Below, piece by piece: positions 1 through 56,124 of a stretch of 56,124 bases of DNA. The position numbers were made by a program, and so were the translations under genes. This DNA comes from Macrostomum lignano. Its lineage: Eukaryota. The stretch covers positions 1-56,124 of the forward strand of contig NIVC01000959.1 in the NCBI GenBank assembly GCA_002269645.1, written 5' to 3'. Under the pieces are notes generated by a model, which made no database searches, was not told where the DNA came from, and worked only from the letters and a program-made list of their open reading frames with translations. The stretch's first letter is position 1; each line of letters opens with the position of its first letter.

Positions 1-412
1 AGCAACAGCTGGTAGGGGACCGCGCGGCAGAAGGCATGCAGCATGAAAATCAACGGGTTAGCAGTTTGAGGGGCCACTCGTAGCGGCCTTAGAACGGAAT
101 GTGTTAAGTCCAATGCCAGGCGCCTAAATTACTAGGTAGGCGGGGCGAGTCTGGGGCGACTGAACTGGCAATAGTAGCAATGGTGATGAAGACTACGCGG
201 AGGTGGAGCAGCAAACGATAAAAGATCACTGCTTTTCGTCGCACGTTCTTCCCAATCATATTTTCTAGCCTTGGCACTTCTTCCTCTCAGTTTGAGGACT
301 CGTCGCCGGTTGCTCCATCAGGTTCCTCGCAGCCTCTGCAAGTTCATTCAAGGGAGTTTGCTCTTCCACCCCAGCCTTCTGAAGTGCTTCCCCGAACTGC
401 GAACCGGCGGCG

Positions 413-7667
<7,255 letters not shown>

Positions 7668-7680
<13 letters not shown>

Positions 7681-7742
7681 GCGGCGAGTTCTGAGCGGGG
7701 AGTTCTGAGCAGGGAGTTCTGAGCGGGGAGTTCTGAGCGGGG
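7668..7742 (+). repeat. 14-bp repeat (GAGTTCTGAGCGGG) x5 that includes the P2X stop codon
   Basis: TGA at 7678, 7692, 7706, 7720 and 7734. Confidence 0.95.
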
Positions 7743-8881
7743 ACAGCTCGAGTGCATGTAGAGGGCCGCGAAATCATGCAAAACTTCACTTGAAGGCTGG
7801 TTTTCGCTGCAGAAAAACAAAAGTTTTCAGTTTTATCAGCACAAATAATTATCCATACTTCACTTTCCGAACTGCCGCATTGCAAATGAAGCAATTTAAA
7901 TTTTTTTGTCAAGCCTTTCGAAATTTCAAGATTTGCAGCAAGTCCTGCATGTCCGAGACAGCCTACTGACCGGAGAGGCCAGTAGTAGGCTCGTAGGCGT
8001 GGAGTATTAAAACCAGAATCACGTGATTTCGGCTTGGCTAGTAGAATTAAAGGACACGGATGTACTTACTTTCGATTTCGTATCATCTATAAAATCTTAT
8101 TTTCGTCGCAGCTAAAGGCCCAAAGATTTGTGTTTGTCTGGCATCTCACGCCGAAGATGTGTTTTGTGTGCCCCCATATTAAATTGAATTGTAATTTCTA
8201 TGAAGTAAGATTCTTTGACTTTGTCAGAAAAACTCTTTCTGATATAAACAGTTGAGTTGGATCATTTTTATCGTGTTCTTATCGTGTAGAAAACACTACT
8301 AATTGTCAGTAGTCTATGCCTATTGTAAAACTGTTATAATTATTCTGTCAACTGCACTGCCCAATCGTCTATTGTTGTTTCAATGTATTACAAAAGCGTT
8401 TAGCCATTCATCCCAACTTCTGTTCCCACATTGTCACTACAAAAATTCTTGATTACTGTATATTATTTCTTCTATTTTGAGATAATAAGTCATTTTCATC
8501 GCACTATAAATTGCCGCATCCATTGCATTCATCTACGCATTGAAATAAAGATTTTAGTTAAAAAGTTTTCCATTGTTTACATGTTTGAGTAACAGGCAGC
8601 GACATGCTGCATTGAGTGACAGGTTTTGTTGACTGATAGGTAGCATTGAATCACAGGTATCAATAAAGACTTCCACCAATGAACAACAACACTTCGAATT
8701 AAAGTGCAATAAGCAGACTGAAGTTGCTAGAATTTGCACTGGTAAAAACGATGCTAGCCTACTCAACAACAGACATGTTTTCATGCGGGTGGCACTGCTA
8801 TAAAAAGTTATTTAGAATGAAATATGTGACAAAAAACAGAAAATTATAAAAATACAAAACACAAGTTAGGGGGAGACCCAC

Positions 8882-9822
8882 CCTGATCCCACTGCTTACA
8901 CCTGTGATCCCACTGCTCACATCTCTGATCCCACTGCTCACATCTCTGATCCCACTGCTCACATCTCTGATCCCACTGCTCGGATCTCTGATCCCACTGC
9001 TCACATCTTTGATCCCACTGCTCACATTTCTGATCCCACTGCTCACATCTCTGATCCCACTGCTCACATCTTTGATCCCACTGCTCACATCTCTGATCCC
9101 ACTGCTCACATCTCTGATCCCACTGCTCACATCTTTGATCCCACTGCTCACATCTCTGATCCCACTGCTCACATCTCTGATCCCACTGCTCACATCTCTG
9201 ATCCCACTGCTCACATCTCTGATCCCACTGCTCACATCTCTGATCCCACTGCTCACATCTCTGATCCCACTGCTCACATCTCTGATCCCACTGCTCACAT
9301 CTCTGATCCCACTGCTCTCATCTCTGATCCCACTGCTCACATCTCTGATCCCACTGCTCACATCTCTGATCCTACTGCTCACATCTCTGATCCCACTGCT
9401 CACATCTCTGATCCTACTGCTCACATCTCTGATCCCACTGCTCGCATCTCTTATCCTACTGCTCGAATCTCTGATCCCACTGCTCACATCTCTGATCCCA
9501 CTGCTCGCATCTCTGATCCCACTGCTCACATCTCTGATCCTACTGCTCACATCTCTGATCCCACTGCTCGCATCTCTTATCCTACTGCTCGAATCTCTGA
9601 TCCCACTGCTCACATCTCTGATCCTACTGCTCACATCTCTGATCCCACTGCTCACATCTCTGATCCTACTGCTCACATCTCTGATCCCACTGCTCGCATC
9701 TCTTATCCTACTGCTCGAATCTCTGATCCCACTGCTCACATCTCTGATCCCACTGCTCGCATCTCTGATCCCACTGCTCACATCTCTGATCCTACTGCTC
9801 ACATCTCTGATCCCACTGCTCG
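8882..9822 (+). repeat. 21-bp minisatellite (CTGATCCCACTGCTCACATCT), ~45 copies
   Basis: Direct inspection; immediately downstream of the GPCR stop. Confidence 0.98.
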
Positions 9823-9855
9823 GCTCTCCACGCTCCTAAGCTAGTTCAAAGGTAA

Positions 9856-12800
9856 TCAGCGACTGAGGCAGCCTCCATCCCCGCCTCCTTGGCGCAAGTC
9901 ACCGGTGGCCCCGGCAGTTGCCACCAGTCCTGAGCCGACCAACGGCAGCGAGACGCCGCCAGCGCAGTCCCCGCCGCAGTCGACGCGCCCAACTCCACCG
10001 CCTGCATCGCCTCCAGGAGGTCGGCAGCGGCAGATCAGCCGGCGCAGGTCGTCGCGAAATCTCGCCGACGACGCTGAGTAGACGAAGAAGTTCATCAGCG
10101 AATCGGTGACGGACAGCACGTTGGTGACGATGTCCGGGTGGAACGGCAGCCACTTCAGCAGCTCCGGCCAGAGCCCCAGCGCCGTTGTGGACACGAAGGT
10201 TGGAAACTCGAGCACGCAGAAGACGGCCGCCAGGCTGAGGACCATCCAGCTGGCTCGCTGGGAGGCCGCCTGACTTGACAGCCGCCTGTGCTGACACTTG
10301 GCGAGGCTGCGGCGGCTGCGGCGCAGCTGATGCCACATCACCGCGGTGGGCATCGGGATTAGCAGGGTCGGCACCAGAGACTGCGAGTTTCAGGGATTTA
10401 TTGGGCTTTAGGCTTTGCCAGCAGTTCACCATTCTCATCATTTTTGGCTTTGTGGCAACTGATGGGATCAGTGATGAGCAGGGATAGGCAGCGGCGGGAT
10501 CGGATGCCCAGTGCGGTGGGATCAGAGATGGGATTTGAGAGTGGTGGGATCAGAGATGGGATTTGAGAGTGGTGGCATCAGACATGGGATTTGAGAGTGG
10601 TGGGATCAGAGATGGGATTTGAGAGTGGTGGGATCAGAGATGGGATTTGAGAGTGATCAGATCAGAGATGGGATTTGAGAGTGATCGGATCAGAGATGGG
10701 ATTCGAGAGTGATGTGATCAGAGATAGGATTTGAGAGTGATCGGATTAGAGATGGTGGGATCAGAGATGGTGGGATCAGAGATGGTGGGATCAGAGATGG
10801 TGGGATCAGAGATGGTGGGATCAGAGATGGTGGGATCAGATCGAGATGGTGGGATCAGAGATGGTGGGATCAGAGATGGTGGGATCAGAGATGGTGGGAT
10901 CAGAGATGGTGGGATCAGATCGAGATGGTGGGATCAGAGATGGTGGGATCAGAGATGGTGGGATCAGAGATGGTGGGATCAGATCGAGATGATGGGATCA
11001 GAGATGGTGGGATCAGAGATGGTGGGATCAGAGATGGTGGGATCAGAGATGGTGGGATCAGATCGAGATGATGGGATCAGAGATGATGGGATCAGAGATG
11101 GTGGGATCAGAGATGGTGGGATCAGAGATGGTGGGATCAGAGATGGTGGGATCAGAGACGGTGGGATCAGAGATGGTGGGATCAGAGATGGTGGGATCAG
11201 ATCGAGATGGTGGGATCAGAGATGGTAGGATCAGAGATGGTGGGATCAGAGATGGTGGGATCAGAGATGGTGGGATCAGATCGAGATGGTGGGATCAGAG
11301 ATGGTAGGATCAGAGATGGTGGGATCAGAGATGGTGGGATCAGAGATGGTGGGATCAGAGATGGTGGGATCAGAGATGGTGGGATCAGAGACGGTGGGAT
11401 CAGAGATGGTGGGATCAGAGATGGTGGGATCAGAGATGGTGGGATCAGAGATGGTGGGATCAGAGATGGTGGGATCAGAGATGGTGGGATCAGAGATGGT
11501 GGGATCAGAGATGGTGGGATCAGAGATGGTGGGATCAGAGATGGTGGGATCAGAGATGGTGGGATCAGAGATGGTGGGATCAGAGATGGTGGGATCAGAG
11601 ATGGTGGGATCAGAGATGGTGGGATCAGAGATGGTGGGATCAGAGATGGTGGGATCAGAGATGGTGGGATCAGAGATGGTGGGATCAGAGATGGTGGGAT
11701 CAGAGACGGTGGGATCAGAGATGGTGGGATCAGAGATGGTGGGATCAGAGATGGTGGGATCAGAGATGGTGGGATCAGAGATGGTGGGATCAGAGATGGT
11801 GGGATCAGAGATGGTGGGATCAGAGATGGTGGGATCAGAGATGGTGGGATCAGAGATGGTGGGATCAGATCGAGATGGTGGGATCAGAGATGGTGGGATC
11901 AGAGATGGTGGGATCAGAGATGGTGGGATCAGAGATTGTGGGATAAGATCGAGATGGTGGGATCAGAGATGGTGGGATCAGAGATGGTGGGATCAGAGAT
12001 GGTGGGATCAGAGATTGTGGGATCAGAGATGGTGGGATCAGAGATGGTGGGATCAGAGATGGTAGGATCAGAGATGGTGGGATCAGAGATGGTGGGATCA
12101 GATCGAGATGATGGGATCAGAGATGGTGGGATCAGAGATGGTGGGATCAGAGATGGTGGGATCAGAGATGGTGGGATCAGAGATGGTGGGATCAGAGATG
12201 GTGGGATCAGAGATGGTGGGATCAGAGATGGTGGGATCAGAGATGGTGGGATCAGATATAGGATATGGAAGATTTTACGAGGAGATTCAGAGGATTCGAA
12301 CTCGGACTCGCCTGGAAGGCGTACACCGCCCAACTCAGGGCCTGGTTGCGCAGTAGCGGCCGGGCCACTATGCTGTCAGGCTCTAGGTTGGTGCACAGGA
12401 CGCCGGCCTCGGCGAGGTTGGCCGCCGCGGCCAGGCCGATCGCTAGCACCAGCGCCACGCCGAAGGCGGCGGCCAGGCGGCTCCGGTTGAACAGCAGGCA
12501 GCGTCTGACAGCCAGCGGCCGGGCAACCGCCTCGCAGCGGGCGGAGCAGATCAGCAGCACCGTCCAGTTGCGGGCCGACACCAGCGCGTTGATGGCAACG
12601 TGGACGCAGCTGGTGATGGCGAAGCTGGCGAGGGTGTGCCAGTGCTCGAGGCCGGTGCGCACGATGGCGACCTCGGCCAGCAGGGCACACTGCAGGCACA
12701 CCTCGGTGCAGGAGATGTACAGCAGCGACAGGCGAACTGCGCGATTGTCGAAATGCTGTCTGGCAAAGATGTACAGAGCCAGGGAGTTGGCGACCAGCGC

Positions 12801-12926
12801 AGTGGCGGCGATGGGCGCTATGACCAGGCAGGTGGCCCGCTCAGTGTCCAGGTAGTCATGCTCGTGCTCGTCCAGCGTCCGGTTCAGCTCGGACTGGTTG
12901 CAGCGGTCGCGGAAATAATACAGCAT
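9856..12926 (-). CDS. Orphan rhodopsin-like (class A) peptide-type GPCR, ~379 aa, FMRFamide/SPR/srw-like group
   Basis: Coding exons 12926-12312 and 10380-9856. N-terminal sequons NQS and NRT. Seven hydrophobic segments with TM1 [12 protein letters not shown]3 [20 protein letters not shown] (DRY-equivalent ARC), TM5 AVYAFQ|[11 protein letters not shown]6 FCVLEFP, TM7 [10 protein letters not shown] and helix 8 RFRDDLRRL. Start codon uncertain: there is an acceptor at 12960 and an in-frame upstream ATG at 13661. Confidence 0.88.
10510..12256 (+). repeat. 15-bp minisatellite (GGGATCAGAGATGGT), >100 copies, with a longer-unit subarray at the left end
   Basis: Fills most of the GPCR intron. Confidence 0.98.
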
Positions 12927-12966
12927 GCCGAGCTGCTGGGGACGGTGCGTTGAGGACTTCTGCAGT

Positions 12967-13628
12967 GATCCGATCCCACTGCTCACATCTCTGATCCCAC
13001 TGCTCACATCTCTGATCCCACTGCTCACATCTCTGATCCCACTGCTCGCATCTCTGATCCCACTGCTCACATCTCTGATCCCACTGCTCACATCTCTGAT
13101 CCTACTGCTCACATCTCTGATCCCACTGCTCACATCTCTGATCCCACTGCTCACAGCTCTGATCCCACTGCTCACATATCTGATCCCACTGCTCACATTT
13201 CTGATCCCACTGCTCACATCTCTGATCCCACTGCTTACACCTGTGATCCCACTGCTCACATCTGTGATCCCACTGCTCACATCTCTGATCCCACTGCTCA
13301 AATCTCTGATACCACTGCTCACATCTGTGATCCCACTGCTCACATCTCTGATCCCACTGCTCACATCTCTGATCCCACTGTTCACATCTCTGATCCCACT
13401 GCTCACATCTCTGATCCCACTGCTCGCATCTCTGATCCCACTGCTGACATCTCTGATCCCACTGCTGACATCTCTGATCCCACTGCTCACATCTCTGATT
13501 CCACTGCTCGCATCTCTGATCCCACTGCTCACATCTCTGATCCCACTGCTCACATCTCTGATCCCAGTGCTCATATCTCTGATCCCACTGCTCACATCTC
13601 TGATCCCAGTGCTCATATCTCTGATCCT
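12967..13628 (+). repeat. 21-bp minisatellite (CTGATCCCACTGCTCACATCT), ~31 copies
   Basis: Same unit as 8882-9822; immediately upstream of GPCR coding exon 1. Confidence 0.98.
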
Positions 13629-14634
13629 TATTAATGTTGAGATACGAGCGAAAAATATCATTTTCCATGCTTTCAATTTAATAACGCAACAAGCTGCAGT
13701 TCAGAAAATTTGTTTGTATTTCCAAATCTCCTTCGATCTCTTTCTACGAGATGTAATCGAAAGCTCCAGATGATGACCAGCGAAAACTGGATTGATGATG
13801 AAGCAGCAAGGACTTGTGAATCATCCAGAATTGTTTTGATCTTCTTTCAGAAAGCTTCACTCTTATCGAATTCATTGTATTCCTGCTTTCAGTGCGTTCA
13901 GTTCGAGCTAATGGTCTACTGCAATATTATAATGACTGCATGAATACAACTGGCTCTATATTCTCTCTAACAGTGTCAGTGCCAGTCAGTAAAGAGCAGC
14001 CACATTGAGCCGCAATCTCTCTTCTCTCTGTGTCAGCCGTATCTTTCAGGCACTTACAACTTACAACTACATAAATATGATTGATTGAGCAGTTCTCATT
14101 CCTAATAATTCCTTGTTTATCTCTTATCCTTTGTCGGAAACACTTGAAGCCGACTGTGCCACCCGGGCATGCAAAACACGCGCACTTATCACAGGTAGCA
14201 GCCATACCTGTAACACTATTGCACTGGCAGCAGATCTGGAAGCGCGGGCTCTCGGTTCCTGTCGAATTTATGACCCGGTACGCTCCGCGGGGTGGATCGA
14301 GGGAAGCGATATAAAACTCCGGGAGAATGGGGAACCAAACAAGGCAAAGTGCACCGGTGCAGCGGATCAGTAAATAGATGGGATGCAGCGGCCTAAGCGT
14401 GACGCCCCAGCTTAAAGTCCCGGTTTATCGGGCATCAACAGCGGGTCACGCCGGTGTCAAGTCAAAGAAATGCACAGCCATTCGGTAGAATAATGAAAAC
14501 AAAACATTGCCGAAAGCAGACAGCCGACAGATCATAAAAAGTACAACGCCTACAATAAGCTTGGAACTCTCGCTAGACCTTGCTGGAAACTTTGCTTTTA
14601 TTTTTTCTTTTTTCTGGGATCAGAGAGCTCAGAA

Positions 14635-14885
14635 AGAGATCAGAGAGAGATCAGAGAGATCAGAGAGATCAGAGAGATCAGAGAGGTCAGAGAGGTCAGA
14701 GAGGTCAGAGAGGTCAGAGAGATCAGAGAGGTCAGAGAGGTCAGAGAGGTCAGAGAGGTCAGAGAGGTCAGAGAGGTCAGAGAGGTCAGAGAGGTCAGAG
14801 AGGTCAGAGAGATCAGAGAGAGAGATAGATCAGAGACCAGACAAAGATCAGAGAGAGATCCGAGAGATATAGATATCAGAGAAGT
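14635..14885 (+). repeat. 9-10-bp repeat (AGAGAGGTC / AGAGAGATC)
   Basis: Direct inspection. Confidence 0.95.
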
Positions 14886-15365
14886 ATCAGAGAAACCAAA
14901 GAAGAATCAAAGGAAATCAATGGCTGAGAAGGAAAAGCAGGGGCAGTGGAGCCTGCAATGCTTTAGATGGCCACCAGTTAGAAGGGAAACAAGGCTCGAG
15001 GCCAAAAAGGTGAGCCAACAGCAACGATGCTTCAAGAATACGACTAAAAGAGAGAGGGGGGCAAACCCTGGATAGCGGATCTGTGAAGGTGAAACTGTAG
15101 GTGATGTAGCAGCGATCGGCCATGGCTAGAAAATCAGAGAAAGAGACAGATGGGGCTCGCCAGTCCGGCAGACACTGGAGTGCGCTCCAGTGGTTCCGCT
15201 TTAGTTGCCGGGCAACTTCCAGCCTATGTGGCTCTTCCAGTTGAAGGTTTGAAAAATGCGCTTGACAGAAATGCGGGGCCTGTCAGACAGCGGATTAAGG
15301 GTTGAGAGCAGCTGACGGATGATGGCGCTGCTGCTGCAGTTTCAGGCCCAGAAAACTGCACTCAA

Positions 15366-15512
15366 CTGACTGACTGACTGACTGACTGACTGACTGACTG
15401 ACTGACTGACTGACTGACTGACTGACTGACTGACTGACTGACTGACTGACTGACTGACTGACTGACTGACTGACTGACTGACTGACTGACTGACTGACTG
15501 ACTGACTGACTG
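15366..15512 (+). repeat. (TGAC)n microsatellite
   Basis: Direct inspection. Confidence 0.98.
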
Positions 15513-15812
15513 GATAATATTGTCTCACCTGTTGATTTTAGCAAAAAGGCGATTGTCTCTTCCTTCTTTGAAAGTTGTGCGCGATTCCAAAGCTATAGAT
15601 ATGTTTGTATGATAAAACAGAGAGTGCCCTTTTATAGACACTGTTTACTGTGCGCCAGGGGAGACTTTGTTATACTGCGGAAAACGACCAGTGCGGCACG
15701 TATCGTCCTCATTTCGCGGGTAGTCGCTGGGCGATAAAAATCCAGCCAATGGGATTCCGGGGCAAAGTTGCAGGGGCATCAAGGCAAGCAAGTCCTAAAC
15801 TGATTCGGAACG

Positions 15813-16252
<440 letters not shown>

Positions 16253-16759
16253 TTAATTCATTCCGGTTTTTCTACTATAAGTAGAATAGTGGGGTTAGTT
16301 AAGCATTTCTACTGCATTTATTGAAACATACCACTATCGAAAGCACCATGCAAAGGAAGGTCAAGTGCATGTTAAAATAGCCCAGAGGGCAACTGCTCAA
16401 TCACTGATGTGTAAAAGCAGGCGTTTTTTCGAAATTTCTAGGCTTAATAAAGTATGCGATAATTAATTATGCTTATTAAAAAGGATTTGGCTTATTAAAA
16501 ATTGTGAAAATTCTCAAATGAAGATGTTCTGGAAAAGTAGACAAGGAAGGTATGCAATGAAAAAAAATGAAATTCGCTGCTTCGTTTACGCGAAGTGAAA
16601 TTTTCTTACTGTCGTCAAAAATCTGTATTAGCAAGCGCTGCAATTTGCTATATAAGATTAAAAATTATTTACTAGATGCAACATTGCCCCCGCTGTGAGC
16701 AAGTTAATTGCTGATGCACCTACCGAACTGTGCAGTATTTGAGTCTGAAAGTCTGTAGC

Positions 16760-17560
16760 AGGGGAGACAGTTGCCCATTCACTGGAGACAGTTGCCCATT
16801 CACTGGAGGCAGTTGCACATTCACTGGAGGCAGTTGCACATTCACTGGAGGCAGTTGCACATTCACTGGAGGCAGTTGCACATTCACTGGAGGCAGTTGC
16901 ACATTCACTGGAGGCAGTTGCACATTCACTGGAGGCAGTTGCACATTCACTGGAGGCAGTTGCCCATTCACTGGAGGCAGTTGCACATTCACTGGAGGCA
17001 GTTGCCCATTCACTGGAGGCAGTTGCACATTCACTGGAGGCAGTTGCCCATTCACTGGAGACAGTTGCCCATTCACTGGAGGCAGTTGCACATTCACTGG
17101 AGGCAGTTGCACATTCACTGGAGGCAGTTGCACATTCACTGGAGACAGTTGCCCATTCACTGGAGGCAGTTGCACATTCACTGGAGGCAGTTGCAAATTC
17201 ACTGGAGGCAGTTGCCCATTCACTGGAGACAGTTGCCCATTCACTGGAGACAGTTGCCCATTCACTGGAGGCAGTTGCACATTCACTGGAGGCAGTTGCA
17301 CATTCACTGGAGGCAGTTGCACATTCACTGGAGGCAGTTGCACATTCACTGGAGGCAGTTGCACATCTACTAGAGGCAGTTGCAAATTCACGAGACAGTT
17401 GCCCATTCACTGGAGGCAGTTGCACATTCACTGGAGACAGTTGCACATTCACAGGAGGCAGTTGCACATTCACTGGAGGCAGTTGCCCATTCACTGGAGG
17501 CAGTTGCACATTCACTGGAGACAGTTGCACATTCACAGGAGGCAGTTGCACATTCACTGA
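16760..17560 (+). repeat. 21-bp minisatellite (CATTCACTGGAGGCAGTTGCA), ~38 copies
   Basis: Direct inspection. Confidence 0.98.
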
Positions 17561-18545
17561 AGCAAGGAAGGTAACAGAGCATTAACTAACTCACTCGAGT
17601 CTCAAGGACAATTACCAAGGTAATGTTAGAAATTGATCAATTTTATCTATACGTCTACAAACTCTCGTATGCAAGGTCGATTCAAGATTAAAATTTTATG
17701 ATCCTGGAATCTTTCACGCCGGTGCAGATCTCAGGAGGAGATAAAATGTCAACCCGGAAGCGATAAGTTCACTTATCAAAATGAATAGATAGACATTGCA
17801 TAACTGACTGCAGGCGGTCTGAGGAAGTAAGTTTATACAACCTCAGTTTGCTGCATATCTTTCTTAAATAATCTTTCTTCACCTAATCTCCTAAATTGTG
17901 CACCAACTAATCTAATTGACTGTCTTATTGTCCTGTTTTTTGCTTATATATCTGTTTTCATGAGCTGACCAAGCTCAACCTTCAACTTTGAACTCTTGGG
18001 ACGACAGCGAAAAAAAACAAAAAAGCATCACGCAACTGGGCAAAACACTTTCAACAGAAACAGGTCTTTCATTCAGTACCGCCTGTGATCAGTAGGGTAG
18101 ACAGTACGGCTGTCTCCGAGCAGAAAATTCAATCAGCATCTATAAAAATGGCTGCTTCATCGGACAGATTAATTTTAGCAAACACTCGCTGCCTTTCATT
18201 CCGTGTTCTATTCAATTTTGCCACTTTATCGATGCGTCTCGCAGAATCCTTGGGGATTTAGCAGATGATTTTTGCTTGTTCCAATCGCCTTGGAAATCTG
18301 AATGCGCAGTTCGCAACAGGTTTGCGTGCAATTCGGGCAGGTGCACTAGTTCGACTGGTTGTGTCATGTGACCTGAACTATAGCGATTCGTACGGTTGGA
18401 ATATTGAGTTACACTACCCTGTCATGTCGCTTTTTATGTTGAAAGTTTCAAGCAAATCTTTGATCTGGGCAGGGGTAAGAGTTGCTTCTCTGTGAATAGT
18501 TGCGTAGACGTCCACAAGGATCTGCAGCCCAAGCAAGTGAGTGTG

Positions 18546-19245
18546 GACAATGTGGGCAGTTGGTTAGTTATCCGTCATGGACAGTGTGGGCAGTTGGTTA
18601 GTTATCCGTCATGGACAGTGTGGGTAGTTGGTTAGTTATCCGTCATGGACAGTGTGGGCAGTTGGTTAGTTATCCGTCATGGACAGTGTGGGTAGTTGGT
18701 TAGTTATCCGTCATGGACAGTGTGGGTAGTTGGTTAGTTATCCGTCATGGACAGTGTGGGTAGTTGGTTAGTTATCCGTCATGGACAGTGTGGGCAGTTG
18801 GTTAGTTATCTGTCATGGACAATGTGGGCAGTTGGTTAGTTATCCGTCATGGACAGTGTGGGCAGTTGGTTAGTTATCCGTCATGGACAGTGTGGGTAGT
18901 TGGTTAGTTATCCGTCATGGACAGTGTGGGTAGTTGGTTAGTTATCCGTCATGGACAGTGTGGGCAGTTGGTTAGTTATCCGTCATGGACAGTGTGGGTA
19001 GTTGGTTAGTTATCCGTCATGGACAGTGTGGGCAGTTGGTTAGTTATCTGTCATGGAGAGTGTGGGCAGTCGGTTAGTTATCCGTCAAGGACAGTGTGGG
19101 CAGTTGGTTAGTTATCCGTCATGGACAGTGTGGGCAGTCGGTTAGTTATCCGTCAAGGACAGTGTGGGCAGTTGGTTAGTTATCCGTCAAGGACAGTGTG
19201 GGCAGTTGGTTAGTTATCCGTCATGGACAGTGTGGGCAGTTGGTT
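18546..19245 (+). repeat. 34-bp minisatellite (GGACAGTGTGGGCAGTTGGTTAGTTATCCGTCAT), ~20 copies
   Basis: Direct inspection; ~500 bp upstream of the precursor A TATA box. Confidence 0.97.
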
Positions 19246-19747
19246 GTCCATCGAGAAGCACTGCTGGACTAAGACTTTTTTCGTTGTTGCGGCGTACGAG
19301 AGGCAAGTTTCCATTCTCTGTGATAAAAAAGGATTCTACACGTCAGTTTTTCGGACTGAAGAAATCATTTTTCAACACTCAGGACCCGAAAAGCCAGAAA
19401 AAATATGAGCAGGTGCGGCCAAATCCAGCCTTCAGTCAGTCATCCGCTTCCAAACTCGGTTTGTTCCGGTTCGGAGAGCCGGAAAAAATCAAAATTCGAA
19501 AAATCCAATCAGATGAAACTCGCAAGGTCTCCGATTTTGACTTCTAAAGATAAGGATTTGCTGCCCATCGCAGAATCGAATCACGCAGAAAACTCTCCAA
19601 ACTGGGCTCCGTCGTCACTGGGCCATTTCCTCTTTCTCACGGGATTGTTTGTCACCATGAGCAAACTCGAGGGGGGGAGATTAAACTGATTGGACGGTCA
19701 ACTCCCACCTGGCCAGTTTTTCTCTCGGGTGCTCTCTCGATCGCGCT

Positions 19748-20015
19748 TATAAATAGAAGAGCAGCGGAGATGGGCTGATCGGATCATTTTTGGTTCGGAC
19801 GAAATCAATCGACGCTGGAGGTAAGCGTTGCTCATTTTTAAGCTTTGGAGACAGATTCAAGGCAAGCTTGCTAGGCCAAGAATTTAGTTATCTAAGTATT
19901 CCTTCTTGCCACGGTACTGGGAGTTGTCCGTGCCAAAACTCATTGCAGGATTTCTAAAACGTTTTAGACCTAAATGCACGGGGCGATTAATTTTCTTCCT
20001 TGATCCTTATCGCAG
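19748..20015 (+). promoter_or_regulatory. TATA box, non-coding first exon and 5'UTR intron of precursor A
   Basis: TATAAATA at 19748-19755; donor GGAG|GTAAGC at 19821; pyrimidine-rich acceptor ...ccttatcgcag| ending at 20015, 33 nt before the ATG. Confidence 0.6.
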
Positions 20016-20048
20016 ATTTCAAGCCACTTTTCAACGCGACGACAAAAA

Positions 20049-20453
20049 ATGCAGTCGCACATTTTCATCAGCCTGTGCCTTGGCCTGGCCGCGGCAACCG
20101 TCGCCGTGTCGGGTGCCTCCATCGGCAACTACGAGATGTCGAAGCGGCAGACGGACGCCTGGAGCGGCCACAAGCTCGAGGTGCCGATCAAGTGGCGCAA
20201 GCGTGGCCCAGAGCTCATCATTGACCGGCTAGACAAACGCGGCCCCGAGATGCTGCTCCAGCGCCACTTGTCTGGCAAGCGATTCCACAAGCGCGGCCCG
20301 GAGCTCATCATCGACCGGCTAGACAAGCGCGGCCCGGAGCTCATCATTGACCGGCTGGACAAACGTGGCCCCGAGATGCTGCTCCAGCGTCACTTGTCTG
20401 GCAAGCGATTCCACAAGCGCGGCCCAGAGCTCATCATCGACCGGCTGGACTGA
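20049..20453 (+). CDS. Neuropeptide/peptide-hormone precursor A (134 aa, signal peptide, multiple KR-flanked peptides)
   Basis: Hydrophobic signal MQSHIFISLCLGLAAATVAVSG, then KR-delimited QTDAWSGHKLEVPIKW, GPELIIDRLD x4, GPEMLLQRHLS-GKR x2 (amidation signal) and FH x2. Repeat copies differ at synonymous sites (att/atc, cca/ccg/ccc, cgt/cgc). Confidence 0.92.
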   Translation: MQSHIFISLCLGLAAATVAVSGASIGNYEMSKRQTDAWSGHKLEVPIKWRKRGPELIIDRLDKRGPEMLLQRHLSGKRFHKRGPELIIDRLDKRGPELIIDRLDKRGPEMLLQRHLSGKRFHKRGPELIIDRLD

Positions 20454-20940
20454 GCCAAAGCTGAGGCGCAGTGCTCACTATGACTTCGATGCTGGACACT
20501 GGTTTTTCCCTGCTTGTTTCATCGTCTGGATCAGCTGGCAATTTAAAATAAATATACCCTTTAGCTTAAGGCATCGTGCTTGCACTTCTGATATACCATC
20601 TTGAGTGGCTGATAGCAAAAGCTAGACTGGTTCAGTAACAATTCACAAACATTAACGTGTGCCCATGAGCTATGCAACTTTTACTTAAAGAAGTCAGCAA
20701 ACAAGCCACATATTCAAACACTGCGAGTAGTGTATTTCTGGTGGTTACTCTGCGGTCAGTGTTACTGATTTTGTAAGGGGAGGGTCTGTAAAACTACAAA
20801 AAATATCGGCGGCTAAGGCTTTTAGTCACGGATAGCTCTGTCGGCCATCCGTTAAAAATTTACTTTTAACTTCATACGATAGAAAAACCTTCCGTAAAAG
20901 TGATTTTGTCACTGGACGAGTGACATTCAATGCAAACCTC

Positions 20941-22563
20941 GATGGGCCACTCAATACATTTGCATGCATGCTATTTTCAGTTCAGTAGTAAGTTAAACTG
21001 AACCATTTAAATGTATTTTTAAGACAAGACTCATTTATTTACTCTTACCCCCCGCTTAAACCCTCAAACTCCACACTGAACCTCTGCTTCAGTCTAAATC
21101 TGCCATGTACATTTTAGTGGCTAATGTACATTATGTCTAAATCTGCCATGTACATTTTAGTGGCTAATGTACATTATGGCTGAACCAATACCAATTAGCA
21201 AGCTGTTTACGCCTGCAAGCTTGGCTTCTAAACTTATCAGTCATTTCAGCTGCTATTCTTGTATGTATTATGTATTATGTATTGTGATAAATAGGCAATT
21301 AGATAATAGCATGCACGGTAAGCAATTATTTAGGCCCTAGACAAACCTACTTGGAGCGTTTGGAGATTTTAAAGCTATTAATCCTAATCGCCTATCGCCG
21401 GTCGGCGAGTTCTACCAGTCTTTCTCCAATAGCCGCAGGTACAGTACAAGAAAATAAAGAACACGAGAGAACACAAACCGAAAGATTTAGAGAGTGATAA
21501 TCCTATATGATACAACTGATAATTGGCTAGACGATTTAATTTGATTATTCAGGCTACAGGATTCAAGCAATTCGCGGCGCAGATAATTAGACTGATGATA
21601 ACGAATAATAACGATTAATAATAATGATTATATTACGCACTGACAAGCGGATCTCAGCTTGAAGAAGAAGAAGGAGGCACCGAACACAGGACCACGGAGA
21701 AAGACTCCTAACCCCTGGCCTAAGCCAGAACCTACTCTCAAACGAGAGCCCTGCCGAATCGACCGTTCAACGGAGTACCGACTGAATTCTATCGGCACTG
21801 CCCTTCAGTGTAACACTGAGGCCCTCGGGGTCGAGGCCGCGTACTTGATCAGATCCGACAGTCTCTATCTAACCGCGCTTGATAGCGACGACGTCAGACA
21901 AGGGTGCCGAATCGTTACGCTATAAGACTGAAGCGGTTGGGCGGGGAACAAAACACGGACCGGGGGTGATGAATTCAGGCGCCTCAAAGCGCGAACCAAC
22001 AAGAGAGGAGAAATCGGGCCACCGGCCGGGAAGCTGGACAAGACAAAACCGGGGAAAGAGAGGCGAGAAGTGAGATCCGATTGCCAAATACACTTTCATA
22101 TATAGTCAGAGTCACAAGCCCTCAAAACCCCCCTCAAGCCGGGTGGTGGTCGTCTGGCCGGCCGCTTGCTTAAGCCGAATTGCACCGTGCCCGCGGCGCC
22201 GGGTAGAATTGAAACTTGCCGCGTGCCAGGGTCCAGGCCGGTTCTGATTGGCTGGCCGCGCAAAGCTGGGGTTCGCAGACAAACTCAATCCTCCGCTGAG
22301 TCACAAATTTGGCGTCTAACTCTAACCTGTTTACACAAAATTGATTCTAACTAACAAGGAAAAAGTACACCAAAAACGTATGACTAAACTAAAGCAAAAT
22401 AACAATTCAATAACAATATAGAAACGAATGCAGTCAATTTACAACAAAATACACGCAAAGATGCTCACACTACAGTATTCTTCTTTGCTACTGAACTGAA
22501 AGTAGAAAGCTGTTTTGCTAATTATATATGCCTGAGTGGCCCATCTAGTTTTTCTAGTATCCG
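20941..22563 (-). mobile_element. MITE-like element, copy 3, inverted and split by an insertion
   Basis: 20941-21282 is the reverse complement of the right/internal part; 22475-22563 is the reverse complement of the left end including its TIR (gcctgagtggcccatctagtttttctagtatccgtg). Confidence 0.7.
21283..22474. mobile_element. Solo-LTR-like insertion (~1.19 kb) nested in MITE copy 3
   Basis: Begins TGT (TGTGATAAATAGG), ends ACA (CACACTACA), flanked by GTAT at 21279-21282 and 22475-22478. The MITE consensus resumes after it. Contains AATAAA (+, 21453) and CCAAT/TATA-like motifs on the minus strand; no long ORF. Confidence 0.6.
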
Positions 22564-23896
22564 TGCACAAACCCGAGAAGTTATAAATGCCTCGAGAAAG
22601 TTTTCTAAAAATCTGCGAGGTCAGTTGGCATCGGATTAACAACGTCCGCCTGGAAGTCGGACTGGGAGACATTCGAATATTGAGCTAAGCATAGGCTAAG
22701 ATGTAACAGAAACAGCTGGAACGAGAAGGAATTGCATGTTATTTTAAAGAATAACTTAAGTCTTATTCAACTCCTAATCGCAAGATACTCAGGTCAGTTT
22801 TTACCGACTCACTGTGTGTCAAGATTGCCTGGCCAGGGTATGCTACTATACTCCCATTGACTGCAGCGGGTTGTTTTTGTTTCTGTACGCGTATCTTTCT
22901 TGCCACCAAACGCTTGGCTAGCTAAGTTGGGGCTCAGGAGCCCACAAATATATGGTAAAACTGGACGGCCGGCCTCCAGTCTTGGACACGTCTCATTCGT
23001 CTGTGCCACCTCGGGAGCCACTTCCCATGGAAAATACTCGTAGCTACTCGAACACTTGCAATCTGACTTCGTCATCAGAAAGATCATCAGGGACCTCTTG
23101 CTTACTGCAACCGGTACCAGCTCTGCATTTCCTAAGGGAGTTTTTCAAGCGTAAAAAGCTTTGAGGTTACTTGCAGTAGTCACTTGCTAAAAGATACAAG
23201 CTATACTGTTGACTTTGCAGAGAAAATGTTTCCGCTTTTGCGCTTCTATTCGCTTAAAAATAATTTCATTTAAAGCAAGTCGTTTCGGAATTGAAGGGCT
23301 GGGAGATGTGCAAAAATAGTGAAGCAGAGGGTGCTTGTCCTCGTGCTCAATGGGGGCGGAGGCAGTTTTAGAGCAGTTTCCCTACTGCAACAGGCGATTG
23401 GCCCGGGAAGTGAAGGAGAGAAGGTCTACCATCCCCCAGTGCGACTTCTCCGAGGAATAAATTTCTCCAAAACGGGGCGCTGCGTGGGAGTCGCTGCTGT
23501 TGCTGTTTCTATCGCTGACACTGCCGCGCGAGTTGCTCATCCGCCCTGCCTCTTTCTGCTAGCTGCAGCGAGTTCGAAGTATTGGGTAAGCTGCGACGCT
23601 TGATGAAAGTGGGGGGGGGGGCGGGGAAGTCAGCGGCTGGTGCTTTCTAGATGAGCTGCAATTTCCAGAAAAGTTCTGACCCGGATGCAGCTCTGCACTA
23701 TTGAACTTTGGACAGTTAATCCGAAAAATTGCTTTACTGCTGTTTTAAGGCTAGAAAAGAGCTGGCTTGCAATAATAACCTGCAAAAACATGGCAGTGTG
23801 AAACAAGCTGATTTATGCTTTGATTGACCTCGCATGACCTCACATAAATAAAAAGCGACGAAAAATTAGCCCCATAGATCAAAACGTTTATTGAGA

Positions 23897-24345
23897 ATGT
23901 GCATCCGTGATCCCAAGAAGCAGTTTAGAATGCGCATCCGTGATCCCAAGAAGCAGTTTAGAATGCGCATCCGTGATCCCAAGAAGCAGTTTAGAATGCG
24001 CATCCGTGATCCCAAGAAGCAGTTTAGAATGCGCATCCGTGATCGCAAGAAGCAGTTTAGAATGCGCATCCGTGATCCCAAGAAGCAGTTTAGAATGCGC
24101 ATCCGTGATCCCAAGAAGCAGTTTAGAATGCGCATCCGTGATCCCAAGAAGCAGTTTAGAATGCGCATCCGTGATCCCAAGATGCAGTTTAGAATGCGCA
24201 TCCGTGATCGCAAGAAGCAGTTTAGAATGCGCATCCGTGATCCCAAGAAGCAGTTTAGAATGCGCATCCGTGATCCCAAGAAGCAGTTTAGAATTTGCAT
24301 CCGTGATCCCAAGAAGCAGTTTAGAATGCGCATCCGTGATCCTAA
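23897..24345 (+). repeat. 33-bp minisatellite (GCATCCGTGATCCCAAGAAGCAGTTTAGAATGC), ~13-14 copies
   Basis: Direct inspection; in the putative 5'UTR intron of precursor B. Confidence 0.97.
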
Positions 24346-24397
24346 ATGTATGATCTTAAATTTCCTCTTATCCACTGCCCCAGCAGGCAAAAGGAAA

Positions 24398-24688
24398 ATG
24401 TCAGCTTGGCTCCCAGTTCTCTTGGGCCTAGTGCTCCTTGTCACTGTGTCAGCTGCTCCGGCCGCCAACGCCGACAAGCTTCAGGCTGCCTCGGGCCATC
24501 GGATGAAGCGGCAGACGGACGCGTGGAACGGGCACATCATCGATCTTGGCCGCAAGCGTCGCCGCTGGACCAACAGCGAAGCCGTCGTCGAATCGCCGCG
24601 TTGGCGTCGCGTCCCCTCGCGCTTGGGACCGCGCCGCGGATGGCTGCACGACAACGACGGCGACCTCTTGGTGATGGAAGACTATTGA
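24398..24688 (+). CDS. Neuropeptide precursor B (96 aa), paralog of precursor A
   Basis: Signal MSAWLPVLLGLVLLVTVSA; KR-QTDAWNGHIIDLG-RKRRR (predicted pQ...L-amide); further RR sites. Acceptor ...tccactgccccag(cag) just upstream; candidate upstream donor attgg|gtaagc at 23586. Confidence 0.85.
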   Translation: MSAWLPVLLGLVLLVTVSAAPAANADKLQAASGHRMKRQTDAWNGHIIDLGRKRRRWTNSEAVVESPRWRRVPSRLGPRRGWLHDNDGDLLVMEDY

Positions 24689-25167
24689 AAGAGACTGTCC
24701 TGAGCACTAAGGGCTAAAATATATCAATTAAGCATTGCAGATGGCTTAGAAATAGAATCGGATAAAATGTGATCTCTTCTGACAGAACCGATCGGCTTTG
24801 TTGTTGTTCGAATTTGCTCGAGTCGAGTTCTGCAGATTCTCATCGCTGATGCCATTGTGTGCTCAAGGCTTCACCTGAGTAATTGCAGTCAGATAATTCA
24901 CAATCTCCAGTGTCTGAAATCAACTCGAGCATGAATTGCAACTCGTTAGCGAGAGTACCATTGTCACTGCAAGTCGCTATTGTCAGTGTTAGACTGCTGT
25001 TATCAATAGAACTCTGTTATTTTTGGCCCGCTGGATACATTTTTTATGAGTATTTTTCATCCCTGGAAAGTCAGGCGTGAAAATAGGGATGCCAGCTTTG
25101 CAAGCCAAGGGTTTCCTATGGTTCCAGCTATACGAGTGCTGACAGCCTTGAATGCAGCGCAATAGAG

Positions 25168-25330
25168 GGGCAGAGCAGCTCAGCGGTAACGGCTGACTCT
25201 CGCGCCACCGACCCCTGGTTCGATTCCGTGCGCGACCGAATTCATTGGGGGCTTGTCGTGGAAAGTCAAAGAGCCGCTGTGCACCCTGTGTGAGCGTGTG
25301 CATGAGGGCGTGCCTGCGTACAGTATTGGC
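25168..25330 (+). mobile_element. tRNA-derived SINE-like element, copy 1
   Basis: A-box-like AGCTCAGCGGTA, B-box GGTTCGATTCC (25217-25227), then a body (ccgaattcatt...ccgctgtgcaccctgtgtgagcgtgtg...gcgtgcctgcgtacagta) shared with 27340-27570. Confidence 0.6.
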
Positions 25331-25923
25331 GCCCAAAACAGCGAAGCAATGAACGCAAGTTCTCAATGAATACAAGAACAGATCCAATGTCAGGAGTGCA
25401 AGATGGCGATGTCCAAAAATAACATTGCTCCAGTATGCTCGCAGTCTCAGTCAACAATAGGACACTTGCATGTTTACACTGAGAAAGCTGGTGAAGAGGT
25501 CCGCAAGTGACTATCATTTTACCGACGCGGATGCCCCCGGACATAGCTACTCACTACGCGAAAGGAACTTCTGTATACCTCAGGCCTCTGCGATGATTCT
25601 TCAAATTTGCAGTAAACTGCTCATACATGTAGTGAAGCGTCCTTCAAAGCGACCTGCTGCTCCATCGGCAACTCCAGCTGACGCTGACGCTGCAGGCACC
25701 CTATTCACCGACTGCCTGCTGGCTGTGATTCTTACGATTCTTCGGTTTAAGACGCGTCTTGTGATGTTGTTTGTAAAGATATTCTATATTGTTTTCTAAT
25801 TACCGGTATATTTTCAACGGCCTACTTTGCTGTTGCATTTTGCACCAAGAGCAGTAAAGTGTTAGAAACACTGAGTAGCTGTCACGGTACTGCCACACTA
25901 CCCCTTGATGCTCACTCCCTTTT

Positions 25924-25929
<6 letters not shown>

Positions 25930-25954
<25 letters not shown>

Positions 25955-25976
25955 CTCTCTCTCTCCTCTCTCTCTT

Positions 25977-26012
<36 letters not shown>

Positions 26013-26232
26013 CTCTTTCTCTCTCTCTCCTCTCTCTCTTTCCCTCTCTCTCTCTCGGTTCGATCTTATTCTTATGCTCGTAGAAGCCCCTTCGGGTCAT
26101 CAACCGATAACTAAAGTTAGTGACAACCTAGCCTAACCTAACCTTACCTAACCTAATCTAACCTAACTTAACCTAACCTTACCTTACCTTACCTAACCTT
26201 ACCTTACCTTACCTTACCTTACCTTACCTTAC
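25930..26232 (+). repeat. (CT)n tract (25930-26056) and (ACCTT/ACCTA)n pentamer tract (26128-26232)
   Basis: Direct inspection. Confidence 0.93.
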
Positions 26233-26928
26233 CTTACCTTACCTTACCTAAACGAACCTAACTCGGATTGCAGGTCAACTGGCCTCTATCCAATTCAAAG
26301 ACATGACATTGACTGCTACGGTAGGCCGGCAACGGTCTGCAGCTAATTAAAAAAAGCCAAACCTACGTGAGACTCTCAGCTGTGAGGGTCTCATGTGGCC
26401 GGGCGAAATTTTGAGTTGGCCAAAAAATTCTTGAAAGCAATTATTAAAAAATAGAAGACGAGGGGGCACTTGGAGAGAGATGAAGAGCATTGAGCCAACT
26501 GCTGATGAGGCTCGCGGAGGCGGCTGAAGATGCTCGGAAAATTTGCTGCCCGAGGGAGGCTCTTGCGACTTGGCAACACGAAAGCCGCCTCATCAGTAAA
26601 GTTGGCCTACAGAAAACTAGAAGCTATTCGACAAGTTAATGCGAAATTTGTTTGCGCGTTAGAGAAATTTCTCCGTTTATCTATTTAGAAGACATTTCAA
26701 GGGCGCGAATTTCAGCACAAAAAATATTCAGTCTTTATCAGCTGCCGCGGCTGGGTGAAAAGCATAGCAAAGCCGCACATAAAAACTGGTACACGCTGCA
26801 CCGCACCCTCCCCACGGTGTCCAGCTGGGCTTTGCTTGAACTGCTTTTTAACTTGACCTTGACCAGCCTCCAGACTAAGGCAGATTCGACTCTGCGCTCT
26901 CTCGCCTGGCTTTCTAAGCAAAGTAAAG

Positions 26929-29611
26929 ATGAACAGTCTGGAGTACCGCCTTGCCGCTCTGGCTGACAAGGAGCAGGTGTCCGTGTGCCACGGGGACGAT
27001 CCCGGCACCATCTACAATGGCCTGGACTATGTGCCGCAGAGGTACCGCATGGCCCTGTCCAGCAGTAACAAAATCTGCGGCCTCTGCTTTGACAGGCAAG
27101 CTGGTAGAGTGGTGAGTGGAACTCGCCGATCAAAAGAGTCAACCAACATTTGCTGAATGTTTCACAACAAACTGACTACGAGCCGTATTCGTACCAGGGT
27201 TGCGGGCATCCTGGTCAAACGTCCACAGTGTCCATCGTCTCAAAATCAGAGCTGAGGCAGTTTTGGCCATTCCCCTGACTCCTGAGTGCATGTGCTTCGA
27301 GTGCGCAGATAGTGTACACAGACACAAACTCATTCACACGTTCGCACAGCGTGTACAATGGCCTGACGACCTCTGGTTCGACTCCGTGTGTGGCCGAATT
27401 CATTTCCGGGCTTGTGCACGACAGTAGGCCGGCGGTTGTCGTTCGATCCGCACCCATGAGGGCCAGCCTCCAAGGCACAGAGACTGTACATGCCTGACGA
27501 TTAGAAAATCGGGGCCGCTGTGCACCCTGTGTGAGCGTGTGTGCGAGTGCGTGCCTGTGTACAGTACGCTCGTATTAACGCGCTTGTATGCGTGCTCAGG
27601 AGTCACACGGACGGGCAGAATTGCCTCAGCGCTTTCAGTTCAGAGTGCCCGCAGCTTGCCTGCGAGTGTTTATTTTTCTAATCAATCAGTCAGTCAGTCA
27701 GTCAGTCAGTCCATTCTTCACAAGTTCAGGTGGCCTACGGTCAAATCTTCGTATTCGACGGCGGGCGCCACATGCTGCTGACAGGCCTGCGGGTGCATCC
27801 GCTCTACCAGGGCCGCGGAATCGCCACCGAGCTTCGCAACTTTCTCTGCCGCGAGACGCGCAAGAAATTTCCGGAAGTGAGCCCGGAAGTTCGATTCGGC
27901 GTCTACAAGCCGCAGTTCAGCAGCGCGGAGTTCTTCGCTCAGAACTTGGACTACACCCTGATCTCGAAGAGGGTGAGAAATTTTATTGAGGCGGCAAAAT
28001 ATCCCCTATTTCTAACTCTTATAAGCATAACTGGGGCATTTTGTTATTTCTCTTTTCAGCACTATTACGTGGTAAGCCGCACGGAAGTTAAAGTTGTTTC
28101 AATATTTTGATTGGAGTCAAGGGAGACGCAGAGAGACATGGTGAGACACTGTGAGACACTGTGAGACACTGTGAGACACGTTGAGACACTGTGAGACATT
28201 GTGAGACACTGTGAGACATGGTGAGACACTCTGAGACACTGTGATACATGGTGAGACATTGTGAGACACTGTGAGACACTGTGAAACACTGTGAGACACT
28301 GAGACACTGTGAGACACTGTGATACATGGTGAGACACTGTGAGACACTGTGAGACACTGTGAGACACTGAGACACTGTGAGACACTGTGAGACGCTGAGA
28401 CACTGTGAGACACTGTGATACATGGTGAGACACGGTGAGACACGGTGAGACACTGTGAGACATGGTGAGACACTCTGAGACACTGTGAAACACTATGAGA
28501 CACTTACAGTCTCACAATAGTCAACTTCACAATGCCTCCCTCGCTAGACGGAGTTTCCCCTGTCCCAGCTGTCGCAGCTCCGTGACGCAATCTCCAGAGC
28601 CCGCAGCGCATCCGAGCTGCGCCATGCTCAGGAGGTCGTGTGGACCACCCGCAGCCGCCTGTACACCGCGATGCTGAAGGACTCGGCATTTCAGCAACTG
28701 TATAGTGGCTCCGTTATCTCCATCAACTTTGAGCTACTTGAACTGGACGAGTCTAACCTTGCTGTGCTGCCGGGAGACAGCGGAAGCGGCCCCGAAGGCG
28801 ATGACAACGCTCCGAACAGCGTCATGGTCGCCACGAACGACGGGCAGCTGGTGCTGGGGTACGGAAGCACTTTGTACTGCCGGAAGGGCCTGCGCGCGGA
28901 CTTTGACTTGTACTGCAATGGACTGGATAGGGGTGAGACCGGCCTGGATTGGTTGAATTGTGACCGGATTGAGATGTGATGATGGATGTACTTACTCACT
29001 GGCCTGGGACATTGGGGCGCCAACCGACAGGAGCGGCCCACAAAGAGATAGGGGCGCCTACCAAAAGACAGGGGGGCCAACCAAGTGACAGGGGCGCCCA
29101 CCAACTGACAGGGGCGCCAACCAAGAGACAAGGGCGCCAACCAAGTGACAGGGGCGCCAACCAAGAGACAAGGGCGCCAACCAAGAGACAGAGGCACCCA
29201 CCAAGAGGCCAAATATTTGCACCCATTGAGGTTGCAGCCCGTCCAATTAAAGTTCCCGCACTGTTTTTCAGTCCCTACATATAATTGCGAATTCTTTGCG
29301 AATTTTCAGCGGACTTCTCATCCGAGACCCTAGCTGGTCTGTGCTCAAGCCTGGTGATCGGCTTCCTGTCTCAGCTTCTAGCCACCGATGGTGAGCAACT
29401 GGCCGCAATTCCTGAGCAATCGTTGTCGTTGTTCGTTTCGCTCGACTGTTTCAGCGGCACCAGTTTGAGTCCGTGCTCAAACTGCGATTTGGAGTCGCGA
29501 TTGTCTGCCAGTCTCCAAAGCCTCATCAGCGAGGAGCTGATGCTCAGGCATCCGTTCTATTCCGAGGGCTGCCCCTACGCTCTGCTGAAGAGGAGAGTGC
29601 GATTGGATTGA
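26929..29611 (+). CDS. GNAT-family N-acetyltransferase, NAT16/histidine N-acetyltransferase-like, ~367 aa
   Basis: Exons 26929-27111, 27730-27972, 28060-28071 (microexon), 28569-28932, 29310-29611, phase-consistent. IYNGLDYVP N-terminal motif and LRVHPLYQGRGIA acetyl-CoA motif A resemble my recollection of the NAT16 family. Confidence 0.8.
27340..27570 (+). mobile_element. tRNA-derived SINE-like element, copy 2 (intron 1 of the GNAT gene)
   Basis: B-box GGTTCGACTCC (27375-27385), ccgaattcatt, and the same 3' body ccgctgtgcaccctgtgtgagcgtgtg...gcgtgcctgtgtacagta; carries extra internal sequence relative to copy 1. Confidence 0.55.
28128..28503 (+). repeat. 10-bp minisatellite (TGAGACACTG)
   Basis: Direct inspection; GNAT intron 3. 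Confidence 0.96.
29010..29205 (+). repeat. ~20-bp minisatellite (GGGGCGCCAACCAAGAGACA-like)
   Basis: Direct inspection; GNAT intron 4. Confidence 0.9.
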
Positions 29612-29744
29612 TGAGAGGAGGGTATCATGCACCTGATTGCACTGCTAATTGCACCGGATGCTTGCCTATGAGCTTACTGTGCTCAATGTACTGTCAAATA
29701 AAGTTAATAAATAACCTTTCATATGCGATGAGGCACAAAAAGAC

Positions 29745-30845
29745 ACGGTCAGGCACAGAAAGACACAGTGAGGCACAGGGAGACACGGTGAGGCACAGGG
29801 AGACACGGTGAGGCACAGGGAGACACGGTGAGGCACAGGGAGACACGATGAGGCACAGGGAGACACGATGAGGCACATGGAGACACGGTGAGGCACATGG
29901 AGACACGGTGAGGCACATGGCACATGGAGACACGGTGAGGCACAGAAATACGTGGTGAGGCACAGGGAGACACTGAGAGGCACATGGAGACACGGTGAGG
30001 CACATGGAGACACGGTGAGGCACAGGGAGACACGGTGAGGCACAGGGAGACACGGTGAGGCACAGGGAGACACGGTGAGGCACAGTGAGACACGGTGAGG
30101 CACATGGAGACACGGTGAGGCACAGGGAGACACGGTGAGGCACAGGGAGACACCGTGAGGCACAGGAGACACCGTGAGGCACATGGAGACACCGTGAGGC
30201 ACAGGGAGACACTGAGAGGCACAGGGAGACACGGTGAGGCACAGGGAGACACGGTGAGGCACAGGGAGACACGGAGAGGCACATGGAGACACCGTGAGGC
30301 ACAGGAGACACGGTGAGGCACAGGGAGACACGGTGAGGCACAGGGAGACACGGTGAGGCACAGGGAGACACCGTGAGGCACATGGAGACACCGTGAGGCA
30401 CAGGGAGACACGGTGAGGCACAGGGAGACACCGTGAGGCACAGGAGACACCGTGAGGCACATGGAGACACCGTGAGGCACAGGGAGACACCGTGAGGCAC
30501 AGGAGACACCGTGAGGCACAGGGAGACACGGTGAGGCACAGAGAGACACGGTGAGGCACAGGGAGACACTGAGAGGCACATGGAGACACCGTGAGGCACA
30601 GGAGACACGGTGAGGCACAGGAGACACGGTGAGGCACAGGGAGACACGGTGAGGCACAGGGAGACACGGTGAGGCACAGGGAGACATGGTGAGGCACAGG
30701 GAGACACGGTGAGGCACAGGGAGACATGGTGAGGCACAGGGAGACACGGTGAGGCACAGGGAGACACGGTGAGGCACAGGGAGACACGGTGAGGCACAGG
30801 AGACATGGTGAGGCACAGGGAGACACGGTGAGGCACAGGGAGACA
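29745..30845 (+). repeat. 20-bp minisatellite (GAGACACGGTGAGGCACAGG), ~55 copies
   Basis: Direct inspection; downstream of the GNAT stop. Confidence 0.97.
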
Positions 30846-31729
30846 GATTCTCTGGCAAATTTGAAGTCTTAATGTGGCCCCTTAATTATCTTACAGAATA
30901 GAATGTACGTATTCACCACAGGTAACTAATTTTAATTGTAAGATAAACGCTTTAGTTAAAAAATAAAAGTACACAATTGAACCGTTTTAAGTGGCGCAAA
31001 GTTCACTTAGGTTTACTCTTACTTGTGTTCATTACTTGCTTAATGTTGCACAACTTGCATGAATAAAAATATTTTCTTAATACAAAGAAATTTTGCAGTA
31101 TCCTTCTAGGGCAAAAGTTCACACTTCGCAACATCAAGAAATTGGAAGACTAAAATTCTAATGAACGCACAAAATTGAATAGCCATGCGCATATATATTG
31201 CCTATAAGAGAGTCCATCGATAGAATTTTTTTAATAACAGGATTACGCTCGTAATTTCTTAAAAAATGGTAAAAGAAAAAATTTTGAATCATTTTTTAAT
31301 TCGAGTGGGACTGAGACGCTCGTATCGATTACGATTCTTTCCATTGAGTACCATAAATATATAATAGTATTACTGGTGCAACGGTTAACTCGAAGAAAAG
31401 CAGAGAACGCGCAGAAAACTTTGACCATTTTTTTTCAAACTGTCTTGGCCGCCAGCTCCAACGGCGGGCGAGATCGTTTGCCGCGTCCCTTCGCTTCTTA
31501 ATCGCTTTTATCTTTTGACTTCGCTTCACCCCAAACTGCTCATTGCTCGCAGCCTATGGCTATATTGTTCTCAGAATTCATTGCCTACTGAGCTTCTCGT
31601 GCTCAGCTGATATGGAAAGGTCGCACACCTGAGCTTATTAGGCAGACCTTAGCGGGTGAGAGCGCAACAATTTAAGTTTGATTCGGCGGAGACGGCCAAC
31701 TTACAGAACGTGACATTTTTTGTGTTGCC

Positions 31730-34700
31730 ATGCGGTTTCTGATACCCATGCTGCTGTCCCTGCTGCTCCGGGGCTCCCCATGCAGAGCGCAGTTCGGCAT
31801 GGAAAACGCGCCAATCAGCAGCGTGGACTTCCCGTTCCCTGAGTATGCTCAGCCGTGGGAGATCGGGTGAGCTGTGCGGTTTAGCATGTTGCGCTCAGGC
31901 ACCAGGACTCAGGATTTAGGCACCATGTTTTAGTATAAACTTGTTTTTCCTGCTTCAACGGTTGTTTAGTGGCTGGCTGTGTTGACTATTGGTTTCTCGG
32001 ATGTCTGCTGACTTACAGCGGTGTTCGCACTTGATGCTTCAGCGGATGCCAGACCAGTTTCTCATGAACACTATACAGTCAAAAGCTGTCAGAGGACTTA
32101 ATCATTAATCATAAATTTTCTTATTCCCGCTTGCAATACGCAGAAAGCAGGTATGCGCCTACCTAAAAACCCAGAGTGGCAGGAGGATCTACACCACCTG
32201 CTTCCCGTACAAGCAGCGCATCTGCGGCGCCGACACGTGAGTGTGCTTTAGCTTTCAGGCAAGGAATAATTAAAAAGGAGGACTCTGCATAGAGAAGGTT
32301 TTAGTCATGTGCCCTTTAATTTGAGGTATTCGATGATAAATAAGAACGAAAAATCATAAAAGTGAATATGCTCGTATTCTGCTATGGCTGTTAAAATTCT
32401 GTTAAATTGCTTCTTGCCCTAAACTACTGTTTAGGTTAGTGTTCAGTAGCAATTTCTGCAAATCTCAATGGAATCGACGCGCCGCACGTCCGCAGGCAAT
32501 TCGAGTACGACTGCTGCCCCGGATACGGTCACGACAAGGACTTCGAGGGCTACACGACGGGCCCGAACTGGCCGCGCAATGAGAACTGTCTCAAACGGCT
32601 GGGCAGGGACGACCTCACATCCAGCAGCGACAGCCTGATGCAGCGGATCGGCGCGGATGCTGCCACAACTGGCCGGTTCAGACGAGACCTGGAAAGGTAT
32701 GACCAGTGCAGCGTGCGCTCACTGTATCGAGAGCCAAGTAGTAGGTTCTAGACTGAAATCAGTGCACATTTCATCACCAATTGCATCGCTCAATAGCGCG
32801 CATCATTCAATGCAGAGTTGCGGGCCAGCTGACGGCATTCCTGCCCTACAAGGAGACCTACAAGTCGAGGCGCTTCGACTCCGACGCGGGCGATTCGACG
32901 GCCTACATGGCGCTGGGCAGCCACTTTGTCCGGCACCTGCTCGATGGAGTCGCTGTGCCCAGCGCCGATACTGGCGGCTCCATCAAGATATCGAGATACT
33001 CGAACGGAGTGAGTCTGTCGGGTGGTATCGGCTATGGCTGGTGTGTGAGAGTAGCCTGACTGCCGTGCACTGACTAACTGACCAACTAACTAACCAACTA
33101 ACTAAATTTGACACCCTAATTTGATTCTTTTAAACTTTCAGATAATTTGCGCCGAGTGCAGGCGGTTTGTGTCAGCTGATCACAGTCTCGACGACAGGGC
33201 TGTGGTGCACTTCGTTGACGGGGTGAGTGTAAAGCGGTGGGATGAAATACCGTCTACGAGCATCACAAGAGGGAAGTAATGAGTCTGTAGAATGAGACAG
33301 CCACTGCCGTAACCGCCGCAGTTTGTTTTCCCCAGCCGAAAGTCGCTGGCCGAGCTGCTCAGAGAGCGGTACGCTTACTTCTGGTCCGACATTCCCGCTG
33401 GCCTGCAAGCCAGGCTGGGTGACGCCAACTGCGGCCGCTGGTACACCGTGCTGGTGCCCACCCAGAGCGCCTGGACCGCCGCCAAGACGAAGGCCGGCTC
33501 GAACGCTAAGATTCAGGAGAAGCTGCTCCGCGAGCACATCCTGCCCCAGCTGGTCTGCTCGTCGGCCGTCTGCCAGGACTCGCAGCGCAGCAAGAATTTG
33601 AACGGCGAGAACGTCATCCTGGCCTGCGAAGGCGAGGGTCGCGTCTACGCGCAGAGGTCGCACGAGTTCGGCGTCAGCAGCGAGAAGGCCTACCTGCAGG
33701 CCGGAGCCGACGGAGAGGTCGACCAGATGGCCAGCAACGGAGTGGTGCACAAGACCGACAAGGCCCTGCTGCACAGCTCCGGTGCGTGCCTGGAAGATAC
33801 AGAGCCCGACAGAAAGACTGAGATTAAGAATCCCTGCAAACTTACTTGATGTGCGATCCCCCTGAATTGCAGCAACCTCCTATCGCGACATCGCCTGGCC
33901 AGACTCCGTGCCGGACTCCTGCATCTCGCTGGACCCGGCCAAGCAGTACATCTTCCTGATACCGCGGGAAACAGCCTGGCAGCGTATGTGCGCGTTGTCT
34001 CATTCCACTCTGACACTCTGGTGCATTTTCCTATTTTGTTAACTCTCACAGTCAGCAGCTCAGCAACACGAGGATGTCACCGTTTAGTTTGTTTGATACT
34101 TTTTCGGTTTTGGTCCACGGTAGCTACATGAACTGTACTGGGCGTAATTAGGCTGGTGGTTAAAGTCCAAAGTCCGGGGGTTAAACTCTAATGATGGGAG
34201 TCAAATGATGAAATACCGAGTGCACGCCTGTCTCCGCCGGTAAGTGTACCTGCAGCGTCAGCAGCAGCACCGCCTGTGGAACAGTATAGACCCAGCGTGA
34301 ATGACGTAACCTACCAATGAGAGTCGTCGTCGGCGAGAGAGTCGGCGAGAGAGTCGCCGACGGCGCCGGCGGCGAATAGACATCGAAACAACCGAAGGCG
34401 CATCACGAAACCGAAACCCCTTCAGGTTTCAAAACTCAGGACACCACAATCAGCCCGGAGGAGTCGATGAAGAAGTTCAGCGACTGGTACACCGCGGACG
34501 CCGCCTACCGCTGTCTAGTGCGCCAGTACCACGTGCTCGAGGCCGAGCCGGGGCAGACTTCACTGGACAATCTGTGGTCGCAGTTCAACCCGGCCAGCTG
34601 GCCGAGAGGACGCCAGCCCGGCTCCTATCGGACGCTGGCCAGGTGGGCCGCCGGGTCGGACGCTGACGCGACGAGGCGCAACAGCTACGGCTACCTGCAG

Positions 34701-36935
34701 AACCAGCTGCACTTCCAGAAGGGCGACAACGGGCCAAGGGTTTGTGAATAGTTTATAGAATTTTTTTATTTCGCTTCAAAATTCATTTATCATACTGAAA
34801 CTGGATGCCCAGTGTCCACCATCGCGCCATTGGTGTGTAAAGGTGCTGATGTCTGCGTGATTTCAAAAATCCAACTCGAGGTCCATTCTAGAACTATATA
34901 ACTTTTGATATTTCCCGGGCTAAAACTACTAATAGTAACGTAAATTCATGTCTGAATTTTCGTCCTATCTTACGGGTTCCCATGTCGCAGAAATCCATCT
35001 CGACAACCTTGATCTCTTGAGTTCTCGACAATGCCTGTCGTAAGTACTGTAGTGTCAGACAGTCTTACGCCCGAGCACTGTAACCTGATTGCAGCTTCAC
35101 TACCAGTTTGCTCCCGTGCGAAACGCCAACGGCTTTGCGCTGAAAGAGGGCCACGGCTACATGGTAGACTGGGTCAACGTCCCGCCGCACGAGAGCTCGA
35201 CTGACTTTTTCAAACGCCGACCGGATCTCAGCAAGCACCTTGACCTAGTTAATGAGGAGAGAGAGTTGGCTACCGGTGAAGGTAGGCAGGCCCTGTACAA
35301 TGGTGAGGGCTCGGTGCAGCTCATCATTGTGTCCAAGGACGCCTGGTACAACAAAGGCATAAGCTCAACGCTGAGAAGAGTGGACACCGTCCATGATCTT
35401 ATAAAAAACAACTGGAATTTGACGGATGTAAGAACTCATTATTCTTATAGTTTCCATTTTATCCAATGCCTGGCATGATCCTGAACAAACTTTTACTCCA
35501 GTTCCTCTTGCTCAACTGGGGCAACCTGCAATACTGGCTTGGCGACCTGGGCTACCTGGCCAAGGGCGAGAAAGTGTTCATACAGAGCGGCCACCCCGAC
35601 GTGCTGATTGGCGTCTACCGGCATTTGCAAACTGGCAAGTTCTACGTGTGGAACGAGATGAAGACGGCCGAGCCGGAGAGTCTGCAGTCTGTGCAGTCTC
35701 GCTGGGTAAGCGCATGGGCCAAGGGTTGGCAAACTTTTTACCTCGATGTCCAGATAGAGAAACCAGCGCATGACTACGGGCCAGAGGGGGAAGAGGAGAG
35801 AGAAGAGAGATAGAAGAGGAGAGAATAAATAAGAGGAGGTGAAGAAATCGAAGAGGGGAGAGGAGTGAAGGGAGAGCAGAAGAGAGGACAGAAGAGAAGG
35901 AAAGCAGAGAGGAGATAGATGATTAGAGAGTAGGGAGCTGAGAAGAGACACAAACCCTGAGCGGGCCGGATTTCTATTCTGAAGTTTCAAAGGACCTCTC
36001 TTGGATAGAGAGGCTTTGTGGGCCGCATGTTGCCGACCCCTGGCATAGGCTGAGATGAGCCAATGCTGACTAATCCATGACAGAGAGAGCGTGGATCTTT
36101 CTCCATTAACTACAGACACCTGGACAGCAGACAGAGATCAAGCTTGCCTATATTGGAAGCAAAATGTAGGCATCCACACAGAGAAAGAGAGACGCAGAGA
36201 GCGGACAGGCAACAGTTCAGCGGTTTTCAGACTAATAAATCTATTAATTTTTGCCTCATGGGAAGAGGAAGGTTGATGACAAACGTCTGTTAAAAATGTA
36301 TGAGTAATAGGAAGAAGGTTACAGAATTTTCTAGAGTTTCTTAGAAAGGTCCTGTGTAACCTCAGAACAAAATTCAGTGTATTTTTGGTTGATGTTGCAG
36401 ATGAATTGACTTGCAAGACTACGAGTAGGACTTTCTTCTACTAAGAGACAGTGCTTTCCTGTGTATTCTTATGCTTTGAAATCGGTTCCAGAAGTACATG
36501 CACTTTCGCTTGCCTTTTTTCCAGTCTCATTATCGTTTCACGACTCCACCATAACTTGATTCGGTCAACCCACAGCAAGAAATCGTTGAGTACAATCACT
36601 TCAAGACGGACGCGGTCATCTGGATAGTAAACACGCCGTTCCAGTGCAGCCGCCGCCTGTGCAAGTGGAACACCAACAAGGGCAAGGTGAACCTGCCCTG
36701 GACCTTCGCTGCCGCCTGCGGCGATTTTGTTACGCTAGACAGTCCGGCCACAGAGCCGCTGAAGCAGCTCTTCAGAGCGGCTGGCGGCAACCTCGGGTTG
36801 GAACAGCAGGTGAACGTCACGACCGAGGTGCGGACAGGCAGGAACAAGGGCGACAATCAGGTCGTGTCCTGCTACGCAGTCGGCATGGTGGCAGCCAAAA
36901 CCATTGTGTTCGAAGGAGATGACGATCAAGTTTGA
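31730..36935 (+). CDS. Secreted periostin/TGFBI-like fasciclin protein (signal peptide, EMI/Cys-rich domain, FAS1 repeats), ~828 aa
   Basis: Exons 31730-31866, 32144-32236, 32496-32696, 32816-33008, 33142-33222, 33322-33781, 33873-33983, 34426-34739, 35095-35427, 35502-35705, 36576-36935 (sum 2487 nt, all GT-AG, phases consistent). EMI-like GKQVCA...TTC...RICG...YDCCPGY; FAS1 H1/H2 motifs LTAFLP, VVHFVDG, YTVLVPT, SNGVVHKTD, YIFLIP. Confidence 0.87.
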
Positions 36936-37130
36936 GCTTATAGCAGTGCAAGGCTAACTAAAGTAGATGGAACTCGTCGAAAATCCTGCAAATTTCCCTA
37001 GAGGCAGGTAGTATTCACGATTTTTTACAATATCTCAACTTCTGTGGAGTTGCAAACTGCAAATAAAGCAAATGCATGCTTTGTGCGAGAGAAAATTTCA
37101 GCATTCTTTTCAAGCCAATCGAGCGCAAAT

Positions 37131-37573
37131 ATACTAAAATAACTAAGATGGGCCACTCAGGCATATATAGTTAGTAATAGTAAAACAGCTTTTACTTACA
37201 GTTCAGCAGCAAAGAAGAACATAAGCTATTTTATAAAAAAAAAAGCTGAACTGACTTTGATAAGTTTAGAAGCCGTAAATAACTTGCTAATTGGTTCAGC
37301 AATAATGTACATTAGCCAGTCCACTGAAATGTACATGGTAGCTTTGGACTGGAATTCCGAAAGGCAATAAAGATTGGAGCGGGGCGGGGGAGTAGTGTGG
37401 AAAGGCGCGGTTGGAGGGTTTAAGCTGGGGTAGGGGAGGGGGGTGGCTAAGAGCCAATAAATTAGCCTTGAGTTTAAAAATACGCAAAAATGCTTGCTTA
37501 ACTTGCTACTGAACTGAAAGTAGTTTACACGCAAATGTGCTGAGTGGCCCATCCAGTTATTCTAGTATCTGTG
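37131..37573 (+). mobile_element. MITE-like non-autonomous DNA element, copy 1
   Basis: Imperfect ~35-bp terminal inverted repeats (ATACTAAAATAACTAAGATGGGCCACTCAGGCATAT ... ATGTGCTGAGTGGCCCATCCAGTTATTCTAGTAT). Interior colinear with 42868-43302. No ORF; TSD not resolved. Confidence 0.75.
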
Positions 37574-38349
37574 ATGGAGTCCAGGAGCAAGCAGTTTTAT
37601 CCTTAGTGAGAGAGAAGCGATCTATTAAAAAGAGAAGAAGGTAAATAGCATGACCTTTTTGCCCGACAGGCCAATAACCAGTGCCCTTTAACGCCATAGA
37701 CTATTAACACCCGCTAATGTCGAATTTGCGGGCAAATAATGTTCTTTTGACCATAGACAGTTTGTTGTTTCTGTTTCTTGCTCTCTACGCTGCCCGACTC
37801 TGCCCCCTAACACCCCCACCCTTGCTATGAAAGTGTAGCCTGAGCAAATATGTTTATGGTAGCTCGTATATTAGCTTGATTCTCTCACTTAGGATTTAAC
37901 TGCTTGCTAATCAGTTGGCTTGTAAAAAATACAACAGTGTTCTGTTAACGGATTTCGCAGCAAAGATTAGCCTTCTGCGCAGCGTTAAACCAGAGGTTTT
38001 ACCATAGACAAAACTCATGCACTTGTTTCATTCGCAAACTCAGAAGCTGAAAATGTGAGATTAGATGTGCTATCTTGCTAATGCATAGACTTCTATCCTA
38101 GTTTCTAGCAGTATTTTAACCAATGATTCAAGTTTCCTTAGATCTGAAACAAATCCAATTTCAATTATCTTTCTTACGTCTAATCCATATTTACTAGCTA
38201 GATAAAAACTATTAGATGCTACACTGCTGTGCAAGGATTGACACCTATATTTGAATTATTCTGTCTGATATTTGCAAACATTTTTCTTTCAAGTATTTTC
38301 TGTTTTGGGTAAACAACAAGCGGATTCAGGAATTATTGGATGAGATCAG

Positions 38350-38992
38350 GGCGATGGGATCAAAGCGATGGGATCAGAGTGATGGGATCAGAGTGATGGG
38401 ATCAGAGTGACGGGATCAGAGTGATGAGGTCAGATTGATGGGATCAGAGTGATGGGATCAGCGTGATGGGGTCAGAGTGATGAGGTCAGAGTGATAGGAT
38501 CAGAGTGATGGGATCAGAGTGACGGGATCAGAGTGATGAGGTCAGAGTGATGGGATCAGAGTGATAGGATCAGAGTGATGGGGTCAGAGTGATGGGATCA
38601 GAGTGATGGGATCAGAGTGATGGGGTCAGAGTGATGGGATCAGAGTGATGGGATCAGAGTGACGGGATCAGAGTGATGAGGTCAGAGTGATGGGATCAGA
38701 GTGACGGGATCAGAGTGATGGGATCAGAGTGACGGGATCAGAGTGATGAGGTCAGAGTGATGGGATCAGAGTGACGGGATCAGAGTGATGAGGTCAGATT
38801 GATGGGATCAGAGTGACGGGATCAGAGTGATGAGGTCAGATTGATGGGATCAGAGTGATGGGGTCAGAGTGATGAGGTCAGATTGATGGGATCAGAGTGA
38901 TAGGATCAGAGTGACGGGATCAGAGTGACGAGGTCACAGTGATGGGATCAGAGTGACGGGATCAGAGTGATGAGGTCACAGTGATGGGATCA
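38350..38992 (+). repeat. 14-bp minisatellite (GATGGGATCAGAGT)
   Basis: Direct inspection; shares the GGGATCAGAG core with the GPCR arrays. Confidence 0.96.
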
Positions 38993-40464
38993 GAAGAGTG
39001 GGCTACAGAAGCCTCAGAAAGCAGGTCCAAACGAAAAAGCAACAAGAGCTCAGACGCGGCAGTGGCTGCCAGTATATCTCAGGCCAGAGGAGAAGGGCAG
39101 GAAAAGATTTCAAAGGCGGGACAGAAGCAGGTCCCGCCGCGCGCGGCAGTGCAGTGTGTGCTGAATTTTATTTTCAGTTCTGTTTCACCTGTAAAACTCT
39201 ATAGTAGCGCAAAGCTAAAAGAGGCGCCGCAGCAGGCAACAGCGCCGCAGGAGAGAATTTGGGAAGATGTGCGCTCCGGCCTTGCTTTATGCTTAGTCAA
39301 AGACACGGACAAGCAAACAAACGAACAAAAAGCAAAAGTGTTGCCAACAAACACAAACAGAGAGAGAGAAAACCACAGCGGACAAAATGGGAAGTAGAAG
39401 GCGGAGTCGAGCTCCGCAGCAGCCCAGCGCAGGTCTGCATGTACAAAATAGGCCTGTTCGCAGTGCGAGCCGAATCTGGCTGGGCTGGCGGGGGCGGCAG
39501 AAAAAAGCAGCACAAGAAAAGCAAAGTAGAAGAGAGAAAAAAACGGAACACGCACGCAAAAAAACCGCAAAAAACTCGGTGGGGGGGGCGGCATGGGTGA
39601 CAGAAAATGGAGGCAAAATTCACGGATTTCATTTCTTCTTCTTGAAAAAGAGACCTGCGCCGGACATTACGAGCTAGTTTTTGAAAAAGCACTGGCGACA
39701 GACATGAAGCGAAAACAAATTGCTGAATAAAAGCGAGGGACTGAATGCCAAAATGGAGGCTTAAATTAAAAAAAATTGGAATATAGCCGACTTTGTTCAA
39801 CACACAGTACTAGCAATAGTATTTAATGGCTCTGCAAAAGAAGACTTCGGGGTCAAGGTAGAAATCAAATTGTTGTTGAGCGCAGACAACAGCGGTCAGA
39901 AATCAATTTACAAGCAGAAATTTTCACCAAAAACGCTTTTTTTGATTTTGAATATTCACGCCGCCTTACTGCCGGTCTCTGCTAGGCCCAAGTTCAATGC
40001 CCGGGGTAGTTCAGCCGACAAATGAAAAAATAGAGGGGAGCGAGACAGACAGAACAGAAAAAAAGCAGACAACGGCAGCGCGCATTGGAACAGCTGAGGA
40101 GAAGCATGGCGGGGGCGGAACCTTTCTAAAGCGCAATTTACAGACAATATTGAACTTCTTGACTGGCTGTCAAAGAGAGTGCGTGTGCAACAGAGAGGCA
40201 CAACATCAAAGAGAGAGACAGAGAAAAAAACGCACAAGCACACAAAAAAGCAGAAAGAAAAAATCTCATCAAATGACACCGACAAACAAAATTTTGTTTA
40301 AACGCGCCACAACAGCAAAAAATGTGTCTCTGTCTGTCCTGTCCGATGGGAGCGAGAATACAGTTAGGCGTTCGGAGGGCTGAGAAGGAGGAGGAGGAAG
40401 AGGAGGTGTGGGCTGAGAAGGAGACGGAGTCGAGCATGTCGCTGCCGGAGCTCGGAGCGGCGGC

Positions 40465-43400
40465 TCACTGAGGCTCGGCAGATGCGGTCAGCCCCATGGG
40501 ATGGTAGGCCGTAGCGGTGGGGTCCAGGCCGGCCGCCGCGCTGGCATAGTACAGCGGAGCCGCGTCCGGGGTGGCGTACAGCGACGTCTGCGGCGCGGCC
40601 AGCAGCTGCGGTCCGTACATGCCGGCCGCGGCAGCGTAACTTGACGGGTCGATGAGCCAGGAATTGCGCTGGTGCTGCGAATGCGAGTTTTGGTTACGGC
40701 TGGATTTTCACAACGGCTGAGATTACTTATCTGACTCTTGTCACTCTACTGACTCAACTGACCATCTGACTCAAGTCCCAGATCAGTCTGGGACTTGCCA
40801 CTCCGCTGACTTGTCACTCCATTGACTTGTCACTCCATTGACTTGTCACTCCATTGACTTGTCACTCCACCTGACCACCTATCTATTCTGGGACTTGTCA
40901 CTCCATTGACTTGTCACTCCACCTGACCACCTATCTATTCTGGGACTTGTCACTCCATTGACTTGTCACTCCGCTGACTTGTCACTCCACCTGACCTATT
41001 TAGTCTGAGACTTATCGCCCCACCTGACCTACCTAGTCTGAGACTTGTCACTCCACCTGACCTACCTAGTCTGAGACTTGTCACTCCACCTGACCTACCT
41101 AGTCCGGGAATCCAGTCCGGGATTAGACAACCCCCTAGGCTCCCACCTGGTGCAGCCTCCTCACCTGATACAGCGAAGGCGCTCCGGCTCCGGCCCCTCC
41201 GGTCATGGCGGAGGCGGGCGACGCCTGGAACACGTAGCTGGTGTGAGCTGGCGCGCTGGGCGGCGCCGCGGCCGGGGTCACCCGGCTGGTGTAGCTGGTC
41301 AGGGCCGAGGACTGCACGGCGGCCGGGCTGTACAGTTGGGCTGCGGCTCCGGACTGCAGCATCTGGGCGTTGTAGCCGCCGGGCATAACAGCAGCGGCGG
41401 CGGCTGCGGCGCCTCGGGCGGCGGCGGCCAGAGCGGCCGGATTCTGCTGGAAGATGCTGAGCGGCAGCTGGCCGCCAGGCGGGCTGGGCCCGAGGCCGTG
41501 ATGGGCGGCCAGGCCGGGCTGCTGCTGCTGCTGGGCGCGCTGCTTCTTCCGCTGATTGGTCTTGTCGGCCAGCTTGGCCTCCAGCGGCCTCGGGCAGCCG
41601 TACTTCTGGCCAAGGGCGGTGCCGTTCTTATTGATGTGAGCGATCGCTGTCACAGCGTCCTGGTCCTTCTCGAACCGGATGAAGCCGGCCCCGGTGGCGC
41701 TGGTCTGCTGCCGGGTGCTCGGGTCGGTGGCCCGCATCACTCGGCAGCTGATGATGCGGCCAGTCAGGCCGTTGCCCAGCTCGTCGGTGAAGACGCGGCT
41801 CATCCATTCCTCGTTGCACTCCGGCCGGGTGGGCAGGTTCTTGATGTAGATGTTGGTGGGGTCCTTCTCGGACTCCTGCGCCGTGGGGGGGGGAATTAGG
41901 GAAGGCTTTTTTATATTTGACTCTTGGTTGGTGCATTAACAATAAAACTGCTCACTTTGAGCTGCTGCATCCGTGACTGCAATTTTTATAATTCTCATTC
42001 TTTCAACCTACTTTGATAAATGTTAAAATATTACTATGGCGCTTCTCCGTGAGAATGCTGAAGAGCTGTTGATGAAAGCTAGAGAGTGATTCCCTGGTGG
42101 AAGCTGGAGAGTGATTCCCTGGGGGAAGCTAGAGGGCGATTCCCTGGGGGAAGCTAGAGGGTGATTCCCTGGGGGAAGCTAGAGGGTGATTCCCTGATGG
42201 AAGCTAGCAACTCCATCGAAGGTAAAGTTGATTTCCTGATGGAAGCTGGAGGGTGATTCCCGGGGGGAAGCTATAGGGTGATTCCCTGGGGGAAGCTATA
42301 GGGTGATTCCCTGGGGGAAGCTAGAGGGTGATTCCCTGGGGGAAGCTAGAGGGTGATTCCCTGATGGAAGCTAGCAACTCCTCCCTGATCGAAGGTAAAG
42401 TTGATTTCCTGATGGAAGCTGGAGGCCGACTTCAGTAAGTCGCATCAGCTGACTGTACAGCGATGGACCAATCGATAATATTTCATGCTGACAACAACAA
42501 ATAAAATGATTCTCAAACACGAGGTGCGCCATAGACTACTAGATTATGAGTAGTATTATCATAATGTCTGAAGTACTGCACAAGTTGCACTAGTTAACCA
42601 ACTATCCAAAAAACCGACTGTGTTTTGCCCTGTTTCCATTTTTTCTAAAATAAAATAAATTATTGGCTTTCAACAGTTCAAAGCGAACTCTGATAGGAAA
42701 TTCGGGAAGAAAAAGGATAGTAGGGATAAAAGGTGAGCAAAGTAACCCGTGCTGTGCTTCGCTTGGCGTGCCAACACTCGGTATAAATGTAAATGAAGCC
42801 AGGTCGGTGTCACTCTGGTCTATTAAAACATTTATTACCCCATCCCACATATACTAAATCTACTTTACACATACTAAAATAACTAAGATGGGCCACTCAT
42901 GCATATATACTTAGTAAAACAGCTTTCTACTTACAGTTTAGTAGCAAAGAAGAATACAAAAGCTATTTTATAAAAATAAAGGCAGCTGAAAGTTTAGAAG
43001 CCCAAGCTTGCAGGCGTAAACAACTTGCTAATTGGTTCAGCAATAATGTACATTAGCCAGTCCACTGAAATGTACATGGCAGCTTTAGGCTGGAATTCCG
43101 AGAAAGGCAATAAAAATTGGGGCGCGGCGGGGGCAGTGTGGAAAGGCGCGGTTGGAGGGTTTAAGCTGGGGGTAAGAGCCAATAAATGAGCCTTGACTTC
43201 AAAAATACATTAAAATGCTTCTGTTTAAATTACTACTGAACTGAAAGTAGCTTACAGGCAAATGTGCTGAGTGGCCCATCTCTAGTTATTCTAGTATCTG
43301 TGATCTACCGAAAGATAAGAATTCACAATTCTGGCATTAAAAACACACACACAAAATAAACTTTCTTGCCGCGATTGCCGTGTGTGACAAAAAGACAAAA

Positions 43401-45893
43401 AGCCGTGTTTTTTTTAAAAAACTAACAACTTTCCAAGGAAAGAAAGTTCGCTGATTTCTTTCCAATCAAACAAACAATTAACTGTGCTCTGAAGTAAAAC
43501 AAAGCTTTAAAAAAAGTAAAAATTATAACGATTCAAAAATAACCTGCCTAGTTAACTCTATATAATATGGCGAATTTCCTAGCTGTACTACTTGCCAGTA
43601 GCGAGAAGTCATCACTACGGTAATAAGATGCTCTGCAGTCAGAAATGAGACACGCCCTTCTATTGTAATAATATCTGTTTCAATAACCGAAGCGACTTGA
43701 GTCCAGCTACCCACCTGCAGCGAGGCGCTGCGCAGAGCGAATCTGCCTTCCTACATGTGTCAGTTTGAATGGGGAAAATGAGACAGATTTGTTCACAGAC
43801 TATCTTCTAATCCCGATTCGATAAAAACGAAAAAAATATATAACATGATATGGAGACACGTGGCTGACAACACAGGGGATATAGATATTATGATTATTTA
43901 AATAATATTCGACATCTGTAATAATATTTTACGACAATATGATGCATACGATTCGAGTGCAGTAATAAGTAAAATAGTAACACAACTTAATAATAATAAT
44001 AATAATAATAATACTAACAAACACAAAACTGTGTGGCACTAAACTTTAGTACGTGAAACAAAAACTCTTCCGCATTAGCCTAATTTATGCATAATAATAA
44101 TACTAATAGTAATAATAATAGTAAATAATAACACACACATATAGAGACGTGCCGCAAGGTACACAACCAAAGAGGACAATGATGATTGACAGGTAGCGAT
44201 AATGTGTGTGTTTTGCTGTGTTGGGTAAGTCGGTTGTGGTTCTCTTGATAATGCTAGGCAATATTCTCTTTAATAAAGTAATACGCAATTACCTCTTTGG
44301 CCTAGAGCGCAGCGAAAACGGATGAAAGAAAGAAGGGGCAGCAATGTAAAATTATGAATTAGTTTTAGGCAAGCGATGACTGTTAAGCCTGGTGTGCACT
44401 CACTGAAGCGCCTGCGTTCAACACAGACCACTATCAGACTGCTCAGTTGCAATATGCACCAAAGTAACTTCCCGTAGAAATATTTGCAGCAGTTAAAAGC
44501 CCGACGGACACTGGGGATAGCGGCAACCCATACGGGACACACTGGGGATAGCGGCAACCCATACAGGACAACTGGAAATAGCAGCAACCCATACAGGACA
44601 CACTGGGGATAGCGGCAACCCATACAGGACACACTGGAGGTAGCGGCCACCCATACAGGACACACTGGGGATAGCGGCAACCCATACAGGACACACTGGG
44701 GATAGTGGCAACCTATGCAGGACACACTGGGGATAGCGGCAACCCATACAGGACACACTGGGGATAGCGGCAACCCATACAGGACACACTGGGGATAGCG
44801 GCAACCCATACAGGATACACTGGGGATAGCGGCAACCCATACAGGACACACTGGAGGTAGCGGCCACCCATACAGGACACACTGGGGATAGCGGCAACCC
44901 ATACAGGACACACTGGGGATAGTGGCAACCTATGCAGGACACACTGGGGATAGTGGAAACCCATACAGGACACACTGGGGATAGCGGAAACCCATACAGG
45001 ACACACTGGGGATAGCGGAAACCCATACAGGACACACTGGGGTAGCGGCAACCCATGCAGGACACACTGGAGGCAGCGGCAAACCCACACTGAAGGACAC
45101 ATAGCCTTGCATACAGTTAAAGAATAGTTAAACAAAAGCAATACCAATTAGTTAAACAGTTAGAAAGCAGACAAATTACAAATCTGGGACAAAAACCCAA
45201 GGCCCAGAAACAGCACTCACCCTGGCATAGCTAATCTGCAGTTTGCCATTGCGCAGAGAAGTCTTGGTCAGAGCCTCCAACGCCAGCTGGGCCTGGGTCT
45301 CGTCGCGGAAGTCAACAAAACCGTAGCCTGATGAAGCGGGAGGGGGGTATCCCGGTAGAGAGAGGGAGTGCGGACAGATTTGAGACTGGGAAAAGAGCCA
45401 AACATGCGTAGCTGGCTGACGCATGCCTTGACTGCCGCGAGAACTCTTAGTAACACTAAGAAATTTAATTGGAAGCTCACGAGGCGGAAAAACTGGAACT
45501 GGAACTGGTTGACTGTTTAACTGGCAAACAGACTCAGGGGAAGGAGAGCTGGAGAGAAGTAGCCAAGGCTGGGGAGATGCAAACTGTAGCGGATTGAAGT
45601 ATTGATACGAGAGAATGAGAACAAATAGGCAGGGAATTGTGAAAAAGAAAAGATGTCAGGGTACTGGGAAAAAACTAAAAAGATAAGCCGGAATCTAAAG
45701 CACTAAGATAGATAGATAACACTGTCTCATAACATAGAGATACTAAGACACAGACAGACAAACAGGCAGGTTGGCAGACAGACTGATATAGACAGATAAA
45801 GACAGACACAGACAGACAGACAGACAGACGGACAGACAGGTTGGCAGACAGACTGATATAGACAGATAAAGACAGACACAGACAAACAGACAG

Positions 45894-45960
<67 letters not shown>

Positions 45961-45980
45961 GGCAGGCAGGCAGGCAGGCA

Positions 45981-46041
<61 letters not shown>

Positions 46042-46329
46042 ACAGACAGACAGACAGACAGACAGACAGGCAGGCAGGCAGGCAGTCACAGGCAGACAGA
46101 ATGACAGGTGCCGCTCACCCTTGCACTGTCCAGTCTGCTCATCCAGCACGGCCTTGGTGGAGTTGATAGCATCGCCAGGAATGCTGGCATTCTCGGACAC
46201 CAACTGGCGAATGGTCTCATCCGTATCGGACGGCTGCAGGCCCCGGATGTACAAATTGGTGTTGCTCTTCCGGTCGTTCTCGCCGTTGCCAGGGGAAGTG
46301 TTGCGCGAGGATGCGCTTGGCTGGATCAT
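40465..46329 (-). CDS. shep: RBMS/MSSP (alan shepard-like) two-RRM RNA-binding protein, ~412 aa; upstream exons may exist
   Basis: Exons 46329-46119, 45327-45221, 41875-41165, 40674-40465 (1239 nt, phases consistent). RRM1 SNTNLYIRGL...STKAVLD...CKGYGFVDF; RRM2 DPTNIYIKNLP...GAGFIRFE...PLEAKLAD; Q/A/P/Y-rich C-terminus. These match the RBMS/shep signatures. Confidence 0.9.
40790..41102 (+). repeat. Degenerate minisatellite built on GACTTGTCACTCC
   Basis: Direct inspection; shep last intron. Confidence 0.9.
42080..42425 (+). repeat. 24-bp minisatellite (GGTGATTCCCTGGGGGAAGCTAGA-like) with a higher-order duplication
   Basis: Direct inspection; the block gatggaagctagcaactcc...atcgaaggtaaagttgatttcctgatggaagctggagg occurs twice. 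Confidence 0.92.
42868..43302 (+). mobile_element. MITE-like element, copy 2 (in a shep intron)
   Basis: Same TIRs and interior as 37131-37573 (e.g. cttgctaattggttcagcaataatgtacattagccagtccactgaaatgtacatgg). Confidence 0.75.
44505..45085 (+). repeat. 31-bp minisatellite (CACACTGGGGATAGCGGCAACCCATACAGGA), ~18 copies
   Basis: Direct inspection; shep intron. Confidence 0.96.
45745..46098 (+). repeat. (GACA)n/(GGCA)n compound microsatellite
   Basis: Direct inspection; shep intron. Confidence 0.96.
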
Positions 46330-47572
46330 GTTCTGCAGGCGGGGGGGGGGTTGGTGGAAGGAAGGGCATATTAGATAGTTCTCGCGCTTCAAAAGATTAA
46401 AAAATCGAGGGAGCGCTTGTCACACAGAGATGCGAATAGCTAGTAGTAAAAGAGAAAAAAAAAGCAGAAGACAATCCAGCAGCAGCAATGGAGAGAGTGA
46501 CAATTGCAACGAGTAAGAAATGAATGCGTGTTAGATGAGGAGAGAGCAGGGCCACACACACAGGCAACAGTGTTTCAAATTCGCAGTGAAAGAAGAGAGT
46601 TGGGGCGGTGGCCCATTGCTAGCAAGCTGAGCGAGTGTGAGTGAGTGACGCAGCAAAAAACAGCATAGCAAAAGCAACACGAGCCTGGCAACTCCGCGGC
46701 GCCCCACCACCGCGGCACGCAGCCGCAGGCTGCACTACGAATTTATATTACAATACGCATATACTACTAAACTAGCAAGGCTAAAGCCTGGAGGTTTGAA
46801 GAACGCATTTCTACTAGTCAATATACATTATATAATTTCTTCTCCTGCTCCTTGTACAAGCACTAGAAATTCATTTAGGCTTTGCAGTGGGAAAGTGACA
46901 GAGAAGAGAAGAAATTCTCATTTTGCGGCCAGTCAGGAGTGCCTCCACTATTGGAGAATGAAGCGAAAGAGAGAGTGAAAATATACTTTCTCTCTCTCTC
47001 TCCGGCTTCAACAACTAATCATCTCTGTTGTTAAGTTTCGCGTAGATGAGCATATAAGACCCATTGTTGACTTTTACGTCTAAGCCGCTCTCGGCCGGCC
47101 GGTCACGCGCGGCAACCACTTTCCCTGTCTTCTCCGCTGGATTTGGATTGAATCCAAGCGGTCAGTCTTTCACCCTTGGGGCAACTTAATATTTACCCAG
47201 CTGGATGGCACAAATTTTATTTATTTCTTCGTTTCCGTCAAAGGAAATTCTGCGCACAATGCTGAGGGGAGAGATGCTCGGGCTGGGGCAGAGAGAATGC
47301 TAGTTGGGATAAGACACAGACATGGCGCCTCAATCGCTAGTTTGACTTTGATAACAGTTTCTATTGCAATTAGTTAGGAATCTAAGGCACCTCTCAGTCT
47401 GTGGTGGACACTGTGAGCCGAGACTAGATAAGACCAAAGGCGTGAGAAGCGAGCACGGAGAGACCCCGCCCACCCCCAAAAAAACTCAAAGAAACAAATA
47501 CAGAGCTGTTAGATATCTACTAATATCTATGCAGATTTTGAGTGACAGAGACTCGCGCACAGACAGAGGAGA

Positions 47573-48142
47573 CCAGTGTGGGAGGAGCGCCGGAACGGCA
47601 CCAGAGTGTGGTCGTTTTCTAAGCCAACGGTCAAGCATTTTTGAAAGTATATTCCAGCGTGGGAGGAGCGCCGGAACGGCACCAGAGTGCGGTGGTTTTC
47701 TAAGCCAACGGTCAAGCATTTTTGAAAGTATATTCCAGCGTGGGAGGAGCGCCGGAACGGCACCAGAGTGTGGTCGTTTTCTAAGCCAACAGTCATTTTT
47801 TTTGAAAGTATATTCCAGCGTGGGAGGAGCGCCGGAACGGCACCAGAGTGTGGTCGTTTTCTAAGCCAACGGTCAAGCATTTTTGAAAGTATATTCCAGC
47901 GTGGGAGGAGCGCCGGAACGGCACCAGAGTGCGGTGGTTTTCTAAGCCAACGGTCAAGCATTTTTGAAAGTATATTCCAGCGTGGGAGGAGCGCCGGAAC
48001 GGCACCAGAGTGCGGTGGTTTTCTAAGCCAACGGTCAAGCATTTTTGAAAGTATATTCCATCCAGCGTGGGAGGAGCGCCGGAACGGCACCAGAGTGCGG
48101 TGGTTTTCTAAGCCAACGGTCAAGCATTTTTGAAAGTATATT
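47573..48142 (+). repeat. 81-bp satellite, 7 near-identical copies
   Basis: Unit CCAGCGTGGGAGGAGCGCCGGAACGGCACCAGAGTG(T/C)GGT(C/G)GTTTTCTAAGCCAACGGTCAAGCATTTTTGAAAGTATATT. Confidence 0.97.
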
Positions 48143-49671
48143 CTTGCGGTTTCAGAACCAGCAATTGAAAAGTATCTTTCTCTATTAGGAAATACACGAC
48201 TGAAACTGGGCAATGAGTCTTCCGAATAAGCAGAAACTTACTTGCAACAGGTACTGTAGTCCGCCATTATCCTTCAACGAATCGTGGTTCCAATCCATCC
48301 AGGAACCAAGGGACAGGGAATCAAGGGGATAAAACAGAGTCATGCTTTGGGATTAGCGCTGTGAGATAAGGACAACAGGAAAGACGGGCTCCGTTAGCAA
48401 GAAGATTCCCTATTTGATGGAGGAGCTTGTTAGAGCAGAAACGGCTAATGGGGAGGAAAATAAAATGTGGAGTATTATAAGAATGAGGCGGGCTAGGAGC
48501 AGAGAAGACAGCTTTTAATACTGGCCTGAGGCGGAGGCGGCCGTGGCGCCCATGCGGTCTCCCTCCGTTCCGTCTCTGCTTTCGCCTCAAAGCAGCCAAC
48601 CTCAACTGGAGCCTGCGACTGTGTGCGCCTGGTCGCCCCCCCCCCCAGGAACACTGCAGGGCATGATTGGGCGTCCCACTCTTCCCTCTTCTCTCTCTCT
48701 CATGCTCGCTAAGGCAAATATTTGTTTGAATTACATTTCTGTCTCTCTTCTTAACTCGGTCTCGCTCGCTGGCTCGCCTAAATGCAAGGCTGGCCAAAAT
48801 GCTCTTAGTTGAATGCATACATGCATTCAGTCACTCATTGGGTGGGCGCCGCGTTCGCACGCACACACACTGACACGCGCGCGGTCCTGGGGCCTCAATA
48901 AAAGCCGGCAAATATAAAATAATAAAGCCGGAGCTGGGGCCACACCCGGCCTGGACTGGCACAATGCCGCTGCACAAACAGGGAAAGCCAGGAGGGATAA
49001 CAAGGCTAGAAGAGATGAGGTGAGAGAGAGAGCTAGTGAAAGCAGAGAGCAGAGCCAGAGTGGGGGTCAGATTTCTAGGCCATAAATTTGCATTTAGGCT
49101 TCGATGTTGCCAACTCTATAACAAGCACAAGAAGAAAAATAGAATCTGAAAGTTGAAGTAACCAAAAGCAGCAAATGCTAACCTCCCAGTTTCCTAAACT
49201 GGCAAGTGAACTAAAAAGTTTGGCTTCACAGGCGGTGTGCTAATCGGGAGATTAAACGGGATCTGATGTCCATGTGATCTTTTACTCTTACATTTTTCAT
49301 ATATCCATATTTGGTTATACGAGCGTGTGTAGAGGAGCGATAGTTTTATGACCAGGTTGCGAGAGTGAGTAAGGCGTGGAGGCAATGAATAAATAAATAT
49401 GAAAATGCGCGAACAAGCTTATTGCGCACAATGCCTGGCATTAAAATTATTCGATTTTCTACTATTCCAAGCCGTGTTGGCGCCAAGCTAAAGGCTTTGC
49501 CAGGATTGCTAACTAGGTGCAGGAGATCTTATTACCTTTGCTGTTTTATTGCGTCCTAATATAATACTCTGTTCGAATTCATTTTCTAAATTTACTTTTA
49601 TGAGCATTAAGAAACAAACTACTCGTTTTAAAGTAGTGAATAGAAGTTGTGAAAGATAGAAAATAAAAAAT

Positions 49672-49955
49672 ATCTTTAGCGCGGTTCAGGGGGCGATTCT
49701 TTAGCGCGGTTCAGGGGGCGATTCTTTAGCGCGGTTCAGGGGGCGATTCTTTAGCGCGGTTCAGGGGCGGTTCTTTAGCGCGGTTCAGGGGCGATTCTTT
49801 AGCGCGGTTCAGGGGCGATTCTTTAGCGCGGTTCAGGGGGCGATTCTTTAGCGCGGTTCAGGGGCGATTCTTTAGCGCGGTTCAGGGGCGGTTCTTTAGC
49901 GCGGTTCAGGGGCGATTCTTTAGCGCGGTTCAGGGGCGATTCTTTAGCGCGGTTC
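49672..49955 (+). repeat. 25-26-bp minisatellite (GATTCTTTAGCGCGGTTCAGGGG(G)C), ~11 copies
   Basis: Direct inspection. Confidence 0.96.
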
Positions 49956-52900
49956 AGAGACGATTCTTTGAAGCAGTTCAGGGGGTGATTATTCAATAAT
50001 TTATCGATAGCTAGGAGACAATACTCAACTACGGTTAATCGAAATCTAAAAGCCAATGAAATACTCGCTGATGGCTAGATTATTATTATTAAAAGCCGAT
50101 CCCGCCCTCGCTCGCTCGCTAGTCGCAGCAAGAGTCACGCTAACTTAAACACCAAGAGCTTACCCTTCTCCATTCCGCACTGACGGACTTGGCCCTGTCT
50201 GGCCCCGCATTGCCACTTCAAATGCAGAGCAATCAATCTTTACCCGGGCCGGCGGGGCCGCTGGAGAGAGAGAGAGAGAGAGCTCTCCACTGAGTCCAAC
50301 TGCCGTGTGCTCGCAGACGGGAAGGCGGAGAGCGGCAAGCGGAGCAGCGGCGAGGAGGTAGGGAAATCAAATACTCAAGGAAGGAAAAGGGGCCAGAAAA
50401 AGGAAACTATGCAGGATGAATAGGGGGGGGGGGGTAGAGTGGGTGGGGGGCAAGGGGGACAAGGGCAAAGAATGAGAACGATAGCTGAAGCGAAGGATGA
50501 GGAGGGGTTGGGAGTGGGAGAATGGGAGAACAGTGCTTTACGACGGCACACTCGATTGTGTGTGTAGGCAAGGAGAGGAACAGGGGAAAAGTTGAGCGGG
50601 TTGCGGCCGCTCTGCTTCTTTCTCCACTTCCTCCACCCTCCGGTCTTAAGCTTAATTCTCATATTTCTCTAGTCAGTCGTGCTCCGCTGCTGTCCACCCC
50701 AATGTTAGGCAAACCCTTTCTTTCTTGCTTGTGAAAGGAACTGGAGAGTGGGAACGACAAACTCTCATTCATATAGGCTATCGGCTCTATCGCATTGGGA
50801 CGCAGAAGATGAACGGTGAAAAATTAAGTGTAGAGTTTTTACATAAGAGGGTTAGCAACCCAGAAATAATTCCTCTCTAGGGCGGATTTTGTGGACAATA
50901 GAGAAGGGCAGACAGGAGGGTGGGGTGCAAGTGTTTGTGCGCACAATGACGGATCGGAGAAAGTTCTACACCCCCTCCCATCCAGCGTCCCATTCTCCCG
51001 CCGGCGGCGCTCCCATACTGGTGGGCATAAAATCGGCTAATTATGCCGAGCTATTTTAGCCTAGTAAAATATAAATCATTGCAAGCGACCGTGGCATTTT
51101 TGTAGGCTGCAAAAGCATCGAATGGAGACCTATGGCAGCCGGCAAAGAACACTTTTCCGTCTTAGTTCGGCCCGCCTTACCCACCTGGCAGCGGTTAGCA
51201 TCGGTGCCGCATCTGCCAGGCCGTGGCGGCGGCAGCAACCGGTGAATCAATAAACCCAGAGGACCAAGGATGGGAAGTAGTCAAGATAGGCCCCGGTCCC
51301 CAGAGCAATTTTTCGAGGCCTTTGGTAAAGCAGGAAATTGGGCAGGTAGGGTGGAGGTAAAAAATAGGGGATTAGCTTTTTGGTCGTACGTTGTTTAGAC
51401 GGAAAAATGGGAGGGAGGCTGGAGGGAATCGCAATCGCAATGCCAGAATTTAACCAAACGCTATCGCGGACGGTGGCACGATTGCGCAGCATAGTATATT
51501 TATCCCGGCACCAGCCAGATAGAGCTGGGAGAGAGGGAGACCGCAAGCAATTACTGCCTGTCATTGCAAAGGGTGCCGCATACATGCACATATATACGAG
51601 ATACTATATATACATATGAAGCATCGGATAGATGTTATGGAAAAAGCAGATATAAGTTGGCGGCCTCGGGAGCTGAGGAGCGACGGTTCTGGGCCGGGGG
51701 AATTGGGAAAGAATTATCGATCACCGGTTGACACGATACGCCAGGGATGGGACCAAAGAGACAGACTAGACTAGCGAGAGAAAGAGGACTGGATTTGGTT
51801 TCGTTCAACTGCGGCCGGTCGGCCTGGGTGTAATTATTATAATCAGACCCGATGCGGTGGTGAGACTGGCTGAACTCCGCGCGCAGCTCTTGCGAAAGCG
51901 GAAGCCCAGAGCTACTGATCAAAACTGCGCGGCACCCACGAGGGGTAGGGAGGCGAGAAGGGGAGACAAAGCAGGAGATGAGCGGAGGACAACGAGGCAA
52001 CGGAGAGCTGATCCCAGCGCATTTTCCACTCAGATGGGCATTCAATTTTAAACCTATGCGCTGGACAGGAAGAAGCGAAGGGAGAGAAAAATGAGAGAGA
52101 AGATTGTGTTACAATTTTTCTTGGCGTAATTGCCACCCTGCCTTCTCCACAAGCCGTTGCGCTGCATGGCGTGCCTAAAGCCGCTTTAATTTGCGCATGC
52201 AGCCCCCGTCAATATGGACACACGGAGCTTCAGGGACAGACAGTCGAAGCGCAACCACGGTGGGGTGCAAAGGGCTAACTTGGCAACCGAATAATGCTCC
52301 CCTTCCCTAGTAGATAAAAGGGAGAAAGTCCCGTCTCAGGCCAAGCAGAAAAACTGGGCCTGCGTGATGAAAACAGCAAGTTAAAGCCGAACAAGGAAAG
52401 CCAAGGCTGTCGAGCAGCGAAGCGTTCATTCCTGGGCTCCTTCTATGCTCAATGTTTTATTATTCAAAGTCATGCAGCGTGCTGCCTGAGTAGGAAGGAG
52501 TCAAGCCACCTTGACCCCACAGTGGACCTCCCTGATGTGCCTCCGGATGCATGAATAAAAATGGCTGTGTCGAAAACAGAAGCAAGAGACTGTGGAGAGC
52601 TAGCCCCGGCACGAGGACAACGCTGTTCAGCAAGGCAGAAGACAATAAAATGAATAAAGAAAACTGCTGGTCACCAGACTGGAAACTCTGCGAGGAAAAT
52701 CCAAAGGGTGGACAGAAAGCCGCGGGGAACAATTCGATCCGACATGTCGCTGGGAGGCGCAAGAGAGAGAATTGAGAATGCAGAAAGGGAATGATGGAGA
52801 GAGAAATGGAGATAAATATAGGGAGACTGGGGAGTCTGGCCAAAGCTGGGAAGGATTGAATTAAGCGAAATGAGATAATGGGGGAAGAGGTCCAGCGGGA

Positions 52901-55900
52901 GAGACGAGGCAGTGCGCCATATAGTCGCCTGAACGGCGGCATATCAAGCTGCGACACGCTGGGCACCCTTGCTCTCTCGCTCGCTGCTGCCAGAGCCTCT
53001 TGTCCAACCAATTTGAATTTCAAATGGACTCTGATGGAGGAGAAAATTGTCAAGCCAAAAGCCGAAGCTTAGCCGCCGATGCCTACGCCGACTCTCAAGG
53101 CCCCTTTGAGCGCCTCACTGGTCCCTTCAGTAATCCACTTAAAAAATGCCAACGTTTGGCCGACGACCCTCAAAGCCGGACCAGCCGCCATAAATTTAAT
53201 AGACAGGGGCAGCGCACCGACACTCAGACAAATTGATTTTACTGACCGGCCGTTCGCTTCCATTTCCCTTTCCGCAGCCGCCAAACGCAAACCTTAAAAC
53301 CGATCCCAGGTTTGCATGGGGGTCTCACTGGGAGCTGGCTGCGGATGGAAGATAGGACAGCTAAATGCAAAACGGGAGGCTCCGCTGGGAGCAACTGACA
53401 CGGGACAGCTGGATAGAGCGGATATCCGTCAAAGCCAGATAAAGCAAGCGACAGAAACAGGAAATTATAACTAAACTAATGACCCGAAAGTTGACGCGAA
53501 GCTTTACATTCATCCGTGCATGATTCAGATTTATTCACTTACCATGGCCATTAAGGGCAATCGAAATCGCAAGTCCGTGATTGGTAGCGCAAAAGCCGGA
53601 CAGATTTCTTGATGACGACGCTTCATAACCATAACAGGCGGACAATTGGAGCAGAGGCAACTACTGATAACATTCAGCGCAGCGGAAAATTCGATTTTCA
53701 CCCCCTTACTTTATTTTCTTTACGTTGCTTTCTGTTTTTTTAGCGTCGTCTCGTTGTGCTTTGAGTACAAGGGAGCCTTTCAACACAGCGAGCGGGTCGG
53801 CTTGAGCAGATTTAGGACTAAGGCGTAGCACACCTAGACGATATATTGACACAAGTGGCGCGTGCAGAAGGAGATTTTTTGAGACCACTGGCTGTTGCCT
53901 CGTCACGGATTCGTTCAGCAGATTGGATTAACTAGGTAGGCAGCGCTGGGAAAGCAACTTCCGCGGCAGTGGATCGGAGAGAGAGGGGAGCTTTCACCCA
54001 GTTGCAGAAATCTAGCCTGAATGAATACCCAAGGACGACGCGCAGCAGATTGCAGGGTAAGCGAATGGTAGCAGCGCGCGGAGCTCTTGGATTTTTCGTT
54101 TCAGACTGGGACTGTTGCGCGATCGTTTTGCTGCAATCGCCTCTGAGATTGAATAGCACGGAGCACAAGTTGAAAGTGAGTGTGCGGCTGCTTCACGCCC
54201 GCGCCTCGGAATTTAATAGCAACAGTAAGATTCGTTTTTTATGCGAAACTTTCTTATAAAACGATGCTCAGCCTAGCTGCTCGTTTAAATCAGGCGAAAT
54301 TTAGAAGGTTGCCGTGAAAAACTGACGAAGTAAAATTCAATTAGCAAGTCTATAGGCCGGCAGTGCAGAACCGTTCCAGGGAGGGGGCAAGGTGCCTTCT
54401 ATATGTTTAAAAAAATAATTGCGCTGATTTCCAAGCAAGCAAGGGCCGGGCCCAAAAAAGGTATGAACAATGACGAATGGTCTTTCTGCTTTTCGTTGTC
54501 TTTGCACGAAAAAATTAGTTGATAATGTTTGCGCCAGCTAATGTAGGTATATGCGCTTATATTTATACTGCGCAGCGGCTATGTCCAATAGAATTGCTTT
54601 CTCTTTCCCTGCAAATCGACGCAGGAGAGATTCAAGCTGGCTGTAAAACCGCTGTTGGCGGTCTCTGGACTGCTGGACCAGTGAAAGAGCGGCTCGTTAG
54701 TCAAAGTCGAATTGTAGCCAAGCGATTGTTGAGAAGCTGCTGACTGGTGCACACAATTGGCGAGGGAAACTAAAGATATAAAACTGAAGGGGAAAATTCT
54801 CCTATGTCAGGGACCAAGGCTTCCTCTCCTCGCCAGCCCGAGGATACGGCAAATATACTCCCCATCTCTTCCCAACTCGTCCTCATCCCAAAGCACAGTC
54901 CCGAGGGGGACCAGACCCTATGCCCCCCTCCCCCATGCCCGACCCAGGAACTGACCAATGATGCGATGCCGTTCAATGAATCGCCCCTCTCGTACTTCCA
55001 AAAAAAGATTTCAAACGCGCGCAGAACAGAGAGCGCCCCCTCTCTATGTCTCCCCTCTGCCTGCATTGCCACCATCGTGTAGAACCCTCTTGAGGCTAGC
55101 CAGCAATGATGGCGCGCTCTGGAGGAGGGGATGGAGGCAGTGAGTCTTGGGTGGAGACAGGCACCAAGGCTTCGCTGTATTATCTGCGGCCCCCCAGCAG
55201 CCTCCAAATCCAACAAAGCAAACTTGAAGCTTGAGTCTGCAGTGGATGGCATGCACATTGTTGTTATTATTCGCCAAGAGAAACGCCCGACCATTGTATG
55301 ATGATGTTCATTTTAAGCCTATTCACAAACAAGCGCAGCATCCCGTCTCCATTACAGAATACAGAGATAATACAGCAAAGCCAATTCACAGGAGACAAGC
55401 GAGTAATAATAGAGGGGAATATGAATATGGAAAATACATACACAGATGCGTCCCTGTTGTTTCAAATAGCTATACTGAAACTGGATACACTCCGGTGCAG
55501 GATAGTTAAGGGGCCAACCTCCGGGAGTTTAGACAGGACCAAGGGCCCACGAGAAATACTAGAAGATGCCAGCTGGCTGAGATAGCGCGGATTAAGAGGC
55601 AGAACCGGCCTGCCAGCCCCCATTCCATCTGTCGTAATCAGCAGCTCCATTTGACAGTCTAGGGATAGCAGTTAAGTCTTTTTTCTCTCGTCTCAACCAT
55701 CCCCAAAAACTACATGAGCGTCGGTTTCTACTCGGATCCGACCGAATCTATATAACTTATTCGTCTCCCCCCCCCGCCCGCCAGCCCCGGACAGGCGCGC
55801 TTATGGCCGCGGGGATTGGCAAAGAAAATTGAGAGACAAGACAAGAATAAGCGCGCCTGAGCATATCCCCCGAGCATCCGAAGCTGACTTAGAGCTGGTA

Positions 55901-56124
55901 TTCTCCTTTCCTTCCTTCCAGCCCGAATGCAAATCAGACAGTGATTTAATTCCGCTAAGGCTTTACCCAGGGCTTATTTGGTCCGGCTTCTTGACTTACT
56001 ATACTCGTGGGCGGCCCTCCCGCATTTTGTTGTACGAGCCTAAAAGCGCCGCATTCTCCGCCTGCCTGTGTTAGAAATCGGAATGAATCAGGGATCCGAC
56101 ATAAGCTTTTCTTTTTTTTTGCAC

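What the first reader, a model, noticed from the sequence alone, without database searches (positions are those of the whole stretch)
20049..24688. Tandem pair of prohormone genes defining an unrecognised pQTDAW[S/N]GH peptide family
Seen: two same-strand signal-peptide ORFs about 4 kb apart, each with a short pro-spacer then M(S)KR-QTDAW(S/N)GH. The DNA differs at synonymous positions (gcc/gcg, ggc/ggg) while the peptide is kept, and the rest of the precursors is largely unalignable. Known: KR sites are cut by PC1/PC2, N-terminal Gln cyclises to pyroGlu, and G-K/R marks amidation. Predicted products are pQTDAWSGHKLEVPIKW (gene A) and pQTDAWNGHIIDL-amide (gene B). Both genes seem to have a non-coding first exon with a GTAAGC donor. 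Inference: a duplicated neuropeptide or secreted signalling-peptide locus whose conserved unit is the QTDAWxGH peptide. I do not recognise it among flatworm or bilaterian neuropeptide families. A gland or seminal-fluid origin is an alternative.
Basis: partly seen in the sequence, partly recalled or inferred. Interest (0 to 1): 0.88.

Follow-up and report, generated by a model that had tools for sequence, protein, structure and literature searches.

The report
Orphan flatworm prohormone-like gene pair
Two neighbouring, transcribed genes of the flatworm Macrostomum lignano encode small secreted precursors that look like neuropeptide prohormones and share a KR-QTDAW(S/N)GH motif with no detectable relatives, which makes them a plausible but ordinary kind of lineage-specific signalling-peptide locus.

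Summary
The window is a Macrostomum lignano scaffold. ORF A (20049-20453, 134 aa) and ORF B (24398-24688, 96 aa) lie 4.35 kb apart on the + strand. Each has a signal-peptide-like N-terminus, a short spacer, then KR-QTDAW(S/N)GH. No other part of the two precursors aligns. Both are GenBank genes from an RNA-seq-built annotation, named only "hypothetical protein". The GenBank product of gene A confirms the non-coding first exon and the GTAAGC intron. Gene A also carries 4x GPELIIDRLD and 2x GPEMLLQRHLS-G, all between KR sites. Its two 126-nt internal repeats differ at 7 sites, all synonymous, which shows selection on the peptide sequence. Pfam, 5.8 billion clustered proteins, a HMMER scan of 1.84 billion representatives, and full-text and supplement searches gave no relative and no earlier description. 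The two main flatworm neuropeptide catalogues and other Macrostomum data could not be searched. The prohormone reading fits all testable features. Neuronal expression, processing, pyroGlu and amidation remain inferred. The "family" is so far two paralogues in one species. Orphan prohormones are common in flatworms, so this is a new member of a known kind, of modest interest.

The parts
19748..19755 (+). TATA box (TATAAATA) of gene A, about 30 nt upstream of the 5' end of the annotated transcript
   Evidence: Read from the sequence. Promoter function is inferred.
19779..19820 (+). Gene A exon 1, non-coding (minimum extent)
   Evidence: The first 14 residues of GenBank product PAA74283.1 (P0003) are the translation of this stretch, spliced to 20016.
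19821..20015 (+). Gene A intron, 195 nt, GTAAGC...CGCAG
   Evidence: The spliced translation reproduces P0003. The annotation is RNA-seq derived.
20049..20453 (+). Gene A CDS, 134 aa prepropeptide (BOX15_Mlig017097g3), all on exon 2
   Evidence: GC3 is 0.85 against 0.45 GC in the intergenic DNA.
20049..20114 (+). Gene A predicted signal peptide (aa 1-22, cleavage VSG|AS)
   Evidence: Hydrophobic core and the -3/-1 rule. SignalP was not available.
20142..20195 (+). K32R33 followed by QTDAWSGHKLEVPIKW (predicted pyroGlu 16-mer), ending before R50K51R52
   Evidence: Processing is inferred.
20198..20449 (+). Two in-frame 126-nt units, each encoding KR-GPELIIDRLD-KR-GPEMLLQRHLSG-KR-FH-KR-GPELIIDRLD. 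In total 4x GPELIIDRLD (20205, 20295, 20331, 20421) and 2x GPEMLLQRHLSG (20241, 20367).
   Evidence: TRF and repeat finder. The units differ at 7 sites, all synonymous third positions.
20547..20552 (+). AATAAA polyadenylation signal of gene A
   Evidence: Sequence. Inferred.
23586..24383 (+). Putative intron of gene B (GTAAGC donor, CCCCAG acceptor), containing a 33-bp minisatellite (23894-24342). The acceptor could instead take a trans-spliced leader.
   Evidence: Sequence. No transcript evidence was available to me for exon 1 of gene B.
24398..24688 (+). Gene B CDS, 96 aa prepropeptide (BOX15_Mlig028894 cluster)
   Evidence: GC3 is 0.74.
24398..24454 (+). Gene B predicted signal peptide (aa 1-19, cleavage VSA|AP)
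   Evidence: The -3/-1 rule. Inferred.
24506..24565 (+). K37R38, then QTDAWNGHIIDL-G (predicted pyroGlu, amidated 12-mer), then R52KRRR56
   Evidence: Processing is inferred.

Best explanation
Two adjacent paralogous genes of Macrostomum lignano each encode a small preproprotein, with the whole coding sequence on one exon, that enters the secretory pathway.

Proposed steps, all inferred from established prohormone biochemistry. The signal peptide is removed. A PC2- or furin-type convertase cuts at the KR/RKR/RR sites. A carboxypeptidase trims the basic residues. Gly-extended ends are amidated. N-terminal Gln cyclises to pyroGlu.

Predicted products of gene A: pQTDAWSGHKLEVPIKW, four copies of GPELIIDRLD, two copies of GPEMLLQRHLS-NH2 and two FH dipeptides.

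Predicted products of gene B: pQTDAWNGHIIDL-NH2, WTNSEAVVESPRW, VPSRLGP and GWLHDNDGDLLVMEDY.

The peptides most likely act as neuropeptides or peptide hormones on GPCRs. The QTDAWxGH unit is the only element the two paralogues have kept, so it is the best candidate for a shared bioactive core. Gene A additionally delivers multi-copy GPE(L/M)-type peptides.

Shown: gene reality, transcription, the gene A intron, precursor architecture, selection on the gene A repeat peptides, and the absence of detectable relatives. Inferred: cell type, cleavage, modifications and receptor.
For: - Species and genes. The annotation is built purely from RNA-seq, so both genes have transcript support.
- Splicing of gene A exon 1 to exon 2 reproduces GenBank PAA74283.1. 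TATA and AATAAA signals are in the expected places.
- Coding signal: GC3 is 0.85 and 0.74 against 0.45 intergenic GC.
- Purifying selection: the two 126-nt units of gene A differ at 7 sites with no amino-acid change, P about 6e-5 with 25% synonymous sites.
- Architecture: an N-terminal hydrophobic segment with -3/-1 sites. Gene A has 9 dibasic sites after residue 20. Three Gly-dibasic amidation signals can be read from the translations. The mature regions contain no Cys.
- The motif is shared beyond chance for this pair.
- The tandem arrangement is kept on all three assembly copies.
- M. lignano has a pc2 homologue that is expressed in the nervous system and is essential (Arbore 2015, PMC4490696).
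- Planarian prohormones were defined by the same criteria, a signal sequence plus multiple dibasic sites, and many of them are orphans (spp-1 to spp-19) (Collins 2010, PMC2953531).
Against: - No expression localisation and no peptidomic data were available.
- No orthologue exists in any searchable database, so conservation beyond the species is unknown.
- GPELIIDRLD is acidic and not amidated, as spacer peptides often are.
- Three of gene B's sites (RMKR, RKRR, RWRR) fit the furin consensus R-X-K/R-R, so gene B could be processed in any secretory cell.
- One assembly copy of gene A (L001) has a 1-bp deletion in a C run that breaks the frame. This is either an assembly error or a decaying copy.
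- The gene IDs appear in none of the seven supplement sets searched, so there is no positive expression evidence from them.
Confidence: 0.65

Rival explanations
1. The genes encode secreted peptides of non-neuronal glands, such as prostate or seminal fluid, pharyngeal or epidermal glands, or a pheromone or defence secretion. Furin/Kex2-type enzymes process them in the constitutive or gland secretory pathway. They are not neuropeptides.
For: - Gene B's cleavage sites RMKR, RKRR and RWRR fit the furin consensus (read from the sequence).
- The sequences are lineage-restricted and fast-diverging, with no homologues. This is typical of reproductive and secretory proteins in Macrostomum (title and abstract of Brand 2020, PMC7336406).
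- GPELIIDRLD is acidic and unamidated.
Against: - The IDs are absent from the held supplements of the seminal-fluid in situ screen and of the germline/neoblast lists. This is weak, because ID systems differ and the stored files may be cut.
- Multi-copy short peptides with Gly-KR amidation signals and a pGlu/amide 12-mer are more typical of neuropeptides.
- The peptides are neutral to acidic, unlike cationic antimicrobial peptides.
Confidence: 0.2
2. The genes are prohormones, but QTDAWxGH is not the bioactive unit. It is a conserved pro-region element for sorting or processing, or a co-released by-product. The active products are gene A's repeated GPE(L/M) peptides. Gene B is a diverging paralogue whose first peptide fuses QTDAWNGH to an IIDL remnant of that repeat.
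For: - Direct evidence of selection exists only for the gene A repeat unit.
- B's GH-IIDL-G-RKR can be aligned to A's GPEL-IIDRLD-KR if a 15-aa gap is allowed, with a shared catcatcga at the DNA level. This is my own reading and was not tested statistically.
- Copy number usually marks the main product of a precursor.
Against: - The motif lies directly after a KR site in both genes, so it would be released as the N-terminus of a free peptide.
- It is the only segment the two paralogues retain, which argues for function of the peptide itself.
- In gene B it forms a classic pGlu...amide peptide.
Confidence: 0.15
3. The pair are highly derived members of an already described family, for example the GnRH/corazonin/AKH type (pGlu...W...G...amide) or a flatworm npp/spp family listed in a catalogue I could not read.
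For: - The predicted 12-mer of gene B has pGlu, Trp, Gly and a C-terminal amide, and is followed by a single associated peptide. Its length matches 10-12-mer GnRH/corazonin peptides. This resemblance is from my own knowledge and is a lead only.
- McVeigh 2009 and Koziol 2016 could not be read.
Against: - No Pfam family reached E<=1 apart from two below-cutoff matches in gene A, DUF761 and SURF2, which are unrelated to neuropeptides.
- The peptide is not directly after the signal peptide (9-aa and 17-aa spacers plus KR).
- Gene A's version is not amidated.
- No 4-mer of the peptides occurs in the planarian prohormone supplements.
- No peptide string occurs in 8.3 million full texts.
Confidence: 0.05
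4. The ORFs are chance or non-functional, and the shared motif is coincidence.
For: A 25-bit match would not be significant in an all-against-all six-frame comparison of a 56-kb window. One copy (L001) has a frameshift.
Against: - Both ORFs are RNA-seq-derived gene models.
- GC3 is strongly frame-specific.
- All seven differences between the internal repeats are synonymous.
- 0 of 20,000 shuffles reach 9/10 identity.
- The ORFs and their arrangement are kept on three contigs.
Confidence: 0.02

Closest known systems
Planarian orphan prohormones (Schmidtea mediterranea spp-1 to spp-19 and npp genes; Collins et al. 2010, PMC2953531)
   Same: Small flatworm precursors recognised by a signal sequence plus multiple dibasic sites. 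They are often multi-copy, often lack similarity outside flatworms, and are processed by PC2.
   Different: No sequence similarity. None of TDAW, IDRL, GPEL, GPEM, WSGH or WNGH occurs in that paper's supplements. Here there is no mass-spectrometric or in situ validation.
GnRH / corazonin / AKH-type precursors
   Same: Gene B's predicted product is a 12-residue peptide with pGlu and a C-terminal amide that contains Trp and Gly. It is followed by a basic cluster and one C-terminal associated peptide (own knowledge of the family; a lead only).
   Different: In that family the peptide follows the signal peptide directly. Here a 9-aa or 17-aa spacer plus KR intervenes. Gene A's peptide has no amidation signal. 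No match to any neuropeptide Pfam model was reported.
Multi-copy, non-amidated peptide precursors (pedal peptide/orcokinin type) and, mechanistically, Kex2-processed repeat precursors such as yeast alpha-factor
   Same: Tandem copies of a 10-12-residue, partly acidic peptide separated by KR sites, downstream of a signal peptide and pro-region. Gene A has 4 + 2 copies.
   Different: There is no match to the characteristic termini of pedal peptide/orcokinin peptides, and no homology was detected. The comparison is about how it works, not about ancestry.

Membership tests
Peptide prohormone (operational definition used for flatworms, Collins 2010) | N-terminal signal sequence | tested here: met
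   Both have a hydrophobic core with -3/-1 sites, VSG|AS in A and VSA|AP in B, and no other hydrophobic segment. This is heuristic only, as SignalP was not available.
Peptide prohormone (operational definition used for flatworms, Collins 2010) | Multiple dibasic cleavage sites flanking short peptides | tested here: met
   Gene A has 9 dibasic sites after residue 20, flanking 4x GPELIIDRLD, 2x GPEMLLQRHLSG and QTDAWSGH.... Gene B has KR, RKRRR, RR and RR.
Peptide prohormone (operational definition used for flatworms, Collins 2010) | Gene is transcribed | tested here: met
   The GenBank models come from an RNA-seq-only annotation. The spliced 5' end of gene A is reproduced. I did not inspect the reads themselves.
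Peptide prohormone (operational definition used for flatworms, Collins 2010) | Processed peptides detected by mass spectrometry and dependent on PC2 | not testable with these tools
   No peptidomic data. Expected masses were computed. A pc2 homologue exists in M. lignano.
Neuropeptide (as opposed to another secreted peptide) | Expression in neurons or neurosecretory cells | not testable with these tools
   No expression atlas was reachable. The IDs are absent from all supplements searched.
GnRH/corazonin/AKH superfamily | Bioactive peptide immediately follows the signal peptide | tested here: not met
   Spacers of 9 aa (A) and 17 aa (B) plus KR precede the Gln.
GnRH/corazonin/AKH superfamily | N-terminal pGlu and C-terminal amide (Gly-dibasic) on an 8-12-mer | tested here: inconclusive
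   Gene B fits the prediction (QTDAWNGHIIDL-G-RKR, 12 aa). Gene A does not (16-mer, no Gly before RKR).
GnRH/corazonin/AKH superfamily | Sequence match to family profiles | tested here: not met
   The Pfam scan at E<=1 lists no such family for either protein.
Any protein family represented in the public databases searched | Detectable sequence homologue outside M. lignano | tested here: not met
   Only self hits in 5.8 billion clusters and in 1.84 billion representatives searched with a HMMER profile.
Planarian spp/npp prohormone families | Shared peptide motif | tested here: not met
   No 4-mer match in the Collins 2010 supplements. The McVeigh 2009 and Koziol 2016 catalogues are not held, so the test is incomplete.

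The most novel reading that the evidence does not exclude
QTDAWxGH peptides are a genuinely new neuropeptide family. They would be conserved at least across Macrostomorpha, released as pGlu peptides (the gene B form also amidated), and signal through an orphan flatworm GPCR. The most extreme sub-readings are that the receptor is the divergent peptide-type GPCR about 7 kb upstream on the opposite strand, or that these are the long-diverged flatworm representatives of the GnRH/corazonin lineage. I put each of those at no more than 0.03.
Probability: 0.2. Interest if true: 0.5.

Novelty: new member of a known kind. Interest (0 to 1): 0.3.

Why it matters
If the peptides are real, they add an orphan peptide-signalling system to Macrostomum lignano, the one flatworm model with routine transgenesis. 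A promoter reporter, RNAi and GPCR deorphanisation are all directly feasible there; about 2 kb of upstream sequence was enough for faithful tissue-specific reporters (Wudarski 2017). The locus also shows how paralogous prohormones diverge: everything except the released N-terminal peptide has changed, and the internal repeats differ only at synonymous sites. It does not change current understanding. Flatworm genomes are known to hold many lineage-specific prohormones, and these genes are already in GenBank as hypothetical proteins.

Tried and rejected
- Homology with full-length A and B against 5.8 billion clusters: only self hits.
- HMMER profile of A+B against 1.84 billion representatives: only self hits.
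A pattern search for KRQTDAW.GH across all proteins could therefore not be done.
- Pfam: nothing meaningful for A or B.
- Rfam, at gathering threshold over the window and at E<=1 over 19.5-25.5 kb: nothing. ARAGORN: no tRNA.
- Literature. Peptide strings and gene IDs gave no true hit in full text. The 20 of 75 'qtdaw' matches that were listed are 2006-2007 BMC papers unrelated to peptides, apparently equation-encoding text.
- Supplements of Wudarski 2017, Brand 2020, Grudniewska 2018, Collins 2010, Weber 2018, the 2026 ploidy paper and Mouton 2018: no occurrence. One paper had no held supplements.
- Koziol 2016 and McVeigh 2009 are not held. No M. lignano single-cell atlas was found.
- Comparing the three assembly copies to measure selection was rejected. 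They are 98-99% identical including the flanks, so they carry no information.
- The 92-aa GenBank isoform as a real splice variant was rejected. No GT-AG 126-nt gap can produce it, so it is a collapsed-repeat artefact or a short allele.
- The long ORFs over the 33-bp minisatellite (23866-24477 on the - strand, 23891-24688 on the + strand) are stop-free repeat artefacts.

Full report
**What the window is.** Both ORFs of the finding match GenBank proteins of Macrostomum lignano, assembly GCA_002269645.1. The window is a complete 56,124-bp scaffold of that assembly. It has about 50% GC and is packed with mini- and microsatellites; TRF returns 56 rows. These create many long stop-free ORFs that are not genes.

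**The observation.** ORF A (20049-20453, 134 aa) and ORF B (24398-24688, 96 aa) lie on the + strand, 4349 nt apart. The bacterial-code ORF list fuses gene B to an upstream minisatellite ORF that starts at TTG 23891. The true start is ATG 24398, as in the GenBank protein.
- A reads: signal-like MQSHIFISLCLGLAAATVAVSG, spacer ASIGNYEMS, KR, QTDAWSGHKLEVPIKW, RKR, and then the repeats.
- B reads: MSAWLPVLLGLVLLVTVSA, spacer APAANADKLQAASGHRM, KR, QTDAWNGHIIDL, G, RKRRR, and then a unique C-terminal part.
- BLASTP aligns only KRQTDAW(S/N)GH plus four more residues (E=6e-5 for the pair).
- At the DNA level only 20141-20179 and 24505-24543 are similar, at 85%.
- A 9/10-identical window never arose in 20,000 shuffles.
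- With GC3 of 0.85 and 0.74, identity at six of eight degenerate third positions is about what codon bias alone gives. The synonymous differences are therefore real but cannot test selection. The argument for constraint on the motif is that it alone survives in otherwise unalignable precursors.

**The genes are real and transcribed.**
- The GenBank annotation of this assembly was built exclusively from RNA-seq: a StringTie/TACO genome-guided assembly plus a de novo transcriptome, with gene ends set from trans-splicing and poly(A) reads (Wudarski et al. 2017, PMC5730564).
- Gene A is BOX15_Mlig017097g3 (PAA74283.1). Gene B belongs to the BOX15_Mlig028894 cluster.
- PAA74283.1 is a 5'-partial product whose first 25 residues, SDHFWFGRNQSTLE|ISSHFSTRRQK, are exactly the translation of 19779-19820 joined to 20016-20048.
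- That confirms a non-coding exon 1, a 195-nt intron (19821-20015, GTAAGC...CGCAG) and a coding sequence lying entirely on exon 2.
- TATAAATA sits at 19748, about 30 nt upstream of that 5' end. AATAAA sits at 20547.
- For gene B, the GTAAGC at 23586 and the acceptor at 24382-24383 give an analogous 798-nt intron that holds the 33-bp minisatellite. I found no transcript evidence for it. A trans-spliced leader at the same acceptor is equally possible, since 38.8% of M. lignano genes are trans-spliced.

**Selection on the gene A repeat.** Residues 51-134 of gene A are two in-frame 126-nt units. Each encodes KR-GPELIIDRLD-KR-GPEMLLQRHLSG-KR-FH-KR-GPELIIDRLD.
- That gives four copies of GPELIIDRLD and two of GPEMLLQRHLS-Gly, an amidation signal.
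- The units differ at seven nucleotides. All seven are third-position and synonymous, and none changes an amino acid.
- With 25% synonymous sites, P is about 6e-5.
- This is direct evidence that the peptide sequence, not the DNA, has been preserved since the internal duplication. It is the strongest single argument that gene A is a functional multi-copy peptide precursor.
- The two peptide types resemble each other, both starting GPE[LM][IL][IL] (my reading of the translation).

**Other copies in the assembly.** Two further contigs, NIVC01003721 (L001) and NIVC01000197 (L002), carry the same tandem pair.
- They are 98-99% identical to the window through genes and flanks alike. This fits the neopolyploid genome (PMC10733133, abstract) and tells nothing about selection.
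- Gene A is identical in all three, apart from a 1-bp deletion in a C run in L001 that breaks the frame. This is an assembly error or a decaying copy.
- Gene B differs by two synonymous changes and N59S.
- The GenBank products of gene A lack one 42-aa unit (92 aa instead of 134). No GT-AG gap of 126 nt can generate that, so it is a collapsed-repeat artefact or a shorter allele.

**Relatives and prior description.**
- No meaningful Pfam family matches.
- There are no relatives among 5.8 billion protein clusters or among 1.84 billion representatives scanned with a HMMER profile of both proteins.
- No peptide string or gene ID occurs in 8.3 million full texts.
- None of six 4-mers from the peptides occurs in the planarian prohormone supplements.
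- The IDs are absent from the supplements of six M. lignano papers.
- Limits: the databases evidently hold no other Macrostomum data, because even M. lignano hits come only from NCBI. The two main flatworm neuropeptide catalogues are not held.

**How it most likely works.** The architecture meets the operational criteria used to find flatworm prohormones, a signal sequence and multiple dibasic sites (Collins et al. 2010). M. lignano has a pc2 homologue that is expressed in the nervous system and is essential (Arbore et al. 2015).
- I therefore take both genes to be prohormone-like precursors. They would be cut at KR/RKR/RR, trimmed, amidated at Gly-extended ends and cyclised at N-terminal Gln.
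- These steps follow from established prohormone biochemistry and are not shown here.
- Caveats: GPELIIDRLD is acidic and unamidated, as spacers often are. Gene B's sites RMKR, RKRR and RWRR fit the furin consensus, so a non-neuronal secretory origin remains open at about 0.2.
- It is also possible that the motif is a pro-region element and that the repeats are the active products.

**Comparison with known families.** In working terms this is a flatworm orphan prohormone like the planarian spp/npp genes. It is not a demonstrable member of any sequence family. The pGlu...W.G...amide 12-mer of gene B recalls GnRH/corazonin-type peptides. However, the defining position directly after the signal peptide is not met, gene A is not amidated, and no profile matches.

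**Verdict.** I rate it a new member of a known kind and of modest interest (0.3).

Noticed in passing
window 9856-10374 (-) and about 12252-13000 (-): A divergent rhodopsin-type GPCR gene lies 7-10 kb upstream of gene A on the opposite strand. The C-terminal exon matches 7TM_GPCR_Srw at E=2.9e-6 and 7tm_1 at 2.6e-4, and has an NFFVY (NPxxY-like) motif. The closest solved structure is galanin receptor 2, E=0.0028. The N-terminal exon has no PDB or Pfam 7TM hit. Its intron is filled by a 15-bp minisatellite (10515-12256). A peptide-type receptor next to two prohormone-like genes may well be coincidence.
   Followed up: partly
window 8883-9821, 12972-13627, 10515-12256, 38339-38994: Minisatellites share related units: a 21-bp unit GATCCCACTGCTCACATCTCT at two sites, and 14-15-bp GGGATCAGAG-type units at two more. 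They give stop-free ORFs of 300-470 codons in several frames on both strands. The window as a whole yields 56 TRF rows.
   Followed up: no
window 5591-5960: A perfect (TAG)n microsatellite of 123 copies at 100% identity.
   Followed up: no
window 23894-24342: A 33-bp minisatellite (13.6 copies, 97% identical) lies inside the putative intron of gene B. It is stop-free on both strands, so the ORF list merges it with gene B into a false 265-aa ORF.
   Followed up: yes
L001 about 6145 (equivalent to window 20243): One of the three assembly copies of gene A lacks one C in a C run, which shifts the frame after GPELIIDRLDKRGP. This is a long-read homopolymer error or a pseudogenised polyploid copy.
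   Followed up: partly
window 20198-20449 and GenBank PAA74283.1: The GenBank products of gene A (92 aa; 117 aa partial) lack one 42-aa repeat unit that is present in all three genomic copies. No canonical 126-nt intron can explain this, so it is probably a collapsed repeat in the short-read transcript assembly.
   Followed up: yes
window about 25150-25240: A stretch that looks tRNA-like by eye, including GGTTCGATTCC at 25217-25227, is not called by ARAGORN or Rfam at E<=1. It may be a tRNA-derived repeat or pseudogene.
   Followed up: partly
window 27730-28110 (+): An ORF with a GNAT acetyltransferase domain (Acetyltransf_1, E=1.1e-5), probably one exon of a gene downstream of gene B.
   Followed up: no
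window 41135-41803 (-) and 45727-46392 (-): Possible exons of an RNA-binding protein. There is a weak RRM_1 match (E=0.026, below the cutoff) and an RNP-like NLYIRGL segment. The second ORF runs into an (ACAG)n repeat, which gives a spurious Cys-repeat hit.
   Followed up: no
window 21092-21177: A perfect 43-bp tandem duplication in the A-B intergenic region.
   Followed up: no

What the first reader, a model, noticed from the sequence alone, without database searches (positions are those of the whole stretch)
20202..20453. Precursor A encodes two related repeated peptides, GPELIIDRLD x4 and GPEMLLQRHLS-amide x2, plus FH dipeptide spacers
Seen: order A-B-FH-A-A-B-FH-A, an internal higher-order duplication. 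A and B share GPE-hydrophobic-x-R-x-L and differ in charge and amidation (A ends in free acidic D, B has GKR). The IIDRL of peptide A echoes IIDL in the gene B peptide, suggesting the modules are related or shuffled. Inference: one precursor releases co-transmitters at 4:2 stoichiometry. The KR-FH-KR dipeptide is unusual.
Basis: partly seen in the sequence, partly recalled or inferred. Interest (0 to 1): 0.72.

Follow-up and report, generated by a model that had tools for sequence, protein, structure and literature searches.

The report
Flatworm multi-copy neuropeptide-like precursor gene
This is a small, RNA-supported gene of the flatworm Macrostomum lignano with the textbook layout of a neuropeptide or peptide-hormone precursor; it has no detectable relatives, so it is a plausible new peptide gene of an ordinary kind, not a new kind of system.

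Summary
ORF 20049-20453 (+) encodes 134 aa: a hydrophobic signal peptide, KR-QTDAWSGHKLEVPIKW-RKR, then twice [GPELIIDRLD-KR-GPEMLLQRHLSG-KR-FH-KR-GPELIIDRLD].

- **Organism:** the window is a whole contig of Macrostomum lignano (assembly Mlig_3_7). The gene is annotated "hypothetical protein BOX15_Mlig017097g3".
- **Selection:** the two 126-bp units differ at 7 sites, all synonymous third-position transitions (P about 6e-4), so the peptide sequences are under purifying selection.
- **Not an assembly artefact:** three separately assembled contigs carry the same two-unit array.
- **Open point:** the public RNA-derived protein holds only one unit (92-aa core). No canonical 126-nt intron explains this. 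The A:B ratio is 2:1 either way.
- **Relatives:** Pfam, a 5.8-billion-protein word search, an HMMER scan of 1.84 billion representatives and the held literature gave none.

Best reading: a lineage-restricted, convertase-processed multi-peptide precursor. Processing, amidation, cell type and bioactivity are inferred, not shown. New member of a known kind; modest interest.

The parts
19748..19755 (+). TATAAATA box, about 25-30 bp upstream of the first transcribed bases seen in the public gene model
   Evidence: Sequence and motif position. Its role as a promoter is inferred.
19779..19820 (+). Non-coding exon 1 (5' UTR; true 5' end not defined)
   Evidence: The public partial protein P0006 reads SDHFWFGRNQSTLE|ISSHFSTRRQK-MQSH. 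That is this stretch spliced to 20016 onward.
19821..20015 (+). 195-bp GT-AG intron in the 5' UTR
   Evidence: GTAAGC...TCGCAG boundaries. The splice is used in the RNA-derived public model. The annotation is RNA-seq driven (PMC5730564).
20049..20453 (+). Coding sequence of precursor A (134 aa plus stop), BOX15_Mlig017097g3
20049..20114 (+). Signal peptide (residues 1 to about 22; cleavage predicted around VSG|A or SGA|S)
   Evidence: Mean Kyte-Doolittle hydropathy is 2.46 for residues 5-20 against -1.03 for the rest, and (-3,-1) sites lie at residues 21-24. This is a heuristic; no SignalP was run.
20148..20195 (+). Single-copy peptide QTDAWSGHKLEVPIKW between KR and RKR. Its N-terminal half is shared with gene B. 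An N-terminal Gln could cyclise to pyroGlu.
20199..20324 (+). Higher-order unit 1: KR-A-KR-B(G)-KR-FH-KR-A
20325..20450 (+). Higher-order unit 2. It encodes the same 42 aa and differs from unit 1 by 7 synonymous transitions.
20205..20234 (+). Peptide A copy 1, GPELIIDRLD. Further copies lie at 20295-20324, 20331-20360 and 20421-20450.
20241..20276 (+). Peptide B copy 1, GPEMLLQRHLS plus Gly (amide donor), followed by KR. Copy 2 lies at 20367-20402.
20283..20288 (+). FH dipeptide between two KR sites (second copy at 20409-20414); most likely a spacer
   Evidence: Sequence. Its role is inferred.
20547..20552 (+). AATAAA polyadenylation signal, 94 nt after the stop codon
24398..24688 (+). Tandem paralogue, gene B (96 aa, BOX15_Mlig028894 family): signal peptide, KR-QTDAWNGHIIDL-G-RKRRR, then further RR-delimited segments
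24505..24536 (+). 32-nt stretch of gene B that is 29/32 identical to gene A 20141-20172 (encodes KRQTDAW-x-GH)
   Evidence: Local alignment score 51 against 20.4 +/- 2.6 for shuffles, maximum 33.

Best explanation
Gene A is a small two-exon gene of Macrostomum lignano that encodes a 134-aa preproprotein of the neuropeptide or peptide-hormone precursor type.

Proposed mechanism:
1. The N-terminal signal peptide (about 22 residues) takes the protein into the secretory pathway.
2. PC2/PC1-type prohormone convertases cut after each KR or RKR.
3. A carboxypeptidase E-type enzyme trims the basic residues.
4. Peptidylglycine alpha-amidating monooxygenase converts the Gly-extended B peptide to GPEMLLQRHLS-amide.
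5. The N-terminal Gln of QTDAWSGHKLEVPIKW may cyclise to pyroglutamate.

One genomic-length precursor would yield 1 QTDAW peptide, 4 GPELIIDRLD (free acid, net charge -2), 2 GPEMLLQRHLS-amide (net +1) and 2 FH spacer dipeptides. These would be packaged and released together, presumably acting on G-protein-coupled receptors.

Evolution: the array arose by divergence of an ancestral GPE peptide into A and B, followed by duplication of a 126-bp A-B-FH-A block. Gene A and gene B, 4 kb downstream, are tandem paralogues. They keep only the KR-QTDAW-x-GH peptide start in common.

Shown: the ORF, the repeat anatomy, the cleavage and amidation motifs, synonymous-only variation, the RNA-supported spliced gene model, the paralogy, and presence in three contigs.

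Inferred: every processing step, neuronal expression, co-release, receptors and bioactivity.
For: - **Anatomy:** ORF and peptide layout; 126-bp x 2 array.
- **Selection:** the two units differ at 7 sites, all third-position synonymous transitions, P about 6e-4.
- **Signal peptide:** hydrophobic N-terminus with (-3,-1) sites, in both gene A and gene B.
- **Peptide boundaries:** Gly-KR follows B only, and the last A copy ends at the stop codon.
- **Gene model:** TATA box, GT-AG 5' UTR intron and AATAAA.
- **RNA support:** the public protein PAA74283.1 uses exactly that splice, and the Mlig_3_7 annotation is built only from RNA-seq and transcript evidence (PMC5730564).
- **Reproducibility:** the same two-unit array with the same 7 differences is found in three contigs.
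- **Paralogy:** gene B shares KRQTDAW(S/N)GH, 29/32 nt identical, far above shuffles.
- **Precedent:** the same criteria (signal sequence plus multiple dibasic sites) were used to define planarian prohormones (PMC2953531).
Against: - No peptide detection, no localisation and no functional data are available.
- No homologue exists outside M. lignano against which to test conservation of the KR and GKR sites.
- No Pfam family matches.
- The public RNA-derived protein contains only one 126-bp unit. The mature mRNA may therefore encode 2 A and 1 B rather than 4 and 2.
- The three contigs are about 99.7% identical around the gene. They confirm the assembly but add almost no evolutionary depth.
- The signal peptide was judged by a heuristic only.
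Confidence: 0.78

Rival explanations
1. The precursor is secreted and convertase-processed, but it is not neuronal. It would be made in a gland (adhesive, rhabdite, prostate or seminal-fluid, pharyngeal) and released to the outside or to a mating partner as pheromone-like, seminal or defensive peptides.
For: No cell-type information could be obtained. The family is lineage-restricted, as reproductive and secretory-gland genes often are. KR processing is not exclusive to neurons (established knowledge of furin and PC enzymes).
Against: Gly-KR amidation signals, short peptides of 10-16 residues and a conserved pyroGlu-type peptide shared by two paralogues are the classical neuroendocrine signature. 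A and B are anionic or near-neutral, unlike typical cationic antimicrobial peptides.
Confidence: 0.14
2. The two-unit array is an assembly or annotation illusion. The real gene and mRNA would carry a single A-B-FH-A unit, as in the 92-aa public protein, and the second unit would be a long-read assembly duplication.
For: All three public gene models give a 92-aa core from a span of 404-405 bp, so one unit is skipped. No gene with the 134-aa product is on record.
Against: - Three separately assembled contigs have two units with the same 7 inter-unit differences. An artefactual duplication would not give 5.6% divergence confined to synonymous third positions.
- No canonical GT/GC-AG 126-nt intron can produce the 92-aa product.
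- The annotation pipeline mapped a short-read de novo transcriptome with BLAT (PMC5730564), a route by which collapsed tandem repeats appear as gaps.
Confidence: 0.05
3. It is a chance or non-functional ORF: one more repetitive open frame in a genome full of minisatellites, transcribed but not producing functional peptides.
For: The window holds more than 25 tandem-repeat arrays, and many give long repetitive ORFs. No homologues were found.
Against: Unlike the minisatellite ORFs, this one has a signal peptide, an ATG in good context after a spliced leader exon, a polyadenylation signal, exact dibasic punctuation, synonymous-only repeat divergence, and a paralogue that conserves a peptide start at 29/32 nt.
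Confidence: 0.03

Closest known systems
Flatworm prohormone genes defined by signal peptide plus multiple dibasic sites (the Schmidtea mediterranea npp, spp and ppp genes; Collins et al. 2010, PMC2953531)
   Same: Same architecture and the same recognition criteria. They are small secreted precursors with several copies of short peptides between KR sites, some Gly-extended for amidation, and many lack homologues outside flatworms.
   Different: No sequence relationship was found. None of the strings TDAW, DAWNG, DAWSG, IIDRL, GPEL or GPEM occurs in that paper's held supplementary files. HMMER finds no relative. No peptidomic or expression evidence exists here.
Multi-isoform precursors with a fixed isoform ratio (proenkephalin with Met- and Leu-enkephalin; FMRFamide/FLRFamide precursors of molluscs). 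Comparison from established knowledge.
   Same: One polypeptide carries several copies of two related peptides, so the release ratio is set by copy number. The arrays grew by internal duplication.
   Different: The peptide sequences are unrelated, with no RFamide or YGGF motif. The Pfam FARP and opioid families do not match. The two isoforms here differ in charge and in amidation.
Pedal peptide / orcokinin-type precursors of protostomes. A lead from memory, not tested by a model.
   Same: Many copies of short, acidic, non-amidated peptides separated by KR, as for peptide A (net charge -2, free C-terminal Asp).
   Different: Peptide A has no aromatic residue and is shorter (10 aa). No similarity was detected by any search. 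It is not filed as a member.
Its own tandem paralogue, gene B (BOX15_Mlig028894; window 24398-24688)
   Same: Signal peptide, short pro-region, then KR-QTDAW-(S/N)-GH at the same relative position. This stretch is 29/32 nt identical. Same strand, 4 kb apart.
   Different: Gene B has QTDAWNGHIIDL-Gly-RKRRR, an amidated 12-mer, and no GPE repeats. Gene A's version is a non-amidated 16-mer followed by the A/B array.

Membership tests
Convertase-processed multi-copy neuropeptide / peptide-hormone precursor (generic class) | N-terminal signal peptide | tested here: met
   The hydrophobic core spans residues 5-20 (mean hydropathy 2.46 against -1.03 for the rest), with small-residue (-3,-1) sites at 21-24. 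This is a heuristic, not SignalP.
Convertase-processed multi-copy neuropeptide / peptide-hormone precursor (generic class) | Repeated short peptides, each bounded by dibasic sites | tested here: met
   There are 9 KR sites. All six GPE peptides are preceded by KR (the first by RKR), and the last ends at the stop codon.
Convertase-processed multi-copy neuropeptide / peptide-hormone precursor (generic class) | C-terminal Gly before the basic pair as amide donor (in at least some peptides) | tested here: met
   Both copies of B are followed by G-KR, and gene B's peptide by G-RKRRR. A has none.
Convertase-processed multi-copy neuropeptide / peptide-hormone precursor (generic class) | Selection acts on the mature peptide sequences | tested here: met
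   All 7 differences between units are synonymous, P about 6e-4. Conservation between the paralogues is confined to the QTDAW peptide start. The only gene B substitution between contigs (N59S) lies outside that peptide.
Convertase-processed multi-copy neuropeptide / peptide-hormone precursor (generic class) | Transcribed; expressed in neurons or endocrine cells | tested here: inconclusive
   Transcription follows from the RNA-built public gene model with the spliced leader exon. Cell type could not be looked up: no paper in the library mentions the gene identifiers.
Convertase-processed multi-copy neuropeptide / peptide-hormone precursor (generic class) | Mature peptides detectable, dependent on prohormone convertase | not testable with these tools
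   This needs mass spectrometry. Predicted masses are given.
Described flatworm neuropeptide families (npp/spp/FLP/NPF) | Sequence similarity of the mature peptide to a described family | tested here: not met
   - No Pfam family matches.
- No true relative in 1.84 billion representatives.
- No string match in the Schmidtea prohormone supplements.
- No paper holds the peptide strings.
- The 2009 catalogue of flatworm npp genes is not held, so that list was not checked.
FMRFamide-related peptides | C-terminal RF-amide (RFG followed by basic residues) | tested here: not met
   There is no RFG in the ORF and no Pfam hit.
Pedal peptide / orcokinin | Conserved aromatic and acidic motif in non-amidated peptides of 13-20 residues | tested here: not met
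   Peptide A is 10 residues and has no aromatic residue. The motif definition comes from established knowledge, not from a model run here.

The most novel reading that the evidence does not exclude
Genes A and B would form a Macrostomum-restricted (possibly recently originated) peptide signalling family. Its conserved ligand is pyroGlu-TDAW-x-GH..., and gene A has additionally invented and amplified a new pair of oppositely charged co-peptides, A and B. The divergent, unannotated rhodopsin-type GPCR 7-10 kb upstream on the opposite strand could be part of the same system, giving a physically linked ligand-receptor pair.
Probability: 0.07. Interest if true: 0.5.

Novelty: new member of a known kind. 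Interest (0 to 1): 0.3.

Why it matters
M. lignano is a transgenic, regenerating model flatworm, and no description of these peptides could be found in the literature held here. If the peptides are real, the gene adds three or four new candidate signalling peptides to the model. It also adds a two-gene family whose conserved element (pQTDAW-x-GH) is easy to follow across Macrostomum species.

There is a practical point too. The public protein for this gene lacks one 42-residue repeat unit at all three loci. This shows how transcript-derived annotation can under-count peptide copies in tandem-repeat precursors.

None of this changes how neuropeptide precursors are understood.

Tried and rejected
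1. **Homologue searches.** The word-indexed search of 5.8 billion proteins with gene A and with gene B returned only the M. lignano proteins themselves. The full HMMER scan of 1.84 billion representatives gave three weak hits at E about 1e-5. On reading them, they are long fungal-type and other repeat proteins matching 'LLLEKRGAE'-like repeats by composition, so I rejected them.
2. **Pfam.** Nothing for genes A or B.
3. **Literature.** No paper holds the peptide strings; the 'QTDAW' hits are equation-encoding junk. No paper holds the gene identifiers or M. lignano npp names. The 2009 flatworm neuropeptide catalogue is not held. The planarian prohormone supplements have no matching strings.
4. 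**IIDRL/IIDL relation.** Rejected as chance.
5. **A real 126-nt intron to explain the 92-aa product.** No GT/GC-AG pair fits.
6. **Assembly duplication.** Rejected.
7. **Constraint from contig comparison.** The contigs differ at only 12 positions in 4.6 kb, so an identical CDS is uninformative.
8. **Bacterial promoter/terminator scan.** Irrelevant for this eukaryote, and at background level.
9. **More precursor-like ORFs in the window.** None beyond A and B.
10. **Third word-indexed protein search.** Left unused. Its only remaining use was naming the neighbouring GPCR, which does not bear on the verdict.

Full report
**What is there.**
Window 20049-20453 (+) is an uninterrupted ATG-to-TGA frame of 134 codons. 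It reads MQSHIFISLCLGLAAATVAVSGASIGNYEMS-KR-QTDAWSGHKLEVPIKW-RKR, followed by two identical 42-residue blocks. Each block reads (K)R-GPELIIDRLD-KR-GPEMLLQRHLSG-KR-FH-KR-GPELIIDRLD, and the last peptide ends at the stop codon. Tandem Repeats Finder reports a 126-bp period, 2.0 copies, 94% matches. The units are 20199-20324 and 20325-20450.

**Source.**
Gene B's protein is 99% identical to [quoted passage not shown]. The cluster look-up shows that the window is a complete 56,124-bp contig of the Mlig_3_7 assembly (GCA_002269645.1). On it, gene A is annotated as PAA74283.1, "hypothetical protein BOX15_Mlig017097g3, partial".

**Is it a real gene?**
- The public partial protein reads SDHFWFGRNQSTLE|ISSHFSTRRQK-MQSH.
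- That is window 19779-19820 spliced to 20016 onward across a 195-bp GT-AG intron (19821-20015).
- A TATAAATA box sits at 19748-19755, and AATAAA at 20547-20552, 94 nt after the stop.
- The Mlig_3_7 annotation was built only from RNA-seq (StringTie/TACO) and a BLAT-mapped de novo transcriptome, with ORFs called by TransDecoder (PMC5730564). The model therefore implies transcription.
- The N-terminus has a 16-residue hydrophobic core and small-residue (-3,-1) sites at residues 21-24. This is a heuristic judgement.

**Selection.**
- The two 126-bp units differ at 7 positions. All are third-codon-position transitions and all are synonymous.
- With 7 random transitions, the chance of that outcome is about 6e-4.
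- Among the four A copies, the only variable sites are the third positions of the Pro, Ile and Leu codons. The two B copies differ by one synonymous Arg change.
- The peptide sequences, not merely the DNA repeat, have therefore been kept.

**Assembly artefact?**
The same gene lies on three contigs: the window, NIVC01000197.1 and NIVC01003721.1. All three have two units with the same seven differences. The third contig lacks one C in a C-run inside B copy 1; this could be a long-read error or a real frameshift, and I cannot tell which. The contigs are about 99.7% identical around the gene (12 differences in 4.6 kb). That fits the known redundancy of this assembly (180 Mb in duplicated blocks). 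They confirm the structure but give no evolutionary depth.

**A discrepancy.**
- All three public gene models span 404-405 bp but give a 92-residue core, so one unit is skipped.
- No GT/GC-AG pair 126 nt apart yields that product.
- The simplest cause is a short-read de novo transcript in which the repeat collapsed and was then mapped with a gap.
- A shorter allele or mRNA cannot be excluded here.
- The A:B ratio is 2:1 in either case.

**Relation to gene B.**
- Gene B (24398-24688, +) encodes a signal peptide, then KR-QTDAWNGHIIDL-G-RKRRR, then RR-delimited segments.
- Genes A and B share KRQTDAW(S/N)GH (9/14 identities in BLASTP).
- At DNA level, 29 of 32 nt are identical (20141-20172 against 24505-24536). 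The local score is 51 against 20.4 +/- 2.6 for shuffles, with a maximum of 33. Nothing else aligns.
- The two genes are thus tandem paralogues whose one conserved element is the start of a probably pyroGlu-blocked peptide.
- A and B themselves are clearly related: GPE[LM][IL][IL][DQ]R, score 27 against 8.1 +/- 3.5.

**Mechanism (inferred).**
The signal peptide is removed. PC-type enzymes then cleave at KR and RKR; a PC2 homologue marks all neural cell types in this species (PMC12435804). Basic residues are trimmed, B is amidated, and the N-terminal Gln may cyclise. FH is most simply a spacer left between two cleavage sites. Alternatively, the first KR is not cut and the product is GPEMLLQRHLSGKRFH.

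**Comparison with known families.**
- No Pfam family matches either precursor.
- No relative appears in the 5.8-billion-protein search.
- The full HMMER scan returned only compositional matches to unrelated repeat proteins.
- The planarian prohormone supplements contain no matching strings.
- No paper in the library holds the peptide strings or gene identifiers.
- By architecture, the gene belongs with flatworm "secreted peptide prohormones". By sequence, it belongs to no described family.

**Verdict.**
The precursor interpretation is well supported at the sequence level but untested biochemically. This is a new member of a known kind, of modest interest.

Noticed in passing
window 9859-10374 (-) and 12255-12899 (-): An unannotated rhodopsin-type GPCR appears to be split by an intron that holds the 15-bp minisatellite at 10515-12256.
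- The downstream ORF matches Pfam 7TM_GPCR_Srw (E 2.9e-6) and weakly 7tm_1 (TM5-7, NFFVY motif). Its best solved relatives are galanin receptor 2 and aminergic or CCK receptors, at E >= 0.003.
- The upstream ORF looks like TM1-4 by eye but has no Pfam or PDB hit.
- It lies 7-10 kb upstream of gene A on the other strand.
- No gene is called there in the sister contig.
   Followed up: partly
L003 (NIVC01003721.1), aligned to window 20243: The third genomic copy of gene A lacks one C in the GGCCCCGAG run at the start of B copy 1. If real, this would shift the frame. It may be a long-read homopolymer error.
   Followed up: partly
window 20199-20450 and the public proteins P0001/P0006: The public annotation under-counts the repeats. 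The 92-aa core product lacks one 42-residue unit at all three loci, although the genomic frame is open for 134 aa.
   Followed up: yes
window 8883-9821, 10515-12256, 12972-13627, 14618-14893, 38339-38994: A family of related minisatellites shares a GGGATCAGAG / CTCTGATCCC core. The same 21-bp unit occurs on both sides of the GPCR ORFs, and a 15-bp derivative lies between them in the opposite orientation. Overall the window has more than 25 tandem arrays, including perfect (TAG)123 at 5591-5960 and (GTTA)111 at 15813-16255.
   Followed up: no
window 18544-19245 and 23894-24342: Each of the two precursor genes is preceded by an unrelated minisatellite: 34 bp x 20.6 about 500 bp upstream of gene A's TATA box, and 33 bp x 13.6 ending 56 bp before gene B's ATG. 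The array before gene B is open in gene B's frame, so mechanical ORF lists fuse the two.
   Followed up: no
window 24572-24574 (gene B codon 59): The only amino-acid difference between the window's gene B and the copies on the other contigs is N59S. It lies in the segment after the RKRRR site, not in the QTDAWNGHIIDL peptide.
   Followed up: yes
window 41138-41803 (-) and 45730-46392 (-): Two minus-strand ORFs look by eye like exons of an RNA-binding (RRM-type) protein (NLYIRGL..., GAGFIRFEKDQDA...). No Pfam hit at E <= 0.01; the only hit in the second ORF is a low-complexity Cys repeat caused by an (ACAG)n array.
   Followed up: partly
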